Of a DNA stretch of 64,000 nucleotides, positions 1 through 64,000 are shown piece by piece. Source of the DNA: Candidatus Bathyarchaeota archaeon (GTDB lineage: Archaea; Thermoproteota; Bathyarchaeia; 40CM-2-53-6; RBG-13-38-9); contig CAWECG010000003.1 in the NCBI GenBank assembly GCA_963807605.1, positions 96,001 through 160,000 of the forward strand, read 5' to 3'. The notes beneath the pieces were generated by a model that had not been told where the DNA came from, did no database searches, and was given only the letters and a program-made list of their open reading frames with translations. The number at the start of each line of letters is the position of its first letter. Positions within the stretch are counted from its first letter, which is position 1. Made by a program: the position numbers and the translations under genes.

Positions 1-2217
1 GATATCGTCTACTTTGGCGTAGTCGAGTATTGTGGGTATCTTCCAGTCGAGATACGACTTGGCTGTGTAGACTCCTGTAGGGTCAATGTAGGGTTGCTCG
101 TACAGTCCGTTAGCAAGGCCGTGGAACATTCCACCAATCATCTGTCCTTCCACGAGTGTTGGGTTGATGGGGAGTGCGTCGTTTCCAGCTAGCATCTTGG
201 TCACTCTCACCTCTCCAGTTTCTTTGTTCACCATCACTTCGAAAGCGTTGGCCATGAAGTCCATGTGTAATACCAGTCTATAGTATGGTCCTAAGGCTTG
301 TCCTGTGCCGTAGTCGTTCTTTCCAGGTCCATCGTAGTCGCTTGGAGCACCAACCGGGTCGTTCAATCCACCAGCTACAATCATGTCTGAGCGGGGTGCC
401 AAAATGTCAGCCCATTTGACGGATGCGCTCGGGTTGGCTGCGACGAAGACCGTTCCGTCCTTCGTGTCAAGGTCTCCAGGTTTTGCTTTAAGCATGGGTG
501 CCGCCGCCGCGAAAAGTTGATCTCTGGCGTTCTTGGCTGCCGTTATGATTGCGCCTCCGAAGTCGACTGATGCCGAGCTTGAGAATGAGTCTGATGTGTA
601 GGGAACATACTCTGTATTCACGTCAGTTCTGCGGACATTCTCTATTGGAACGTTTAGTGCTTCAGCCACGAATTGTCTGATTACGGTGTTCGCGCCTTGG
701 CCTATGTCCATGGTATCAGCTATGATGTCGACCAGTCCAGAGCCTCGCAACTTGAGGAATATTAGATTGTGCACCATGTCTCCTTGTGAGTACTTGTTTG
801 CCGCTGAGATACCTCTGCCTACAACCCATGGGTCTTGAACGGCTGGTTTGTCTCCCCATGCAGCCATTAATTCTTTGGTTTTCGTCAGCATTGGGCCGGT
901 ACCGACGCCGCGTATGATCTCGTGTTGAGCGCTGAAATCTCCTTCCTTTGTTAGGTTCATCAGTCTGAGGTCAATCCTGTCCATGCCCAGCTTGTCGGCG
1001 AGCATGTTGATTATACCCTCGAAGGGGAAGGAGGATTCATTTGCACCGAAACCTCTGTACGACATTGTGTCGGCTGTATTAGCGTAGGTGTTATATCCTG
1101 TGAACATCACGTTAGGCACCTTGTAGAGGGATGGGTTTCCCCAGTGGTATGTACAGGTTAACGATTCTCTCATTCTTTCAATAAGTGTCATGCTGAACCT
1201 TACAAATGGCGTGCAGGTGTAAGCGGTCGCTTCGATAGCTGTGAATCTACCGTCCTTCTTTGCTCCAGCCTTTACGTGATAGTGGCTCCAACAACGAGTT
1301 GCGTGCAATAGCTTGAAGTCGTCGAATATCACATGTATAGGTCTGCCTGTTACCTTAGCCAGTAGTGTCGCGTATACGCCTGGTACCCCACAGTTCTTTC
1401 CGCCGAAACCATTGGCGCACTTTTGAGGACCGATAACGGTAACCTTGTCCTGAGGCAGGCCTGCGGCTCCCGCAGCTGTAGGCCATGGGACTGGGTGAAT
1501 GTTCTGGACGTCCGTCCACAAAGTTATGGTTCCATCACCGTTAGGTTGAGCAATTCCGGAGACAGGAACGATGTAGCCGTGAGGGTCGCCTGAGACATCG
1601 AAGTCTGATTCGACTATTACATCAGCATCTGCGAATCCTTTCGTGGTATCACCGCTTTTCACGTAGAGGCAGTTGATCACGTTTGGTCTGTTCGCTTCGA
1701 ATGGCGGAGTTATAGTTCTCGGTGTGTGGACTACTACTGGGGGACTTGCGTCTGAGGCTGCAACAGGATCAAATACGCCTTGCATTGGGTTATATTTCAC
1801 GTCGACTGCGAATGCTGCATCGTCTGCCTGCTCCTGTGTTTCAGCAACGACTACCGCGACTGGCTGCATGTTGTAGAATACATCAGTATCTGCTAAGAGA
1901 GGTTCATCGCCTAGGTTCAGTATTCCAGCAAATTCAGGTGATTTGCCAGTGTACACTGCTATTACACCGGGCATACTTTGGGCTGCGCTTGTGTCTATGC
2001 TGGTAATCGATGCACGCGCGTATGGATTTCTCACAAACTTCGTATAACACATTCCATGAGGCTGCTCGTTAGCGGTGTACTTTACATTTCCCGTAACAAT
2101 AGATGGCCCATCAACGTCAGGTACTCGTTGTCCCATGAATCTCATGCCATGGGCGCCTTGTGCTTGCATCTTAGACGCGAAGGCATCAAGACTTCCAACA
2201 TAATTTGTTCTTGTCAT
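1..2217 (-). CDS. Xanthine dehydrogenase/aldehyde oxidoreductase family molybdopterin-binding large subunit (runs off the window start; absent from the ORF track)
   Basis: Manual translation from the ATG at 2217 gives MTRTNYVGS...GQRVPDVDGPSIVTGNVKYT...RNPYARASITSIDTSAAQSMPGVIAV. Internal motifs NGFGGK and SYRGFG are present, and LDWKIPT lies in the same frame at the window edge. Confidence 0.9.
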   Translation of the reverse strand, partial: MTRTNYVGSLDAFASKMQAQGAHGMRFMGQRVPDVDGPSIVTGNVKYTANEQPHGMCYTKFVRNPYARASITSIDTSAAQSMPGVIAVYTGKSPEFAGILNLGDEPLLADTDVFYNMQPVAVVVAETQEQADDAAFAVDVKYNPMQGVFDPVAASDASPPVVVHTPRTITPPFEANRPNVINCLYVKSGDTTKGFADADVIVESDFDVSGDPHGYIVPVSGIAQPNGDGTITLWTDVQNIHPVPWPTAAGAAGLPQDKVTVIGPQKCANGFGGKNCGVPGVYATLLAKVTGRPIHVIFDDFKLLHATRCWSHYHVKAGAKKDGRFTAIEATAYTCTPFVRFSMTLIERMRESLTCTYHWGNPSLYKVPNVMFTGYNTYANTADTMSYRGFGANESSFPFEGIINMLADKLGMDRIDLRLMNLTKEGDFSAQHEIIRGVGTGPMLTKTKELMAAWGDKPAVQDPWVVGRGISAANKYSQGDMVHNLIFLKLRGSGLVDIIADTMDIGQGANTVIRQFVAEALNVPIENVRRTDVNTEYVPYTSDSFSSSASVDFGGAIITAAKNARDQLFAAAAPMLKAKPGDLDTKDGTVFVAANPSASVKWADILAPRSDMIVAGGLNDPVGAPSDYDGPGKNDYGTGQALGPYYRLVLHMDFMANAFEVMVNKETGEVRVTKMLAGNDALPINPTLVEGQMIGGMFHGLANGLYEQPYIDPTGVYTAKSYLDWKIPTILDYAKVDDI

Positions 2218-2235
2218 TTCTTTTCGCCTCCTTAT

Positions 2236-2886
2236 CTATGGCCCACCCAGTATCGCCTGGGTAATACGGTCGTAGGTTCCGCAGCGACAAAGGTTTCCAG
2301 AGATTGCTTGTCTAACATCATCTTCTGTAGGCGAGCTGTTCTTGGCAAGAAGTGCTGTTGCTGACATGATGAATCCAGGGGTGCATGCTCCGCACTGGAA
2401 AGCAGAATATTTGATGAAGTTGTTTTGTAGGGCGTTTAGGGTGCCACCTTGGGCGAGCCCCTCGATTGTGGTGACTTGCCATCCGTCGGTCTCGATTGCG
2501 AGTATCTCACAAGCTAGGACAGGCTTGCCATTGGCTATGACTGTGCAGGCTCCGCATTCACCTAGAGTACATCCTTCACTTGTTCCAACTAGTCCCAATT
2601 GAGTCCGAAGCAGTCCAAGCAATGTCCAACGGGCGTTCACCCACATTGGAATGGTTTTGCCATTGATGGTTATGGTCAGCTCTTTTCCGTCTACAGGCCC
2701 GACAGTAGGAGCCATCATAGCAGACGGTGCGGCTGGTTTCATCATACTGGTAGCGCCGTATGTTGCAGCAGCTCCTACTACTAGCCCTGCAACTGTTCCA
2801 GCAATGAACTTGCGTCTTGAAAGCCCTTGTTCAACCTTCTTCTTTTCGTCAGTTACTTTATCTTCAGTCTTCTTTTCTACTGTCAT
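2236..2886 (-). CDS. (2Fe-2S)-binding small subunit of molybdenum hydroxylase with N-terminal twin-arginine (Tat) signal
   Basis: GCTLGECGACTV and QCGACTPG...NLCRCGTY motifs; N-terminal SRRKFI followed by a hydrophobic stretch. Confidence 0.92.
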   Translation of the reverse strand: MTVEKKTEDKVTDEKKKVEQGLSRRKFIAGTVAGLVVGAAATYGATSMMKPAAPSAMMAPTVGPVDGKELTITINGKTIPMWVNARWTLLGLLRTQLGLVGTSEGCTLGECGACTVIANGKPVLACEILAIETDGWQVTTIEGLAQGGTLNALQNNFIKYSAFQCGACTPGFIMSATALLAKNSSPTEDDVRQAISGNLCRCGTYDRITQAILGGP

Positions 2887-3071
2887 TTTGACTTCTTCCT
2901 TTTAATTCGTTTTTCTTGTTTTCCTATTTTCGCCTTTTTAGGCTGTGAGACATAACTTTCTATAGGATATAACGGTTGCCGTACTATTCCAGAATCCTTA
3001 GCGCTCCCGCGCTTACCTCAGATCACTACGTAATCCTTTTCACTTACGGAAACTCGGCGCGCTGGTTAGCC

Positions 3072-3090
3072 ACTACATCAAAGATGTAGT
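3072..3090. promoter_or_regulatory. Perfect 8-bp inverted repeat between divergent genes, possible operator
   Basis: ACTACATC-AAA-GATGTAGT. Confidence 0.3.
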
Positions 3091-3153
3091 ACTACAGTTG
3101 CTCGTGTGGCAAGACTTCATTAGACGGTCATCTTCACTACTGATGGACGAGAT

Positions 3154-3348
3154 TTGCCTGATTTCGAGAATTCCGAGGGAAGATTTACCGTAGTTACATG
3201 TTCATTCTGTGGTTCGACATTCAAAGCTACACCGCCGGACAAGGTACACTACTACGCTGCTTCGGACCCCGAGGCTTTCAAAGACGGAACAAGAGTCGAA
3301 CTTGAATGCCCTAAATGCAAAGGGATTAATGTTCTATACTGGGGATAG
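3154..3348 (+). CDS. Small zinc-ribbon protein
   Basis: 64 aa with CSFC and CPKC knuckles. Confidence 0.65.
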   Translation: MPDFENSEGRFTVVTCSFCGSTFKATPPDKVHYYAASDPEAFKDGTRVELECPKCKGINVLYWG

Positions 3349-3466
3349 GCTAAAGGAACCACCCTGTAATTTCCCAAGATTATGTGCACGCATCAAATTC
3401 TTGCGTATAAGAAAGCGCAAGCTAATCACGTCTTGAATTGAGGGCAAAGCCACAAGCTTTGACTAG

Positions 3467-4759
3467 ATGAAACCAGGAGAATCTATCCGGTCAAAGTTGA
3501 TCGTCTTAACTCTCAACTGTGGAAGTTCCTCAGTCAAGTATTCTCTCTGGGACACGACGAGACTCCAGAAGCTCTGCGGTGGAATCGTGGAGCGCGTTGG
3601 ACTTGAAGGCTCCTTTGTCATACATGAAACCCCCGACCGAGGGATATCCAAGACGGTACGACCGGTCAAAGACTACAAGGACGCAGTCAACTTGGTTCTT
3701 GAAGCGTCGGCAGGGATACGCTCTTCCCTACAGACTGGATTTGATCAGATCGATGCAGTCGGCCATAGAGTGGTTCACGGAGGCAATAAACTAAGCAGGT
3801 CAACCCTCATAGATCATGACGTTTTGGCGGAGATTGCCAAATGGAGTGAACTTGCTCCTCTCCATAATCCTTCGAACCTGCTTGGGATAGAAGCGGCGAT
3901 GAAGGTTCTGCCCGACATCCCACACGTAGCCATCTTCGATACCACCTTCCTCTCAACCATGCCACCTTGCGCTCACACGTACGCACTGCCCAGAGAATGG
4001 AGGGAGAGATTTGGGATTCGCCGATACGGTTTCCATGGAACTTCACACCTCTACGTAAGCAAGAGGATAGCAGCGATTCTTAGAAGACCCAATGTGAACA
4101 TGATCAGTTTGCATATTGGAAATGGTGTCAGCGTCACAGCCGTGAAAGAAGGGCTAGCTTACGATCATAGTATGGGATTTACCCCCCTCGAGGGCGCTGT
4201 GATGGGAACTCGCTGTGGGGATCTTGACCCGGCCATACTGCTGTACATTATGCGCAAGCTCAGACTATCCACTGAAGAGATGGAGGAAGCACTCAACCGG
4301 AAGAGTGGGCTGCTCGGGATTACCTCACAATACACGGATCGGAGGGACATTCTCAAGGCCGCCGATGCAGGCGATGAGAATTGCAAACTCGCTTTTGCCA
4401 TCGAATGTTACAGGCTCAAGAAGTACATCGGCGCTTACGCGGCAGCCCTAGGGCGTCTCGATGCGATCGCGTTCACCGGAGGGACTGGCGAAAGATCTCC
4501 TCGCTACAGAGATGCAGTCTGTTCTGGTCTTGAACGAATGGGGATTGAGATTGAGAGGGAAAGAAACGAGAAAGCAGAGGGAGATTCTGAGTATGAGATA
4601 AGCAGTGATCCCTCAAAGGTCAGAGTCTACGTTATTCCCACAAACGAGGAAATAGTCTTCGCCGAGGATACGGCTGCCGTCTTAGAAGGCAGGTATGCGC
4701 CTCACTGGAATTTCAAGTACTCGTTTGAAACCAGCGGATCAGCTGTCCGCGAAAGTTGA
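3467..4759 (+). CDS. ackA: Acetate kinase
   Basis: LNCGSSSVKY, GHRVVHGG, APLHNP, RRYGFHGTSH, SMGFTPLEG and IPTNEE motifs. Confidence 0.95.
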   Translation: MKPGESIRSKLIVLTLNCGSSSVKYSLWDTTRLQKLCGGIVERVGLEGSFVIHETPDRGISKTVRPVKDYKDAVNLVLEASAGIRSSLQTGFDQIDAVGHRVVHGGNKLSRSTLIDHDVLAEIAKWSELAPLHNPSNLLGIEAAMKVLPDIPHVAIFDTTFLSTMPPCAHTYALPREWRERFGIRRYGFHGTSHLYVSKRIAAILRRPNVNMISLHIGNGVSVTAVKEGLAYDHSMGFTPLEGAVMGTRCGDLDPAILLYIMRKLRLSTEEMEEALNRKSGLLGITSQYTDRRDILKAADAGDENCKLAFAIECYRLKKYIGAYAAALGRLDAIAFTGGTGERSPRYRDAVCSGLERMGIEIERERNEKAEGDSEYEISSDPSKVRVYVIPTNEEIVFAEDTAAVLEGRYAPHWNFKYSFETSGSAVRES

Positions 4760-4801
4760 TCGTAATTTGACGAGCTGCCGCTCGTCTTCTTCTCGACGGC
4801 A

Positions 4802-5917
4802 TTAGTCTAAATCAGCCATCTCAAGTTTTGCAGGCAGATATTCATCGACTATGTAGGTGAGACCGTACCTGCTGAAGGCTTCCTGTTCAGCCTTCTTCTT
4901 GATCTTGACAAATGTGTCAATTTCTCTGTTCCACAGTTTTCCTTTGTATCGAGGGTCTTTCTTCAGTTCGTAGAGTCTCTTGATATCGAGTTCAGTTAAT
5001 TTGTCGCTTGGGAGTTTGTAGTCGACTATGTCTGTCGCCCAGACCCCGAACCATTTTGCATCCGGGGTATTCAGGTCTCGGAGGTGAGCTGCATTTGCTG
5101 AGCCGGATATTATCACCATAGCAATGTGCATCCCCCAAGGATCGCCATCTGTGAAGATGTGTACTGGCAGGCCAAGCTCCTGGTTTAGTCTTCTCAGGAA
5201 ACCTCTTGTAGCCCTCGGCGCTTGTCCGGCCGTGTGTATGAGTAGAGCTTTATGCTTTGTGTGAACTCTCTCTTCAATGAATCTTGTGAAGAGTCCGCCC
5301 TTCTCTATTGCTATCACCTTGTCAGCTTTGCAATCAACAAACTCTGCGCCGGTGAGCGCAGGGCCTATCATCATGCCGTCTGGGTGGGATGTCAGGTTAA
5401 GTTTCTTTCCTTCATAGCCAGGAAGAGTATACTCGATCGTGAGGTCGCCGAAGATGGCGCTTCGCTCCTCAGGAAATATTTTAAAGTCCTCTCTTGAGTA
5501 GCCAATCACGGTCTCTAGGTCGGTTATGAGGTTGTCACTCTCCTGTTGATCTACGAAGCTCATCTCGTAGGCTTGGGCTGAATAGTAGACATCTCGGAGA
5601 GTGCTCGTCTTGCTCTGCCTTGTCAATTCATCCGCGAACATTCCAGTCCAAACGAGTTGCGTCAGAGGTTTTATGTGCCTGATATTTCTTGAGCTACGCT
5701 TTACGCTCCGGCTTCCCAGGATATATTGTCTGAGCTTCTCGTCGTAGAATATGTTGTTTATTGATCTACTGGGCATCTTGGTCCATGGGAATTCTCCGGA
5801 ATCGATCTGGTTGCAGATCTTGGTTCCAAAGTCCTGAAGGGACTCGAGGACTTTCTTCTTCCTCTCTTTAACTGCTCCCTTCCGCTCCCTCTTCCGTTCC
5901 CTCTTCTTCCTCGACAT
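4802..5917 (-). CDS. top6A: DNA topoisomerase VI subunit A
   Basis: TLRDVYY catalytic Tyr and TOPRIM motifs IEK and DGDPWG; start moved to the ATG of MSRKK. Confidence 0.95.
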   Translation of the reverse strand: MSRKKRERKRERKGAVKERKKKVLESLQDFGTKICNQIDSGEFPWTKMPSRSINNIFYDEKLRQYILGSRSVKRSSRNIRHIKPLTQLVWTGMFADELTRQSKTSTLRDVYYSAQAYEMSFVDQQESDNLITDLETVIGYSREDFKIFPEERSAIFGDLTIEYTLPGYEGKKLNLTSHPDGMMIGPALTGAEFVDCKADKVIAIEKGGLFTRFIEERVHTKHKALLIHTAGQAPRATRGFLRRLNQELGLPVHIFTDGDPWGMHIAMVIISGSANAAHLRDLNTPDAKWFGVWATDIVDYKLPSDKLTELDIKRLYELKKDPRYKGKLWNREIDTFVKIKKKAEQEAFSRYGLTYIVDEYLPAKLEMADLD

Positions 5918-7436
5918 ATTTTGCAACACCTTTTAGGAGTCTTTTGACGTCTGGAACTTTCTCCCTCTTAGCTAGCTTGGCTGAGAAGGAGGCGATCTTC
6001 GGCAAGTATTTGGAGAATACATCTAGTCGCTTCTTCTCTCTCTCCATGTGATGCTTCTTTGATAAAAAGAGTGCTAGCTGTCGGGCGACCTCTCTTAGAG
6101 CGTTCAAGACCTCATGTTCGACCTCAGGTCTGTCGGCTATGAACTCCTTCCCAACGGTCTTGTAGGGGATCTTGAGGCTGCAGATATGGACGAATACTGC
6201 AAGAGGAGTCTCAGGCAGGACATTGTAGTGTCTCCAATTCATCATCTCGTGTGCCACTTTGTAGGAGACGTCGCTCGCTTCATCAAATAGAAGAGGGATC
6301 CTGTTTGCAAAACGGTAGAGCAGGATACCGTTGGTCTTGGGTATGTCACCGCCATATGCTGCGCCAACTTCGACTATGAAAGGAAAGCCGGAGTAGGCTG
6401 CCGCTCTTCTTTGGTATACAGCCACAAATTCTGGATTTAGCTCCTTTTTGATGCCCGTCTTGAGAAGTTCGTTTCCCAAGGGCGATAGACAACTGGCGTC
6501 GGGCGACAGAAACCCATCATAATTCTTGATGGCGTTGACGAACTTCACTATATCCTCTGTGGTGAGTTTCTTCGGGTTCTTCTTTGGTCCGATATCTGTG
6601 AATTCGAGAAATCTTCTCGCTATCGTTTCGCCAACCCTCTGGAAGTGGCGCTTCATAAAATCCTTCATAGTCCTTGAGCTGGTCGAATCAATCATCCTCT
6701 TGAGCGTCTCGATGTCAATCCCGTGAGGATGTGGCAACGTCTCGGTTGGAGGTTTAGGCATTAGGGTCGTTGCTCTCTCAAACTTGTAGAATCTGCCTCT
6801 CGGGTCTACGAAGGTCAGATTGGCGTAGGGAACGACTATCGCTGTCTGTTGCAAATAGTCAAGAATCTTTGCCATGGCTCTTGAGTAGTCAGCTTCGGTC
6901 GTAAACTCCACTAAGGTTCCATGCCATCTGGACTTGTTACTGTGGACCTTATGTTTGATGACGATCGGCCGGTTCTTCTGAATATCCATCATCAAAGAGT
7001 AATCGTACTCCTTTGAGGTGCCAGTGCTCGATAGGATCCTTGACTGCCCGTGTGTCGTTATCTGTCCGTAGAGCACAGCCATCTTTCCACCTAGACCGAA
7101 AGTGCCGCGGGTCTGTCGGAGTTTATACTTCGATCCGAAGAGAACTTGACCGAAAGCGGAGGGGATAACCTCACCGGGCAAGCCTGACCCGTTATCCTCA
7201 ACTCTGATTCTGTAGATGGTGGGGTCTGAGGCAGGCTCTTTCTCCAGAGAGACCCTGATATAGATCTCCGGAAGTATTCCGTTGATCTCGCATGCATCCA
7301 GAGAGTTCTCGACTAACTCTCTTATTGTTGAGTATATTGCTCTGGAAGGATTTGTGAAGCCTGCGATGTCTCTGTTACGGTAGAAGAAGTCCGAGGGGCT
7401 AATTTCCTGAAAACTCTCAGCCATGGAATGCGTCAC
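5868..7436 (-). CDS. top6B: DNA topoisomerase VI subunit B
   Basis: GHKL motifs ELVENSLDA, DNGSG and RGTFGLG; FANRIPLLF. Confidence 0.95.
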   Translation of the reverse strand: MTHSMAESFQEISPSDFFYRNRDIAGFTNPSRAIYSTIRELVENSLDACEINGILPEIYIRVSLEKEPASDPTIYRIRVEDNGSGLPGEVIPSAFGQVLFGSKYKLRQTRGTFGLGGKMAVLYGQITTHGQSRILSSTGTSKEYDYSLMMDIQKNRPIVIKHKVHSNKSRWHGTLVEFTTEADYSRAMAKILDYLQQTAIVVPYANLTFVDPRGRFYKFERATTLMPKPPTETLPHPHGIDIETLKRMIDSTSSRTMKDFMKRHFQRVGETIARRFLEFTDIGPKKNPKKLTTEDIVKFVNAIKNYDGFLSPDASCLSPLGNELLKTGIKKELNPEFVAVYQRRAAAYSGFPFIVEVGAAYGGDIPKTNGILLYRFANRIPLLFDEASDVSYKVAHEMMNWRHYNVLPETPLAVFVHICSLKIPYKTVGKEFIADRPEVEHEVLNALREVARQLALFLSKKHHMEREKKRLDVFSKYLPKIASFSAKLAKREKVPDVKRLLKGVAKYVEEEEGTEEGAEGSS

Positions 7437-7476
7437 TTGTTGTGAACCAGAGAATGACTGGACTGTAGCTTGACAC

Positions 7477-8055
7477 TCACTTTCGCGCTGGCTCCCACAG
7501 TTCAGTTATCTTCTTTATCTTCTCTTCGTGTCGGCGTCTTCTTAGAAGCTTGTAGACAGTTGAGTGTTGTTTTCCCTCTATAAGCATCATGATCGCTTCT
7601 CTTACCGTTGAGACAGACTCGAAGTCACCTATCATCGATATCGTGTGGCCGTAGATGGAGACATTTGTCTTCGTGAGTTCTTCAAGCATATTTCTGGTTT
7701 TGCCCTGTCGCCCGATCACTCTTCCTTTGATTCGAGCAATGTCACTTTCACTCTTTCCAAATATCTCTCTAAGATCTACGACGTCGAGGATCATATCTTC
7801 CTCTTTCAGCTTGAATGCCCTCTCAGGAGAGAAGCCTCTTCCAATTGCATTCACAACATCTCGAACCTGCAGGAGGGATGCGGCATCGCCATCCTGAGGA
7901 GCTGAGATTATCTCTACGATCCCGCTTTCACTGTCCACATTCAAGGTGACCTTGAATATTCTCTCAATAGTCCCTTTGACCTTACCTTCCTCGCCGACGA
8001 GCACGCCAACCCTATCCTGGGGGATGATTACGTTAAACTTGTTCTGCACCTTCAC
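7477..8055 (-). CDS. KH-domain RNA-processing protein (Dim2/Pno1-like)
   Basis: KH GxxG motifs, AIGRGFSPERA and KGRVIGRQG; conserved position next to rio1. Confidence 0.9.
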   Translation of the reverse strand: MKVQNKFNVIIPQDRVGVLVGEEGKVKGTIERIFKVTLNVDSESGIVEIISAPQDGDAASLLQVRDVVNAIGRGFSPERAFKLKEEDMILDVVDLREIFGKSESDIARIKGRVIGRQGKTRNMLEELTKTNVSIYGHTISMIGDFESVSTVREAIMMLIEGKQHSTVYKLLRRRRHEEKIKKITELWEPARK

Positions 8056-8839
8056 CAGTCACCTGTCTATAGAGGACATCGGGACTTGGAACGTCCGCAA
8101 TTCTTGAAAAATACTTGCTTATGGTTGAGAGGTCCCGTCTCAAAAAAGTGCCGGACATAGGGTGGTCCAGCTTGACCGCCTGAGAGAAGTCAAAAATCAC
8201 TGGATGATTCTTCCAGAACATTATGTTATACTCGCTCAGGTCTCCATGGACGAGTTGAGCTTTCTGATAAAGGTTCGCTACGCCATTGACTATCTCCTTG
8301 AGGGTCTTATTGGGATCCTTCAGGAGTGCCTCTCTCAGAAGAGGAGCTGAAACCCCCTTAACGCCGATAAACTCCATGAGGAGGACGTTCTTTTCAACAG
8401 CCACTACTTTTGGAACTTTGACTCCCGCATCTCTTGCCAATCTTAGATTTTCGTATTCCTTCTGGGCCCAGAGGTAGATTAAGGATCTCGTGTCTCTGCT
8501 GACCCGTTCGAATCTGGGATCCCCCTGCAGATACTTCTGCATACCCCGCTTGAACTCAGCGGATGTTGTCAAGTAGATCTTAACGGCAAGCTCGGCGCCT
8601 TTAGATCCATTTCCCCAGTATATTCGTGACTCTTTCCCTGAACTTACAACTCCAGAGATATCTTGCAAGTACCCCCTGTTTAGGAGGCTGTAGACGGTCA
8701 TCAGCGTAGGTCTATCAAAGACTTCCTCAAGAACCTTCAATTGTTCGCTTCGCTTTACGCGCATCCGCCTCTCGACGTCATATCTTCTCTCTCTGAGTTT
8801 GAGTCTCTCTCGCACCTTACTCTTCGAGGAGTCACTCAA
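8033..8839 (-). CDS. rio1: RIO1-family Ser/Thr kinase
   Basis: SSGKES, AVKIY, LVHGDLSEYN and DFSQAV. Confidence 0.93.
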   Translation of the reverse strand: MSDSSKSKVRERLKLRERRYDVERRMRVKRSEQLKVLEEVFDRPTLMTVYSLLNRGYLQDISGVVSSGKESRIYWGNGSKGAELAVKIYLTTSAEFKRGMQKYLQGDPRFERVSRDTRSLIYLWAQKEYENLRLARDAGVKVPKVVAVEKNVLLMEFIGVKGVSAPLLREALLKDPNKTLKEIVNGVANLYQKAQLVHGDLSEYNIMFWKNHPVIFDFSQAVKLDHPMSGTFLRRDLSTISKYFSRIADVPSPDVLYRQVTGEGAEQV

Positions 8840-8848
8840 GCTTTTTCC

Positions 8849-9157
8849 CTATTGAGCAGGAAGGTAGCCGCGTTGCCTCAGGGTTTCTACTTGGCTTTTA
8901 GTATAGCGCCAGAGGATGTCTCCCCGTTCGTTATACTGGAAGTCCCAAGGTTCTACTAGGACAGCGTCGCCCATCCTAACCCAAACCCTTCTCTTCATCT
9001 TTCCTCTGATTCTGCAGAGTCTCTCAAAACCATCAGGACACTTGACCCTGACCCTGTCAAAGCCTAACAGCTGTGAGACGAACCCAACAACCTGCCTCGG
9101 ACCTGGAACGACGAGTTCTCTAAGTTCTTCCTCACTGATTACCTTCTTCTTTCCCAT
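8849..9157 (-). CDS. eif1a: Translation initiation factor aIF-1A
   Basis: RLCRIRGKMKRRVWVRMGD. Confidence 0.93.
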   Translation of the reverse strand: MGKKKVISEEELRELVVPGPRQVVGFVSQLLGFDRVRVKCPDGFERLCRIRGKMKRRVWVRMGDAVLVEPWDFQYNERGDILWRYTKSQVETLRQRGYLPAQ

Positions 9158-9376
9158 TACAGATTCTTAGACTCCGTTTTCGCGTAGTCGAGATTTAGAA
9201 TGCTGAAGCTGGTTATCTTGAATTCAACAGTGCAAATAAAGGTTTGGCTAAGTCAAGAAATAATTCGGGATCGCGAATCAATGAGCACGTTGAAATCAAT
9301 CCTAGCCAAGCAATGCACGGTGTATTGTTATCACTGAGGGCTACGGATCCGCGTCGAGACGAATTAGTGACCTAGC

Positions 9377-9721
9377 TTAAAGTCTGACTATCTGGACGTG
9401 CGGAACTCCAGCTATGTAGATTACGGCCGCCGGATCCACAAGATCGTTCTCGACTGCTACCTTCACCGCATTCTCTCCTACAAGGTTCCCAGAGTCTGCT
9501 TTCGAGAGAGCTTCGGCAACCTCATCTGCATTTGCTAGCTCCCCTCCGTAGAACTGGCTTGTGACTTCAAGCTTCAGTCTGCCCTCTCTCAACGTCTTGC
9601 CTATTAAGTCCATGTCACATACTGTGACCAGAGTGTACCTACCTTTAACATATTTCTTGAGATAGACCTTCTTCAATATCTCGCTCTCTAGACGGGTCTT
9701 ATAGGTGATTTTGCGCCACAC
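9377..9721 (-). CDS. DUF424 family protein (true start probably ~15 codons downstream)
   Basis: CDMDLIGK...FYGG...NLVG...IAGVPH pattern; typical neighbour of aIF-2beta. Confidence 0.8.
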   Translation of the reverse strand: MWRKITYKTRLESEILKKVYLKKYVKGRYTLVTVCDMDLIGKTLREGRLKLEVTSQFYGGELANADEVAEALSKADSGNLVGENAVKVAVENDLVDPAAVIYIAGVPHVQIVRL

Positions 9722-10101
9722 GCCTCACATGATAGCGTGGTGATCCCGCCTGACTTTTCTATCTTTGTATCTGGCCTCTTACAGATAGGACAGATAACAT
9801 ACTTCGCCACGTAGATGTGTAGGAGATGAACTATCGAATCCCCTGGAAACTTTCCCTTGAAGAATACCCGCTGACCGTCGTAGGTTCCCGCTGTGGCCAT
9901 CTCCTTGGATAGGAATTTCAATATGTGATTAGGATCTCTATTCAATCTCCGTGACAAGTCGGCGAAGTTAGCTATCATGGTTCTGGTCCTACCGAAGACC
10001 ATAATCTCAGGCTTCGGCTCCTCGAAACGCTCTCCGCTGATCATTCTCTTCGGAATCTTCTCGAGCGCTTTGTCTAGACTCTTAAGATATTTCTCAGACA
10101 T
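9688..10101 (-). CDS. eif2b: Translation initiation factor aIF-2 beta
   Basis: LNRDPNHILKFLSKEMAT and the CPICKRPDT...CEACG zinc ribbon. Confidence 0.93.
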   Translation of the reverse strand: MSEKYLKSLDKALEKIPKRMISGERFEEPKPEIMVFGRTRTMIANFADLSRRLNRDPNHILKFLSKEMATAGTYDGQRVFFKGKFPGDSIVHLLHIYVAKYVICPICKRPDTKIEKSGGITTLSCEACGAKSPIRPV

Positions 10102-10278
10102 ATCCTGCCGTCACCGATAGTCACAGAAGAAGATCTAGGTGAGATATTTAAGTTGAAATCTCCTCGAGAATTGATCTTGCTTATAGTTTAACAATTCTCT
10201 TCAGAGAATCTTTTAATCCGCAGACGTAATCTCTTAGGAGCGAATCTCATCTGTCGAGGTGAGACCGGTGGTATTGCA

Positions 10279-11952
10279 GTGGGAAGATGGATCGTAAACG
10301 CAGCTTGGCCCTATGTCAACTCCGTCCCTCACCTGGGAACTTTTATCCATCTCCTCGCGGCGGACGTCTTCACCAGGTACCTACGTCTGAAAGGCGAAGA
10401 CGTCATTACAGTCACAGGATCAGATGAGCATGGAACACCCATAGAGGTGGAAGCCCTCAAACAAGGCATAGAACCTAGACAACTAACCGACCACTACCAC
10501 AACCTGATATTGGATTTGCTTGAGAAATACTCCATATCATTCGACAACTATACCCGAACAGAATCGCCAACCCATATCAAATTCACCCAGTCCTTCTACC
10601 TCAAACTCTATGAGAACGGCTACATCTTCAAAAAAGAGGTTGAACTTCTACACTGCGAAAAATGCGATCGGTTCCTCCCAGACCGATTTGTGCAAGGAAC
10701 CTGCCCATTTTGCGGGTCCCAAAATGCACGTGGAGACCAATGTGAAGACTGTGGAAGAGTTTTAGACTCCACTGAGCTAGTGAATCCGCGATGCATATTC
10801 TGCGATTCAACACCTACTGTCAAGTCTTCCCTCCACTGGTTCTTTGACCTGCCGAAGTTTGAAATAGAGATCAAGCGATACCTCACTGAGAACAGACAAC
10901 TCCCAGACAACGCCAGGAACTTCTCACTGAGATGGCTTAAGGAAGGGCTGAAACCTAGGGCACTGACACGTGACAATAAGTGGGGAGTTCCGTCCCCCTT
11001 TCCAGGATCCGAGGGGAAGACTATCTACGTCTGGATGGAGGCTGTCCTAGGATACATCTCAGCCTCGATAGAACTAGGCGAGAGAAAGGGCAATCCAGAC
11101 CTCTGGAGAGATTACTGGCTGAATGAATCGACTAAGAACGTTCATTTCATTGGGAAAGATAATATCCCCTTCCACACAATTATACTCCCAGCTCTCCTTC
11201 TGGGCAGTCCTGAAAAATACATCCTCCCTTGGGAAGTCTCCTCAACAGAATTCGTACTATACGAGGGCCAGGGAAAATTCTCTAAGAGCCGGCGGATAGG
11301 GGTTTGGATTGATGATGCTCTAAGAATAGCTGAGTCAGAGTATTGGAGGTATATTCTGATCGCCATGAGACCAGAGGCTAAAGATGCTAACTTCACGTGG
11401 AAAGAGTTTGAAAGACACATAAATACGGAGCTAAACGACATATTAGGGAATTTCATACACAGGACGCTGACATTTGTCAGGTCTAATTTTGGCGGTCGTA
11501 TTCCAGCGGTAGGGGAACTCTCCTCATCGGATAGAAGTCTAACTGAGAGAGTCTACGAGAGTCCTTTGACTGTAGGTCGCCTGATGGACCATTTTAGGCT
11601 CAGGGATGCGTTGGCCGCAGTCCTTGAGTTAGCCAGATCTGGAAACGAGTATCTAAGCGAGAGGGAACCATGGCATTTAATCAAAACTGACAAGCAAGAG
11701 GCTGCTACCGTAATCAATTTGTGTAGTCAATCCGTCCGATCACTTGCGATTCTCTTGTATCCATTTATGCCCCAAACCGCGAATGCGATCTGGAAACAAC
11801 TAGAGGCTGGAGGGAGACTCGAAGAGCAGCGTTGGGAGGATGCCGGAAGCCTATTACTCAACCCAAACCACCCGATTGGCGAGTCTCGACCACTTTTCCA
11901 TAAGGTAAACGCCAAAGAGATAGAGAAGATGTGGAACTCAGCTACCCCCTGA
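10279..11952 (+). CDS. metG: Methionyl-tRNA synthetase (short form without C-terminal tRNA-binding domain)
   Basis: PYVNSVPHLG (HIGH-like), GSDEHGTPI, Zn knuckles and KFSKS. Confidence 0.95.
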   Translation: MGRWIVNAAWPYVNSVPHLGTFIHLLAADVFTRYLRLKGEDVITVTGSDEHGTPIEVEALKQGIEPRQLTDHYHNLILDLLEKYSISFDNYTRTESPTHIKFTQSFYLKLYENGYIFKKEVELLHCEKCDRFLPDRFVQGTCPFCGSQNARGDQCEDCGRVLDSTELVNPRCIFCDSTPTVKSSLHWFFDLPKFEIEIKRYLTENRQLPDNARNFSLRWLKEGLKPRALTRDNKWGVPSPFPGSEGKTIYVWMEAVLGYISASIELGERKGNPDLWRDYWLNESTKNVHFIGKDNIPFHTIILPALLLGSPEKYILPWEVSSTEFVLYEGQGKFSKSRRIGVWIDDALRIAESEYWRYILIAMRPEAKDANFTWKEFERHINTELNDILGNFIHRTLTFVRSNFGGRIPAVGELSSSDRSLTERVYESPLTVGRLMDHFRLRDALAAVLELARSGNEYLSEREPWHLIKTDKQEAATVINLCSQSVRSLAILLYPFMPQTANAIWKQLEAGGRLEEQRWEDAGSLLLNPNHPIGESRPLFHKVNAKEIEKMWNSATP

Positions 11953-11956
11953 CAAG

Positions 11957-12601
11957 ATGGAAGAGATGTTACTCAGGATAGATACCCACGTTCACACAAC
12001 AAATTCCCCAGATGGATCAGTTGAGGCTGGGCAGATACCTCAGGTACTTCGGTTGAAGAGGTTAGATGGAGTAGCTGTCACGGACCACGACAGATTCTTT
12101 GATCAAGAGATCAAAGGGATAATTGTCATCCCAGGGATCGAAGTGAGCACCAAACAGGGCCACCTCCTCGGGTTGGGAGATGTGGGCGAAATAAGCACTG
12201 GGCTGTCTGTTGATGAGACTGTAAGGATCATTCACGGCAGAGGTGGTGTAGCAATACTCGCTCATCCTTATGATGTTATTCGGGGCGGTATTAGGCCGTC
12301 GCAGGTCACTGAAAGGCTTGATGGAATCGAGACTATCAACTCGAAAGCCCATCCTTACAGCCTCTCAAAACACCTTGCTGAGAAAGCTGCTAAAGAATTG
12401 AGCGTCCCAATGTTCGGTGGTAGCGACTCGCACACGCTTGAGACGATTGGAGATGCATATACCTGCATTGAGTCAAGATCTGGATCAGTAGTGGATATTC
12501 TCCATGCGATGAATACGGGGAAGGTTTACGCGCGTGGCGGCCCATCAGGAGGCATCAAGCAGTTGAAACGCGTTGGAGCCGGGATCAGACGCAGACTCTA
12601 G
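11957..12601 (+). CDS. PHP-domain metal-dependent phosphoesterase
   Basis: DTHVHT, VTDHD, GIEV, AHP and GGSDSH. Confidence 0.88.
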   Translation: MEEMLLRIDTHVHTTNSPDGSVEAGQIPQVLRLKRLDGVAVTDHDRFFDQEIKGIIVIPGIEVSTKQGHLLGLGDVGEISTGLSVDETVRIIHGRGGVAILAHPYDVIRGGIRPSQVTERLDGIETINSKAHPYSLSKHLAEKAAKELSVPMFGGSDSHTLETIGDAYTCIESRSGSVVDILHAMNTGKVYARGGPSGGIKQLKRVGAGIRRRL

Positions 12602-12859
12602 GCGAAGTGGAAGAGGGATGTCGCGGGACGATAGTTCAGTACTTAGCGCTCGCACTCGACTTCGCAGAATCTTGACTTGTTCAGGATTGCAGACATTACC
12701 TAGATGTCGCTTCTGTTCGAGGCATATCCAAAGCTCTCAAAGTAGACTGCTTTGCATCCCTACTCCCATATGGTGTATCGACGGAGTCCCTAGCTTTCTC
12801 AGAGCCGATTCCACGCCGCTGCAAGTAAGCTTTCAAGTGGCAAATACTGGTCCAGTGCC

Positions 12860-13153
12860 CTAGCGGATTCCTCCGCCGACTGGTGGGATGATGGCAAAGG
12901 CGCATCCATCATACAGGGGGGTTTCAGTTCCATTGATCATGGCAATATTCTTCCCATCTATGAGGAAGTTAAGATTGGGCGATATCTCCTCTCTGCTTTT
13001 GGCAAAGATGTAATCGCAGATGGGCGCTCCGTACCTTTCGGATAATATGCCGAGAAGATCTCTAACTGTGGCTCTCTCAGGCACCTCGAAGGTCTCTTCA
13101 CTCTTTCCCACTATTTCTCTCACACCAGCAAAGTATCTTACCTTAACCTTCAT
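12860..13153 (-). CDS. MoaD/ThiS/SAMP ubiquitin-like protein
   Basis: MKVKVRYFA...PPVGGG beta-grasp signature; ends GGG-IR-stop. Confidence 0.88.
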   Translation of the reverse strand: MKVKVRYFAGVREIVGKSEETFEVPERATVRDLLGILSERYGAPICDYIFAKSREEISPNLNFLIDGKNIAMINGTETPLYDGCAFAIIPPVGGGIR

Positions 13154-13287
13154 GGGAGAAACCTGGCGAGACCTTCTTTCACCATTTTGTGGTGACAATC
13201 TAATAAATCAAGTGTCTACATAACAGGATTTGTAGGAATCAAAGATCTTAAAGTAAGAATCAGTGAAAAACTAAAGGGGTTGGATCA

Positions 13288-14088
13288 TTGGTCACGGCAG
13301 GGAGGAGGATAGATCCGTCTGCAGTAGTGAGTGAGTCAGCAAAGGTCGGACTAGGTTGCTGTATTGAAGCGGGAGTCGAGATAATGGGTGGCGCAAAACT
13401 TGAAGACTCTGTATGGTTGGATTCGAATGTTACCATCTACGGAGACGTTACCATCAAGGAGTCGGCCTATATTGGGAAGGGCTGTATTGTAGGTCACCCA
13501 AAACGGCAAGATCTCAAGAAGATGATCAAGAGCAGGGTAAAGGAGGTGGCCTTCTCCGGGCGTTCAATTCTAGGAAGGAGATCCACCATGAGATCAGGCT
13601 CAATAGTTTATTCTGATGTGGCTGTTGGCGACAATGTGGAATTAGGTCACAATGTAATAATCCGAGAGCAGTCAAGTATAGGAGATAACTCGTTGATTGG
13701 AACCAATGTTGTAATTGATGGCGAGACAACAGTAGGGAAAGGTGTCTCCATACAAACGGGTGTATATATTTGCAGAAGATCAACGATTGAAGACTTCGTC
13801 TTTCTCGGACCCTATTGCATATTCACAAACGACAAGTATGCGATGCAGAGAGAGACGGACCTCAAGGGGCCAATTGTTAAGAAAGGTGCCAGCATAGGAG
13901 CCAACTCAACACTAATGCCCGGAGTGACTGTCGGTGAAGGTGCAGTCGTTGGGGCCCACGCTGTTGTAACAAGGAATGTCCCAGCTGGGACGATGTTCTT
14001 GGGAGTTCCCGCACGTCAAGTGAAGAGAGTTCCTGAGGGTTGGAGGTCACTCCTGGAAGAGCGGCACCGGAGAGCAACTATTCTCTAA
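13288..14088 (+). CDS. Left-handed beta-helix (hexapeptide repeat) acyltransferase
   Basis: Many [LIV]G hexapeptides, FTND and GVPAR. Confidence 0.88.
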   Translation: MVTAGRRIDPSAVVSESAKVGLGCCIEAGVEIMGGAKLEDSVWLDSNVTIYGDVTIKESAYIGKGCIVGHPKRQDLKKMIKSRVKEVAFSGRSILGRRSTMRSGSIVYSDVAVGDNVELGHNVIIREQSSIGDNSLIGTNVVIDGETTVGKGVSIQTGVYICRRSTIEDFVFLGPYCIFTNDKYAMQRETDLKGPIVKKGASIGANSTLMPGVTVGEGAVVGAHAVVTRNVPAGTMFLGVPARQVKRVPEGWRSLLEERHRRATIL

Positions 14089-14119
14089 TGCAACTGAGCT
14101 TGGGTTTCCTACGCGGAGA

Positions 14120-14515
14120 CTAGGCTTTCTCGACCTTGATTCTCTCTCCATCCTTGACCTTATTGAAGACTCTGGCATCGCCAACGATTCTTCCGAAGAC
14201 ATTAACAGAGCTTGCGGCCACAGGTTTGTTGCCGCTACTTGCGGGTGTTTTTCCGAAGAATATGCAGAAACAATTTCCAGCGGGCCAGTATCCGCAGTCA
14301 CCCACCTCAACCTCACACTGTCCCTTCTCGTCACTGACATTTACTGGAATACTGAAGTAGACTTCCTCGCCCCACGTACTTGCTCTGGACTCAAAAGGAA
14401 GACTATCAAGTATAGCCTTGGCGGTTTTAGGGTTCCTCTCGTCAAGTACTTCGGCCTCAACGTAGCCGGTACTAGGAGTATGGATTTTTATTCTTGTCGA
14501 CATAAGATTCACCAA
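14120..14515 (-). CDS. Cyclophilin-like fold protein (DUF369-type)
   Basis: NPKTA...LP...WGEEVYF...YWPAG..FCIFFG.TP. Confidence 0.85.
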   Translation of the reverse strand: MVNLMSTRIKIHTPSTGYVEAEVLDERNPKTAKAILDSLPFESRASTWGEEVYFSIPVNVSDEKGQCEVEVGDCGYWPAGNCFCIFFGKTPASSGNKPVAASSVNVFGRIVGDARVFNKVKDGERIKVEKA

Positions 14516-14749
14516 TTCACCATTTTGGTTTCGGAAATATATAAGACTGTAACATGTGTTGACCAGGCCCTTTTTTCCTTGGAGCTGATCGAGCTCGGAT
14601 CCTCAGGTGTGAGGTAGTGTTCCACGGTGAGAGCGTAGCAGCCAAATTTCTGACTTTAAAAATGTCTCGATTACTCCGCCACCATTCTTGAAAGAGAACT
14701 GTCAGGGCTCTGCCCACTTCAAACCCTCAATTCTCCTTAGCGCGCGAAG

Positions 14750-15073
14750 TCATTTCTGGCCTTGTGGAGGGGTAGGTCTGACCTCCACCTTCATGACGTT
14801 TTCCTTATCTTGTCCTACTATTCTCCATTTGGCTTTCACGAGAATATCAACATCTTTCTCGATTTTTGATGAAGCCACAAAAGTTCCCGTTGCACGCCCT
14901 TTGGGATCAGTCTTGACTTTTTCAGCTTCCATCGAGCCCGCATCTTTCGGCTCAACCTCGAAGGATATTTCTACGCCCGCGATACCTCTCCCACTCTCCT
15001 GTATCTCAATAGTGAATACACTCTTCTCTCCAGGGCGTATCGTCCGGGGTTCTCTCATCATAGACCAATTCAA
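14750..15073 (-). CDS. Small beta-sandwich (Ig-like) hypothetical protein
   Basis: Alternating beta-strand pattern and a TDPKGRA motif resembling Big_1-type domains; GGTGA SD upstream. Confidence 0.6.
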   Translation of the reverse strand: MNWSMMREPRTIRPGEKSVFTIEIQESGRGIAGVEISFEVEPKDAGSMEAEKVKTDPKGRATGTFVASSKIEKDVDILVKAKWRIVGQDKENVMKVEVRPTPPQGQK

Positions 15074-15118
15074 TTAAGAGTCACCTACAGATCTCCATTC
15101 CCTCCAGTTCTGGAATAT

Positions 15119-15148
15119 AAAAAGAAAGTGCCAGCATTCGTAATGCTG
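15119..15148 (-). terminator. Hairpin plus U-tract downstream of the 50-aa peptide gene
   Basis: CAGCATT-CGT-AATGCTG stem (15132-15148) followed on the minus strand by CTTTCTTTTT. Confidence 0.45.
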
Positions 15149-15166
15149 ACTACGATGGGCTAGGTC

Positions 15167-15319
15167 TTAGCACCAGAAGGGTAAGAACGGATAATAAAAG
15201 GGCGTCGGGGAGCAGTAGTAGGGAATTGGGTAGTAGCAGGAAGACATCCAAGGATAAGCCCACATATATGGCATAGTCCACGTGTACGGCCAACATCCTC
15301 CGAATGGATAAACGAACAT
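15167..15319 (-). CDS. 50-aa Tyr/Pro/Trp/Cys-rich peptide (below the ORF-track cutoff)
   Basis: MFVYPFGGCWPYTWTMPYMWAYPWMSSCYYPIPYYCSPTPFYYPFLPFWC*; AGGTGA SD 5 nt upstream of the ATG; terminator-like structure downstream. Confidence 0.65.
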   Translation of the reverse strand: MFVYPFGGCWPYTWTMPYMWAYPWMSSCYYPIPYYCSPTPFYYPFLPFWC

Positions 15320-15504
15320 CACAATCACCTACAAAACATGGAGTGTTCCCGCGTATTTTTCAAGGTTTCTAAAACCGTCAAACAATAAAGCAATGAAGGG
15401 GGCTACATCATATGTCAAATCAAGAGCTTTAAGCGACGGTTGAGGATTCAACTTAGCCGTGACAGAAACCGCTAAGGGTATCTTGTTGGCAACTATTTGG
15501 TGAG

Positions 15505-16074
15505 TTGACGATGGTAGACTTTAGAAGAATAGGAGATCATCACCTGAGAAGGCTGGCTTCAGACTATCCTGAGTCGGCCAGCTATCCAGGAGCTTTGGAA
15601 CAGAAGATCTTGATCATCTGGAACTTTCTTACCGAGAGATCTACAAGCTCCATTGAAGCTTACGGTATTGAATTGAAAGAAGGCGCCAAGAAGGAGCTTG
15701 AGAGGAGGCTCGAGGAGGAGAGACGTCGAAGGGCTGAGTATGAAGCCAAGGAAGCAAAGAGAAGGACTGCTCTAATAAAGAAACTGAACCGCTGGCTAAT
15801 GGGAATGGAAGATCCCATATCACTCATAGAAGAGACAGGACACCTCCAATGGAAATGCCCAGTTTGCGGCAACAAAGCAAAGTTCGACCTTAAGGACTAC
15901 ATCGATGACGTATCGAAGGGGAAGTTGGCGCTTATAACCTGGTCTTGCGCAGGGAAGGACGTAGTTGAAGGCCCGAACCACTGGGGATTGACCCGCGAGA
16001 TCAGGCTCGCCCAAGGCGAGGAGATAAGCAAAAAGATACTCGAAGGAAGGCGAAAGTCAAGCGCGGAACACTAA
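15505..16074 (+). CDS. Hypothetical protein with charged coiled coil and CPVC knuckle
   Basis: 189-aa ORF with E/R/K-rich helix, WKCPVCG and later C/H residues. Confidence 0.65.
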   Translation: MTMVDFRRIGDHHLRRLASDYPESASYPGALEQKILIIWNFLTERSTSSIEAYGIELKEGAKKELERRLEEERRRRAEYEAKEAKRRTALIKKLNRWLMGMEDPISLIEETGHLQWKCPVCGNKAKFDLKDYIDDVSKGKLALITWSCAGKDVVEGPNHWGLTREIRLAQGEEISKKILEGRRKSSAEH

Positions 16075-16280
16075 GCAACCAAATCGATACCGCCTATCGG
16101 GACGCTTAGAGTCGGTTTTACAGTCCAGGGATCTTCAGTCTATAGCAGTTATCAAAGATTGATCCACCCTGTTTGGCCATCGAGTTTCCAAAAAAAACGA
16201 CCTCCAAAACAAGATATATTAGCAAGATATTCTGTGTAAGCCTGCAACCAATATCAAGATTGGATTCAAAGTGACGTGTC

Positions 16281-17975
16281 TTGTCTCGACTTCCTGCTTT
16301 GACAATTATCATATTAATAGCGATATCCTCACTACTCAGTTCTACTAGCTGTTCAACAGAAGTTTATATCTCAAAGGCCAGCAGGCTGATGAATATAAAC
16401 AACTTCGGAATCACCACAATTACAGATGCCTTGACGGTGGCAAATAACGGAACAAGCCAGATAGAAACGCTATATTTCGGCTTTCCAAAGACCTATGCCA
16501 GCGGTCTTGAATCACTTGAAGCTCAGGGGCCCTCAGGCGAAGCCTTGAAGACAGAGAGGATAGTTAACGAATCCTCGACCAACTACATGGTTAGCTGCAG
16601 TCTAGCCAAATCCCTTGCCCCAGGAAGCACATACGAGATCAGATTAAGATCAGTCTTTTCCAACTTGGTATCATATAGTGGCAATGAGTTTGTCTTCTCT
16701 TACGTAGCTTACCCAACCCTTCCGGTGAGGGCACAAGTCTACAACTCGACCATAATCTTTCCAAAGGGCTCAACCCCCACGCAATGGCCCAACAAGACTT
16801 ACACGGCGACCAACGTCGGAGGTCAGCCCGCGCTGAATGGCACTCAGAGGCCGCTAGAACCCTTTTCAACAGTAGATATCTCAATCAGATACTCGAATGA
16901 TGCTCAACAACTGATCTCTTTCAAATCTGTCAAGAGAGAGATTACGATTTCCCCCAGCGGCGAAGTGACTTCAAAAGATACGTACTCGGTATTCAATTTC
17001 GGGTCGGAACTGAATGCCTTAACACTCCCACGCCCCCAGAACATAAGCCAAATAATGCTCTATGACTCAGCCGGGGCCATTGAGGATAGACTTCAAGCCC
17101 AGAATGACACTATAAGCGTCGCGCCGCGATTCGGAAAGTTGCCAGGAGAAACCTCATTCACCTTCAGACTCGAATACAATTTAGCCCAGCAAGACGACTT
17201 AAAGAGGTTGGAATGGCCTGGAAGATACCGATTCTCAGTTGAGACAGTCCCCCCCCGCGAATATCTAACCGAGGAGTACCTCGTCAACGTATCTCTGCCA
17301 AGAGGATCTAAGTCCGAAGTAGCATCACCACCACCGAATGCAACAACTCTCCTTCCAGACGGCGTTGAGGTCCTGACCTATAACCTCGATCGGCTCCTGC
17401 CGGGCCAAGCTAGTGCGACAGCTGTTGAATATAGTTATCCGATCTTCACACCTTCGATATACCCGCTCCAGTGGGTCTTTTCTCTAGAAGTAATCGTCGG
17501 AGCCTTTGCTGCTGCTGTTCTCCTCAAGAGGCCGACGAAAGCCGCTCCATCGGCTCCACTTGAGAAGATCAGAAGATTCATAGAACTTCAGGACGAGAAG
17601 AGGGCTTTGAGGCTCGAATTGGAAAAGAGAAGTGAAGAACTTGGAAGAGGAGCAGTTACAAAGCAAGATTACCGCAGACGAAGAAGATTGATTGAGACCC
17701 GGCTCAGCGAGATCAACAGATCCTTGGCGACATTGAAGACTGAGATCAAGGCCGTCGACCCAAGATATGACCAGATGACAAGGAGACTTGAGAAGGCTGA
17801 AGGAGAAGTAGATGCGCTACGTGCAAGCGAGAGTCAGATCACAAGTCAATACAGGTCAGGCCGGATAAGCAAGGAGGTTTATGAATCACTGGTGAGCGAC
17901 TTGAGGAAACGGATCGAGAAGGCCAAGGACACGGTCGACAGGACAATCATAACTCTCAGAGAAGAAGTAAGGTAA
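16281..17975 (+). CDS. Ribophorin I (OST1/RPN1)-like membrane protein
   Basis: Signal peptide, two beta-rich domains, one TM helix and a C-terminal helical region. VKREITISPSGEV, YDSAG, PRFG...YNL and VNVSLPRG resemble the corresponding RPN1 segments. Confidence 0.75.
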   Translation: MSRLPALTIIILIAISSLLSSTSCSTEVYISKASRLMNINNFGITTITDALTVANNGTSQIETLYFGFPKTYASGLESLEAQGPSGEALKTERIVNESSTNYMVSCSLAKSLAPGSTYEIRLRSVFSNLVSYSGNEFVFSYVAYPTLPVRAQVYNSTIIFPKGSTPTQWPNKTYTATNVGGQPALNGTQRPLEPFSTVDISIRYSNDAQQLISFKSVKREITISPSGEVTSKDTYSVFNFGSELNALTLPRPQNISQIMLYDSAGAIEDRLQAQNDTISVAPRFGKLPGETSFTFRLEYNLAQQDDLKRLEWPGRYRFSVETVPPREYLTEEYLVNVSLPRGSKSEVASPPPNATTLLPDGVEVLTYNLDRLLPGQASATAVEYSYPIFTPSIYPLQWVFSLEVIVGAFAAAVLLKRPTKAAPSAPLEKIRRFIELQDEKRALRLELEKRSEELGRGAVTKQDYRRRRRLIETRLSEINRSLATLKTEIKAVDPRYDQMTRRLEKAEGEVDALRASESQITSQYRSGRISKEVYESLVSDLRKRIEKAKDTVDRTIITLREEVR

Positions 17976-18109
17976 TTACGTCCGCTTCCAAACTTGACTT
18001 GTCTTTTCACAGTTGTTTGATGTTTGGCCTTGGACATAAATGTCCACTACGGCCCTTCTGATAGACCGAGCCCCTGTTACACCAGTCGCGCGCGTCGCAA
18101 CCAGACAGA

Positions 18110-19594
18110 TCAAGGTGAATATCTGAAGGGATGCTTCGCCATCTCACTATCCCTAAGAAGTTCCTCTACTGTTGGTCTACCTTCGACGGCCTTTCTAGTC
18201 GCGTGTCTCATAGCTTTGTAGTTGTTTATGTAGACCCGTTTTCTATCCACTGCAGAGGGATGAACAAAAACATTCGTTATTACGATCAGTTCGTCGACGA
18301 CAGCCTCAGGTAGCGTGCCGTCGCCCACACAGTCCATAACTGCCTTTGCAACAGCTGCTTGAGCAGGACCGTAGACCATGCTCGCCTGCCGCATATTCTT
18401 AATTGTCACTGTCGGAATGATCAGGGTTGTCGGCTTGACAGCGAGATTTGGTTCAAGGATGGCGATCAGTGGTTCGTGACCTGCAGAGGGCGTTGCCCTA
18501 GCCTTTGCGAAGGCTTCCGCCAAGGGACCGTCCCTACTTCCCAACATCACTTCTATGTGAGCAACCTCGGGGCCCGACCCCGCAAGTGACTCTCCGGTCT
18601 TGAGTCTAAAGTTCTTGACGAATTCATCTGTGACACCTATTTTGGCAAATCCCTCAGCTACAAGTTTGGGAGACTCAACTTCTGCTGCGGTAGATTTCAC
18701 TTTTAGTTTCCCAATCTTCTCCAAGTCGATCCTCAACTCTTCCATATCCTCGTAAGTCAACTCTCCTCCAACAGATAGCGGCAGCCTAACGGGCCCCACT
18801 TTGACTCCTAACATGTTGAGCGCAGCCTTAGACCCAACTGGACCGCTTCGAGCTGTGATTCTGGCAATCTTCTGGATCCCCAGTTGAGTCACCCGTCCTG
18901 AATTGAGGTCTCCCTTCTTCACTGCATCATAGACTTTGACCCAGACATCAGGTATGAAATTCGCACTCGCAAGGATCATACCTGATGCTCCGACTGCAAG
19001 TGCTGGAAGGACAACTTCGTCGTGCCCGCATAGCACCGAGAGCCTAGAGCCTGTCTTCTCGAAGACAGAGAGCATGTATCTTAGTTCTCCACTGCTATCC
19101 TTGAGTCCAATTATGTTAGGAATCTCAACAAGGTCTTCCACCATCTGCCAGCTTAGGTTCACACCAGTGGCTTGGGGGATATTGTATAAGATAATTGGAA
19201 GATCAACTGCCTCAGTCAGTGTTCTGTAATGTTCGTAGATCCCCCTATCCATGGGCTTGTGATAGTATGGCGTAACCACAAGGGCAGCATCAGCACCAAC
19301 ATCTTTAGCGTGTCGTGTCAACTCTATGGTTAGTTTGGTGCTGCTGTGTCCAGTCCCGGCTATGACAGGGATCCTCCCTTTAGCCTGGTCCACCACGATC
19401 TCAATGACCTTCTTTCTCTCATCCAATGAGAGGTTCTGAAATTCACCCGTTGTACCGCATGGTACCAAGGCTGAGACGCCCCGCTCAATAACGTAGTCGA
19501 CTAACCCTCTAAGCCGTCTTTCGTCTACCTGGTTTCCATCATCAGTAAAGGGGGTTACAAGAGCCGGCATTACACCCTGAGGTCTGAACACCAT
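18110..19594 (-). CDS. Fusion of a DapA/NAL-family aldolase (aa 1-~295) with formaldehyde-activating enzyme Fae (aa ~331-494)
   Basis: Aldolase part: LVTPF, GTTGE, LYNIP, GLKDS. Fae part: GESLAG..PEVAHI, KPTTLIIP.VTIK, GPAQAAVAKAV, NY, KHPF. One continuous reading frame. Confidence 0.9.
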   Translation of the reverse strand: MVFRPQGVMPALVTPFTDDGNQVDERRLRGLVDYVIERGVSALVPCGTTGEFQNLSLDERKKVIEIVVDQAKGRIPVIAGTGHSSTKLTIELTRHAKDVGADAALVVTPYYHKPMDRGIYEHYRTLTEAVDLPIILYNIPQATGVNLSWQMVEDLVEIPNIIGLKDSSGELRYMLSVFEKTGSRLSVLCGHDEVVLPALAVGASGMILASANFIPDVWVKVYDAVKKGDLNSGRVTQLGIQKIARITARSGPVGSKAALNMLGVKVGPVRLPLSVGGELTYEDMEELRIDLEKIGKLKVKSTAAEVESPKLVAEGFAKIGVTDEFVKNFRLKTGESLAGSGPEVAHIEVMLGSRDGPLAEAFAKARATPSAGHEPLIAILEPNLAVKPTTLIIPTVTIKNMRQASMVYGPAQAAVAKAVMDCVGDGTLPEAVVDELIVITNVFVHPSAVDRKRVYINNYKAMRHATRKAVEGRPTVEELLRDSEMAKHPFRYSP

Positions 19595-19772
19595 AGACCG
19601 ATCACTTAGACAGCATTAGCCCTGTCAAATAATGGGAGACTTAATAAAACTAGCTTAGGCTAAGCAGAGATGAAAAGCCGGATTCTTGGAATTTGGAAAG
19701 TCGGTGAAGCCGGCTATGTAAGCTTATCCCAAGTATTTGATTTATGATGGTTTCAAGCGGGTTCTGCAGCTA

Positions 19773-20072
19773 CTACGCTTGCTTGGGTGCTGGTTGTCCT
19801 TCGCGCTTTAGAACGATCTCAATAGACGACACTGATCTGTTGCCACCTTCCTCCAACTTGACCTCCTCAGTGCTAATGGACACACCATCGATCTTCAAGT
19901 TGGTCAGAAACCTTCTCCTCGTAATCTCGGCGACGTCAACTGCTGTAGTGATGGCTCGACCTCTGGCTTTAAGGACAACTTCATTATTCCCGACGCTTAA
20001 ACGACTCACAACGGATAGGACGTAGGTCATTAAGGGTTTCCTCCCGATGTAGATAGTGTTTGAATCCAACAA
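19773..20072 (-). CDS. albA: DNA/RNA-binding protein Alba
   Basis: IGRKPLMTYVL...KARGRAITTAVDVAE...VSSIEI. Confidence 0.95.
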   Translation of the reverse strand: MLDSNTIYIGRKPLMTYVLSVVSRLSVGNNEVVLKARGRAITTAVDVAEITRRRFLTNLKIDGVSISTEEVKLEEGGNRSVSSIEIVLKREGQPAPKQA

Positions 20073-20354
20073 ATCTCACCCGCTTTCTAGACGTAGTCTA
20101 CCTAACAAGGATTTAAGGTTGATATTAGCATTCGGATCTCACGGCGTCTTCTTAAAGACGTTGGTTTTAGTGGCAATTTCTAGAATACCTGAAAGCTTGT
20201 AGGAAACGAAGAAATAACCATCGCATGAAAAATAGAACCGGTAAACGTGATTAGAACTCAGCATTTGCGAATAGCTATTCTAACGCGACCGTTAACTAGC
20301 TACGTTGCACGACCAAAAACATATTAGCTGCACCCTATTTTTTTCCCTTCAGAC

Positions 20355-21341
20355 ATGACCAATTCAAGAATGCGCAAGAAGAAGCGCCAAATTGGGAAAC
20401 GATCCCTTGAAATCGCATTCTTGGCTTTGATGATCGGCCTTGTCGTCTTTGCAGTCCACGACTGGTTCATTCAACAGGGATCGGAGGAGACCAATTCTTC
20501 AAGAAAAGCTGCCTTGATCGATCAGCTCTCAATCACTTATCCAAACCCTAGTTTTACTCACGAGTTCACCAAGATCTTAAAGGATTCTGGATTCACCTCT
20601 GACGTCTACAGCGGCTCTCAGGTGAATATCGACCTCTACAGAAGACTACCATCTCTAGGGTACAAGCTCATAGTATTCAGAGTTCATCAATCTACCCCCG
20701 TTGAGTATCTGCTCCCGAATAACAGACCGGTAACTGGATCTCCAGTATACCTCTTTACAGGCGAACCTTATGACCAGCGCGAGTATCTGGTAGAGCAGCT
20801 CTCAGATCTTATCGTTCCTGCAAGAGAGTTCAATGGATCCACGATCTACTTTGCGATAGGTCCACAATTTGTTCAGTCCATGTCTGGCAAATTCCCAAGT
20901 ACAGTGATAATTCTCGCAGGCTGCTCAGGTCTTTACAGCGCGGATCTTGCCGATTCATTCATAGTGAAAGGTGCTTCGGTAGTAGTTGGATGGCAAAGGT
21001 TTGTACAGATGGACTATACTGACAAGGCGATCATTCGTTTTCTTAGGGCCTTGCTTCTTGAGCGGAGTACGATATTCAGAAGCATCATGACCATGACTAG
21101 CGATGTGGGCCTAGATCCCACCTATAAGACCAACTTACTCTGCTATCCGGAGGAGAGAATGGGGCTGACCTTCAGCGAAGCTATTGAATTAAATGAGAAA
21201 GTGATAGTAGTCCAGCAGATAGGTGTGCAATTCGCAATATTCGGCAAATATTGTCTGAAGCCTTTCCAGAAAGCAGATGAGGAGCGTCGGGCTTCGTTAA
21301 TACATCTTCTCCCTTTCGGTCGGTTGCGACACCCATTTTGA
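20355..21341 (+). CDS. Membrane-anchored hypothetical protein, possible caspase/gingipain (clan CD)-like fold
   Basis: Basic N-terminus plus TM helix; strand-His (IVFRVH) and strand-Cys (IILAGCSG) followed by GA..VVGW. Confidence 0.6.
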   Translation: MTNSRMRKKKRQIGKRSLEIAFLALMIGLVVFAVHDWFIQQGSEETNSSRKAALIDQLSITYPNPSFTHEFTKILKDSGFTSDVYSGSQVNIDLYRRLPSLGYKLIVFRVHQSTPVEYLLPNNRPVTGSPVYLFTGEPYDQREYLVEQLSDLIVPAREFNGSTIYFAIGPQFVQSMSGKFPSTVIILAGCSGLYSADLADSFIVKGASVVVGWQRFVQMDYTDKAIIRFLRALLLERSTIFRSIMTMTSDVGLDPTYKTNLLCYPEERMGLTFSEAIELNEKVIVVQQIGVQFAIFGKYCLKPFQKADEERRASLIHLLPFGRLRHPF

Positions 21342-21418
21342 TTCCTATTGGAATATTTCCTCCATCAAACTATTAATAACAGCAAAAGTAATTCAGCCGT
21401 CAAATCGAGCTGACATGC

Positions 21419-22918
21419 TTGAAAATTCACCGAACGATAGAACAGATCAATGAGAAAATACGGAAAGGCGAGGCAACGGTCGTTACAGCGGAGGAAATGA
21501 CTGAAATTGTCAGAAGCCGAGGAGTTGAAGTTGCTGCTAGAGATGTCGACGTGGTCACGACTGGGACCTTTGGTGCAATGTGCGGTTCAGGCGTTTTCCT
21601 GAATTTCGGTCACTCCGACCCTCCAATCAAGATGGAGAGTGTTACACTAAATGGCGTCGAGGCCTATCACGGAAACGCAGCTGTGGATGCATATCTCGGC
21701 GCGACGAAGATGCACCCGGAAAAAAGGTTTGATTACGGTGGAGGCCACGTAATAGAGGATCTCGTCTCTGGTAAAGAAGTAGAGCTAGTCGCTACTGGGT
21801 ACGGCACAGACTGTTATCCAAGGAAGTCTATCAGAACATCGGTAACCATAGATGATCTAAACCAGGCAATCCTCTGCAATCCAAGAAATGCCTATCAGAA
21901 GTACAACGCTGCCACAAATGGAAGGGACGAGTTGATATACACTTACATGGGAAAGCTCCTCCCAAATTATGGGAACGCCACATACTCCGGCTCCGGTGAA
22001 CTGAACCCTCTTACAAACGATCCTGATTACGAGAGCATAGGTGTGGGCACACGGATCTTTCTCGGCGGCGGAATAGGATACGTAACCGGTCCCGGAACCC
22101 AACATGAACCAGCAAACGGATTAGGCACCCTGATGGTTCAGGGCGACCTCAAAAGGATGAACTCAAAATTCCTCAGAGGCGGCAGCTTCACGAACTATGG
22201 TGCAACACTCTACGTCGGGCTTGGCATACCGATACCAATACTCAACGAGGGACTGGCCATGAAGACTGGCGTAAGTGACGAAGAGGTCAAGACGAATCTC
22301 TTGGACTATGGGATCCCACGCAGGAGCAGACCGATCATTAAAGTGACGGACTATGCGGAACTCAAATCAGGAAAGATAAGGCTGAAAGATAGAACAATCC
22401 CCGTCACCGCCCTCTCAAGTCTCAGGCTTGCGAGAGAAGTTGCGTCAACATTGAAACGTTGGATCAACGAAGGAAAGTTTCTACTCACATCTCCACAGGA
22501 AAGGCTACCACATGTAGGAACACTGAAACCAATGAAGATAAGCAGAGAAACATTATTCGCTCAGAACATAATGGTTCCTGCTGTAACATGCAAACCTGAA
22601 GAAGATATCGATACAGTAGCCAGGCGAATAGTTGAAGAGAACGTCAATCATGTGGTTGCTGTAGAACCAGCAGGAGCGCTCAGCGGCATCGTCACCTCAT
22701 TCGACATTACTAGAGCCGTCGCTCTGAAAAAGCGCAAACTCTCTGACGTGATGACCAAGCAGGTCGTGACAGCCTCACCAGACGAGCCTATTGAGTCATG
22801 TGTGCGGAAGATGAAGAAACACGATATCTCAGCCCTACCAGTTATCGATGCGGAGAGGAATATTCTCGGCATCGTGACCAGTGAACGAATCAGCAGATTG
22901 TTTGGGGAGTACCAGTAG
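21419..22918 (+). CDS. L-aspartate semialdehyde sulfurtransferase (DUF39-CBS, MA1821/MJ0100 family)
   Basis: INEKI..G.A.VVTAEE, DVVTTGTFGAMC, GYGTDCYPR and NPRNAYQ; C-terminal CBS pair. Confidence 0.9.
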   Translation: MKIHRTIEQINEKIRKGEATVVTAEEMTEIVRSRGVEVAARDVDVVTTGTFGAMCGSGVFLNFGHSDPPIKMESVTLNGVEAYHGNAAVDAYLGATKMHPEKRFDYGGGHVIEDLVSGKEVELVATGYGTDCYPRKSIRTSVTIDDLNQAILCNPRNAYQKYNAATNGRDELIYTYMGKLLPNYGNATYSGSGELNPLTNDPDYESIGVGTRIFLGGGIGYVTGPGTQHEPANGLGTLMVQGDLKRMNSKFLRGGSFTNYGATLYVGLGIPIPILNEGLAMKTGVSDEEVKTNLLDYGIPRRSRPIIKVTDYAELKSGKIRLKDRTIPVTALSSLRLAREVASTLKRWINEGKFLLTSPQERLPHVGTLKPMKISRETLFAQNIMVPAVTCKPEEDIDTVARRIVEENVNHVVAVEPAGALSGIVTSFDITRAVALKKRKLSDVMTKQVVTASPDEPIESCVRKMKKHDISALPVIDAERNILGIVTSERISRLFGEYQ

Positions 22919-22919
22919 T

Positions 22920-23303
22920 ATGAAGGCACGTTTAAGATTCAACAAGGAAAGGACCGCAGAGCCGATCATATCCTCGGTAATACTGAAGACCAAGGCTCCA
23001 ATAAACATCCTTCGAGCCGAAGTGGACGAGAGCGAAGGAGAAGTTCTTGTTGAGGTTCCAGATGAGAAGGCAGAGGGGACTATCGCAGCCTTCAAACAGA
23101 TGGGCGTCGATGTTCAAGTCGGACGATTCATAGAGATTTCGCGTGAGAGATGCATTGACTGTGGACATTGCATAACGATATGCCCGGTTGCAGCCATAGC
23201 AGCAGGAGAGGACCTCTCGGTCAACATCGATCCTCAGAAGTGCATAAATTGTGGGGCATGCATCGACTCCTGCCCAACAAGAGCTATCAAGATGCTCCAG
23301 TAG
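22920..23303 (+). CDS. NIL-domain 2x[4Fe-4S] ferredoxin (MA1822-like)
   Basis: INILRA NIL motif and two CxxCxxCxxxCP motifs; start corrected to the ATG at 22920. Confidence 0.9.
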   Translation: MKARLRFNKERTAEPIISSVILKTKAPINILRAEVDESEGEVLVEVPDEKAEGTIAAFKQMGVDVQVGRFIEISRERCIDCGHCITICPVAAIAAGEDLSVNIDPQKCINCGACIDSCPTRAIKMLQ

Positions 23304-23314
23304 GAGGGTGGGAC

Positions 23315-24046
23315 ATGGCAGAGGCACTTACATATCGAAGAGTAATCGGAGAGTCTTCAATACTAGTCAAGACGGACTTTCATGAGACTGCTGAAGCTGC
23401 CTTCCAAACGATCACCAGGAATAGAGTGGAACTTGAGAGGTACGTAAGAGCCTTCCCTGAATTTCTCCTCGCGCTAGATCCCCTGAGAGTAAGCCAAGAC
23501 GCTCCTGAGATCGTCGTGAGGATGTCTCAAGCCGCTGAAAAGGCAAATGTAGGCCCGATGGCTGCTGTTGCCGGAGCCTTGGCGGATCTCGCAACCGAGG
23601 AGATGACTAGACAGGGGGCAAAGATTGCAGTCGTCGAGAACGGTGGAGAGATCTCGATCCGAAGTGAAGTCAAGGTGGATGTGGCAATATATTCAGGGAA
23701 ATCTCCTATCTCCGGAAGACTTGGCTTCCGAATCCTTCCACATGAGATTCCTCTTGGCCTTGCCACAAGCTCCGGCACTGTAGGCCATGCTCTGAGCTTC
23801 GGTTTTGCCGATTCAGCCACAGTCATAGCTGATGATGCAGCTCTGGCGGATGCAGCGGCGACGGCGGTCTGTAATGCTGTTGAAGACGAAGATTTGGAGA
23901 TTTCGATCCAGAAGGGTTTGAAGGTTGCCAGTACAATTCAAGGAGTTAGAGGAGCTCTAATAGTTAGAGACGACCATGTGGGCATGGTCGGGCGTCTTCC
24001 AGAACTAATCGGCATAGACCTTTGTTCTCAGTCTCAATCGCGTTAG
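23315..24046 (+). CDS. UPF0280/ApbE-like protein (COG2122)
   Basis: VGPMAAVAGA, ENGGEI, TSSGTVGHALSFG and ADAAATA; start corrected to the ATG at 23315. Confidence 0.88.
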   Translation: MAEALTYRRVIGESSILVKTDFHETAEAAFQTITRNRVELERYVRAFPEFLLALDPLRVSQDAPEIVVRMSQAAEKANVGPMAAVAGALADLATEEMTRQGAKIAVVENGGEISIRSEVKVDVAIYSGKSPISGRLGFRILPHEIPLGLATSSGTVGHALSFGFADSATVIADDAALADAAATAVCNAVEDEDLEISIQKGLKVASTIQGVRGALIVRDDHVGMVGRLPELIGIDLCSQSQSR

Positions 24047-24810
24047 TGACCAGAGGGAGTGTGGTTGCAAACTCTCCTAAATTCGAGTTTGTAGAACTCT
24101 ACATCTGATCCTTCACAAGTCGTCACAAGTTGACCTTCATAATCAAGACAAACGACCAGTTTCCGTATCTTCTCTAAGGAAGTGCCAGTGGACTTTGCAT
24201 AGCCCGCCGCGAGCCTGCAGACCTGTGCAACTGAGGAGTCTCGTGCCCTAGTCTCAAGCTCAACAACCACCGGGTTGCCTTTTCCGTCTCTTAAGAGTGC
24301 ATCAATAACTCCCGCGTCGGTCTCAAAGTTCCTGCCCAAGGGAACCATTCCTTTTTCCAAAGATTCAGGGTAGTCGAAGAGTATCTTGATCAATGGATCC
24401 TCTAGAATACCTCTTGCCTCACGATACTCATCCGGGCCAACTCTTAAGATTCTGGAGAGTGCATCAACAGGACTACTATAGCTCGTGCCAAGCAAGTGCG
24501 GATAGACATCCAGGGGGGTTCCATTCTTCTTAAGCAGAACAACTGGCGTATTCTTTAGATTGAGTCGTTTAGTTCCGGAAAAGGGTAGTATGTGATTTCC
24601 TGAGCTGACTATTCTGCCTCTTACCTGCGGCGGTATCGACCTGATTGATGACTGGAGCCGTTCGATCTCGGTTGAAGTCAGCCGTCCAGTCTCGAAGATC
24701 GCGTAATCGGCATTCCACTTAAGTTTCAACTCCTCGAGTACAGTGGTTAGTTGTTTGAGTTTGGACACGTAGGAACCTTCGGGATCAAAATAAAGGTCGA
24801 ACTGATACAA
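24043..24810 (-). CDS. Protein with C-terminal NucS/EndoMS-like (DUF91) PD-(D/E)XK domain, degenerate
   Basis: LE...P..LE.G...GVIDALLRD..G.PVVVELE...A..SSVAQ. Confidence 0.7.
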   Translation of the reverse strand: MYQFDLYFDPEGSYVSKLKQLTTVLEELKLKWNADYAIFETGRLTSTEIERLQSSIRSIPPQVRGRIVSSGNHILPFSGTKRLNLKNTPVVLLKKNGTPLDVYPHLLGTSYSSPVDALSRILRVGPDEYREARGILEDPLIKILFDYPESLEKGMVPLGRNFETDAGVIDALLRDGKGNPVVVELETRARDSSVAQVCRLAAGYAKSTGTSLEKIRKLVVCLDYEGQLVTTCEGSDVEFYKLEFRRVCNHTPSGH

Positions 24811-24833
24811 GCCGCCACGACACCGAATGAAGC

Positions 24834-25337
24834 TCAGTATATCGAGACCTTGGCTATCCCGGGAACCTTAAGCAGTTTTGGGATCAGTTCGCCGGGCAAT
24901 TCCTTCTCAGCTATCAGCGTTAGCTTAGGCTCAGGGGAGAGTTCTGGGTCATCCACTATAGCTTGCCTGATGCTTATGTTGTGCTCAGAGATTAACGTTG
25001 AAGCCTTTGCTAAGATTCCTACGGAGTGCGGGTCTTGGGGGGTTATCTCCAAGACGCCGAATTCGAGATGTTTTGCAATCTCCCTGAGCGATAGACCGGC
25101 AGATCTCATATGCGTGAATATCTCCTTCAACTGAGGGTTGGAGGAGATCGTCTGGATTGTCTTGGTGACGGTTCTCCTATCCACCCCTGCTGCTTGGGCA
25201 ACCCTTTTTGTCGGGATCTCTATTTGGTTGCAGTAAATCTTCCCATCCCTTATTGAGAGCCCAGTCTCGATGAGGAGTCGGGCTACTGCAAGTCTTTCTG
25301 GGTGTCCTTCCAAATGTTTGGCAATATTGCTCCACAT
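24834..25337 (-). CDS. ACT-domain regulator of amino-acid metabolism (COG2150-like)
   Basis: N-terminal HTH GVDRR and C-terminal ACT GIL...ISIRQAI.DDPE; start moved to MWSNI. Confidence 0.85.
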   Translation of the reverse strand: MWSNIAKHLEGHPERLAVARLLIETGLSIRDGKIYCNQIEIPTKRVAQAAGVDRRTVTKTIQTISSNPQLKEIFTHMRSAGLSLREIAKHLEFGVLEITPQDPHSVGILAKASTLISEHNISIRQAIVDDPELSPEPKLTLIAEKELPGELIPKLLKVPGIAKVSIY

Positions 25338-25435
25338 GGTAGTCCACATAATATTTTGAGTATTAATGTGTACACGAAAGATTAAAATATTTCCTAGAGG
25401 TCCAAGAAAGGACAAAAACGTAAAGAGTGATACAA

Positions 25436-26806
25436 ATGTCAAAAAAGACAGTCAAAGTCAACCTGACCACTGATGAGATGCCTAAGAGATGGTACAACAT
25501 ACTACCACACCTTCCTCCAGGCTACCCGCCCCCTCTGGACCCGAAGACTCTCAAGCCTCTATCGCCAGAACCGCTGTTGAGGCTTTTCGCTAAGGAATGC
25601 ATCATGCAGGCTGTCTCAACTCAGCCTGAGATAGACATTCCAGAAGAAGTCCTTGAGACATACATGACAATGGGGAGGCCAACCCCTCTGCAGCGTGCAG
25701 CAAGACTAGAGAAACACCTTGGAACACCTGCCAAGATCTATTTCAAGAGAGAAGACGTCAATCCTGTTGGAAGCCACAAACCGAATACTGCCATACCCCA
25801 GGCCTACTACAGCATGAAAGACGGCGCTGAAAGGCTCACAACTGAAACGGGAGCTGGACAGTGGGGTTCAGCACTCGCCTTAGCATGTGCTCTTTTCGAT
25901 TTGGACTTAACTGTGTATATGACAAGGAGCAGCTATCTGAGCAAGCCGGGCCGAAAAACAATGATAGAGGCCTACGGAGCAAATGTGTTCCCTTCTCCGA
26001 GTGACAACACTGAAGTGGGGAGGGAAATGCTCAAGCAGGATCCAAATCATCCTGGAAGCCTCGGGATAGCTATCAGCGAAGCGGTTGAAGACTGCTTAAA
26101 AGATGACAAGACAAAATACTCTCTCGGAAGCGTTCTGGACTTTGTCTTATTACACCAAAGCATAATCGGACTTGAAGCCAAGAAGCAGATGGAACTTTTT
26201 GACGCCTACCCGGATATCGTGATTGGCTGCATCGGCGGCGGAAGCAACTTTGGAGGCATCAGCTACCCGTTCCTTCATGACAAACTAAAGGGCAAAAGAG
26301 ACACGAGATTCATCGGAGTCGAACCTTCAGCAGTACCCTCCACAACCAAAGGCGTCTATCAATACGACTATGGCGACACATCAGAGCTTACATTTCTGGC
26401 CAAGATGTATACTGTAGGACACACTTTCCAATGTCCACCCATCCATGCCGGAGGCCTAAGATACCACGGAAAAGCACCAAGCCTGTCCTTCCTGATAAAC
26501 AAGGGTTTGATTGAGAGCCGCGCTTACGGTCAAAGACAAGCAATGGAGGCAGCAGACCTATTCGCCAACACTGAAGGCTTCATAGCTGCACCAGAGACTG
26601 CACATGCAATCAAAGCGACCATAGACCTTGCTCTTGAGTGCAAGAAGACAGGCGAAGAGAAGGCGATACTCTTCAACTATAGCGGCCACGGACTTCTCGA
26701 CCTCAGTGTCTACGACGAATACCATGCGAGCACCCTGAAAGATTTTGCGGCCACCAAGGAGATGTTGGAGGCTGGGCTTAGGTCACTACCTAAGATCCCT
26801 GCCTGA
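25436..26806 (+). CDS. trpB2: Tryptophan synthase beta chain type 2
   Basis: GSHKPNTA (PLP Lys), TETGAGQWG, GGGSN, HAGGLRYHG and SGHGLLD. Confidence 0.93.
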   Translation: MSKKTVKVNLTTDEMPKRWYNILPHLPPGYPPPLDPKTLKPLSPEPLLRLFAKECIMQAVSTQPEIDIPEEVLETYMTMGRPTPLQRAARLEKHLGTPAKIYFKREDVNPVGSHKPNTAIPQAYYSMKDGAERLTTETGAGQWGSALALACALFDLDLTVYMTRSSYLSKPGRKTMIEAYGANVFPSPSDNTEVGREMLKQDPNHPGSLGIAISEAVEDCLKDDKTKYSLGSVLDFVLLHQSIIGLEAKKQMELFDAYPDIVIGCIGGGSNFGGISYPFLHDKLKGKRDTRFIGVEPSAVPSTTKGVYQYDYGDTSELTFLAKMYTVGHTFQCPPIHAGGLRYHGKAPSLSFLINKGLIESRAYGQRQAMEAADLFANTEGFIAAPETAHAIKATIDLALECKKTGEEKAILFNYSGHGLLDLSVYDEYHASTLKDFAATKEMLEAGLRSLPKIPA

Positions 26807-26900
26807 TCCTCCTTTTTTCTACAGGTATCTAGAGTTTTCACAACAATTTCTTTACCAACGAGACTTATAGTCCAACCTCCTTTCGTCTGCATGAGAGCAC

Positions 26901-27551
26901 TTGCTCAAAGACATCCTGCGGGAATGGGATAGAGAAGATCAGAAACCTCTCCTAACCCGCTTGAAAGGAAAAGTTCTAAGATCTCGCCCACTCAGGGAGC
27001 GGATAATATTCTGCATTTACCGCCTCATAATTCAAAAAGACAGATTGGAGATAGTTATCCTAAAACTCAAGCGGCGTGACGGAGAGATCTTTGGCAAGTG
27101 TGTAGAAGCCAAAATGAGAAAAGACGAGGCCAGAGCTTCAATCTACGCCGAAGAACGCCATGAAGTCAGAAAGTTATTCAAGATAGTCTACCACTGCAAA
27201 CTTCGAATTGAGCAAGCAATACTCAGACTTGAGACGATAGAGATATTCTCCGGCCTAGCTGCCTCTGTCATCATCCCCATGAGCATCATTAAAGAAATAA
27301 GGAGCAAGCTGGCAGGGATTCTACCATCAGTGTCTTCCCAAATTGGTCAAATCGCATCCGAACTTGAAAATATCGTCGTGGTCGCAGGGGGAGCAGAACC
27401 AAGTAATATCGAAGTCTCAAGTCTTACTGATGAGGCCAGCCTAATACTTAAACAGGCACAGGCAGTTGTTGAGGAAAAGACTAAGGAAGTCTTCCCCGAT
27501 CTCCTAGACGAACAAGTCCCAGAGCTAGACCGTGAACTAGAGCCGGCTTGA
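26901..27551 (+). CDS. CdvB/ESCRT-III (Snf7-family) protein
   Basis: Helical hairpin PLRERI...RL..Q..RLE; C.EA...D..RASIYAEE...LRLET; acidic tail. Confidence 0.8.
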   Translation: MLKDILREWDREDQKPLLTRLKGKVLRSRPLRERIIFCIYRLIIQKDRLEIVILKLKRRDGEIFGKCVEAKMRKDEARASIYAEERHEVRKLFKIVYHCKLRIEQAILRLETIEIFSGLAASVIIPMSIIKEIRSKLAGILPSVSSQIGQIASELENIVVVAGGAEPSNIEVSSLTDEASLILKQAQAVVEEKTKEVFPDLLDEQVPELDRELEPA

Positions 27552-27791
27552 ATGCAGAAGAAGCACACGATCTCTTAGAGCCGTCGGTAAAAAGTGACTG
27601 CTGGCTGGTTTTGCAGTTTTGAAGCGCTATTTTTTTGCGTGAATGTGAATAGCGCTCGCGCAAACCTAGAATAACGCCGACTCAGAACGTTGCTCATCCC
27701 AACTTGGCTTGAACGCATTGAATCTTCACAAGAAATCACAGTCGCTCTTAACTCAATCTTTAAGAATTAGAAGCTTCTTCTTCAAGGAGTC

Positions 27792-28883
27792 ATGTCCTCT
27801 TATGATGGTTTAGTGAAGAACGTTCTTTCCACCACTCTTGGCATTCAGTCAGGTGACGATGTTATCGTCGAAACATGGGATCATGGTCTCCCAATCGCGG
27901 ATGCTTTCATCTATCATTTGCGTGAGCTGGGTGCGCGTCCGATGCTTCTGTTTGAGCATGAGGAGGCATTCTGGAAACGTGCCGAGTCTCTTTCGGGCGA
28001 TGTGCTGGGAAAGGTTGGTGAACATGAATGGGCTGCAATGGAGAAGGCAAAGGGATATGTATTCATCCCTGGACCTGCGAACTTCACAAAAGTCTGGAAG
28101 AACATTTCAAAGTTCCATGCCGCTGTTAGTTACAATCAGGAATGGTATGAAAGGGCTAAACGTTGCCGCTTGAAGGCAGCGCGAATTGCATTGGGCTATG
28201 CTTCTCGGGAACGCGCCCGAGGCTCCAATATTTCATTTACTGCTTGGCAGCGTATGCTACTCGCCGCTTCTAACATCGACTATGAAGCGCTTAAAGATAA
28301 GATGGGGAAGGTTGCTGCTTTGCTTCGTAATGGTCAAGTCCATATCACGGCTCCCAATGGGACGGACCTGAATCTACGATTGGCAGGTCGAGATGCTTAC
28401 CCGGAAGATTGCATAGTTGACAACGATGACTTAGACCATGGGCGAAACACAGCTAACATACCAGGCGGCAACCTGTTAGTGTGTCCTGACGAGAATTATG
28501 CGGACGGAACCATAGTCTTTGATAGACCAACTCCCTACATGGGCAAATGGGTTAACGGAATCCGCTTTGACTTCAAGAACGGAACATTGAATGAGCATCG
28601 AGCCCGTTTGAACGCGAATGTTCTGAAAGCGAGCTATGAGAAAGCTACAGGCGAAAAAGACAAAGTTGCAGTTCTAGGAATAGGATTGAACCCAAAGGCA
28701 CGGCTCGGATTCTTACAAGACAACATCTGCGCAGGAGCCATAACTGTTGGAATTGGTGGCAATGATGATGTGGGAGGCGCGAACAAAACGAACTTCTACT
28801 TTCCAGGCGTAATAACGAAAGCGACACTAACCATCGACGACAACACCATCATCCAAAACGGGAAAGTCACTCTAACCTCCTAA
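27792..28883 (+). CDS. M29 (thermophilic aminopeptidase)-like protein with apparent loss of metal ligands
   Basis: Family layout with GTDL, NIPGG, DGTIVFD and LGIGLNP. Confidence 0.75.
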   Translation: MSSYDGLVKNVLSTTLGIQSGDDVIVETWDHGLPIADAFIYHLRELGARPMLLFEHEEAFWKRAESLSGDVLGKVGEHEWAAMEKAKGYVFIPGPANFTKVWKNISKFHAAVSYNQEWYERAKRCRLKAARIALGYASRERARGSNISFTAWQRMLLAASNIDYEALKDKMGKVAALLRNGQVHITAPNGTDLNLRLAGRDAYPEDCIVDNDDLDHGRNTANIPGGNLLVCPDENYADGTIVFDRPTPYMGKWVNGIRFDFKNGTLNEHRARLNANVLKASYEKATGEKDKVAVLGIGLNPKARLGFLQDNICAGAITVGIGGNDDVGGANKTNFYFPGVITKATLTIDDNTIIQNGKVTLTS

Positions 28884-28940
28884 CAACCAACATTGTCATA
28901 AACAAATCGTTCGTCGTGTTCGTATTACCAATTTCAACTA

Positions 28941-29978
28941 TAGTAGCTAACTTAAGTATTTGACTATATTTAATCTGAATCTCTTTGTTCTCAGCGTCTT
29001 TGAGATCTCTTTCTTCATGGCTTCGAATGTCGGATGGATGTGGTTGGCTTGTATGATGTCCTTGCTCTGTCTCCAGCATTCCTCGATGGGGTTGAGTTCC
29101 GGCCTGGCTGAGGGGAACCACTTGACATTTATGCAGCTGCGATTTTTGCGCAGCCACCGTTGGACACGTCGGTTGCGGTGATGGGGTACAGACTTATCTA
29201 GAAAGATAAGGAATACGCCGAACTTTCGTTTAAGCACCCTCATGTAGGCGAGGAAGCTTTCACCGTTTATCGCATCGTACTGCCGGAAGAGCTGCCTACT
29301 GTCGAGGGAGACGGCGCCGAAGAGGCAGGTGCGACGGTGGGAACCCGTTGTCAATACCATGGGCGTGCGTCCCCTCTTGGCCCACACGTAGCGGGAGACA
29401 GAGTCGTAGAGGAAGATGGACTCGTCCTCGCATAATACCGTCCAACCGTTCCTTTCCGCCTCTTTTACCGCTTTTTTCGCCCTTTTTTAAAACGGTTGAC
29501 CTCTTCGTCTGAGGCAGCGTTGACGTGCCTTCTGTCTGGTCGCTTTCTTGAAAGCCCCCACGAGTGGAGGAGACGGGTGATGTGCATGAGCGAGTACCGG
29601 ACGCCGGTCTGCTCATGAACAAGCTTCAGGACCTCCGTGGCGGTGGTGTACTCCTTCCCCTTCACGATTCTCTTTATGCACTCCATCTCCATGCTGGAGA
29701 TTTTCTGAGGTCTTCCAGACTTGGGCTTATTACGTAGACCGGGAAGCCCTTCCTTCTGGAAGCGGTACTTCCAGTAGAGGACCTTGGAGTGGGGACAATT
29801 ATGCTCCCTACCCACATCGTAGGAGGAGAGGCCGTCCAAAAGCTTCAGCACCATCAGAATCCTCTCTTTGACCTTCAGGTTCTTTTCGGCTCTCCACGCC
29901 TCTTCCAGAACTGACCTATCCATGCAATCCTGAATGCCTGATGTTACATAAATAGTCAACTACTTTAGTTAGTCACTA
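28941..29978 (-). mobile_element. IS630-family insertion sequence
   Basis: Imperfect TIRs TAGTAGCTAACTTAAGTATTTGACTAT versus reverse-complement TAGTGACTAACTAAAGTAGTTGACTAT; TA flanks at 28939-40 and 29979-80. Confidence 0.9.
28947..29959 (-). CDS. IS630 transposase, two ORFs (HTH plus DDE) joined by a -1 frameshift
   Basis: OrfA has HTH, GRP and FKK. The -1 frame reads LCEDES...LDKS..H...PELNPIE. In-frame slippery A_AAA_AAG at 29471-29477. Confidence 0.85.
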
Positions 29979-29994
29979 TAGTATGCATGGTGTT

Positions 29995-30702
29995 TTATTT
30001 TGGTAATGAAATGTGTTCGTTCACCGTGGCGCCGCCTTCTAGCGCGTGCTTCTGCCCCGTAACAATCAATCCTGTGGTCACGGTTCTTACTTCTGATCCG
30101 CTTAACCTTGTTTGACCGAGTATTGATTGGATCTCTTCAGGAACATAGGACGCGTTTATCGACGAGATTAGGCCGGGTCTTATTTCCCTTGGTTTCGTGA
30201 TAAAGTACATGAGCCACTTCATCAGCGGATTTAAGTCTCGACGGAGATCGCTGATCAGATACCTTCCTCCAGGTTTCAAGACCCTGTAGAGCTCGTCGAA
30301 TATCATATTCGGTTCCGACCATTCATGAAGTGAACCATTCGTAAACACACCATCGAAGGTGTTGTCTTCAAAAGGCATATTCCGTGCATCACCCTTTACG
30401 TATTTGATCCTGCCCTGCAATCCATATTCCTTGGCGTTCCTCTCTGCAATCTGTATCATGTCTGGACTGATTTCTAAAGCCTCTAGCTTTGTTCCATTCG
30501 TCTTCCTCAACCATTCGAGCCCCAGATAGCCGGGTCCAGGACCTACCTCAAGCGCCAAACCCTGCTCTATGCCTGTCTTGAGTACAAGGTCGGTCTCAAT
30601 CCAGCCTCTGTCTCTCATCCGCCTCATGAAACGATCGTAAGTTTCGACGTTGAATTCTCCTTGTATCCCCTCATTCGTCTCTACAATTCTAGGCTTTACC
30701 AC
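29995..30702 (-). CDS. Class I SAM-dependent methyltransferase
   Basis: LEVGPGPG, GDARNMPF and LKPGG; GTG start with GGAGG SD. Confidence 0.88.
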   Translation of the reverse strand: MVKPRIVETNEGIQGEFNVETYDRFMRRMRDRGWIETDLVLKTGIEQGLALEVGPGPGYLGLEWLRKTNGTKLEALEISPDMIQIAERNAKEYGLQGRIKYVKGDARNMPFEDNTFDGVFTNGSLHEWSEPNMIFDELYRVLKPGGRYLISDLRRDLNPLMKWLMYFITKPREIRPGLISSINASYVPEEIQSILGQTRLSGSEVRTVTTGLIVTGQKHALEGGATVNEHISLPK

Positions 30703-30746
30703 TGAAACTCCTCCCCTCTCATACACTACACGCGCACATAAATTAC

Positions 30747-32119
30747 CAAGAATTAGCAAGAAAGCTCCCTGCTTCAGCAGGGAGATGAATTACGCTCCAG
30801 ACAGAATGTTTGAGGTTTAAACGTCTGGCACTCCAATATTAATATTGGTAGTTTCATGCGGAGAACTAACACCTTCATCCTTGCCCCAACAATGGAGCAA
30901 GAAAGAACACTGAGGGATAGAGCTACCAACTGTGCTAAACTTTGGAACGAGGTAACCTACCGCAGAAGAGAGGCATACATGAACTATCAACCAATAGATT
31001 GGAGATGCAAAGACCTCTACCAGAAATATGCATCACTGATTGATTCAGCGACAGCACAGCAAATCATCAGGAAGAGCAACGAGGCTTGGAGAAGCTTCTT
31101 CGCATTGAAGCAGTTGAAGCGAGAGGGTAAACTCCCACCAAATATTGAGAGGGTTTGCTTGCCCGGCTACTGGAAGCGAGATGGAAAATACAAGCTAATG
31201 ATGGTTCTAAGAAACAACATCTATAGTGTAAAGGATGGAGCGATGAAGCTACCAAAGAAGTTGAAGATACCCATCCGAGGCAAGCCGAGATGGAGTGGGA
31301 AGCAGGGAAAGGCCGAGGTCATCTATGATGAGGTTGATGGGAAGTGGCGTGTCTTTCAGGCTGTAAAGGTTAGGCCATTATTCAAGCCGAGAGGCTCCAA
31401 GACATGCTACATCGACCCCGGCATAATCAACCTGTTCACCATCTGGCTTGAAGGATGGAGGCAACCGATAGCATACAGTGGGAGAAATCTACTCTCTGAT
31501 TGGTGGTACTGGAATAGGAGAATAGCGGATTGTCAGAGCATACTTGAGACAATCAACGGCAAGAAAAGTTCGAAGAGACTAAGCATCCTCTACAGGATGA
31601 GACAACGGAGATTCAGGCAAGCAGTCAACACCATGATAAGAAGCATGGTAAGAGACCTCTATGATCTCGGTGTTTCAAAGATTATGATAGGAGATCTGAC
31701 AGGCATCAGAGAGAACAATGGAGAGAATAGTCACAAGACCAACTCAATGATTCATAACTTCTGGAGTTTCAACTACATTGTTCAAAGGCTAAGGTGTACG
31801 GCACAGGAATATGGCATCCGAGTCAAAGAGGTCAGCGAATACAAGACCTCAAGCAGATGCATAAGATGCAGATCAGAGAACATTGAGAGAAAAGGAAGGC
31901 TCTTCAAATGCTTGGAGTGTGGGATGGAAGCTCACAGGGATGCTATTGGAGTCTTGAACATGGCAAACCTCTACGGAGGAACAGCTATCAGGGTGATGAC
32001 ACACCCTAACCTTCTAAAGTGGGATGGAATGAAGTGGGAGGCTAGAAGGCCTGTGAATACTGGACCGTTGAACACTATAGAAGCTAGAATCACCCGAGCT
32101 TCAACTGGGTGAGTGTCAA
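30747..32119 (+). mobile_element. IS200/IS605-family non-autonomous element (solo tnpB, IS1341-type)
   Basis: Left end: TTAC|...AAAG-CTCCCTGC-TTCA-GCAGGGAG hairpin. Right end: GAAT-CACCC...GGGTG...TCAA|. This matches the IS608 cleavage/guide pairs TTAC/AAAG and TCAA/GAAT. Confidence 0.85.
30856..32112 (+). CDS. tnpB: RNA-guided endonuclease TnpB
   Basis: N-terminal HTH region (CAKLWN), RuvC-I IDPG, TS..CIRC/CLECG zinc finger and RuvC-III HRD. Confidence 0.92.
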   Translation: MRRTNTFILAPTMEQERTLRDRATNCAKLWNEVTYRRREAYMNYQPIDWRCKDLYQKYASLIDSATAQQIIRKSNEAWRSFFALKQLKREGKLPPNIERVCLPGYWKRDGKYKLMMVLRNNIYSVKDGAMKLPKKLKIPIRGKPRWSGKQGKAEVIYDEVDGKWRVFQAVKVRPLFKPRGSKTCYIDPGIINLFTIWLEGWRQPIAYSGRNLLSDWWYWNRRIADCQSILETINGKKSSKRLSILYRMRQRRFRQAVNTMIRSMVRDLYDLGVSKIMIGDLTGIRENNGENSHKTNSMIHNFWSFNYIVQRLRCTAQEYGIRVKEVSEYKTSSRCIRCRSENIERKGRLFKCLECGMEAHRDAIGVLNMANLYGGTAIRVMTHPNLLKWDGMKWEARRPVNTGPLNTIEARITRASTG

Positions 32120-32139
32120 GAGCTGTTGTGCGAATATAC
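31950..32139 (+). ncRNA. Predicted TnpB omega/reRNA (5' boundary approximate) with guide from the right flank, GAGCTGTTGTGCGAATATAC
   Basis: Inferred from the known rule that the reRNA overlaps the tnpB 3' end and right end and takes its guide from the flank after TCAA. Confidence 0.5.
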
Positions 32140-32598
32140 GGAGATTCTCCAATTCCTAGAACCTTCGGGAACAATCGAACTAAAAGTTCGGATGGTGTGG
32201 GTGATGGCTTTGTCCATTTTTTTGCGCTCCTCCGGTATGAGTTTTCTAGGAGACGTAACTATCAACCTGCCTTTGCAGAAATGTTTGGGACCTATTGAGT
32301 ACACTTCAACTGTTTCTGCTCGGTATTGGTGACCATTACGTTGTTTCGTCCACATCTCAAGATCTCGTTCAATATTCTCCACACGCCGCCTACCCGTATC
32401 TGTAATGCTGTATTTTCCGTCTACTTTCCGAGCCATCGTGGGAATGAAACGCTTGAGGTGTTCTGCCAGCGTTCTGGAGGATACTGAAGACTTCTCCTGG
32501 AGTTCATTGAAGCCTATGGGTGTATCTTCTGAAGCCGGTCCGCTTAGCACTCGATATTCTGCCTTCAGGTGCTTCTGCATATTCGGTAGTCCTCTCAT
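32116..32598 (-). CDS. Winged-helix DNA-binding protein
   Basis: GFNELQ...VSSRTLAEHLK...KYSITDTG. Confidence 0.7.
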   Translation of the reverse strand: MRGLPNMQKHLKAEYRVLSGPASEDTPIGFNELQEKSSVSSRTLAEHLKRFIPTMARKVDGKYSITDTGRRRVENIERDLEMWTKQRNGHQYRAETVEVYSIGPKHFCKGRLIVTSPRKLIPEERKKMDKAITHTIRTFSSIVPEGSRNWRISVYSHNSS

Positions 32599-32655
32599 AT
32601 GTCAACCCTCCATTTCTCTACTTTTATCATCAAGTAAAGTAATAATGGAGGAATT

Positions 32656-33192
32656 GTGGATTTGACTGAACAAACCCTACCCAATAAATGGATTACTATT
32701 AATGATTGGGAGCGGAGCCTTGGATCTGCTGGCATGGATTGGCTAGTGAATACTGTGAACTATCTACATAAGACTGTCAACCTTCGACTTCGTCAGACTG
32801 CCATCGATATCTGGTGTGTAGGCAGAGTTCTAGCAAGGGAGAAGGAGTTGGTTGGGCATGGGAATTGGATGGACCACTGTAGGTGCTTTCACCCAGAGAT
32901 CTCTCTTGATTCAATCGAGCGCTACATGAAGGTGGGTCAGATCTCAACAGACCAACTGCCAGCCTTATTGGACAAGACACCACAGCAGGCTTATACGATG
33001 CTGAGCCTGGCCAGGAAGAGATCATCTCTCCCCGCCCAGCCAGTAAAACAGGATAGAAGCAAAGCAAATTCCGCATACATGCGGAATTTCGAGGAGCGCT
33101 CCTGGAAAAGCGCTCTGACCGAGTGTCCGTACTGTTATAGAAGAATCAAGTTTGAGACTCAAGGCACTTGCGTGATTGCGAGACGTTTGTAA
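32656..33192 (+). CDS. DUF3102-like (mobile-element associated) protein with C-terminal CPYC knuckle
   Basis: G..L...KE...HG.W.......S....RYM pattern. Confidence 0.6.
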   Translation: MDLTEQTLPNKWITINDWERSLGSAGMDWLVNTVNYLHKTVNLRLRQTAIDIWCVGRVLAREKELVGHGNWMDHCRCFHPEISLDSIERYMKVGQISTDQLPALLDKTPQQAYTMLSLARKRSSLPAQPVKQDRSKANSAYMRNFEERSWKSALTECPYCYRRIKFETQGTCVIARRL

Positions 33193-33329
33193 ACCCTGAG
33201 CCTTCAACATATGCTGGCAGGGCACGGTTGACTAGAACCGTCGAATGACCAATGGGACCTAGTTCGAGGAACTGCAACAAATATTTGAGCGCGCGCGTAA
33301 AAGGTTCCAATATTGGATGTGAACACATA

Positions 33330-34067
33330 ATGAGTCGTTGCGACGGCAGGGCCTGGAAGTCTCCTGTTCTAGTGGAAAAATATCTTAAATGGGTTAGGAA
33401 AGCCGTACCTTTGAGTCCAGTTCAAATTGAGATGATGATGAGAGTCATATCTTCCAGGGAAGGTGGTGTCCATAGCTTTCTAGATCTCGGTTGTGGGAAT
33501 GGGATACTCGCCGCTGCGATTCTTCATTGCTTTCCAAAAGCTAAGGGCGTATTGCTTGACTTCTCTCTTCCAATGATTGAAGCCGCTCAAAGGAAGCTCA
33601 GAACATTTTCGCGCGCGTTAGAATATGTAATTGCTGATTATGGGGATCCTGGATGGATAGATTCTGTTGCCAGCTCCGTTCCATTTGATGTCGTTGTGTC
33701 AGGCTTTTCAATCCATCATCAACAGGATCGCCGCAAACAAACACTCTACAACGAGATCTACAAGGTATTGAAGCCGGGTGGAATATTTCTGAATCTTGAT
33801 CATGTCTCCTCGCCCACAAAATGGGTGAAAACCCTCTTTGACAATTACTTTATTGATTCTCTTCATTCTGTACTTGCAAAGAAGGGGTTCCGGAGGAGTC
33901 GAGAGCAGATTGTGAGTGAGTATTATGAACGCCCCGACAAAGCAGCCAACATACTTGCACCAGTCGAGGTGCAATGCCATTGGCTTCGACAGATAGGGTT
34001 TGAGGATGTGGACTGTTACTTCAAGGTGTTTGAGTTGGCTCTCTTTGGTGGAAGACGACCACTATAG
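33330..34067 (+). CDS. Class I SAM-dependent methyltransferase (CmoA-like)
   Basis: LDLGCGNG, FSIHH, LKPGG and C-terminal GF.DVDCYFK. Confidence 0.88.
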   Translation: MSRCDGRAWKSPVLVEKYLKWVRKAVPLSPVQIEMMMRVISSREGGVHSFLDLGCGNGILAAAILHCFPKAKGVLLDFSLPMIEAAQRKLRTFSRALEYVIADYGDPGWIDSVASSVPFDVVVSGFSIHHQQDRRKQTLYNEIYKVLKPGGIFLNLDHVSSPTKWVKTLFDNYFIDSLHSVLAKKGFRRSREQIVSEYYERPDKAANILAPVEVQCHWLRQIGFEDVDCYFKVFELALFGGRRPL

Positions 34068-34107
34068 CGCCGGCAGAAGTGGAGGGCAATACGCGACGTT
34101 ATGGTGA

Positions 34108-34473
34108 TCAACACGTAATATGAAAGAGGCCTATCACTCCACCCTTGGCTTTATTCCATACTTGGATTGCCTCAGGTGTAGGCAACAAGTCTACTTGGCA
34201 ATTCTTTCGCCGGAAGTAGTCAGCCGTTTCATCTGAAAGTCTTACCATGTCGCTTTGCCCCGTGCCTATGATTAGGCGTTCCGCCTCCCCTTCGTAGACG
34301 TATTTAGCTTCATCGAGAGAAATCGTGTGCGAGGTGCCGTAAACCGCCTTGGATAGCTTTTTCTTACGCTTTTTCGTCTTACCATCCAGCCGAATAATGA
34401 CATCATGCTCGAATACTTGCCCTTCAATGGTGATCGAGCCAAATTTTGTTTCATCGATTCGAGGCTTCATCAC
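34108..34473 (-). CDS. Mth938-like (DUF498) protein
   Basis: FGSITI.G, IIGTG, TPEA and FHITC. Confidence 0.85.
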   Translation of the reverse strand: MMKPRIDETKFGSITIEGQVFEHDVIIRLDGKTKKRKKKLSKAVYGTSHTISLDEAKYVYEGEAERLIIGTGQSDMVRLSDETADYFRRKNCQVDLLPTPEAIQVWNKAKGGVIGLFHITC

Positions 34474-34625
34474 ATTCCCTTCCCTTTACACTCTACGTGC
34501 GCCTAGTTATTCATGTCCCCTCGCTGAGCGCGGTAGACACAATTACTATAGTCGCTCGCTAGCCAAGAAGGCCGATGATGACTAAATTGCGGTCAACCAT
34601 GTTGGATCATTTTTGCAGTAGTGTG

Positions 34626-35585
34626 CTATATTGAAAGAAACGTCCTTACCAAAGTAAAGGCAAGGATGCAACTCAGAAGGGTTGAGATCGTCGCTCCAGA
34701 TAAGATGACATATACTGTCCGTCTGTTTATCATAGCTATTTGCTTGGTTAAAGCCGCGCCAATAATGCTGCCCATCAACACATGAGTGATTGACATGGGT
34801 ATTCCCCATTGTGTGAGAATCCACACTAGCGTCGCGCTCACAGTCATACTTGTGAACACCCCTTGAGGACTTAAGACAATAAACTTCTCTCCGACCGACT
34901 TTGTTATTGTCTGACCGAGTAGAAAAATCCCCAGAATAGTCGATGCTGAAATTATCAGTATCACTATCGCTTGATATGACTGGGATACAAGAGGACCGTA
35001 CAGTCCATTTATGAATCCAACGTTATTCGCGCCTAATGCATAAGACACTACAAATATTCCCAGCACTACGCTGAGTTGAGTCACTAGATCGGCAATGGAG
35101 AGACTAAGTCTTGAAACAGTGACTACCACAAGTCGATATACGAACATGGTAAGAATGCCCGAGAGTAAAGGAAGCAAGAGCCATGATGCCACAACAACCA
35201 TCAGATAGTTTACTTGAAGGGCCAGATTCAACCCGATAATCGCACCTACTGATGCCCCCACAGCCAGTAGAGAAAGGCTAGAGGGAACGTGTATCATCGA
35301 GAATGCAAACAGAACCACAATGCTCGTCAAGAGGGTTGCGAGTACTATCGCCGTATTGATGGTCGAAGATGACGATTCAGAACTCATCAGACCCCCAAAC
35401 AGAGTATGACTCATCTTCGCACCTTCCATTAAGGCTCCAGCCATAACGCCCAGTCCTGCCATTATTCTGCCTCTGCTATATCCCAGGACTCCAGACCCGT
35501 AAGAAGCGGTAATGATCATCCCCGAATTATTCCAGCCCATGAGAAAGCCCAATATTGAACCGATCACAATTAAGATGTAAAACAC
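34626..35585 (-). CDS. PiT-family inorganic phosphate transporter
   Basis: Multi-pass membrane protein with GWNN/GANN signatures and GIPMSITH. Confidence 0.85.
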   Translation of the reverse strand: MFYILIVIGSILGFLMGWNNSGMIITASYGSGVLGYSRGRIMAGLGVMAGALMEGAKMSHTLFGGLMSSESSSSTINTAIVLATLLTSIVVLFAFSMIHVPSSLSLLAVGASVGAIIGLNLALQVNYLMVVVASWLLLPLLSGILTMFVYRLVVVTVSRLSLSIADLVTQLSVVLGIFVVSYALGANNVGFINGLYGPLVSQSYQAIVILIISASTILGIFLLGQTITKSVGEKFIVLSPQGVFTSMTVSATLVWILTQWGIPMSITHVLMGSIIGAALTKQIAMINRRTVYVILSGATISTLLSCILAFTLVRTFLSI

Positions 35586-36278
35586 TTATCCATAACCTCG
35601 GATAATGAGGATAAATATCAAGTCACCTGCGTCCTTCGCGTTATCCGCTATTTGATCTGTAACATTAACAAAATTCCCTAATTGTATTATTCCAAGGGTA
35701 TCTCTGTTTTCAGATTTGCTGAAAAGGCTAGTCAAAAGGCGCGATTTGTATGCGTCTGCATCTTCCTCGACCTGCTTTATTTTATGCGTTCTTTCATAAG
35801 CTGTTTGTCTGTTTATGTTCAATCCTTTCACAGCAAAGTCCAAAGCATAGACCGTATCTCTGCACAGACTTAAAAATTTAACAAGATCATTTGTCCTAGT
35901 CAGACATTCAACGGTTGTTTTGTCGGGTTGCTCTTGAGTTAAGGTCGCCATTGCGTCTTTTGCAGTATCTGCGATGTCATCAATCTTGTTAATCAATTGG
36001 ATCAGTTCACTGAATATGCCTCCGAAATAGGAGCCCTCGCTAATCTTTTTGATGATGGATCTTTGTACTTCGTCAGCTTCATTTTCGAGAACATTCAATA
36101 CTCCGCCTATTCGATCCAGTTCCTGCCAATCCATGCGCTGTATTGGCTCGCAAATGCTCACCATCCGGTCTGCCATTTCCCTTACAATTTCTAAATGTCC
36201 TTCGATAAGATCGAATACAATATTCCTGCGATTGAGGGATTTGATCCATCTCATCATGCGCCTCACCAGCCATTTCAA
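35586..36278 (-). CDS. DUF47 (PhoU-like) phosphate transport regulator
   Basis: Duplicated E..AD and D.IAD helices; abuts the PiT gene. Confidence 0.85.
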   Translation of the reverse strand: MKWLVRRMMRWIKSLNRRNIVFDLIEGHLEIVREMADRMVSICEPIQRMDWQELDRIGGVLNVLENEADEVQRSIIKKISEGSYFGGIFSELIQLINKIDDIADTAKDAMATLTQEQPDKTTVECLTRTNDLVKFLSLCRDTVYALDFAVKGLNINRQTAYERTHKIKQVEEDADAYKSRLLTSLFSKSENRDTLGIIQLGNFVNVTDQIADNAKDAGDLIFILIIRGYG

Positions 36279-36367
36279 TGAACAACAGGGTCGTGTCTGT
36301 CACACATACTATAAACGGGCGCACACGTTACTGTCGCTATGGAGACTACCTTATAGTCCTCTGAGGC

Positions 36368-37177
36368 TTAATCTGGAATAACTATTTCATCAGCTGCCTT
36401 CTCTAGTTTGGGATAAGAGGGTTTCATCGCCTCTAGAGTTTCAACTATGATCTCACCGACAACAGAGTTGCGGTACCAATTATGATTGGCGGGGATAATG
36501 TGCCAAGGGGCATAAGAGGTGTGACATTCGGTAAGCATGCCTTCGAATGCTTTCACATAATCATCCCAGAGCTCACGCTCTTTAACATCGTTTGCGGAGA
36601 ACTTCCAATTCTTGTGAGGCGTCTGTCGCCGATCTTCTAATCGAACCTTCTGTTCGTCCTTTGAAATGTGTAAGAATAACTTCAGGATTGTTGTACCATT
36701 TTCTACGAGGTCACGCTCGAATTCGTTTATCATTCCATAACGCTTCCTCCATACTTTCTCAGGTACTAAATTGTGAACTCTTACAACGAGAACATCTTCG
36801 TATTGGGATCGATTGAATATGCCAATGAACCCCTTCTGGGGCACTTTTTGATGAATTCGCCATAGAAAATCATGAGATAATTCCTCAACTGAGGGCTGTT
36901 TGAAACTCGTTACTTGGACGCCTTGTGGGTTCACGCCACGAAAGATATGGCGGATCGTTCCATCTTTTCCGCCCGTATCGATCGCCTGCAGGATCACTAG
37001 AAGCGATTGCTTTCCTTCAGCATAGAGTGTCTCTTGGAGACGGTCCAATTTTTCTAGATTTTTTGTTAGTCTGGGCTCTATTTCATCTTTTTTCTTATAC
37101 GATCCTGTATAATTGGGATCATAGTCCTTAAGGGAGACTTTTTTATTGAAGGGAGGCACTATCGGTTGCTGAGGCAT
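36368..37177 (-). CDS. ppk2: Polyphosphate kinase 2 (probably class III)
   Basis: QAIDTGGKDG Walker A, HDFLWR and FNRSQYEDV. Confidence 0.92.
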   Translation of the reverse strand: MPQQPIVPPFNKKVSLKDYDPNYTGSYKKKDEIEPRLTKNLEKLDRLQETLYAEGKQSLLVILQAIDTGGKDGTIRHIFRGVNPQGVQVTSFKQPSVEELSHDFLWRIHQKVPQKGFIGIFNRSQYEDVLVVRVHNLVPEKVWRKRYGMINEFERDLVENGTTILKLFLHISKDEQKVRLEDRRQTPHKNWKFSANDVKERELWDDYVKAFEGMLTECHTSYAPWHIIPANHNWYRNSVVGEIIVETLEAMKPSYPKLEKAADEIVIPD

Positions 37178-37343
37178 AAGAGAATTCCTTCTGTTCTCTT
37201 ATTTAATTTTATTCTCGACAATTTGAACGACTATTCACACGACCGCGTTTCGCCTACGTTGTTGCAGTGAACCTCTTTCTATCTCTATTGTAGATGCTCT
37301 AGCGCGCGCTGGAACGATACTGGGATAAGTCCTTGCAAGGATT

Positions 37344-37667
37344 CTATTTCTTTTGTTCCCTTGCAGTAGCCAGATGGAGGCAGTATATTCCTAGTGCGAA
37401 GCTTCCTATCGAGAACACACCGATCGAGAATATGCCAATTGCAAAGATACCTATCGAGAAGATGCCTGCGGCGAAGATTCCAACTGAAAAAATGCCTGCG
37501 GCAAACACTCCTATCGCGAAGTTTCCAGCTGCAAGGTATCCAGCCGCGAACTGTCCAGCATCAGCAAGAGGGAGTCCACCTATTGTATAGACACCTGCAA
37601 GTCTAAGGACAAGGGCGATTAATAGAAGGACTACAGCCACAATTCCAGTAACGCTTTCCCACCTCAT
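37344..37667 (-). CDS. Small membrane protein with about 12 tandem [AS]xGxF pentapeptides
   Basis: DAGQF AAGYL AAGNF AIGVF AAGIF SVGIF AAGIF SIGIF AIGIF SIGVF SIGSF ALGIY. Confidence 0.75.
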   Translation of the reverse strand: MRWESVTGIVAVVLLLIALVLRLAGVYTIGGLPLADAGQFAAGYLAAGNFAIGVFAAGIFSVGIFAAGIFSIGIFAIGIFSIGVFSIGSFALGIYCLHLATAREQKK

Positions 37668-37803
37668 GTTTCATCGTACCCCAAACTTGAAGGGATCTTT
37701 AGGAGTTATATCATTTTGCCATATGAATTCTATTGGCCATACTGAGTTCTCTAAGAGATTTCTGATAAGACTCCTACGCGCGCGTACTAATTGAGCGTGC
37801 ATT

Positions 37804-38214
37804 TCACATTCGCGAGTTGACATCTTCGAGTAATTTCGTAACCTTTCTTTCTATCTCGTCTCTTATCTCCCGGACCTTTTCTATCGGCAGTCCTTTCGGG
37901 TCTTCGAGATGCCAGTCCGTCACTTTTTTGAAGAGGGGTGCCGGACATATTTTCTCAACACTGCATCCCATCGTTATAACCTGGTCAGCTTCTTCCACCA
38001 TCTTGGGGGTTAGCAGCTTAGGCGCGTTCGAGGATATGTCAATTCCCCTCTCTTTCATAACCTCAACCACAATGGGATTCACCTTCTCAGCCAATCTAAC
38101 GCCGGCGCTCGAAGCGATCACCTTGCCTTTTCCATATTGGTTTGCGAAAGCCTCAGCCATTTGGCTCCTGCCAGCATTCTCAACACAGACGAATAACATT
38201 CGTTTCATGTCCAT
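37804..38214 (-). CDS. arsC: Arsenate reductase, thioredoxin-coupled LMW-PTP type
   Basis: CVENAGRSQMAE P-loop, CSVEKICP redox pair and W.LEDP. Confidence 0.88.
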   Translation of the reverse strand: MDMKRMLFVCVENAGRSQMAEAFANQYGKGKVIASSAGVRLAEKVNPIVVEVMKERGIDISSNAPKLLTPKMVEEADQVITMGCSVEKICPAPLFKKVTDWHLEDPKGLPIEKVREIRDEIERKVTKLLEDVNSRM

Positions 38215-38255
38215 GCCATTTCCCTGCGTTCCAAGAATATGAGTGACGTTTGGTC

Positions 38256-38618
38256 CTACGCTCGTTTCCGCGTATACATACCGGTTAGGCATGTCGCCAC
38301 AAAGATCAAGACGAAAGGAATCCACGTTCCCAAAAGACTATCGAACATTCCAAGATTCTTGTTGACTAGTAGAGCTACAACAAAGAGGTCCGAAAGAATC
38401 ACAAAAGCGACAAATATGATTGCAGTCTGTAGCGGAGCAGTATAGCTGTATCTATTGAAGTAAACAAAAGATATTGCCACGGCAATGATTGGTGCAGCAA
38501 TTGCATGAATTATAATGGCATTCTGTAGAGACGTAATTTCCATGCCAATGCCCATAGTCATCCCGCAAAGCGCCCAAATTGCAAATGCAAATAATAGGAC
38601 AACGACAACCTTCCTCAT
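38256..38618 (-). CDS. Four-TM membrane protein
   Basis: Four hydrophobic segments in 120 aa. Confidence 0.7.
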   Translation of the reverse strand: MRKVVVVLLFAFAIWALCGMTMGIGMEITSLQNAIIIHAIAAPIIAVAISFVYFNRYSYTAPLQTAIIFVAFVILSDLFVVALLVNKNLGMFDSLLGTWIPFVLIFVATCLTGMYTRKRA

Positions 38619-39088
38619 CGTCTTCTCCCGAAGTTTCAGTAATGAAAAAGGCTTATGAATCTTTCCTTGTGCTCAGGGCCTATGTGCCTCACATAGATTC
38701 ATATAATTACACATACTGTCTTTGTACAAGTTATTTATTGCGCTTGTGCGTTTTTTCTTACTGTATGTGCGTTCAAATCTTTGGTGTGTGTATGCAAAAT
38801 GAAAAATATTCAAAAGATAAGAGAAACCTTCAGACTTCACCGATCGTCTCTCAGTAAGCTCCTTGAAACTCTCAAAATGCGTGCTCGGTTTGTGGGTAAA
38901 GAATGAAGAAAGAGATAAACAAATGCCCTAGGTGTCATACAGAGCTCGTCAGAAAGGCCTGGATAGCAGATTATACTGCTATTCTTGCAGACACATGTGA
39001 CCAATGCGGGTATACTGCGAAAATAAGATCCTTAGTGTATACTTGATTCCCTCCTGTATATGTGTCAAACTCAAGGCGGTGTAAAATC

Positions 39089-39390
39089 ATGACCCAAAAG
39101 GGGAGTATTCTATCAAAAATCTTTGCCGAAAACGTGTTCTACTTTTATGTTGATGTTGGTGTCTACGCAGATAGATATGCGACAAACCTAACAGATTTCT
39201 ATGATGCTTAGGGAGATGTCGACATCAGATCTACTGAATTCCACATGGGAAGAGGCGACTCTTAAAAGTGGATCAACTCTCTCGCAGAGTACGCGTTAGC
39301 AAAGGAGATTTTGAGGCTCACAAAAAAGGCATTAGGTGGAGAAAGCCTAACGTGTGAAACTCCGTGATACAGTTAACAAGAGACAAGCAA
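39089..39390 (+). pseudogene. DUF5752-like pseudogene
   Basis: MTQKGSIL...FYFYVDVGVY..RYATNLTDFYDA*GDVDIRSTEFHMGRGDS*KWINSL; in-frame stops at 39209 and 39263. Confidence 0.7.
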
Positions 39391-39769
39391 TAGATCTTTG
39401 CGCTAAATGCAGCGTAACACGTCATCGGCAGATTTCTTCGGCAAACGTCGACAAAATATTCAGCAACAATATTCTTATTTTGTGCTGCGTCAGGCCAGTG
39501 CGCGCATATGAATTACTGTATGCATATAGATGCATCAATACTATGTGGCTAGAGCTTATGAAAGTGCCAGTGGCGTTATTATTCCACAATTGGAACTGGC
39601 GTCATAGGAGGTAGTTGAGGTTTGAACAGGTTGCTGATATGTCTTGGAGTCTGTGAGCACATTATCCTAACTGATCAGATTGAAGATGGATTCTGCCCTC
39701 GCTGCCAAAGTACCTTAGAGAGCCCTTTTGCTAGCCATAAATCCAGTCTTCATCCCGCGGATTTGTCAG

Positions 39770-40126
39770 ATGGTGAAGATCACGTCACAGATATCCGAGA
39801 TGATCTCGCCTAGGCGCTTCAGAGAGATTCTGCTTGAGGCTGTTGACTATGGCTTGGCCGTCCTTGGCGAGGGTGTCCGTCAAGCCATCTATGGTCATAT
39901 TGAGCGGAATTATGCCATCAGACGTGAAGAAATTCCTGAGCACCTTGAGACCTTTCATGAAGCTCTAAAGGAAATATTCGGCAGGGTAAGCAAGGTTGTT
40001 GAGAAGTTCATCGCCAAGCACCTCTATGAAAGGCTCGACCTGAACTTTTATGCACACCCAGACTGGACACTCCTCGAATATATTCGATGTGCGAGGAAAC
40101 AAGCCAGAATCCTGACAGAATTATAG
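39770..40126 (+). CDS. NitrOD5/DUF3227-like small helical protein
   Basis: LLEAVD.GL..LG...QAIY.H....IP..L..F..AL..IFG pattern. Confidence 0.65.
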   Translation: MVKITSQISEMISPRRFREILLEAVDYGLAVLGEGVRQAIYGHIERNYAIRREEIPEHLETFHEALKEIFGRVSKVVEKFIAKHLYERLDLNFYAHPDWTLLEYIRCARKQARILTEL

Positions 40127-40612
40127 ATCGCTGTCAGCAATTTGATATCAGCTTTGATAAAACACGCAGATGAAAGGTATTTGAAAAAGGCTCGAAGATC
40201 AAAGGGAAAAGTATCGGACGCCCAGATGGGGAGGAACAATATCTGCCTAGACCATGCCCGGCGCTTGTCTAATCCTTTAGCTAGGTTCTTCGCTTTTTCT
40301 TTCTCGCGTACGGCGTGGAGGCATAACCCCCCCCTCATCTGTTCCGAGTATTTGTGAGATAGAATGCTACTGTACATATGCGTTAGATTCTGAGGATATG
40401 CCTAAGCATCTCGTGGAATTGCCAGGTCTTCTTAAGCACTCTCTATAGAATAGATATTTCATATATTTGCCATGACCAAATTCTAATACCACGGTGTCAT
40501 GAAATACATCAGAGATTTGACGCCAAGATAATGGACTACTAACTTCTGGGTTATGTGCTATTGAAGGTCTCCGATAACGTGATGCCTCTCAGTCTCTCTA
40601 CAAGAGCGTCAT

Positions 40613-42145
40613 CTGGGGGAAAGGAAAACGTCAACAGTCGCCGCAATTGATGTCGGCTCAAATGCTACGCGATTAGCGATAGCATCGGTCAACTACAATA
40701 ACCAGTTGAATGTGATTCAGACGTCTCGCGAACCAGTTCGCCTGGGACAGGATGTTTTTTCTGGCGGCAAGATATCAAACAAGAGATTGGACCAAGCAAT
40801 CGACGCATTTCTCGGATTTCGCAAGCAGATCGTTAGGAACAACGCAATGGTCACTAGAGCCGTGGCAACCAGCGCTTTAAGAGAGGCGACGAACCAAACC
40901 TATTTTGTCAATGAGATTGCAAAATCTACAGAAATCGAAATTGAAGTGATCAGCGCCGAGGAAGAAGCAAGGCTAATCCATCTTGCTGTATCAAGTAAAT
41001 TGAAACTGAATGGGAAACTAGCGATGCTTCTCGACATAGGCGGCGGGAGCGTAACAATGAGTTTCTCAAAAGACCGAAGAATCATTGCCTCACGAAGTTT
41101 TCCCCTGGGAACAGTTCGGCTCTTGAACATCTTTGAGGAGGAGAGAGGTAATGAAATCGTTTTGAATCAGTGGGTTGACAGGTACGTTGCGAATGCCTAC
41201 AAGACATTAAAAAAAGAAGTCAGCGGCCGAGAAATCGAAGTGTGTATCGGAACCGGAGGAAATCTTGAATCTCTAAGTGAACTGAGTGTAGAAGTCTGCT
41301 CGGCAGAAAAAGATGATCGCTTGACTTTTGATGAGTTAGACAGTATTCAAGATAGACTCAAAGAACTTACATACGAAGAACGAATCGAGAAGCTTGGATT
41401 ACGACCAGATCGTGCCGATGTCATAATTCCCGCTTCAATCGTTCTCAAGAGCATCCTTCATCATGTCCGAGCAAAGACGATCCTTGTTCCACACGTGGGA
41501 CTTAGAGAGGGCGTTCTACTGGGACTGATACCCAAGATAAATGGTGAGAAAGAGAGAATACCGCGCGAGCAGGTAATCTCATCCTCAAAGCAACTCGGGA
41601 AGAAGTATAATTATGATGAAAAGCATTCTCTAACCGTAGCGCACTTTGCGCTTCAGATATTTGATTCTACGAAGAGACTCCATGATCTGAATAATGACGA
41701 GAGGGTCATACTCGAAGCCGCCGCAATTCTTCATGATATTGGTCAATACGTACGAATGACAGATTATCCCAAACATTCATACTACTTGATTAACGCTTCG
41801 CCACTTATCGGGCTCAATGTCGTTCATAAATCAATTGTATCTAACATCGTTCGGTATCACGTCGACTTGCATCCGACCACGAAACACAAATCATTTCAAA
41901 ACCTCCCACCTAAGTACCGTCTTGTCGTCTCGAAGCTAGCGGCGATATTACGGGTAGCTGACGCATTGGATGAGGAACATACAGGTCACGTCAAGAAGCT
42001 GCACATTGATTACAGAAAGTCTGACCTTTTGATTCGGCTCGAAGGCAAGGGCGATCTATTACTAGAGAAATGGGCCGTGAGACGGAAGTCTAACTTATTT
42101 GAGAACGTTTTCGATACACGTGTACTGGTACTCGATGGGAACTAG
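40613..42145 (+). CDS. ppx: Exopolyphosphatase Ppx/GppA with C-terminal HD domain
   Basis: AAIDVGSN lies in frame upstream of the ORF-track start. Also ATSALREA, DIGGGS, RADVI, GLREG and LHDIG. Start placed at CTG 40613. Confidence 0.9.
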   Translation: MGERKTSTVAAIDVGSNATRLAIASVNYNNQLNVIQTSREPVRLGQDVFSGGKISNKRLDQAIDAFLGFRKQIVRNNAMVTRAVATSALREATNQTYFVNEIAKSTEIEIEVISAEEEARLIHLAVSSKLKLNGKLAMLLDIGGGSVTMSFSKDRRIIASRSFPLGTVRLLNIFEEERGNEIVLNQWVDRYVANAYKTLKKEVSGREIEVCIGTGGNLESLSELSVEVCSAEKDDRLTFDELDSIQDRLKELTYEERIEKLGLRPDRADVIIPASIVLKSILHHVRAKTILVPHVGLREGVLLGLIPKINGEKERIPREQVISSSKQLGKKYNYDEKHSLTVAHFALQIFDSTKRLHDLNNDERVILEAAAILHDIGQYVRMTDYPKHSYYLINASPLIGLNVVHKSIVSNIVRYHVDLHPTTKHKSFQNLPPKYRLVVSKLAAILRVADALDEEHTGHVKKLHIDYRKSDLLIRLEGKGDLLLEKWAVRRKSNLFENVFDTRVLVLDGN

Positions 42146-42276
42146 ATTCATATTAGAACATACTGAAAGTTCAACGTACGTATGTTCGAAACATGCGGCG
42201 GCCTAAAGCGAGGAAATAACTGTTCTTGCCTTCCTGATCTAAGGCCTCGGAGAAAATTCACATTCGATGTTCGACA

Positions 42277-44622
42277 TCATTGAGGGTATGTCCAAAGAAC
42301 AATCAGATTCTTCTTGAAGAAATCAACGAACATATCCTTCTTCTTATTCAATGACTGCTCTTCCAAGATCGGATTCTGATTTACTGTACATTCAATCGTA
42401 ACGCTCGTAGGATCGCAAGTCACTTCCATTTGTTTTACAATTGTTCCATGCGAGAAGTCTAGCGCATCAGCAATTCTCAGTATTGATGATAGAGTCGTTA
42501 CCCTACGCCTGTCCTCAGGATTCAACGCAGCGTAATTGTAGTGTCTTGTCTTCGGAGCGTTTTTTCGGTGATATCTGGCAATACTCCCGATTATGTACCT
42601 CCCAGTAGAGGTGAAGGGAAGTTCAGAATCATTCAGTATCAGCTTAAGTGAATTCTTATTGTGCGCACTAGCACCTCGAGACCAGCCAATATCATGAAGT
42701 ATAGCCGCATATTCTAGCCAGCGACGCTCAGTAGCTCGTAGTTTATGGACTCTCTTGAGGCTGTCAAATAATTCCAGAGCAAGCTTTCTCACTTGTTCAG
42801 AGTGGGAGGATTCATTTTCATACTTACGAGCGACTTTCCTGACAATCTCCACTGTCCCTTTTCTTCTCCAAGCCGCCTTCCGTTTTACAGCGTTTTCGTC
42901 CTTGATGATATCCGCAAGCGAGACCCCGCGGAGCACCATTTGCGCGAAATGTTCAGGTAGCCCCTTCTTCCTTATTGCCTGGACAGCAGCCTCTAAATCA
43001 TATCTAACTCTAGTGAGTTCAACAGATAATGGATCGAAACTGATAACCGCGTATCCTGCTTCTGGATTCCGGTCGTAAGGTCTCCCTACGCTTCCCGGAT
43101 TTACGAATGTTACCGCATCAACCCTTCTGTGGAACTGCCTGTGCGAGTGACCAACAACAATAATGTCTGCAGCTGCATTCTTAGCAATAGTCCTTAGCCT
43201 CTCTTTCGATGTATTACGATAGAGATGTTCGTCTATCGATTCGGGGCTACCATGAACGACAAGAAGTCTTTTTCCTTTAATCTCAAGCGCAATTTCTCGT
43301 GGCAATGAGTTGAGATAGAGTTTGTTAGCTCTCGACAATTCCTTTCTCGAAAATTTTAGGGCAACATCTTTTTCGCCGTCGGCTTCCTTCTTGGCTTCCA
43401 ATACTCTAAGATCATAATTTCCGATTATACTGAGGACTCCATTGGCGCGTAACGTCTCGACGACCTCATTAGGGAAGGCGCAATATCCAACTAAATCACC
43501 CGCGTTTAGAAAGACATCTATGCCTTTGCTCCTTGCATCCTCAATTACGGCATTGAGTGCGTGTTGATTTGCGTGCACATCTGCCAACACAGCCATCTTC
43601 GGATGCTCAGCTTCAAGAAGCGATTTCACTCCCTTTTCAGCGCCCATAAACCCAGCACCTGTAATCTGTCTGAGCTGTTCGAAAGCTCCCTTCTCCTTAA
43701 CCTTCTCCCAGAATGAGACAAACTCTCTATATTTTGACCGTCTCATTTCTTGTATGTCTTGCAGGAATTGCAGAAGACCCCTCTCTACCGTCATTATATG
43801 TTCCGTGTTCTCCCTGTTGGAGAAGAGTTCATATCTGATCTCAGAGATGAACTTTGGAATGTAACCTATCCAAACATCGTAATCATGAAGCTCGCCAAGA
43901 ATGTCTTGAAAGTGTTGTACCGTGGATATGTATTCTTCCAGTTTGTCATCGTAATTCGAAGAAAATATCTCCATCGTGTAGCGCAACCATTTTGCACGGA
44001 TCCTCATTTCGTGGTGGTCGAGGGCATCATTCTCACGATGAACACAATCCTCCATTGCCAGAAAATCGCTTAGTTTTTCTGATATGTGAGCATGCGCCTT
44101 CGCATATGTCGATGACGAGTCGATTGGGATGCCCTCAATGTTCGCTTGTTGCTTGACTTGTTCACAATAACTCCGCATGTTTTCAATTACATGTGAATTC
44201 TTCAAGTGATCGAGGCCATCGTTGATATCTGGCTGCATTCTTGCCCTGCGGTCTCTATGCCTGGAAAGAAGAAGTCTTACGCCATCGCCTATTTTCTCAT
44301 CTTTCAGTCTCTCCAAATAGTTCGTGACGAAAGCTATTTGGACGTCTGTGTCCCTAGCTGCGCCGAGAGATTTTGTGACTCTCCTTATCTCTTTCAACCA
44401 TTCTTTGAAGAGTTTCTTGGGGGAGCATTCTTTGAAAAGAGGTAGCGCTGCTCTTATTCTGCGTGAGGCAACCCTCATCTTGTGTATATACTCTATCTCA
44501 TCGCTCTCTCTGACACCATCCATTTGATTCTCGAGTGCCTTGAGAAGTTTGGTGAGGCTCTCGGCCCCATATAGGCAGTAACTGGGGTCCTTCCCAGCAT
44601 CAGGACCTCTAGGCGAAGCCAT
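42277..44622 (-). CDS. CHAD + calcineurin-like metallophosphoesterase + Ppx-type HD domain fusion
   Basis: CHAD: IHKMRVASRR, RDTDV, HEMRI, QDILGELHD. Phosphoesterase: DVHAN, GDLVG, GNYD, HGSP, GHSH, NPGSVG. HD: HSEQV, LHDIG, ARYH, LRIADALD. Confidence 0.88.
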   Translation of the reverse strand: MASPRGPDAGKDPSYCLYGAESLTKLLKALENQMDGVRESDEIEYIHKMRVASRRIRAALPLFKECSPKKLFKEWLKEIRRVTKSLGAARDTDVQIAFVTNYLERLKDEKIGDGVRLLLSRHRDRRARMQPDINDGLDHLKNSHVIENMRSYCEQVKQQANIEGIPIDSSSTYAKAHAHISEKLSDFLAMEDCVHRENDALDHHEMRIRAKWLRYTMEIFSSNYDDKLEEYISTVQHFQDILGELHDYDVWIGYIPKFISEIRYELFSNRENTEHIMTVERGLLQFLQDIQEMRRSKYREFVSFWEKVKEKGAFEQLRQITGAGFMGAEKGVKSLLEAEHPKMAVLADVHANQHALNAVIEDARSKGIDVFLNAGDLVGYCAFPNEVVETLRANGVLSIIGNYDLRVLEAKKEADGEKDVALKFSRKELSRANKLYLNSLPREIALEIKGKRLLVVHGSPESIDEHLYRNTSKERLRTIAKNAAADIIVVGHSHRQFHRRVDAVTFVNPGSVGRPYDRNPEAGYAVISFDPLSVELTRVRYDLEAAVQAIRKKGLPEHFAQMVLRGVSLADIIKDENAVKRKAAWRRKGTVEIVRKVARKYENESSHSEQVRKLALELFDSLKRVHKLRATERRWLEYAAILHDIGWSRGASAHNKNSLKLILNDSELPFTSTGRYIIGSIARYHRKNAPKTRHYNYAALNPEDRRRVTTLSSILRIADALDFSHGTIVKQMEVTCDPTSVTIECTVNQNPILEEQSLNKKKDMFVDFFKKNLIVLWTYPQ

Positions 44623-46744
44623 GCCAGATACCTTTGTTCTCAATCAGCCAAGCCTGAGAATTCAGTTTCGGCTCATCTTTATTGGGAATAATTCTCTCGT
44701 AGCGGCCGTTCGGTAGAAGCTGCCTTGCCTTTACATTATCACTGAGATGAGCTTTCAACATATACTCTAGTATCGATCGCTTGAGTCTGTGATCCGGAAC
44801 TACGAAGAGCACCTCCACCCGTCTAGTTAAGTTTCTGGGCATCATGTCTGCGCTGCCGAGCAATAATTCTTCATCGTCGCCGTTCCTGAAATAATAGAGC
44901 CTGGCGTGTTCGAGGAACCGGCCAACTATGGATATTACTCTAATGTTTTCGCTTACACCTTTGATTCCGGGCCTAAGACAACATAGGCCCCTCACATTGA
45001 GATCGACCTTGACTCCTACCATTGAGGCTCGGTAAAGAGCTTGGATAATATCTTCGTCGACCAGTCCGTTCAGTTTGAAAGCGAGGTAGCCATTCCCATT
45101 TCTTCCATGACACATTATCTCTCTGTCGATGCGCTTCAAGATCTCGTTCTTGAGGTCTGAAGGAGCCACGAGCAGATATTTGTAATCCTCTTTTGGTGAG
45201 GCCCCAGCTAATAGGTCAAAGAGATTTGATATCTCGATGCCTATCTTGGGATTTGCAGTCAGGTAAGAGATGTCGCCGTAGATTCTCGTGGTGACTGCGT
45301 TATAGTTGCCTGTGCCTATATTTGAATACCTCACAATACGTTTGCCTTCTCTTTTGGTGACAAGACAAAGTTTTGCGTGTATTTTCAATTTAGGAAAGTT
45401 ATAAACAACATTTACGCCTGCCTTTTTCAGTTCATCTGTCACCAGCATATTGTGTTCTTCATCGAATTTTGCCTTCAATTCAACAATAGTTGTCACCTTC
45501 TTACCATGCCTTGCAGCCTCAACGAGCACGTCTATCAATGGTGACTTTTCATCTATTCGATAAAGAGTGAGACTAATCGAGACGACATCTGTATCCTGAG
45601 CTGCTTGTCTAAGCAGGCTAAGAATGATTTCAAAGCTGTCATATGGGTAGTAGAAAACATAATCTCTCTTGACAATCTCGTCGAATAAGTTTTTGTCTGG
45701 TTTCAGCTCTTCGGGAACAAATCGATGAAAAGCAGAGTCTTTGAGGTCGGGTCTATCTATTTTTAGTAGCTGCCAAAAGTCCACGAGACCCAGTGGTCCC
45801 CTTAGATTGTATACGAGGTAGGTGGGCAGACCGAACATATTTGCTAGGACTTCTCTCACACTCTCGGGCATCGAACTGTCCACCTCAAGTCTGCTGGGAG
45901 CGCCAGTCCTGCGGTGTTCCAGGCTTTTGTGCATGGTCCGAAGGAAATCTGAACCTTCGTCCACTAAGATCTCTATCTCCGCGTCCCGCGTCAGGCGGAA
46001 TAAGTATGCAGCTAACAAATCCCTGCCTGGAAGAAGAAGATCAAGATTTTGGGTTACAATGTCTTCAAGAAAAACAAGTTCAACAGTCTTTTCAATATTC
46101 GCTTTATTCTGCGAGGTCTTGACGTCGTGCGGAACTTCTATCAGCCTTTTGAATTGGTCGTTTGGTACATCGACCAAATAGTATTTCTCTTCCTGACCCT
46201 CCCTTGCGACAACAAAGAGGTTAAGTCTTAGGTTAGGGATGAACTCATGAAGAAAATCCTCGACGGGATTTTCAATATTCGGGAGTATCGTTTTTTTGAA
46301 ATACTCCCTAAGTATCGACTGTTTATTCTCATCAAGGTCACCCAGCCGGCGCAGATAAATGCCCTCTTTCGCCAGTTCCGGTAGCAACTCCTCCCTCCAA
46401 CACGTTGCGTGGCCTTCCAGAAGAGGAATTATCGCCTTTCTCGTAGTCTGAAGTTCATCGAATGCACCAAGTCCGTCCGGGCTCGTCTCCTTGATGCCAC
46501 GTTTTATCTTTTTTTGCATCTGAGAGACCCGAGTCATGAAGAATTCATCCAAGTTGCTGCCACATATCGCGAGAAATTTCACTCTCTCCAATAACGGGTG
46601 TGAGCGATCGTTTGCCTCTTCTAAGACACGCTCATTGAAGCTGATCCAGCTTAGCTCTCGATTGATGAACAGCTTAGGATCATTAAGAGACGGCCCCCCG
46701 CCTCCTTCGCCATTCCCTTTACGACCTGTTCCTCCCAGACTCAA
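44609..46744 (-). CDS. ppk1: Polyphosphate kinase 1
   Basis: NRELSW, SNLDEFF, KIHAK (phospho-His), GTGNYN, GRFLEH and SADMMPRNL. Confidence 0.95.
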   Translation of the reverse strand: MSLGGTGRKGNGEGGGGPSLNDPKLFINRELSWISFNERVLEEANDRSHPLLERVKFLAICGSNLDEFFMTRVSQMQKKIKRGIKETSPDGLGAFDELQTTRKAIIPLLEGHATCWREELLPELAKEGIYLRRLGDLDENKQSILREYFKKTILPNIENPVEDFLHEFIPNLRLNLFVVAREGQEEKYYLVDVPNDQFKRLIEVPHDVKTSQNKANIEKTVELVFLEDIVTQNLDLLLPGRDLLAAYLFRLTRDAEIEILVDEGSDFLRTMHKSLEHRRTGAPSRLEVDSSMPESVREVLANMFGLPTYLVYNLRGPLGLVDFWQLLKIDRPDLKDSAFHRFVPEELKPDKNLFDEIVKRDYVFYYPYDSFEIILSLLRQAAQDTDVVSISLTLYRIDEKSPLIDVLVEAARHGKKVTTIVELKAKFDEEHNMLVTDELKKAGVNVVYNFPKLKIHAKLCLVTKREGKRIVRYSNIGTGNYNAVTTRIYGDISYLTANPKIGIEISNLFDLLAGASPKEDYKYLLVAPSDLKNEILKRIDREIMCHGRNGNGYLAFKLNGLVDEDIIQALYRASMVGVKVDLNVRGLCCLRPGIKGVSENIRVISIVGRFLEHARLYYFRNGDDEELLLGSADMMPRNLTRRVEVLFVVPDHRLKRSILEYMLKAHLSDNVKARQLLPNGRYERIIPNKDEPKLNSQAWLIENKGIWHGFA

Positions 46745-46791
46745 GGACGTCTCCAGAATAGTTCACCTCACCAGACGGACACACCCACACG

Positions 46792-47367
46792 CTAGCCATC
46801 TATCGAACGATCTAGTTTGGCCAATTGATTCACCCTCAACCGTTTCTTCCTCGAATAATGATTTATTAGGTCCGTTGTTGACCAAGGCCTACATTCTTTA
46901 ATTTCATATCCGAGCAATCTCGCGCACTTATGAATAATATTCACATTCTTCGCTTCTATCTCAAGAAACTCAGGAATATAGTCATATTCATCCAGGTACT
47001 TGTCAAATTCGAATCTTGCGCCATCCAGTACGTAGCTTGTCCGATGTTTCCTCATTCTTGCATGTGCCGATAGTCCCAATGATTCTAGGATTTTCTTCAT
47101 ATTTTCAAGATCTGAAACAAGAACCTCATACTCATCAGCTACCTTAGCTTCTCCAGTATCCAGCAATTTCTTGAAGGTAAGCATAGATCTCCGGCCGTCT
47201 TTTCTCAGCCTAATTAGACTCCTTGCTTTTCTTATGGAACCATCCCTGAAATCATAGAATAGCGTGTCGATATCTCTGTCAGAAACCCTCTTTGCACCTA
47301 AAGAAAGTAATTTCCTTTCTGTTTGTTCTCTATTGATTTCGGTTATTTTGACTTCGATTTCATTCAT
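46792..47367 (-). CDS. CYTH-domain protein (class IV adenylate cyclase/triphosphate tunnel enzyme)
   Basis: N-terminal EIEVK, LIRLRK, LTFK and FLEIE. Confidence 0.88.
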   Translation of the reverse strand: MNEIEVKITEINREQTERKLLSLGAKRVSDRDIDTLFYDFRDGSIRKARSLIRLRKDGRRSMLTFKKLLDTGEAKVADEYEVLVSDLENMKKILESLGLSAHARMRKHRTSYVLDGARFEFDKYLDEYDYIPEFLEIEAKNVNIIHKCARLLGYEIKECRPWSTTDLINHYSRKKRLRVNQLAKLDRSIDG

Positions 47368-47519
47368 TTATGACCGAACCATCTAGCAGATTACTGACAA
47401 GCCTAACTCACCCTGAAAATTCACTTAATACTTAGAAATAACGATCGAGATAACAATATGTCTGAACATTAAGATTAAGGCTTCGAACACGGAATATACG
47501 TGAGCCTCCGCTGAGTTGT

Positions 47520-47541
47520 CAAAAAAAAGGAAGAAGAAAGG
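47520..47541 (-). terminator. Oligo-U terminator of the large surface-protein gene
   Basis: Minus strand CTTTCTTCTTCCTTTTTTTTG shortly after the stop. Confidence 0.55.
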
Positions 47542-47558
47542 TAAGATCCGTTCTTATC

Positions 47559-50500
47559 TTACCTTACTGGTATTGTTGCGCTTCTTCTCCAGCGTAGTAG
47601 GAACAGCGACGCAGCTAGAGCGGACACTAAGGCCACTAGTCCAGTTGCTGGGAACTCGGGTACCGGTACACCTGACTCATCAAGATAGAAGTTCTGGCCG
47701 CCGGCTACACCTCCCCAAGTTGCGACTACTGACTTTGCTGCGGTCTTGTACCCTGCACCTTGAGTTGTCACGCTGTAGGTGTCTGGCGTAACGTAGGTAT
47801 AGTATGTTCCGTCGTTGGGACCCCAAGCGTTCACGGTTGTATTGGAACCTTTTACTGTTGTTGTCTGCCAGGAGGCTAAGAGGTAGTCCCCTTGCCAGTT
47901 GCGCGTGTAGACTGTGCCTACGAGTCTGGATAAGAGATCCATCTCGAAGACCACGTTCGCCTTTCCTTCGCATGTCGTTGTGGCTGTAACTGTCGAAAGC
48001 TGGATGTATCTGCCCTGATAGTCGGGATACCAAGCCTCTGCGACGATTGTGTAAGTTCCAGGCTGTATTCCATAGCTTCTATAGTCACCTGAGTACCGGT
48101 TCTTAGAAGCACTCGGATAGTTCGCGAAAGGAGAGTAATAGCCGAACCTCTTCTTGTAGAGACCAGGGAAGCTGGATTTGTACCATAGGCCTCCTCCCGC
48201 CAAGGCAGATGCTGACGAACTGCCCGGGCCATTTGTGACTAGGTGGTTTTCTGGGGAGGTGAACTCGCCGAAGCCGAAGAGCTGGAAGACCCATGTTTGT
48301 ACGCCTGTTGGCTGGGCAGGATTAAGGTTTCCAGACCATGGCCACTGGCTAACAGTCCGGCTGGTATTCACGGGGACGCCTGTTATGTTCGCCGCGATGA
48401 GTGTACCATTCACATCGTACGCATTTATTCTGAACTGGAAGCTGTAAACATCGTTCGGCAGGGGCGCGGGGATCAGCTCCGTCTTAAAGTCCAAGGTGAC
48501 ATCGATCTCACTGCCCGTCAAGAGGTATATTGGAATGTCGCCTCCAGAGGAGCCTTGCTGGGCCCAAACTGAAGGGAACTGTTCCTGAACGTAGCCGATG
48601 GTGTAAGCATCCAGAGTATAGATGCCTGTTGGAAGCCCAGTTGGGACAAGGGCATCTCGTAGGTAATCGGCAGTACTTGTCTGCCAACCGTAGAATGCGT
48701 TGCTTCCTGAGAAGGTGATCGTGGAGGCCCCAGATACTTGATTCTGTTGGGTGTAGAAGCCTCCTGCAACCCAGTTATTCTTAGAGTCGAATACGTAGAC
48801 CCTTATTGGTGATGGAGGGTGAAGCCAGTTTACTGGTTGTGATGGGTCTTGGCAGTCGCGTGAATAGACTGTTGTTGTTATGTTGACTCCTTTGATCAGG
48901 TGGAAGCTGAGTGAGGCGTTCGTGCAATACGGGACTGTCACCTGCGGTAACTGCTCTTGGACATAGCCTGCATAGTATGCCTTGATAGTGTATGTGTCCT
49001 CCGGCATTCCGGATGGTGGCGCGTTTCTAGTCTTGGGCTCAGTGCCGTATCCGAGAAGCTCCAGACTCATCTCCGGCGTCCGCCGTGCTGCAGTCGCGAT
49101 ATTTGTGAAATTCCAGGCTCGGATTTTTCCGTAGGAATCCCAGGCCTCCATCACTAGCGGCGAGTTATCTATTGGTGCTACATCAGCCGAAGGCAGTTCT
49201 TGGTTGTGGAAGTGAACCGTCGCATTGATAGTTCCGCCCTTATAGAGATCCAAGAACTGGGAAACCACGCCGCCAGCAAACTCCACCGCTGGAAAGTTTA
49301 CCTGCAGAGGACCCACCGATTGCCAGTAACCGAAGACCCAGACATTGACATAATATTGTCCTGGGACGAGTCCGCATGTGAAGTGAGCGTTAGCATCCGG
49401 AACATGCCCGTCCCACTGGGTCTGGACTCCTGAATAGCCCGTAGGGTTGCCCAGGAATGTAGTGAAGTTCCTTGGGCTTGCAGATACGTTGAAATAATCG
49501 TCTCTCCAGCCCAGTCTGATACCGTCGGAGTCGTCGATCTCAACGCGATACAATGCGAATGGCCAACCTTTGAGCGGCTGTGGATTGGGGGGGTAAAGTG
49601 TGGCGAGCAGCTGGCCGACCTCTCCAAGACCAGCAGTTCCCGGTTTCGAACGTACTCCGAGAGTAGTATAGTCAGGCCAGTCAACTGGGCCTGTTGGACA
49701 CTTTGAATAGACAGTCAGACTGAACGGCGAATCCGGAAGAATGTAAATGTCGACTCCATGCACTGATTGACCTGTATTCACAGTGACTTGAGTAGCCAGA
49801 GTTGTGGGGACAAATCCTGCAGCACATGCTGTAAGCGTGTAGACGCCTGGTGCCAGACCCTCAATCTCATAGTAGCCGTCAGCGGTAGCGTTGAAGTAGC
49901 CTACGCCGGAGACAGATCTTCCTGTCGGCTGACCTGTTACTGGGTCTAGGGCTGTCCCGTTGGCGAAGACCTTGCCAGGAGTATTCACACCTAGGCCGTA
50001 ATAGGATCCGTAGTAGTAGGAGGAATGGCCTGCATACCTCACAGTACCTGTTATGTAACCTGGATCAACCTCCCCCTTCACAACCAGTTCCGGATAGTTC
50101 TCAGGCGGGAAAGACTCGTACTGCTCGTACAGGTCTGAGGGTAGGAGGTTCTTCGTGTAGAAGACTTTGAAGAAGTATTTCCCAGCAGTTGTTGGTGCCT
50201 GGATGTCGTAAGCTATTATCTCGTACATGCCGTAACGCCAGTCCGGCTTCTTGTACGGCTGCCTATCCTGGAATGGATCCTGTCCTGCGGAGTAGAGATA
50301 ATTTGATGATTTCTGGGTGGTGGGGTCGGTTACGTTTGGTGCTGAGATGGCTATGTACCACCAGTTTGGAGCCATAGGATGAGCCGCGTTGAATCTCCCA
50401 GTCGTGATGAAGCGATAATCACTGGTTATGCTTGTTACTACACGCCACTTTGAAGGTGTAGCTGCAACGGGGGTAAACTCTGGGGGGATAGCAATGTATA

Positions 50501-50921
50501 ACCATCTTCCTCTACCATTATGCTTCTCCCAGCTGATATTCAAGCCAGGCTGGTTAGGATTGGAGGCGTTGGCAGGGCTAGATATATTAATATAAAAGTA
50601 GAGCGGGCCAGTCGACCCGGTCACCACTGATCCGTTTGGGGAATAGTATTGATACTGGGCAGAGATCGGCTGATAGAATAGTCCTGGACTCACATATGCG
50701 AGATGTCCTGCCTCGAAACCCTGAGCCACAGCGTAAGAATTGTTAGCATGCTGATCAGGCATAGTATTTGTTGGATTCCCCATAGGCGCCTCAGGACCAC
50801 TCACTCCTTGATGCCCTAATGTATAGTGTGCCGAGACCTGCTGAACACCAGCAACGGCCGACAAAACCAGGATAGTCAAGATAGTTGTTGCTGCCATGAT
50901 TCTAGTATTCAAATGATTCAT
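47559..50921 (-). CDS. Large secreted cell-surface glycoprotein with repeated beta-sandwich units and PEF-CTERM sorting signal
   Basis: Signal peptide; about six GLxPGxYxxxxxxxG[YF]-like units; many N-x-S/T sequons; C-terminal VPEFP-TM-RWRR. Confidence 0.85.
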   Translation of the reverse strand: MNHLNTRIMAATTILTILVLSAVAGVQQVSAHYTLGHQGVSGPEAPMGNPTNTMPDQHANNSYAVAQGFEAGHLAYVSPGLFYQPISAQYQYYSPNGSVVTGSTGPLYFYINISSPANASNPNQPGLNISWEKHNGRGRWLYIAIPPEFTPVAATPSKWRVVTSITSDYRFITTGRFNAAHPMAPNWWYIAISAPNVTDPTTQKSSNYLYSAGQDPFQDRQPYKKPDWRYGMYEIIAYDIQAPTTAGKYFFKVFYTKNLLPSDLYEQYESFPPENYPELVVKGEVDPGYITGTVRYAGHSSYYYGSYYGLGVNTPGKVFANGTALDPVTGQPTGRSVSGVGYFNATADGYYEIEGLAPGVYTLTACAAGFVPTTLATQVTVNTGQSVHGVDIYILPDSPFSLTVYSKCPTGPVDWPDYTTLGVRSKPGTAGLGEVGQLLATLYPPNPQPLKGWPFALYRVEIDDSDGIRLGWRDDYFNVSASPRNFTTFLGNPTGYSGVQTQWDGHVPDANAHFTCGLVPGQYYVNVWVFGYWQSVGPLQVNFPAVEFAGGVVSQFLDLYKGGTINATVHFHNQELPSADVAPIDNSPLVMEAWDSYGKIRAWNFTNIATAARRTPEMSLELLGYGTEPKTRNAPPSGMPEDTYTIKAYYAGYVQEQLPQVTVPYCTNASLSFHLIKGVNITTTVYSRDCQDPSQPVNWLHPPSPIRVYVFDSKNNWVAGGFYTQQNQVSGASTITFSGSNAFYGWQTSTADYLRDALVPTGLPTGIYTLDAYTIGYVQEQFPSVWAQQGSSGGDIPIYLLTGSEIDVTLDFKTELIPAPLPNDVYSFQFRINAYDVNGTLIAANITGVPVNTSRTVSQWPWSGNLNPAQPTGVQTWVFQLFGFGEFTSPENHLVTNGPGSSSASALAGGGLWYKSSFPGLYKKRFGYYSPFANYPSASKNRYSGDYRSYGIQPGTYTIVAEAWYPDYQGRYIQLSTVTATTTCEGKANVVFEMDLLSRLVGTVYTRNWQGDYLLASWQTTTVKGSNTTVNAWGPNDGTYYTYVTPDTYSVTTQGAGYKTAAKSVVATWGGVAGGQNFYLDESGVPVPEFPATGLVALVSALAASLFLLRWRRSATIPVR

Positions 50922-51006
50922 CCTTCTGTTTGCGAGCCTAGAGCTAGTCCAGCCATATATTACTAGTTACATGAGATCACATGCCACTATACGAATCTAT
51001 GAGAAT

Positions 51007-51381
51007 GATGCTGTTATGATAGCCCAAAATGTCCAGACAATGAAACATGATACTAGGCCTAAGCTCATCGAAAAAAATTAGCAGAATGAGTGAATTTGTG
51101 GCCAGAGTACGTGAAGATTCAATAGCAGCATTATACAGACGTGACTATATTGGTGCAGAGAAGATTTTTGTAAACATGAGTCACACTGAAACTTTAGAAA
51201 AAAGGGCATACACGAGATAAACAAACAGGGGATCGACTCAAGCCATATGTCGGCTTTGAGATTGATACTCAAGAGTCTGAGGCGAATAGGCGAGTGCGGG
51301 AGTGATGTGGCAGAGACGGTATTGAACTTGACAGCCACTGAGCTTCCGGGATCTAGCAACGCTCCTAAGCGTGCCGAATAA
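51007..51381 (+). pseudogene. 3' remnant of a paralogous AbrB-PhoU regulator
   Basis: DAVMIAQNV...KLIEK/ISRMSEF...LYRRDY.../EINKQ...SALRLILKSLRRIGE.GSDVAE.VLNLT aligns with the C-terminus of 57042-58085; two frameshifts. Confidence 0.85.
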
Positions 51382-51475
51382 TATTCATTTGTTGCGGTGT
51401 CTCCGATCTGTAGGGCTGTCTATTGCCCCCGCGTCTACATGTTAAGTAATGCATTTTGCTTTGTAAACCTAAGGT

Positions 51476-52321
51476 TCATTCGGTCCCTCTGACTTTCGTC
51501 TTGGACACCGCTCTAACCGTGATGTTGATACCGAGGACGACGAGTAATAGGACTAAAGCAGCTCCCCATGCGAAGGTATGGGAGTTCGCGTAGGGCGATG
51601 TACCGAAGTCGTACATGAGGACAGTCAGTGAGGCAGCTGGATCGTTTAGACTTGTCATAAGGAATTGGCTTCCCAGCGCAGTGAAGAGTAACGGCGCGGT
51701 CTCACCCATTACACGCGCCACAGCCAGAGCGATCCCTGTAACGATGCCGCTCCTTGCACTTCCCAATGTGATGAAGAGAAGAGTTTTCGTTCTTGAGATT
51801 CCTAGCGCCAATCCCCCCTCTCTTACCGATGCTGAGACAACTCTGAGAGACTCATGAGAGGATATAGTGACTACAGGGATCATGATGAAGCCTAGCGCAA
51901 TTCCGCCGCTCAGAGCTGAGAATCGATGTTGGGTTGCTACAACTAGCTCGTAAACCACTATACCTGTGACAATTGAAGGGACACCTGTCAAAACCTCAGA
52001 TAGAAGCCTGATTTCAGAGGTGAGCCGGCCCGGGTACTCTGAAAGATACGCTCCACCTAATATCCCCAAGGGGATACCTATCATCGAAGCGAGGGCAACC
52101 ATTACCAAGCTACCTTCCAAGGCGTTGAGTATTCCACCACCGGTTCCTCCGATTGGAGGCGTGATTCTGGTGAAGAAATTTAGAGTCAAAGCTACGTAGC
52201 CTCGTGCAATAGTCTCGTATAGAATCGAGATAAGTGGAACCAAGGCAATGATAAATGATGTTGAGGCAAGCACGACGTAAAGAGCGTTGGTGAATCTTCG
52301 TTTTCGCTCTAGACCAGGCAA
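51476..52321 (-). CDS. pstA: Phosphate ABC transporter permease PstA
   Basis: GVPSIV, EGGLALG and ARVMGETAPLL. Confidence 0.93.
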   Translation of the reverse strand: MPGLERKRRFTNALYVVLASTSFIIALVPLISILYETIARGYVALTLNFFTRITPPIGGTGGGILNALEGSLVMVALASMIGIPLGILGGAYLSEYPGRLTSEIRLLSEVLTGVPSIVTGIVVYELVVATQHRFSALSGGIALGFIMIPVVTISSHESLRVVSASVREGGLALGISRTKTLLFITLGSARSGIVTGIALAVARVMGETAPLLFTALGSQFLMTSLNDPAASLTVLMYDFGTSPYANSHTFAWGAALVLLLVVLGINITVRAVSKTKVRGTE

Positions 52322-52326
52322 GATTT

Positions 52327-53328
52327 CTACCTCTTGATTTCAAAGCTGAATCTTCTGATCACAATTCGACCTGCGAGGTTCATGAGGAAAGTAATTAGGA
52401 TTAGGATCAACCCCAGTTCGAAAAGCGAGGCTAAATAAATGTTATTTCCCGCCACTTCAGTAAATTCATTGGCTATGACGCTCGGAATCGTGTATGCTGG
52501 CAGGAAGAGAGACGGCGATATTCTGGGAACGTTACCGATGACCATTGTAACTGCCATTGTCTCACCAATAGCTCGTCCCATTGCGAGCACTATCGCAGCC
52601 ACGATTCCTGATCGAGCAAAGGGCAGCACACTTGTCCGAATAGTCTCCCAGTTGGTTCCGCCGAGCGCGAGTGCAGCTTCTCTTTGGCTATGTGGGACCG
52701 CAGCTATGACTTCGCGCATGACCGATGATCCGTAAGGAATTATCATAATCGCGAGAATTGTTCCTGCGGTTAGCATGCCAAGGCCGGAGGTTGGTCCTGT
52801 GAAGAATGGAAGAAAGCCAAGATTTCTTCCTAGTTGGGGGTCTATGTAGTCACGCATGAAGGGTACAAGAACCAGGAGACCCCAGAGTCCATATACAACG
52901 CTGGGCACAGCTGCAAGCAACTCCACGATGAGAACAGAAGGAAGCTGTAAGCGCCGAGGGGTCGGTGGCTCAGACTGAAACAAAGCCACGCCGAGACTGA
53001 TGGGAACTGCAAGCATCAACGCGATCACTGTTGTTACGATTGACCCGTAGATTGCTGGTAGAGCGCCAAGCGACGGAGGTCCTCCGCTGGCAGGATTGGG
53101 TGTCCAATCTGTTCCAACTACGAATTGTAATCCGAACGCTCGAAACGCATCTAAGCTTCCGCTTGTAAGCGCATAAATTACAAATACTCCAATGAGGGGA
53201 ACTGAAAATGCTGTCACCATAACTAGTAGACGGAAAAAATCTGGGAAATGAATGGTCGACTTGGAGCGTTGCTTTGCCTGGGGCGTTGTGGAAGAAATCG
53301 TTGTCAAGAGCGCGCCAGCTTCTTGCAT
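52327..53328 (-). CDS. pstC: Phosphate ABC transporter permease PstC
   Basis: ELLAAVPSVVYGLWG, EAALALG and GRAIGETMAV. Confidence 0.93.
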   Translation of the reverse strand: MQEAGALLTTISSTTPQAKQRSKSTIHFPDFFRLLVMVTAFSVPLIGVFVIYALTSGSLDAFRAFGLQFVVGTDWTPNPASGGPPSLGALPAIYGSIVTTVIALMLAVPISLGVALFQSEPPTPRRLQLPSVLIVELLAAVPSVVYGLWGLLVLVPFMRDYIDPQLGRNLGFLPFFTGPTSGLGMLTAGTILAIMIIPYGSSVMREVIAAVPHSQREAALALGGTNWETIRTSVLPFARSGIVAAIVLAMGRAIGETMAVTMVIGNVPRISPSLFLPAYTIPSVIANEFTEVAGNNIYLASLFELGLILILITFLMNLAGRIVIRRFSFEIKR

Positions 53329-53347
53329 ATTGGGTTTTCTATAGCTT

Positions 53348-53722
53348 TTATTCTTCTCTGATTATGTATGGGCAGATGTGTGGGTGGCAGTCTCTCTTCT
53401 TTGTCCTGCAGAATCCGTCTTTGCTGTGTCTGCATATCTGCTTGAGCTTGGTGAAAGTCGATGTGACAAGGCTCGTGTAGCGTCCTTTTAGGGTGAGGTT
53501 AATATGTTGTGTAAGTTTTGGAGTTAAACAGTAGCTGTATTCTGGTCTACCACGCCTATTTTCGGCTTTTTCTGATCTTTGAACTAGGCCCTCATCCATC
53601 AAGTCTTTCCGGTAACGCTTCAACGTATTATGAGAGAGCCCACCTTTGGCCAGGATCTCCTTGAAAGTCTTTGATGAGTCATCTTTCAAGGAGTCTAGAA
53701 TAAGCTGATCAAAGGAGTCCAT
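53348..53722 (-). CDS. Winged-HTH protein with C-terminal Cys4 cluster
   Basis: LSHNTL...GRP.Y.Y HTH/wing; CR....GFC......C....CP tail. Confidence 0.75.
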   Translation of the reverse strand: MDSFDQLILDSLKDDSSKTFKEILAKGGLSHNTLKRYRKDLMDEGLVQRSEKAENRRGRPEYSYCLTPKLTQHINLTLKGRYTSLVTSTFTKLKQICRHSKDGFCRTKKRDCHPHICPYIIREE

Positions 53723-53795
53723 ACCATTAAGATATGAAAACATGGATATTAAAAAAACCGTTTTTAGCCATTTTAGCAAGAGGCTTGCGCGCTCT

Positions 53796-55031
53796 CTACC
53801 CCGTTATCAACTGGGCGCCGTTGAAGGTCAGTGAGAGTAGTAGCTTTTCGTCAGCTGCCACTATATTTGCTGGTAGAGGAACGTAGATCAGAGCAGGCGC
53901 ATACTGTTGGCCGTCGTGTATTGCCCACCAGAAGAATTTTGCTAAAGCTTGTGCCTTCACGTTGTTCATGCTTGGATTCGTGGACATCTCGTGGTAAAAC
54001 AGAAGATAAGTATAAGTCGCAATTGGATATGATTCAGCGCCCTGTGCGTTGACTATGTGTAGGCGAAGGTCGCTCCAGTTGGGGGTTCCTGTGGCATTTT
54101 CTGCTGCATATGCAATTGTCTGCAATGTTGGGACAACGAAGTTTTCTGCAGCGTTTTTTACGGCCCCTACTCCCAGGTTTTGGCTGACCGCATAAATGAC
54201 ATCGACGTATCCTATCGCTCCAGGGATGTTCGATACGGCTCCTGCTACTCCTGCATTACCCTTGGCCCCGACACCATTCGCTGTCTTGTCAACTGGCCAT
54301 GTCACTGAAGTGCTTCTGCCTACTATCTGTTTCCAATCGGGATTTACCGTTGAAAGGAAGTCTGTGAAAGCATAAGTTGTCCCGCTACCGTCAGACCTAT
54401 GCACTGCGGTTATTGTTGCGTCAGGCAGCTTCAGACCTGGATTGACCTGTTGAAGTGTAGGCGCGTCCCACTTAGTAATTCGACCTCGGTAGATGTCCGC
54501 AAGTATGGCCCCTGTGAAATTGATGTGTATGCTATTTGACACGCCGCTAGGCACTAGGTTGTACGTTATTGCTACGCCACCTAGCGTTTCAGGCATTAAG
54601 ACTATGCCTGTGGCATTAGCTAGCTGAGTGTCGGACAGGGGTGCGTCCGATGCTCCGAAGTCTACCGTCTTCTTAGTAATTTGCTGTATTCCTCCGCCGC
54701 TCCCGATAGGGTTGTAGTTTATTTTTACTGATGGGTTGAGTGTGTTGTACTGCACTGTCCAATTTTGGATGAGTGGTGCTGGAAATGTGGCTCCGGCACC
54801 TTGCAACATGACAGATTGATTCCCTCCTGACGAGGTCGATGGTGTAGACATAGTGTTCGTAGGCACAGTGCTCGTAAACGTTGTTGTCGGAGACTCGGTA
54901 CTGGTCTGCATACCGGGTTTGTACTGATATTCAAATGCGCCTGCGATTATCGCAACTGCTACAATAACGATAACTGCAAGCCGAGTAAGATTTCGCTTTG
55001 TCAGATTTCCCTTTGTCTCTTTGTTTGACAA
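53796..55031 (-). CDS. pstS: Phosphate-binding protein PstS, N-terminally membrane anchored
   Basis: GAGATFP, GSGGG, DFGASD and RSDGSGTT; TM helix plus Thr/Ser linker. Confidence 0.95.
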   Translation of the reverse strand: MSNKETKGNLTKRNLTRLAVIVIVAVAIIAGAFEYQYKPGMQTSTESPTTTFTSTVPTNTMSTPSTSSGGNQSVMLQGAGATFPAPLIQNWTVQYNTLNPSVKINYNPIGSGGGIQQITKKTVDFGASDAPLSDTQLANATGIVLMPETLGGVAITYNLVPSGVSNSIHINFTGAILADIYRGRITKWDAPTLQQVNPGLKLPDATITAVHRSDGSGTTYAFTDFLSTVNPDWKQIVGRSTSVTWPVDKTANGVGAKGNAGVAGAVSNIPGAIGYVDVIYAVSQNLGVGAVKNAAENFVVPTLQTIAYAAENATGTPNWSDLRLHIVNAQGAESYPIATYTYLLFYHEMSTNPSMNNVKAQALAKFFWWAIHDGQQYAPALIYVPLPANIVAADEKLLLSLTFNGAQLITG

Positions 55032-55062
55032 ATTCTTTCATCTCAACAATTCTAATGAGCGC

Positions 55063-55137
55063 CACTATTTGTTCAGATCTATTTGTATAGATCTCACAGA
55101 ATCTATATGCCTCAAATGTAGATATATGATCTATATG
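55063..55137. promoter_or_regulatory. Candidate phosphate-regulon operator array in the pstS/pstB divergent promoter
   Basis: Palindrome AGATCTAT-TTGT-ATAGATCT (55075-55094); ATCTATATG at 55101 and 55129; ATCTATTTG at 55077. Confidence 0.55.
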
Positions 55138-55189
55138 CAATAAGTTGAACTAGAATTCATTTCCCCAAGAAGGGTAACGGTTAACCTTT

Positions 55190-56018
55190 ATGACAAGCCA
55201 ACTCACTTTTGTAGAGGAGAGCGAAAGCAATCTGGACAGCGCGGTCACACTCGACAGTCTGAAATCAAAATTGTCGGTTGAGGGGCTAACAGCAGGCTTT
55301 GGAAGGAAGACTGCAGTGGAGGGTGTCACGATCGCCTTCAACGAGAATCTTGTTACAGCCATAATCGGCCCTTCTGGATGTGGAAAGTCAACACTAATTC
55401 GCTGTTTAAATAGGATGCAGGAGGTAACGCCCGGCGCTTGGGTTAAAGGTCGAGTGCTGCTGGATGGTGAGGATGTTTACGCTGACAACGTAGATCCAGT
55501 TAGCGTGCGTCGAAGAATCGGGATGGTTTTTCAGCGACCCAATCCATTCCCTACAATGTCAATCTACGACAATGTCGCGGTGGGGCTAAGACTTAATGGA
55601 GTAAGAGACCGCAAATTGATCTCTGAGAAGGTTGAGGAGAACCTCAAGAAGGCCTTTCTGTGGGACGAGATTGGAGACCAACTCCACGAATCTGGAGCAA
55701 GCATTTCGGGCGGTCAGCAACAGAGACTATGTATCGCACGGGCTCTCAGCGATCGAACCTGAGGTAATACTGATGGACGAGCCGTGCTCATCACTAGATC
55801 CAGTGGCCACTGCAAAGATTGAAGAACTTATCATAAAACTGAAGGAGAATTACACAATAATCACCGTCACTCATAACATGCAGCAGGCCGCCAGAATATC
55901 AGATTTGACAGGTCTCATGTACTTGGGAAGATTAATCGAGTATGGGTCGACTCGGCAGATATTCTCGAAACCAAGCAACGAGCTTACCGAGCGATACATC
56001 AGCGGAAAGTTCGGGTGA
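55190..56018 (+). pseudogene. pstB: Phosphate ABC transporter ATPase PstB with a +1 frameshift (pseudogene or sequence error)
   Basis: GPSGCGKST and SGGQQQR in ORF1; ILMDEP and VTHN in ORF2. One extra base near 55748 breaks ARALAIEPE. Confidence 0.85.
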
Positions 56019-56021
56019 TAA

Positions 56022-56651
56022 GTGTTACCGCGATTAATGGATATGGGATTGGATAGGCTCTCCAACGCAATAACAGACATGGCCAACCTCGCGGAAGAGT
56101 CTGTAGTCAAGGCGATTCAAGCCTATGCCAGTGGCGAGGGCGTACGTGAGGAGGCGTATAACCGTGCCAACCAGCTTTCCTTACTAGGTTCTGAGGTGGA
56201 AGATTTGGCTGTCGAACTTCTAGCCCGGTATCAGCCTGTTTCCATGGATCTACGGTTCGTAAAATCCTGCTTGGAGATCGCTTACGGTTTCTCCAGGTTC
56301 GGCCGATACGCCTACGACATCGCCCAAGTACTCACATTGTATGGGGACCTTTCCGAGTGCGACAAATCCTTCCTGAAAGACCTAAGTGACAAAGTCATCA
56401 GCATGATCAAAACAAGCATCAGGTCATTTAATTCAAGAGATGAAAAGTTGGCACGATCCCTTCGGAACGCCGATGATGAGGTGGATAGAACATATCTCCA
56501 ATATATGAAAGCCCTTTCCGATTCAAATTCGATCTCTCTGAAATGCGCTGTGGCATCTACGCTAGTGTTGAGATACCTTGAGCGAATCGCTGACCATGCA
56601 TGTTATATTGGCGATTCAGTGATATACATTACAACTGGCAGTAAGGCGTGA
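56022..56651 (+). CDS. phoU: Phosphate signalling protein PhoU
   Basis: ARYQP.S.DLR, DDEVD and YLERIADHA. Confidence 0.9.
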   Translation: MLPRLMDMGLDRLSNAITDMANLAEESVVKAIQAYASGEGVREEAYNRANQLSLLGSEVEDLAVELLARYQPVSMDLRFVKSCLEIAYGFSRFGRYAYDIAQVLTLYGDLSECDKSFLKDLSDKVISMIKTSIRSFNSRDEKLARSLRNADDEVDRTYLQYMKALSDSNSISLKCAVASTLVLRYLERIADHACYIGDSVIYITTGSKA

Positions 56652-57041
56652 TTTCGCAGAGAAAGGGCAGCGCATGCCGACGTAAGATGCGCACATGTTA
56701 TGTTCTCTATATGCTGCGAATTGCCGCTAAAGGAAAAACTAGCCCACTGTGAATCGTACACAGACGCGTAGCACTCCTTGCGCATGTACCGACCTCAAAT
56801 AGACTAATCACACATCCAGTCACCAGCAGGATCACGGTAATCCGGAGAACAACATCCAGACCACCAACGAAGGCAGTGCGCAGCGAAACGCATACTCAAA
56901 GTAGTTATGGGTCCTAGTTAAGTGGGGTCGAACAACAAGGGCGCTTCGGTTCTAGCGCCCGCTAATGTCAATTATGACCCAGTCAGATGCATGCTGTCTG
57001 ATTAGCGTTCTTTGAGGCAAGCGAATCAAAGTCGCTAGGCT

Positions 57042-58085
57042 CTAGGGAGGTTCATCGACGGTCAAGTTCAATACTACCTCAGCAACATCGGTCCCGTACT
57101 CTCCCACGCGTCTCAAACTTTCGAGTATTAATCGTAAAGCCGACACATCGATTGGCTCAACCTTCTGTTTGTTGACTTCAAGTATAGCCTCACGTTCTAA
57201 TGCTTCAACCTGGTTCATCCTTTTCAAAACATCTTCCGCTGAGTTGTAGTCACGCTTATAGAGCGCTGTCATTGAATCTTCAAAGATCTTGAAAGTAAAC
57301 TCACTCATTTTAGTGATCTTCTCGATCAGTCTTGGCGTAGGAGTCTGTTTCAACGTCCGAACGTTTTCAGCTATCAGGACTGCATGGTCTGCGCTCCTTT
57401 CAACACTCTTTGTGACTAGTCGGTATCCAATGATGTCCCTTCCTGAGCCGAGTCCAACCTGTTGAATGGCTGATCTGTTTTGTACCGCGGTCTTAAGCTG
57501 TCGGACAATGTAAAAGCCGAATCTGTCCACTTCATCATCCATTTTTAGTACTTCGTCGGCCAGAGCAGGTTTGTTTTCCACCAGAGCTGATATGGCGTCC
57601 CTGAGCATAGAGAGTGCAATTATAACCATTCTTCGTAACGCATTTTCGACAGAGAGTTCTGGATAGCTTATAAGAACTTGAAGAGCTATCTCGTTGGGCG
57701 ACTCAGTCACCACCTCTGTGCCAACCAACTTCTTTCTAACAAAATCCCTTGCATAATCCGACTGGGCTGTATCAAACCTTGCCCGAATTGCTTTCAATCT
57801 GATAAAATTGAAACCTGTAAGGTAAAGAGATACTATTCTTCGGGCAAGGGACACCGGACTCATGTTATCCGGAACAACGATTATCGTCTCCTCCGGTTTT
57901 ATCTTCTTGAGCTTTGTTCTAGCGGTTATGCGGAGCGAACCGTCATCTTCAGTCGAGAAGACAACCTGTTCTCCACGGTCGAGATGTCGTTCCTTAACCC
58001 AATTCTTCGGAAGCGAGACTATGTACGAACCTCGGCCTGTAACTTGAATTCTTCTTACGTCTCCGGGTTTCTCATCTGCGTTCAC
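57042..58085 (-). CDS. Archaeal AbrB-PhoU phosphate uptake regulator
   Basis: RRIQVTGRGSYIVSLPKNW AbrB domain plus PhoU repeats (DDEVDR, ERSADH). Confidence 0.9.
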   Translation of the reverse strand: MNADEKPGDVRRIQVTGRGSYIVSLPKNWVKERHLDRGEQVVFSTEDDGSLRITARTKLKKIKPEETIIVVPDNMSPVSLARRIVSLYLTGFNFIRLKAIRARFDTAQSDYARDFVRKKLVGTEVVTESPNEIALQVLISYPELSVENALRRMVIIALSMLRDAISALVENKPALADEVLKMDDEVDRFGFYIVRQLKTAVQNRSAIQQVGLGSGRDIIGYRLVTKSVERSADHAVLIAENVRTLKQTPTPRLIEKITKMSEFTFKIFEDSMTALYKRDYNSAEDVLKRMNQVEALEREAILEVNKQKVEPIDVSALRLILESLRRVGEYGTDVAEVVLNLTVDEPP

Positions 58086-58600
58086 AATTAGTTACCTTCA
58101 TTTCTTGTCGGTGTTGATTCTGTCTTACACACATCTAGCATGAGTTACAGTACCGACGTTGCGATCGGTCGCATATCAATGTGACGTATATAGATATCGT
58201 ACCATTCACATGTATCATTTACAAGTAACATATCAGGGAACGAATTAGTTGGAAACAACGTAAAGTTACAATGGAACAGAATAAAGAGAAGAATCCGGCA
58301 CATGGAGATAGACAAGAATCTTGGCGTGTGAGAATTTCTTCAACTGTTCTTGACATTGACTTTCCTTGGCAAGAGTAGACAGATCGCTGCAGTTGTGACT
58401 GCAAGACGGATGTTGCAGCATACCTTTCTCCAGTCCCCAGTGATCCTCGGCAGTCCAAGAATAATGGAGCCCAGACTCCACCGCCACTTTCCAAACCTGA
58501 AAAGCATCCCCAATGTGTGCTTATTGATTCCTTGGAAACATGATCTCCGATAACAGCGAAAAGTAAGTATGTAACCACACTGTAGATTGGTTAGATCGTT

Positions 58601-58789
58601 ATGTGCGAGTTTCAAGTCTATCTAGGCTCCGAGAAGGTTTTCGAAGGAGCAGTCTACGCAAATGCATCTGGAAGTCAGGTATCTGTCAAAGACATCCTAG
58701 GAATATCGAAGAAGATTGAGAACGCCAAGATAGTAGAGGTCGACGTCACATCTGAGAGGCTCATCTTATCCGCTCTCGCAAACCCCTGA
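58601..58789 (+). CDS. CooT-family nickel-binding protein
   Basis: MCE N-terminus, DILG motif, 62 aa. Confidence 0.8.
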   Translation: MCEFQVYLGSEKVFEGAVYANASGSQVSVKDILGISKKIENAKIVEVDVTSERLILSALANP

Positions 58790-58983
58790 ATGTCAAGAAA
58801 TAATCAACTTTGACCATTCTGATTTTGCTGAGAGAACCTTTAGCTCAAGTAGGAGTCATCTAGATGTTTCGAGAAGATGTGACTGCCCCGCATGAACTAA
58901 GTCCTGGCGGTGCTTTTAGTCACCCTTATATATGATGGGGAAAAATCTTCAGCAAACTTGTCACCGTGTAGTATGGGGTCGCA

Positions 58984-59172
58984 TTGTTGAGTGAGCTTAA
59001 GACGGCTAAGATGCCAGATTGCAACTGGTGTGGCAGAATAATACTTCCAGGTGAAGCAGCTGTAAAGTTCTCATGTCCCAGCTGCGGTGATGTCATGATC
59101 TGGCGCTGCGAAAAATGCAGATTGTTCGGTAGAGACTACAAGTGTCCTAAGTGCGGATCAATCGGACCCTGA
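58984..59172 (+). CDS. Zinc-finger protein (DUF1610/HVO_2753-like)
   Basis: Four CxxC motifs, ends GP; directly upstream of EF-1beta. Confidence 0.88.
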   Translation: MLSELKTAKMPDCNWCGRIILPGEAAVKFSCPSCGDVMIWRCEKCRLFGRDYKCPKCGSIGP

Positions 59173-59183
59173 GAGGCATCAAC

Positions 59184-59453
59184 ATGGCCAAGGTATTAGC
59201 CGCAATCAAGATATTCCCTTCAAACCCATCAGATGACCTTTCACAATTAAAGGCTCAGATAGAGAAGAATCTCCCAAAGGACGTCTCGATTCTAAAATAT
59301 CAAGAGGAGCCCATAGCCTTCGGGCTTGTTGCGCTGATAGCTAATGTGCTGATGCCGGAAGAGGTCAGCGGCAAGATGGATGAGGTGGAAGAGCGTCTAA
59401 AATCGACTGAAGGCGTCAGCGAGATACAGGTAATGTCGGTTACTCGAACCTAA
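59184..59453 (+). CDS. ef1b: Elongation factor 1-beta
   Basis: EPIAFGLVAL; start corrected to MAKV. Confidence 0.93.
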   Translation: MAKVLAAIKIFPSNPSDDLSQLKAQIEKNLPKDVSILKYQEEPIAFGLVALIANVLMPEEVSGKMDEVEERLKSTEGVSEIQVMSVTRT

Positions 59454-59551
59454 AGTGCAACCTTCGGCCCTATTTCAAAACCTCATTCTGTTACTTTAAG
59501 TAACACTTATAAGCTCATAGAGCAGTTACTGGAAGCGACAGGCAGTTTATC

Positions 59552-60286
59552 ATGTACATGGAACTTGGACCGAGCGCTCGGAGAGCTGACCCTGAGCTCG
59601 TAAGCAGCTACCAAGCCTTCCAAGAATGGTTTGAGAACTCAGTCCAAGAATCAGAGCTGCGGAGATTCCAGAAGTATAATGCCATCAAGAAATTACTGAA
59701 TTCCGGACTCGATGAAGTCTACGTGAACCCGCCGGTCATATTCCTTCCAGACAGTCTGGAGAGGCGCATAGATGCCTGCGGTTTCGGTGATGACAAGTTC
59801 ACGACGGTTCTTTGCGAGGCGGGAGTTGGCAAGGATGCGTTCTTCGAACTCTTGGAACTTCTGGGCGAATCAACGAATGTTGAGTCAGTATGGGTGTACC
59901 CTCTCTTCGACAGCAAGCGTGGAGCCTATAGGAAGTCCCTCCAATCGCAGTCGAGAGGGAAGTTGATGATAGAAATGGGCACACTTGAGCATCTTGAGGA
60001 TTTCTTGGAGGGCGCTCTTGAGATACTTGATCTTTTTGAGAGTGAAGCCAGAAGGACAATGCTTTTGGCAATGTTGGACAGTCCAAGAGACAAGAGATTC
60101 TTCAGGGAGCTTGTTAATCCAAAGTTACTTTATGAGAACCTTGCCACTCTTCAGAGGATTCGTCTTGTAGAGGAGGTTTCCGTTGGTTTCTATGGCCTAA
60201 GCCGGCACGGAGAGAATCTCATGCGAGAGTATCTTCTCTTCTTGGACAGGATAAGAAGAGTGATGAAAGAACAGGAGGAGATTTGA
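59552..60286 (+). CDS. Hypothetical protein with C-terminal winged-helix-like segment
   Basis: 244-aa ORF; LYENL..L...LV.....YGLS..G. Confidence 0.65.
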   Translation: MYMELGPSARRADPELVSSYQAFQEWFENSVQESELRRFQKYNAIKKLLNSGLDEVYVNPPVIFLPDSLERRIDACGFGDDKFTTVLCEAGVGKDAFFELLELLGESTNVESVWVYPLFDSKRGAYRKSLQSQSRGKLMIEMGTLEHLEDFLEGALEILDLFESEARRTMLLAMLDSPRDKRFFRELVNPKLLYENLATLQRIRLVEEVSVGFYGLSRHGENLMREYLLFLDRIRRVMKEQEEI

Positions 60287-60423
60287 GTCTATGTCTGTAA
60301 GCCTAGTCACTATCGTACATGGACTGAGGAATCGATTCAAACTTATATTCGTTATCAGGGAGATATTTCCATTGACTATTGGAACCTCCAGCCCATCTCG
60401 ATCTACAAGAGGATTGAACATAC

Positions 60424-62598
60424 TTGGTTAGGGAAGAAATCCAGTTAAGAGTGGCCGACGCGAAGCAAAGAGACGTAGGTCATGGAAAAGTAAGAGTCGA
60501 CAATGAATCCATGCGAAAGTTGTCGGTGACTGCAGGGGACTTTGTCGAGATACGCGGCAAGAAGACTACCACCGCAGTCGTCTGGCCCGCTTATACTGAG
60601 GATCAAGGCCAGGATATCATCCGCATGGACGGGCTTCTCAGGCGCAACGCAGGCGTTGCCCTCAACGAATACGTGAACTTAAGGAAGGGCGAGGTCAAAG
60701 AGGCTCAGAGCATAATCTTCTCCCCCACTGACGTACGCCTGAACATAGATGAGGAGTTTGTGAGTTTCGTCAAGAGAAGATTCATGGATATGCCCTTTGT
60801 GGAAGGGGACACCGCGATGCTCTCAATATTTGGCAGCGCAGTCCCCCTCGTTGTAACCAGAACCAAGCCCAAGGGCCCAGTCCGCATCACAGAGGAGAGC
60901 ATGGTTCAGGTTCTCAGTGAACCAGCACCAGAGAGGAAGGGCATCCAAATAGTGACATACGAGGACATTGGCGACCTCCACGCACAGATACAGCGAATAC
61001 GTGAGATGGTTGAGCTGCCGCTGAGACACCCTGAACTCTTCCAGAAACTCGGCATAGACCCGCCAAGAGGTATTTTCCTCTACGGTCCACCAGGGTGCGG
61101 CAAGACCTTGCTTGCCAAGGCCGTCGCGAACGAGTCAGACGCAAACTTCTACGTAATCTCAGGCCCGGAGATAATGTCGAAGTTCTACGGTGAATCTGAG
61201 GCGAGACTCAGGGAGATATTCCAGAAGGCCCAGGAGACGTCGCCGAGCATAATATTCATCGACGAAATGGACGCGATAGCGCCCAAGAGAGAAGAGGTCA
61301 CAGGCGAGGTTGAGAGAAGGGTCGTCGCCCAGCTACTCTCACTCATGGACGGAATGAGCTCCAGAGAGAACATAATAGTGATAGGCGCGACAAACAGGCC
61401 CAACGCTATAGACCCAGCCCTACGCAGACCAGGAAGATTCGACAGAGAGATAGAGATCGGAGTCCCTGACAAACAGGGAAGAACTGAGATGCTCCAAATC
61501 CACACCAGGAACATGCCCATGGCAGGAGACGTCGACTTCAAGAAATTGTCAGACATCACACATGGATACACAGGTGCCGACACAGCAGCCCTATGCAGAG
61601 AGGCAGCGATGAAATGCCTCCGCAGATATCTTCCAGAACTCAACCTAGAGGAGGAACGGATCCCCGCAGCCATCCTTGACAAGATGGAGGTGAAGATGGA
61701 TGACTTTATGCAGGGCTACCGTGACATCACTCCCACAGCTATGCGTGAGGTCTACATCGAGGTCCCGACCGTTCACTGGCAGGATGTGGGAGGCTTAGAC
61801 CAGGTCAAGGCTGAGCTTATCGAGGCTGTCGAGTGGCCGATCAAGAACTCTGAAATGTACAAGAGAATGGGAATCAACCCACCAAAAGGAATCCTATTAT
61901 ACGGGCCCCCAGGATGCGGAAAGACGATGCTTGCGAGAGCTGTTGCTACAGAGAGCGAAGCCAACTTCATATCGATAAAGGGCCCAGAGGTCTTCTCAAA
62001 GTGGGTTGGAGAAAGCGAGAAGGCGATACGCGAGGTCTTCAGAAAAGGACGTTCCGCAGCACCCTCAATAATATTCTTCGACGAGCTTGACGCAATAGCT
62101 CCAAGAAGAGGCATGGGCTACGCAGACTCTGGAGCCACCGAGCGCGTCATAAGCCAACTCCTAACGGAACTCGACGGCATAGAATCCCTGGAGAACGTCG
62201 TCGTGATAGCCGCATCGAATAGACCGGACATAATAGATCCAGCAGTTCTCAGGCCTGGAAGATTTGACAGGCTCATATTCGTCCCATCACCAGACCAGAA
62301 GACGGTAAAACAAATCTTAAAGATACACACAGCCAAAATGCCTCTCTCACCAGATGTTGATCTCGACCAGCTAGCAAGATCATCTGTCGGCTACTCCGGC
62401 GCAGACATCGAAGCGACGTGCCGAGAAGCAGCCGTGTATGCTCTGAGAAGAGACGTCAATGCAAAAGAGGTCACATGGATAGATTTCAAAGACGCTATGG
62501 CCAAGATCAGGCCGAGCATAAGCTCAGACATGAACGTATGGTATCAGAGCTTCACGAAGAGACATACAGGCGAGAGAGCGTCTATACCAGTAACCTAG
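60424..62598 (+). CDS. cdc48: CDC48/VAT AAA+ ATPase
   Basis: N-domain plus two AAA modules (GPPGCGKT, IDE/FDE, RPGRFD). Confidence 0.96.
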   Translation: MVREEIQLRVADAKQRDVGHGKVRVDNESMRKLSVTAGDFVEIRGKKTTTAVVWPAYTEDQGQDIIRMDGLLRRNAGVALNEYVNLRKGEVKEAQSIIFSPTDVRLNIDEEFVSFVKRRFMDMPFVEGDTAMLSIFGSAVPLVVTRTKPKGPVRITEESMVQVLSEPAPERKGIQIVTYEDIGDLHAQIQRIREMVELPLRHPELFQKLGIDPPRGIFLYGPPGCGKTLLAKAVANESDANFYVISGPEIMSKFYGESEARLREIFQKAQETSPSIIFIDEMDAIAPKREEVTGEVERRVVAQLLSLMDGMSSRENIIVIGATNRPNAIDPALRRPGRFDREIEIGVPDKQGRTEMLQIHTRNMPMAGDVDFKKLSDITHGYTGADTAALCREAAMKCLRRYLPELNLEEERIPAAILDKMEVKMDDFMQGYRDITPTAMREVYIEVPTVHWQDVGGLDQVKAELIEAVEWPIKNSEMYKRMGINPPKGILLYGPPGCGKTMLARAVATESEANFISIKGPEVFSKWVGESEKAIREVFRKGRSAAPSIIFFDELDAIAPRRGMGYADSGATERVISQLLTELDGIESLENVVVIAASNRPDIIDPAVLRPGRFDRLIFVPSPDQKTVKQILKIHTAKMPLSPDVDLDQLARSSVGYSGADIEATCREAAVYALRRDVNAKEVTWIDFKDAMAKIRPSISSDMNVWYQSFTKRHTGERASIPVT

Positions 62599-62611
62599 GA
62601 GCAACACGACT

Positions 62612-62851
62612 GTGGAGAAGCTGTGGGGGCCGCGACCAATACAGAACGTGGTTGTAGAGATCCTCCAGAAGAAAGGAGCCATGACCGATGAGGATCTCGT
62701 CAGTGAACTTCGAGAATCATACGGGGATGTAAGCTTCAGAGAAGTGAACAGTATCCTGATGAAGCTGGAAGTTCAAGGAGTCGTCAGGGTCTCAAGACTT
62801 CTCAAGAAGAAGAGAAGGGTTGAATTAGTAACGGCCTCCTCAACCAACTAA
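62612..62851 (+). CDS. Small winged-helix protein downstream of cdc48
   Basis: 79 aa, LMKLEV.G.V.V. Confidence 0.7.
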   Translation: MEKLWGPRPIQNVVVEILQKKGAMTDEDLVSELRESYGDVSFREVNSILMKLEVQGVVRVSRLLKKKRRVELVTASSTN

Positions 62852-62860
62852 CCATCAAGC

Positions 62861-63568
62861 TTAGCACTTCCTCTTTCTCAAGACATCCTTTCCATAACGA
62901 ACAAGCGCCACCTCAAAATCTGTGAACGACCTGCCTTTTACTCCGCTCCTCACCCAGAGATTCTGAAGCTCTCTAAGAATCGCCCTCTTGTCACCATCAT
63001 TCTTGACCTTTTTCCTAGTCAAACCTAGACTTTCGGCAGACTTAATCGCCAGTTCCTGCAATGGGGGATCGGCCATACCCCAGATTCCTCTCAGTTCTCT
63101 TAGAAAGATACTCGCAGTCACATCGCCTATTCCTTTGCCAAGCTCCTTAATCTTTGCCTCTAGATCTCCAGGAGTTGTAGCATCTAGATATAATCGGTTG
63201 AGATCACCCTGGTATCTTCTCTCAAGGTTGTTCACCACCTCAAGTAGCTTGGTGGCAGTCTTGAAATCATAGCGGGCATAACCGCCAGAGTCGAGGACCT
63301 CAACCAGTCTATCCCAACCAGCTTTCACTATACTCTTAGGGGTCGTAAGATCATTCGCAGCGAATTTGTAGTAGGTGTTAACGGCGATCTTCTCCGATAT
63401 TCTTGCTCCAAACAGGATTGAGGCGAGGAACCATTTGAAGACCTCACTCCTACTCGAGTCTTCTAGTGTGATGCCCAGTTCTGTCGAGAATCTATTCCCG
63501 AACCTATCTACCAGTTCGTCCACAGTCTCTCGAAGAGAATGCCTCTTTCGTATTTCAGAGTTCTTCAT
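62861..63568 (-). CDS. HhH-GPD-like (endonuclease III-related) protein
   Basis: FKWFLASILFG.RIS, GGYARYD and HhH GKGIG; start uncertain. Confidence 0.75.
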   Translation of the reverse strand: MKNSEIRKRHSLRETVDELVDRFGNRFSTELGITLEDSSRSEVFKWFLASILFGARISEKIAVNTYYKFAANDLTTPKSIVKAGWDRLVEVLDSGGYARYDFKTATKLLEVVNNLERRYQGDLNRLYLDATTPGDLEAKIKELGKGIGDVTASIFLRELRGIWGMADPPLQELAIKSAESLGLTRKKVKNDGDKRAILRELQNLWVRSGVKGRSFTDFEVALVRYGKDVLRKRKC

Positions 63569-63881
63569 TTTCTCTGATCTTTTCGTTAATGTGTCGTCAA
63601 CTATTTTAGGCGCGCGCGCTGTCCAAACACAAATGGATTCCCCGGTTAGTTGGGTCAAAGCGCGGGCTGAGATATGAACCCACTATTTATTGGGGTTAAT
63701 CCCCTTTTATCGTCGGTTCGAGTAAGTGGGGGGTCACTTATCGTTGGGCGAAAGCTTAGGGTTTACCATCCGGAATTCGTATGACAGTTTTGGTCCACCT
63801 GTCGCGTGATACAACGCTGCAACGTCTACTTGAAGCCAAAAATTGATCCCAAGAGACAACGTCGCCTCTCGTTTGAACGTT

Positions 63882-63998
63882 TCAGAACTGAGCGCGTTTC
63901 AACGAGTCTCTAAGGGCCTTTCGTCCAAAAACTTCCGCATGCATTGCGAGAATGCCAAGCAATCTCTCTTCCCATTCTTTCTGAGATTCTCTAATTCG
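63882..63998 (-). CDS. Probable 3' end of a gene entering from beyond the window
   Basis: Open frame RIRESQKEWEERLLGILAMHAEVFGRKALRDSLKRAQF*. Confidence 0.4.
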   Translation of the reverse strand, partial: RIRESQKEWEERLLGILAMHAEVFGRKALRDSLKRAQF

Positions 63999-64000
63999 TT

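Follow-up and report, generated by a model that had tools for sequence, protein, structure and literature searches.

Related aldolases and formaldehyde-activating enzymes

The reversible condensation of pyruvate with formaldehyde to 4-hydroxy-2-oxobutanoate (HOB) has a precedent in KHG/KHB aldolase, an enzyme of the KDPG-aldolase type in which the formaldehyde reaction is described as a side activity (PMC3439479); the reference list of that paper includes Lane, Shapley and Dekker (1971) on homoserine metabolism. The interconversion of HOB and homoserine is likewise precedented, by transaminases (PMC9792984). The pyruvate-formaldehyde aldolase reaction has otherwise been described in engineered routes, where the synthetic homoserine cycle (HOB aldolase plus HOB aminotransferase) and PanB-type transfer rely on promiscuous class II enzymes and on free formaldehyde or THF (PMC7918591, PMC8879981).

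Among Schiff-base aldolases of the DHDPS/NAL superfamily, HOGA cleaves a 4-hydroxy-2-oxo acid whose 4-hydroxyl is bound by Ser198, and its Y140F variant keeps wild-type activity (PMC3188589). In N-acetylneuraminate lyase (NAL, NanA), Glu192 binds O8 and O9 of the sugar, hydroxyls that are distant from the new bond (PMC3014015), and in DHDPS (DapA) Arg138 is strictly conserved (PMC11201819). Archaeal Fae-Hps proteins (NF009833) combine the formaldehyde-activating enzyme (Fae) with a barrel aldolase and are read as handing formaldehyde over between an aldol reaction and H4MPT.

Here we describe a gene in which a DHDPS-type aldolase is fused to Fae, found in a 64,000-nucleotide stretch of a Bathyarchaeota contig (the window, meaning the whole stretch that was analysed). 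Our literature search found no paper on such a fusion, and the survey of Bathyarchaeia by Hou et al. mentions fae and not the fusion (PMC10321748). We propose that the protein moves a C1 unit in the reaction HOB + H4MPT ⇌ pyruvate + methylene-H4MPT by way of channelled formaldehyde, a reading towards which our belief and our doubt are evenly balanced.

Architecture of the fusion gene

An earlier note, made from the sequence alone, had described a single open reading frame that joins a class I aldolase barrel to a full Fae domain, and the Pfam and NCBIfam profiles bear this out. The features of the locus are as follows:

18110..19594, minus strand: aldolase-Fae fusion gene, 494 aa, stand-alone, a single uninterrupted ORF with an ATG start
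18701..19594, minus strand: DHDPS/NAL-family class I aldolase domain, residues 1-298 (Pfam, alignment and model), including Thr48, Thr49, Tyr111, Tyr137, Lys165, Ser167, Asp192, Glu193, Leu208, Gln241 and Arg245
19169..19171, minus strand: Ala142 codon, at the position of DHDPS Arg138 (alignment)
19100..19102, minus strand: Schiff-base Lys165 codon (alignment)
18602..18700, minus strand: inter-domain linker, residues 299-331 (low confidence in the model)
18125..18601, minus strand: Fae domain, residues 332-490, including the C-terminal HPF arm (Pfam, NCBIfam)
18557..18559, minus strand: His346 codon, equal to Fae His22 (alignment)
18473..18475, minus strand: Glu374 codon, replacing Fae Thr50; family-specific, on the face kept by B copies
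18410..18412, minus strand: Thr395 codon, replacing Fae Lys71 (alignment)
21419..24046, plus strand: HcyBio-CBS, ferredoxin and ApbE-like genes (homocysteine from aspartate semialdehyde), context only

The Pfam DHDPS match covers residues 5-274 (E 6e-83), and that of Fae (PF08714) covers residues 333-490 and profile positions 1-158 of 159 (E 2e-58); the NCBIfam Fae profile TIGR03126 scores 201 bits against a cut-off of 118. The aldolase part shows the hallmarks of its superfamily, namely a TIM barrel with GxxGE and the equivalents of Tyr133 and the Schiff-base Lys161. All motifs quoted in the earlier note were recovered: GTTGE at residues 47-51, Tyr137, Lys165 in GLKDS, His346 in VAHI, and YNIPQATG, in which Ala142 sits where E. 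coli DHDPS has Arg138. The predicted barrel matches solved DHDPS chains with a TM score of 0.94. In the single-chain model, pLDDT is mostly 80-97 over the aldolase part and about 35-68 over the Fae part; this model, weak over Fae, was left out of any reasoning on pocket geometry.

The fusion resembles DHDPS in fold, in about 40% sequence identity and in its pyruvate-binding and catalytic residues, and its score of 253.8 bits against the dapA profile TIGR00674 (cut-off 206) explains its misannotation as DapA. It differs from DHDPS in the residues for aspartate semialdehyde (ASA), in gene content and in the separate clade formed by the fusion aldolases. The position of Arg138, which we take to bind the ASA carboxylate, is occupied by Cys, Ala or Val across the fusion family and by Arg in no aligned row, whereas Arg stands there in 70 of 119 of the nearest stand-alone relatives. 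Similarly, DHDPS Asp187 is replaced by His191 and Asn248 by Gly251, and these substitutions hold across the family. The absence of the ASA-binding arginine, which the earlier note had pointed out, thus extends to the other two determinants, and no dap genes flank the ORF in the window, again as noted there.

At the genome level, no DHDPS-family gene of the source genome other than the fusion exceeds the cut-off, so there is no separate dapA with the Arg. The dapB (DapB_C) and dapF profiles had no match in this 94%-complete genome, which encodes a complete lysW-X-Y-Z-J-K cluster and a homocitrate synthase (LysW lysine route). Judged by its residues and by these genes, the fusion protein is not DHDPS. 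Profiles of two other families stay below cut-off: the NAL equivalog profiles score 163-176 against cut-offs of 281-382, and the Fae-Hps profile scores 165 against 274, through the Fae part only and with no Hps domain.

Distribution and split forms

The best 120 homologues among the matches listed are full-length fusions with 65-97% identity, called DapA where they are named. Across GTDB genomes, 159 loci related to the fusion were found, of which the best 80 are from Bathyarchaeia, apart from one that is probably mis-binned. Counting whole copies and those truncated at a contig end, the fusion is present in 46 of 151 sampled Bathyarchaeia genomes, which span several orders, and more distant relatives occur in Anaerolineae, Thorarchaeota and Korarchaeota-like genomes. 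The survey of this domain architecture that the earlier note had called for thus finds it in many genomes; together, the full-length homologues and the 46 carriers rule out an assembly artefact. At the gene itself, the public contigs include one of 154 bases over the linker and none that spans the whole fusion gene.

A tree of 205 aldolase domains groups every fusion aldolase into a single clade (SH-aLRT 98), whose members are almost always fused to Fae and lie apart from Arg-bearing relatives. Distant relatives of the fusion are usually encoded by two tandem paralogues; wherever the motifs of a pair were read, copy B precedes copy A. The tree does not separate an origin with the single gene first from one with the pair first.

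The Fae site is conserved and remodelled

The Fae domain of the fusion aligns over its full length with M. extorquens Fae (PDB 1Y5Y/1Y60; E 7e-34). Both proteins share His22 (His346), Thr73 (Thr397), Gln88 (Gln412) and the C-terminal HPF arm, and Fae Asp24 corresponds to Glu348 in the source fusion and to Asp in 88% of the family. His22 is presumably the general acid that has been proposed for Fae. In contrast to the M. extorquens enzyme, the fusion has Thr395 at Lys71, Glu374 at Thr50 and the conserved residues Arg453 and Lys460, besides its fused barrel; Glu374, Arg453 and Lys460 are new conserved charges. Thr395 is found in 100% of single genes and A copies, whereas the ordinary Fae-Hps of the source genome keeps Lys71 in the motif PKVT. 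Since Lys71 belongs, as we assume, to the H4MPT site, its loss means that the ligand may differ. From these alignments, the Fae site of the fusion is conserved but remodelled.

The tandem pairs reveal how this site is shared between copies. In 50 B-then-A pairs, the A copies keep Glu335, His346, Thr395, Asn441, Phe443, Arg453, Asn457-Lys460 and His488-Pro489, and the B copies keep Glu374, Pro382, Leu384, Arg402, Ala404, Gly409, Pro410, Gln412 and Arg451, so that each pair carries complementary Fae half-sites, one per copy; single genes (n=97) retain both sets. For instance, His346 is present in 100% of single genes and A copies and in 6% of B copies. This complementarity indicates that the Fae site is under selection.

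A model of B and A Fae domains together scored 0.90, against 0.02 for the best control; the mark of 0.90 is reached by 58 of 80 solved complexes and by 2 of 110 mismatched pairs. The runs agreed in at least 87% of contacts, with a partner pLDDT of at least 82, and the pass may reflect likeness to the solved Fae pentamer. On the modelled interface, seven of the A-only residues lie on the A side and none on the B side, and seven of the B-only residues lie on the B side and one on the A side. The source protein most likely builds the same two-face site as a homo-oligomer, which must reconcile a pentamer-forming Fae domain with a tetramer-forming aldolase-type domain.

In its logic the fusion is like Fae-Hps, and both of its domains are known folds, but it falls outside that family. 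Its domains come in the opposite order, the barrel is of the Schiff-base DHDPS/NAL type and not Hps, Lys71 is missing, and split A/B forms exist.

H4MPT branch and homoserine genes

The earlier note had linked the protein to the H4MPT branch, and this branch is indeed encoded in the source genome, with Mch and Mtd recognized by profile and Fwd and Ftr-like proteins by sequence. Mch occurs in 41 of 46 carriers of the fusion versus 80 of 105 other Bathyarchaeia genomes, and none of the 11 genomes in three Mch-less genera has the fusion, an association that is weakly consistent with an H4MPT role.

Genes for homoserine and its derivatives are less frequent in carriers; because the genomes are kin and incomplete, the counts are indicative and p-values overstate. 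Homoserine dehydrogenase (hom) was found in 11/46 carriers vs 83/105 others, asd in 15/46 vs 80/105, HcyBio in 11/46 vs 62/105 and thrB in 15/46 vs 63/105. However, the control gene hisB, which belongs to an unrelated pathway, shows almost the same depletion (11/46 vs 70/105), so much of the hom signal reflects general auxotrophy. Likewise, ilvC is absent from most carriers of five families (f7, f8, f15, f28 and f29), and hom, asd, HcyBio and thrB are all missing from 20 carriers; f28 additionally lacks thrC. Most carriers outside the source family are thus broad amino-acid auxotrophs.

A specific homoserine link nevertheless survives the hisB control, although these counts, too, are indicative: among genomes with hisB, hom is present in 3 of 11 carriers and 63 of 70 others, and among those without hisB in 8 of 35 and 20 of 35. 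Individual loci point the same way. In genome G031 the fusion is followed directly by thrB and thrC, and the absence of asd and hom there may be an assembly gap, as aspartate kinase sits at a contig end. In G147, hom is inserted between the fusion and trmI, which usually adjoin closely, and G110 has hom immediately upstream of the fusion. The depletion of hom in both hisB strata and these three loci were counted in favor of HOB, which the earlier note had named as an example substrate and which thereby gains independent support. Separately, the frameshift beside hom in G110 consists of one break, perhaps a sequencing error, and is not evidence of displacement.

The source genome has lysC, asd (in a run of aromatic-synthesis genes), hom near metX, and HcyBio, and therefore does not need the fusion for making homoserine. 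We did not find thrB in this genome, and a search of five genomes for threonine aldolase as the threonine route of the source family gave no convincing match.

Proposed reaction and its direction

The fusion would act as a two-site, probably reversible 'HOB:H4MPT hydroxymethyltransferase'. The 4-hydroxy-2-oxo acid that Lys165 would bind as a Schiff base is most likely HOB, the keto acid corresponding to homoserine, and retro-aldol cleavage on this lysine would free formaldehyde and pyruvate. The Fae site between neighbouring subunits would then condense the formaldehyde, presumably channelled, with H4MPT as the putative ligand to give methylene-H4MPT. In the source genome one gene would provide both Fae faces in a homo-oligomer, and elsewhere two tandem paralogues would provide one face each.

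Catalytic residues of the barrel are in place: across the 97 single genes and 50 pairs, Thr48, Thr49, Tyr137 and Lys165 show 96-100% conservation over all copies, and the value for Lys165 among single, A and B copies is 98-99%. Phe replaces the inter-subunit Tyr in 62% of A copies and 84% of B copies. This seemingly dispensable Tyr and Ser167, two residues past the lysine, recall HOGA, which also has a DHDPS-like fold without Arg138. HOGA differs in having Ser77/Asn78 where the fusion has Thr48/Thr49 and in lacking a C1-carrier domain, so that of its two characteristic residues, Ser198 and Asn78, the fusion has the first (as Ser167) and Thr49 in place of the second. Ser167 alone is weak evidence because 58 of 119 stand-alone relatives also carry it.

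The direction would be set by physiology. In the auxotrophic majority of carriers, C4 units derived from homoserine or methionine would most likely be degraded to pyruvate and a C1 unit for the H4MPT branch; catabolic use also fits better for carriers without thrB, which could not convert homoserine to threonine through the known kinase. In a few prototrophs without homoserine dehydrogenase the fusion may make homoserine, and in the source genome, where lysC, asd and hom are present, salvage or catabolic use is more likely. Comparative genomics suggests a role in degradation no less often than in synthesis. A 'homoserine bypass' with an anabolic role alone was also considered and is weakened by the hisB and ilvC controls and by the 20 carriers that lack four of the genes.

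Compared with KHG aldolase, the fusion would share the pyruvate-formaldehyde condensation. With the synthetic homoserine cycle and PanB-type transfer it would share the proposed C4 intermediate and a net C1 transfer, of which it would be a natural, dedicated, two-site and H4MPT-linked version. The formaldehyde-channelling reading of the earlier note therefore stands in part. It is favored by the loss of DHDPS identity, the selected Fae site and the H4MPT branch, and it is set back by the lost Lys71, by NAL-like residues in the barrel and by a Fae-Hps already present in the source genome.

A possible larger substrate

The alternative that survives best, though we think it clearly unlikely, is a larger polyhydroxy 2-oxo acid (a 2-keto-3-deoxy sugar acid, or an acid that is hydroxypyruvate-based or carries a branched hydroxymethyl group, such as might arise when SAM by-products are salvaged), with the remodelled Fae site handling formaldehyde or another short aldehyde. 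Like NanA, the fusion has a GxDE motif, in which Asp192/Glu193 match Asp191/Glu192, and no Arg at position 142; unlike NanA, it has Leu208/Ala209 in place of Gly207/Ser208, and its profile scores stay below the NAL cut-offs. Glu193 is conserved in 99-100% of copies. Given the role of Glu192 in NAL, a one-carbon acceptor would not need this residue, which counts against HOB, and the invariant Asp192/Glu193 possibly argues for a larger substrate. The invariant Leu208, at NAL Gly207, may instead narrow the acceptor pocket.

Neighbouring genes are also divided on this point. MTA-phosphorylase-like (MtaP) and MTA/SAH-deaminase-like (MtaD) genes directly downstream, a SAM-hydrolase-like gene, MtnA with a class II aldolase, and AhcY (in 11 loci) recur across loci as salvage neighbours, and the Fae changes Lys71 to Thr and Thr50 to Glu would suit a different ligand as well. 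However, the MtaP, MtaD and SAM-hydrolase matches lie under curated cut-offs, AhcY is convergent and its loci are mostly kin, and the conserved neighbours at about 190 loci include no sugar-acid dehydratase, kinase or transporter. A larger substrate would also leave the residual anti-correlation with hom unexplained.

Genomic context and a barrel partner

In the window the fusion gene stands alone, convergent with a ribophorin-like gene and 179 bp downstream of alba. The HcyBio-ferredoxin-ApbE-like cluster is divergent, 1.8 kb away, and conserved in close relatives: among the nine closest, HcyBio lies divergent near the fusion in 8 of 9 loci, where the contig reaches. As candidate functional links, the trmI, ribophorin-like, alba and kinase neighbours were rejected as lineage synteny. 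Scans for sigma-70 promoters and terminators, which do not cover archaeal promoters, gave chance-level results at the fusion.

In other lineages, one of two distantly related and nearly mutually exclusive genes, x311 or U430, stands at the position of the HcyBio cluster or first in a co-oriented run of three genes; in bacteria it is co-oriented upstream of the B/A pair. One or the other is present in 36 of 39 carriers outside the source family and in 7 of 105 non-carriers; it is found in none of the 7 genomes of the source family, where the fusion runs without this barrel. The partner had no Pfam match and no sequence match in the PDB. It is 'U32-like' according to Atlas (17-58% of members), and the predicted fold of x311 is a generic TIM barrel (best structural Z 15, with many ties and no discriminating match). 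The partner also occurs in heterogeneous plasmid contexts.

This association invites an improbable alternative centred on sulfur, in which the fusion and x311/U430 would interconvert pyruvate, a C1 unit and a thiol with the keto acid of either homocysteine or methionine (4-mercapto- or 4-methylthio-2-oxobutanoate), either replacing Asd and HcyBio or degrading methionine. The frequency and bacterial orientation of the partner suit this proposal, and HcyBio is found in 3 of 43 barrel genomes vs 70 of 108 others, is exactly complementary to the barrel in families f15, f29 and f8, and is present in 7/7 genomes of the barrel-free source family, adjoining the fusion. Against it, hisB shows the same pattern (3/43 vs 78/108), so that auxotrophy explains most of the relation between HcyBio and the barrel, and the generic fold of the partner offers no discriminating match.

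Less probable readings: uncoupled domains, PanB and DHDPS

A shade less probable still is that formaldehyde does not link the two domains, the Fae fold having another ligand or reaction or a regulatory role and the fusion serving assembly or co-regulation. The lost Lys71, the new conserved charges and the canonical Fae-Hps of the source genome would be expected in this case, as would the pair L120, which has lost the Schiff-base lysine in both aldolase copies while its Fae half-sites persist. Conversely, the fusion family retains His22, Asp24 (Glu in the source fusion), Thr73, Gln88 and the C-terminal arm, and its aldolase domains make up one clade that is almost always fused, both of which count against this reading.

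We regard a PanB analogue, which would convert methylene-H4MPT and 2-oxoisovalerate to ketopantoate, as very improbable: the anatomy would suit a hydroxymethyltransferase, but panB is present in the source genome and in 23 of 46 carriers vs 28 of 105 others, so that panB is not depleted, the pattern of a replacement is lacking, and replacement of PanB was rejected. Least credible of all is a true DHDPS of lysine synthesis, as databases name the protein, since the profile score, the lack of another DHDPS-family gene and the presence of asd in the source genome are set against three replaced determinants, a full LysW cluster where dapB and dapF were not found, and the presence of asd in just 15/46 carriers.

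Implications for annotation and C1 metabolism

Anoxic sediments are rich in Bathyarchaeia and Anaerolineae. In about 30% of the sampled Bathyarchaeia the fusion is present under the wrong name DapA, a label that swells the tally of inferred lysine (DAP) pathways and muddles fae counts.

If the proposed reaction is true, the protein would be a naturally occurring aldolase dedicated to pyruvate and formaldehyde that captures the C1 unit itself, a new entry of amino-acid carbon into the H4MPT branch and a natural counterpart of the designed homoserine cycle. In its broadest form, to which we lend somewhat less than even credence, the proposal is an ATP-free natural route between pyruvate plus methylene-H4MPT and the C4 backbone of homoserine and methionine, built from a Schiff-base aldolase and a remodelled Fae, with a barrel enzyme in most lineages. 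This route would be catabolic in peptide-fermenting Bathyarchaeia, Asgard archaea and Anaerolineae, and anabolic, in place of homoserine dehydrogenase, in some prototrophs.

The single-gene form is the simplest to express and assay, as it needs no second paralogue and, in the source family, no barrel partner. The A/B pairs, in turn, would be a clear example from nature of an active site between subunits whose halves are divided over duplicated genes.

Homocysteine, homoserine and threonine genes

Near the aldolase-Fae fusion, the window carries a single gene run that we take to encode archaeal homocysteine synthesis from aspartate semialdehyde:

21419-24046 (+), HcyBio-CBS (PF01837); a protein of 140 aa in which two Cys motifs are of the ferredoxin type; and an ApbE-like gene

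This run was found in all seven genomes of family f1 (G000, the window's own genome, with G022, G072, G079, G082, G127 and G145), as was each of hisB, ilvC, asd and HcyBio. Homoserine dehydrogenase (hom) was found in two of the seven and thrB in one, a strong thrC match is confined to G072, and the five family genomes examined for threonine aldolase gave no convincing match. G000 itself encodes a ThrC-like protein with an HTH-like extension at its C-terminus:

L239:5674-7140, ThrC-like gene, neighbouring PLP-synthase-like and trp genes

In family f12, hom and thrC matches occur in 11/11 genomes and TIGR00191 retrieves thrB from none of these 11, a combination that suggests a homoserine kinase of unrecognised type.

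Elsewhere, hom or asd lies beside the fusion or U430, one of its barrel partner genes:

L230:7112-8176 (G147), hom between the fusion and trmI, on the strand opposite to its neighbours
L108:7560-10193 (G110), hom upstream of a fusion carrying one frameshift, which may be a sequencing error
L231:6656-8850 (G130), U430 divergent from asd; the fusion was not found in this genome, and the contig ends at this locus

Atypical tandem pairs and U430 outside archaea

Two tandem pairs of fusion paralogues (A and B) are atypical. In the pair at L120:8544-11449 (GCA_003560875), near MtnA and class II aldolase genes, the Schiff-base Lys is absent from both aldolase domains and the GTTGE motif is changed; despite this loss, the Fae half-sites are kept. 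At L118:10001-12684, the aldolase domains of A and B cluster with each other in the tree (98), a grouping that suggests gene conversion or independent duplication.

A U430 homologue (55% identity) is carried by plasmid CP087967.1 (L223) of the aerobic proteobacterium Polaromonas. Near it lie a dapA-like gene that stands alone and a gene for a PLP enzyme of Cys/Met metabolism; no Fae fusion is annotated in the surrounding region.

C1 genes and other window genes

Two further loci of G000 concern C1 metabolism:

C4, about 358000-378000 (L221), panB within an H4MPT gene cluster
C3, about 14060-15430 (L219:1357-2727), SHMT-family gene adjoining an Fe-S oxidoreductase-like gene

The panB gene has fwd genes on one side and transketolase-like, mtd and ftr-like genes on the other; its product may use methylene-H4MPT as substrate instead of methylene-THF. 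The SHMT-family match is single and divergent (172 bits), and a canonical high-scoring glyA was not found in this genome.

Within the window, genes for a TrpB2-type PLP enzyme and an HTH/ACT-domain protein are divergent and followed by a NucS-like gene (24834-26806). Neighbouring ORFs of 164 and 146 aa at 28947-29959 (-) look, by eye, like a split IS630-type transposase.

Follow-up and report, generated by a model that had tools for sequence, protein, structure and literature searches.

A CHAD-metallophosphoesterase protein with a PPX tail, encoded next to ppk1 in Bathyarchaeia, is a candidate polyphosphate-docked phosphohydrolase

Polyphosphate (polyP) turnover in prokaryotes is currently ascribed to PPK1, PPK2, PPX and TTM enzymes. 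Endopolyphosphatase is absent from bacteria according to reviews (PMC11352482), and no archaeon had a homologue of it in a survey (PMC6864096). The 64,000-nt stretch of Candidatus Bathyarchaeota DNA analyzed here (the window) contains a polyP gene cluster in which ppk1 is directly followed by a gene that joins a CHAD domain, a metallophosphoesterase (MPE) domain and a PPX-like tail. Is this tri-domain gene a genuine unit, and what might its product do at the side of PPK1?

The tri-domain ORF (42277-44643, minus strand) runs through 788 codons without interruption. Called mechanically, it begins at TTG 44643; an alignment with 23 homologues places the real start at Met8 (ATG 44622-44620), giving a product of 781 aa. 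An earlier note, made from the letters of this DNA alone, had assigned three domains to this product, and all three were recovered in Pfam searches: CHAD (PF05235; residues 30-259, 157.8 bits vs a cut-off of 25.6), Metallophos_2 (residues 349-536, 88.4 bits vs 27) and Ppx-GppA_III (PF21447; residues 601-765, 66.4 bits vs 27). In the AF2 model of the protein (mean pLDDT 87.4, pTM 0.63), both inter-domain linkers are confident except for residues 331-333. Foldseek was run on this model, and each domain was matched separately. The features of the locus are collected in Table 1.

Table 1. Features of the polyP gene cluster, in window coordinates.
Feature	Position	Strand	Remarks
ppk2 (polyphosphate kinase 2)	36368..37177	-	member of conserved neighbourhood
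ppx (Ppx-GppA catalytic domains and HD tail)	40628..42145	+	convergent on tri-domain gene
Tri-domain gene	42277..44622	-	CHAD, MPE and PPX tail
PPX tail: HD-type domain III and small alpha/beta end domain	42280..42888	-	residues 586-788; Pfam, Foldseek
MPE domain, SapH/PF1291/3rqz subgroup	42919..43611	-	residues ~345-575; all metal ligands present
CHAD domain, long type, two four-helix bundles	43654..44586	-	residues ~20-330; Pfam, AF2, Foldseek
ppk1 (polyphosphate kinase 1)	44609..46744	-	TIGR03705, 738 bits
CYTH / triphosphate tunnel metalloenzyme gene, stand-alone	46792..47367	-	ExExK at N-terminus

The overlap with ppk1 that had been noted earlier is real: within the string ATGGCTTCGCCTAG, the tri-domain gene starts (ATG) before ppk1 has ended (TAG), an overlap of 14 nt. 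The adjoining CYTH gene was also correctly recognized. It lies upstream of ppk1, two genes upstream of the tri-domain gene, and encodes a protein of 191 aa, to which the closest solved structures are 2dc4 and SaTTM 7ns8.

The earlier note allowed that the fusion might be an assembly artefact, and separate genes could also have been joined by gene calling; in other phyla the CHAD and MPE-HD parts do occur as two successive genes. However, the reading frame is uninterrupted, the linkers are for the most part confidently modelled, all of the best 120 homologues (120/120), which come from independent assemblies, have the three domains on a single polypeptide, and species-representative genomes contain 66 non-redundant fused genes. 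These homologues refute the artefact, which is left with next to no chance of being the explanation. Neither is the protein unusual, as it had been called: hundreds of homologues have the same three-domain architecture, and split-gene versions are present in several bacterial and archaeal phyla.

The gene context of these relatives was analyzed by tblastn. PPX neighbours were taken from full-length PPX matches only, because the tail encoded by tri-domain-family genes is itself hit by a PPX query. The gene order CYTH, ppk1, tri-domain gene, ppx, ppk2 is kept in 17 loci belonging to three GTDB families, and across these loci the junction between ppk1 and the tri-domain gene is overlapping or nearly so. 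A separate MPE-HD protein of 450-470 aa, 43-53% identical, is encoded in ANME, Anaerolineae, Planctomycetota, Synergistota and others. ppk1 is found at most 4 kb from the split MPE-HD gene in 26 of 33 loci, often 0-34 nt upstream of it; three of the remaining seven have ppk2 alongside, and another three are at contig ends or on short contigs. Judged by this gene context, the tri-domain gene is the fused form of a (CHAD, MPE-HD) module located directly behind ppk1 in Bathyarchaeia, ANME, Methanomassiliicoccales, Anaerolineae, Planctomycetota and Synergistota. That the protein is a lineage-specific oddity was rejected, since its split and fused forms span many phyla. Among 301 sampled Bathyarchaeia genomes, 22 contain ppk1, 20 contain the tri-domain gene or a CHAD-HD gene, and 19 contain both. 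The one clear ppk1-only genome (G185) has a divergent ppk1 (35% identity). In one lineage (f22; L042 and L043) a CHAD-HD gene without MPE occupies the same operon position, which implies that the MPE activity is dispensable for the role of the conserved CHAD-HD core and was counted against a polyP-hydrolase reading.

The first domain is all-helical over residues 20-342 of the AF2 model, and Foldseek matched it to 6qva (TMt 0.74). Its residues H54, R57, R61 and R97 align to His253, Arg256, Arg260 and Arg296 of CtCHAD from C. tepidum, mutants of which have lowered polyP binding (PMC6537752). H54, R57 and R61 are each invariant in all 67 sequences compared, and R97 is invariant in a 24-sequence alignment. 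This conservation suggests that the CHAD domain is a candidate polyP-binding module. The stand-alone phosins (R. eutropha PptA/B, S. solfataricus SsCHAD and CtCHAD) also have the long-type CHAD fold with conserved basic polyP ligands, and their genes lie in polyP clusters, but these proteins have no enzymatic domains. Attachment of CHAD to a phosphoanhydride hydrolase is known from the E. coli YgiF-type CYTH(TTM)-CHAD short-chain polyphosphatases, and in YgiF the polyPase activity is enhanced by CHAD (PMC6537752). A CYTH gene is part of the same cluster here, but CYTH is encoded separately and not fused to CHAD as in the YgiF type; CHAD is instead joined to a two-metal MPE and an HD-type PPX tail.

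In the second domain, the metal motifs previously seen in the sequence form a complete set: DVH (355-357), GD (382-383), GNYD (408-411), H464 and GHSH (498-501). D355, H357, D383, N409, D411 and H464 are present in 67/67 sequences, H499 in 65/67 and H501 in 66/67; the full ligand set is kept in 64/67 at an overall identity of 40-65%, with the motif V histidines lost in a few paralogues. The database label "YfcE family phosphodiesterase" is only a generic one: the YfcE subfamily model TIGR00040 was barely passed (61.5 vs 56.25), and the score against the YfcE equivalog NF006988 (43.8) was below its cut-off of 117. Foldseek matched the alpha-beta-beta-alpha sandwich and the C-terminal helices typical of the subgroup to 1nnw, 3rqz and SapH 3qfm (TMt 0.80-0.83, rmsd 2.1-3.4 A). 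SapH/Spr1479 (3qfm), PF1291 (1nnw), PH1004 (2gju) and 3rqz belong to the same MPE subgroup and share the C-terminal helical extension (TMt ~0.8, identity 24-30%), but they are single-domain proteins without polyP modules, and we know of none that acts on polyP. The PDB title of SapH calls it an Ap4A hydrolase, so the closest characterised MPE cleaves phosphoanhydride chains. Its substrates, as reported by Jiang et al. (2011), are the nucleotides ATP and ApnA as well as a phosphodiester, and polyP is not among them; these nucleotide substrates were counted against a polyP-hydrolase reading. So was motif III, in which the residue after GN is variable (Y, F, V, L, M or C), meaning that the usual general-acid histidine is missing; this position is Tyr410 here and Trp in SapH.

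Because the MPE domain has an ATP/ApnA hydrolase as its nearest characterised homologue, the protein might be a granule-tethered hydrolase of nucleoside oligophosphates or short phosphoanhydrides (Ap4A, p4A/p4G, ATP, P3-P5) that clears away the over-phosphorylated nucleotides which PPK1 or PPK2 produce on the surface of polyP, with CHAD and the PPX tail serving localisation only. PPPi released from such substrates could be removed by the nearby CYTH triphosphatase (PMC8233210). Nucleotides are also common substrates of HD domains, and PPK2 is a conserved neighbour. We nevertheless consider this rather unlikely: the AMP pocket of SapH is reportedly specific to streptococci, two polyP-binding modules would be a costly means of mere localisation, and the tight coupling is with ppk1, not with ppk2. 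The MPE superfamily also includes protein phosphatases, and lambda phosphatase is among the distant fold matches of the model. Since the gene is translationally coupled to ppk1 and 19 genomes contain both, a granule protein phosphatase, acting for example on the PPK1 phospho-histidine intermediate or on (poly)phosphorylated granule proteins and so as a brake on PPK1, was also considered. Its chance appears very slim, because the closest relatives are small-molecule hydrolases and not PPP-type phosphatases, and there is no specific pointer to a protein substrate.

For the third part, it had been proposed that the protein contains a Ppx-type HD domain without the Ppx catalytic domain. The absence stands, as the Pfam search found no match to the catalytic ASKHA domain (PF02541) in the tri-domain protein, and the possibility that the protein is itself a PPX was rejected on this ground. 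The "HD domain", however, turned out to be an entire PPX tail. The C-terminal ~200 residues are homologous to domains III-IV of the long Ppx/GppA PPX enzymes (E. coli 1u6z/2flo, D. radiodurans 8jgo); they align to D. radiodurans PPX residues 351-483 (E 1.5e-18) and match the fold of PPX C-terminal domains (3rf0, TMt 0.72; also 1u6z and 8jgx). As for those enzymes, the gene is located in a ppk-ppx type operon; in contrast to them, domains I-II are replaced by the MPE. In E. coli, the PPX tail is the polyP-binding part of the enzyme. By homology, the tri-domain protein is predicted to contain two polyP-docking modules, CHAD and the PPX tail, and not one. HD (PF01966) also matches the tail (31.5 bits), with a metal-ligand set composed of H614, H650-D651 and D726. 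H614, H650 and D651 are conserved in 67/67 sequences and D726 in 63/67; of the four sequences that deviate, three have a gap in the alignment at this site. The tail has a canonical HD dyad (LHDIG), whereas LHE is found in the PPX of E. coli and D. radiodurans, and solved bacterial PPXs have HE or nothing at this position. A dead pseudo-enzyme was rejected on the near-invariance of the MPE and HD ligands in the 67 sequences.

The same ligands bear on whether the protein hydrolyses anything at all. It might be a phosin-type scaffold or regulator that coats or organises polyP granules or modulates PPK1, its metal sites binding polyP or metal. The granule-associated phosins are CHAD proteins, in the account of PMC6537752, which cites Tumlirsch and Jendrossek 2017 for it; the MPE-less CHAD-HD proteins in the same operon position, the structural or binding nature of bacterial PPX C-terminal domains and the loss of motif V histidines in some paralogues would fit such a role. 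Against it, retention of the full MPE ligand set at the identities given above is what one would expect if the enzyme is active, and the HD dyad is canonical in a domain where solved bacterial PPXs have HE or nothing. We regard a purely non-hydrolytic role as quite improbable.

The interpretation to which we lean, with a little more than even confidence, is that the tri-domain protein is a cytoplasmic polyP-docked phosphohydrolase and a partner of PPK1. The overlap between its gene and ppk1 would tie its synthesis to that of PPK1. CHAD at the N-terminus and the PPX tail at the C-terminus would both grip a polyP chain or granule, and the central SapH-type MPE would use its two-metal site to hydrolyse the phosphoanhydride bonds that this docking brings within reach. 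The HD site (H..HD..D) could either be catalytic as well, as a second metal-dependent centre, or bind polyP through metal. Any short chains that result might be degraded further by the PPX and the CYTH triphosphatase encoded nearby, or taken back into use by PPK2. PolyP would then be the substrate; internal cleavage seems about as probable as cleavage from the chain ends. A hand-over of products to CYTH and PPX, with CYTH clearing tripolyphosphate, a role as endopolyphosphatase or chain-length editor, and a seat on the granule are what we infer for the protein. The link to polyP is itself much stronger, as judged from the conserved synteny, the co-occurrence with ppk1 and the conserved CHAD polyP ligands. 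Counted against polyP hydrolysis was the adjacent gene for a standard PPX, which leaves no evident need for another polyphosphatase.

The yeast metallophosphatase-type enzymes Ppn1 and Ppn2 cut polyP internally (PMC11352482, PMC4350845). Their likeness to the tri-domain protein is limited to the functional analogy drawn in the earlier note and membership of the same superfamily; they belong to other branches of it, are eukaryotic and vacuolar, and have neither CHAD nor a PPX tail. It is possible, but doubtful, that prokaryotes have their missing endopolyphosphatase in the MPE-HD unit, fused to CHAD or split from it. In that case the unit would serve PPK1 as a dedicated partner across several bacterial and archaeal phyla, and would set the length of polyP chains or mobilise granules by means of two different metal sites on one chain-threading scaffold. 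We found no paper characterising a CHAD-MPE-HD or MPE-HD protein in the literature searched. Whether fused or split, the gene comes after ppk1 in many anaerobes, both archaeal and bacterial, that live in soils, peat and sediments, and the near-invariant metal and polyP ligands of its product make this protein a concrete candidate for the missing step, be it internal cleavage, chain-length control or granule mobilisation. If the protein does hydrolyse polyP, it would represent a new enzyme class in phosphorus cycling, and an annotation could be given to hundreds of genes that at present bear no label beyond "YfcE family phosphodiesterase" or "CHAD domain-containing protein".

The neighbouring PPX gene had been described as a normal ppx converging on the tri-domain gene. 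The convergence holds, with a 131-nt gap between the ppx end and the tri-domain gene, and the ppx product matches PF02541 (152.6 bits), being the sole Ppx-GppA match in the genome. The gene is less normal in that a canonical start codon is absent: the phosphate-binding motif AAIDVGSN is encoded upstream of the first ATG, GTG or TTG, and the codon at 40628-40630 is ACG, where orthologues have ATG or TTG.

The tri-domain gene lies in an ORF of 788 open codons (42277-44643, minus strand), whose numbering is used here for residues. All of the 23 aligned homologues begin at the residue matching Met8, and the start of the gene is therefore ATG 44622, which gives a protein of 781 aa. The earlier note had described a CHAD domain joined to a calcineurin-like phosphoesterase and a Ppx-type HD domain without the Ppx catalytic domain. 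Pfam confirms all of these elements (see table), with an HD match overlapping Ppx-GppA_III and no match to the Ppx-GppA catalytic domain. By every test run, the protein belongs to the CHAD, metallophosphoesterase (MPE) and HD/PPX-domain-III families. An identity as exopolyphosphatase (PPX) was rejected because there is no ASKHA domain. In NCBIfam, the match to the YfcE subfamily was only borderline, and the protein fails the YfcE equivalog model.

Features of the window, the tri-domain protein and loci used for comparison
Feature	Location	Coordinates	Remarks
CHAD	tri-domain protein	residues 30-259	Pfam, 157.8 bits
Metallophos_2	tri-domain protein	residues 349-536	Pfam, 88.4 bits
Ppx-GppA_III	tri-domain protein	residues 601-765	Pfam, 66.4 bits
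PHO4-type transporter and PhoU_div (DUF47) gene	window	34626-36278	
ppk2	window	36368-37177	
Low-molecular-weight phosphatase / ArsC-like gene	window	37804-38325	
pstS, pstC, pstA	window	51476-55031	
Divergent ppx-ppk1 pair	L198 (G185:C187)	15210-18162	
CHAD-HD gene	L042 (G152:C10)	8119-9626	family f22
CHAD-HD gene	L043 (G230:C30)	8541-10040	family f22

The AlphaFold2 model of the protein is a confident one, with a mean pLDDT of 87.4 and a pTM of 0.63, and its weak stretches are the first ~17 residues, mostly upstream of the real start, and one 3-residue linker. Foldseek matched the MPE domain to P. furiosus 1nnw, Sphaerobacter 3rqz and pneumococcal SapH 3qfm (TMt 0.80-0.83), the CHAD domain to the C. 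tepidum CHAD-polyphosphate (polyP) complex 6qva (0.74), and the last ~200 residues to the C-terminal half of PPX (3rf0, 0.72; 1u6z; 8jgx).

Among 5.8 billion proteins, 795 relatives were found by a word-indexed search. The three domains are present in one chain in all of the best 120 (47-89% identity), which come from many independent assemblies, so that the assembly artefact considered in the earlier note retains almost no probability. A scan of species-representative genomes yielded 262 relatives. Of the best 80, almost all bear the label Bathyarchaeota or Bathyarchaeia, and a few Methanolliviera, Methanomassiliicoccaceae or Thermoplasmatota; the bacterial SMAG labels on several others, one of them Methylomirabilota, are probably wrong.

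Upstream of the tri-domain gene is ppk1 (TIGR03705, 738 bits), and the proposed overlap of the two genes was borne out, with the TAG stop of ppk1 and the start of the tri-domain gene sharing the string ATGGCTTCGCCTAG. Further upstream, after a gap of 47 nt, a gene encodes a CYTH protein of 191 aa with ExExK at its N-terminus; as this CYTH is unfused, a YgiF-type enzyme was rejected. The entire window forms a phosphate island, whose other genes flank the polyP genes at 34626-38325 on one side and 51476-55031 on the other; a pstB adjoining pstA was not seen in the window. Directly upstream of the CYTH gene lies an ORF of 1120 aa (47559-50921, minus strand) with a GC content of 52-54% versus ~45% around it and CarboxypepD_reg as its sole Pfam match; a 31%-identical relative is located ~3.6 kb from the tri-domain gene of another sampled locus (L037). 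At the 5' end of ppk1 (46691-46744), TTG is the sole in-frame start. An ATG (46713-46711) that shortly precedes six consecutive Gs (46699-46694) is out of frame by one base; with one more G, the gene would begin at an ATG and read MAKEAGGPSLNDPKLF. Homologues of ppk1 have N-termini too variable to decide between the two starts.

The end of the Ppx/GppA gene (plus strand), at 42145, is separated from the tri-domain stop by 131 nt. The gene does converge on the tri-domain gene, as claimed before, but is not entirely normal: its orthologues begin M/L-P-K/R-L-AAIDVGSN, and the window codon aligned with their M/L start is ACG (40628-40630). In this 5' region (40583-40720), the frame is open from 40583, and the phosphate-binding motif AAIDVGSN is encoded upstream of the first ATG/GTG/TTG (40706). 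A purine-rich stretch, GGGGGAAAGGA, precedes the ACG, and an out-of-frame ATG is present at 40582, ahead of a G5/A-rich run. The ACG is possibly a weak non-canonical start, a start mutation silencing the only ppx of this genome, or a sequencing error.

We found 17 loci with the order CYTH, ppk1, tri-domain gene, ppx, ppk2, which belong to three GTDB families of the class; their ppk1/tri-domain junctions are overlapping or nearly overlapping. In family f17, ppx comes immediately next and shares the strand, and in the window and in genus g23 it is convergent. In family f22, a CHAD-HD protein without MPE fills the slot between ppk1 and ppx; the HD part of one of these (L042) consists of two overlapping pieces, and a frameshift is possible. 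Among 301 Bathyarchaeia genomes, ppk1 is present in 22, a tri-domain or CHAD-HD gene in 20, and both in 19, counts that are descriptive and carry no statistical test, the genomes being related to one another. The one tri-domain gene without ppk1 (G015) runs into a contig end. Of the three genomes with ppk1 only, G165 has a fragment of the gene, and in G223 the gene lies at the edge of a contig. In G185, ppk1 is divergent (35% identity), ppx is located upstream of it and a tri-domain gene is absent, which suggests a separately acquired pair. Neither gene was found in the other genome of the window's genus (G001, 90% complete), so the island is accessory.

A protein-language-model look-up, used for leads only, pointed to bacterial MPE-HD proteins of ~450 aa and to CHAD-HD proteins of both bacteria and archaea. 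With residues 349-770 as query, we detected many proteins of 436-471 aa (43-53% identical) with Metallophos_2 and Ppx-GppA_III and without CHAD, named from Methanophagales, ANME-2, Anaerolineaceae and Poribacteria, and an alignment of 18 of these MPE-HD proteins retrieved 568 relatives in species-representative genomes. We inspected 33 such loci, all outside Bathyarchaeia (ANME-1/2, Methanomassiliicoccales, Anaerolineae, Thermoflexia, Planctomycetota, Brocadiia, Phycisphaerae, Synergistota, WOR-3 and Hydrogenedentota). ppk1 is at most 4 kb away in 26 of them, in many just 0-34 nt upstream; of the remaining seven, three have ppk2 alongside and three are at contig ends or on short contigs. CHAD is fused, encoded directly upstream or located a few kb off. 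Thus, the tri-domain protein is the fused ("Rosetta stone") form of a ppk1-CHAD-(MPE-HD)-ppx cluster found in both prokaryotic domains.

Residues were tabulated for 67 sequences, namely 66 non-redundant fused genes from the sampled loci and the window protein. The MPE ligands D355, H357, D383, N409, D411 and H464 are present in all 67, H499 in 65 and H501 in 66, and motif III varies only at the residue after GN (Y in 39, F in 18, then V, L, M and C). H614, H650 and D651 of the HD part are invariant, and D726 is kept in 63, three of the four exceptions being alignment gaps. Judged by sequence, this is the pattern of a working, not a decayed, enzyme, and beside it a non-hydrolytic phosin or regulator appears improbable. 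The invariant CHAD residues are H54, R57, R61, R62, H211, R214, K218 and R221.

In C. tepidum CHAD, His253, Arg256, Arg260 and Arg296 contact polyP, mutants bind 6- to 150-fold less, and CHAD enhances the polyPase YgiF (PMC6537752). The aligned counterparts are H54, R57, R61 and R97, the last invariant in a 24-sequence alignment. The tail is homologous to PPX domains III-IV. From the work of Bolesch and Keasling in 2000 and of Saito et al., the C-terminal part of E. coli PPX is said to be a module for polyP binding and processivity that serves as a polyP probe. Solved bacterial PPXs have LHE (E. coli, D. radiodurans) or no dyad (H. pylori), unlike the tri-domain protein and the neighbouring PPX; because these keep LHDIG, the first His and the last Asp, the HD site of the tri-domain protein may be active or metal-loaded.

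We lean, somewhat beyond even chances, towards a polyP-docked phosphohydrolase partnering PPK1. In such an enzyme, two modules that bind polyP would hold the chain, the two-metal site of the MPE would cut its phosphoanhydride bonds, and the HD site would provide a second catalytic or binding site. The nearest characterised relative of the MPE is SapH, whose PDB title reads asymmetric Ap4A hydrolase and phosphodiesterase. According to Jiang et al. in 2011, SapH reportedly hydrolyses ATP and ApnA and needs Trp67, which aligns to Tyr410; the subgroup can therefore cleave phosphoanhydride chains. However, the substrates of SapH are nucleotides, and a hydrolase tethered to granules and acting on nucleoside oligophosphates or short chains, although unlikely, is the alternative nearest to this point. 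The f22 lineage, which manages without the MPE, also speaks against a polyP-docked hydrolase. Less probable than this alternative, and than a non-hydrolytic phosin or regulator, is a protein phosphatase with PPK1 or granule proteins as its substrates.

Cleavage by the polyP-docked hydrolase could be either internal or terminal. A role distinct from PPX is favoured, because PPX is encoded alongside and a triphosphatase is a conserved neighbour. The closest solved relatives of this CYTH protein are P. horikoshii 2dc4 and S. acidocaldarius SaTTM, which prefers inorganic triphosphate ~19-fold over NTPs and also degrades tetraphosphate (PMC8233210); clearance of PPPi by the CYTH protein is plausible. 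A survey found no archaeal homologue of known endopolyphosphatases (PMC6864096), and a review describes endopolyphosphatase as absent from bacteria (PMC11352482). The protein may act like the yeast metallophosphatase endopolyphosphatases, a comparison of function and not of specific kinship. The family stands in databases under generic names, and no paper on it was found within the limited literature collection searched. The window adds the ACG start of ppx, a canonical HD dyad versus the HE of solved PPXs, the co-occurrence with ppk1 and the placement of validated CHAD ligands on the tri-domain protein.

Many Bathyarchaeia have two tandem tri-domain copies, for example L029 (G285:C11, 3165-5814 and 9589-13960) and the contigs with L047/L062, L054/L073, L078/L084, L066/L068 and L067/L097. 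The second copy of L029 adjoins a short ppk1 remnant (residues ~600-706), which suggests that ppk1 and the tri-domain gene were duplicated and one ppk1 then decayed. In one subgroup (P0027, P0054, P0068, P0105), some proteins have lost metal ligands or motif V histidines, and several carry Gln/Pro-rich C-terminal extensions. Finally, a stand-alone MPE of ~235 aa, 30-40% identical to the MPE domain, is encoded in this genome outside the window (G000:C3:816192-816902); within the order and class, it also occurs in many genomes without ppk1 and the tri-domain gene, and is therefore a separate paralogue outside the polyP module.
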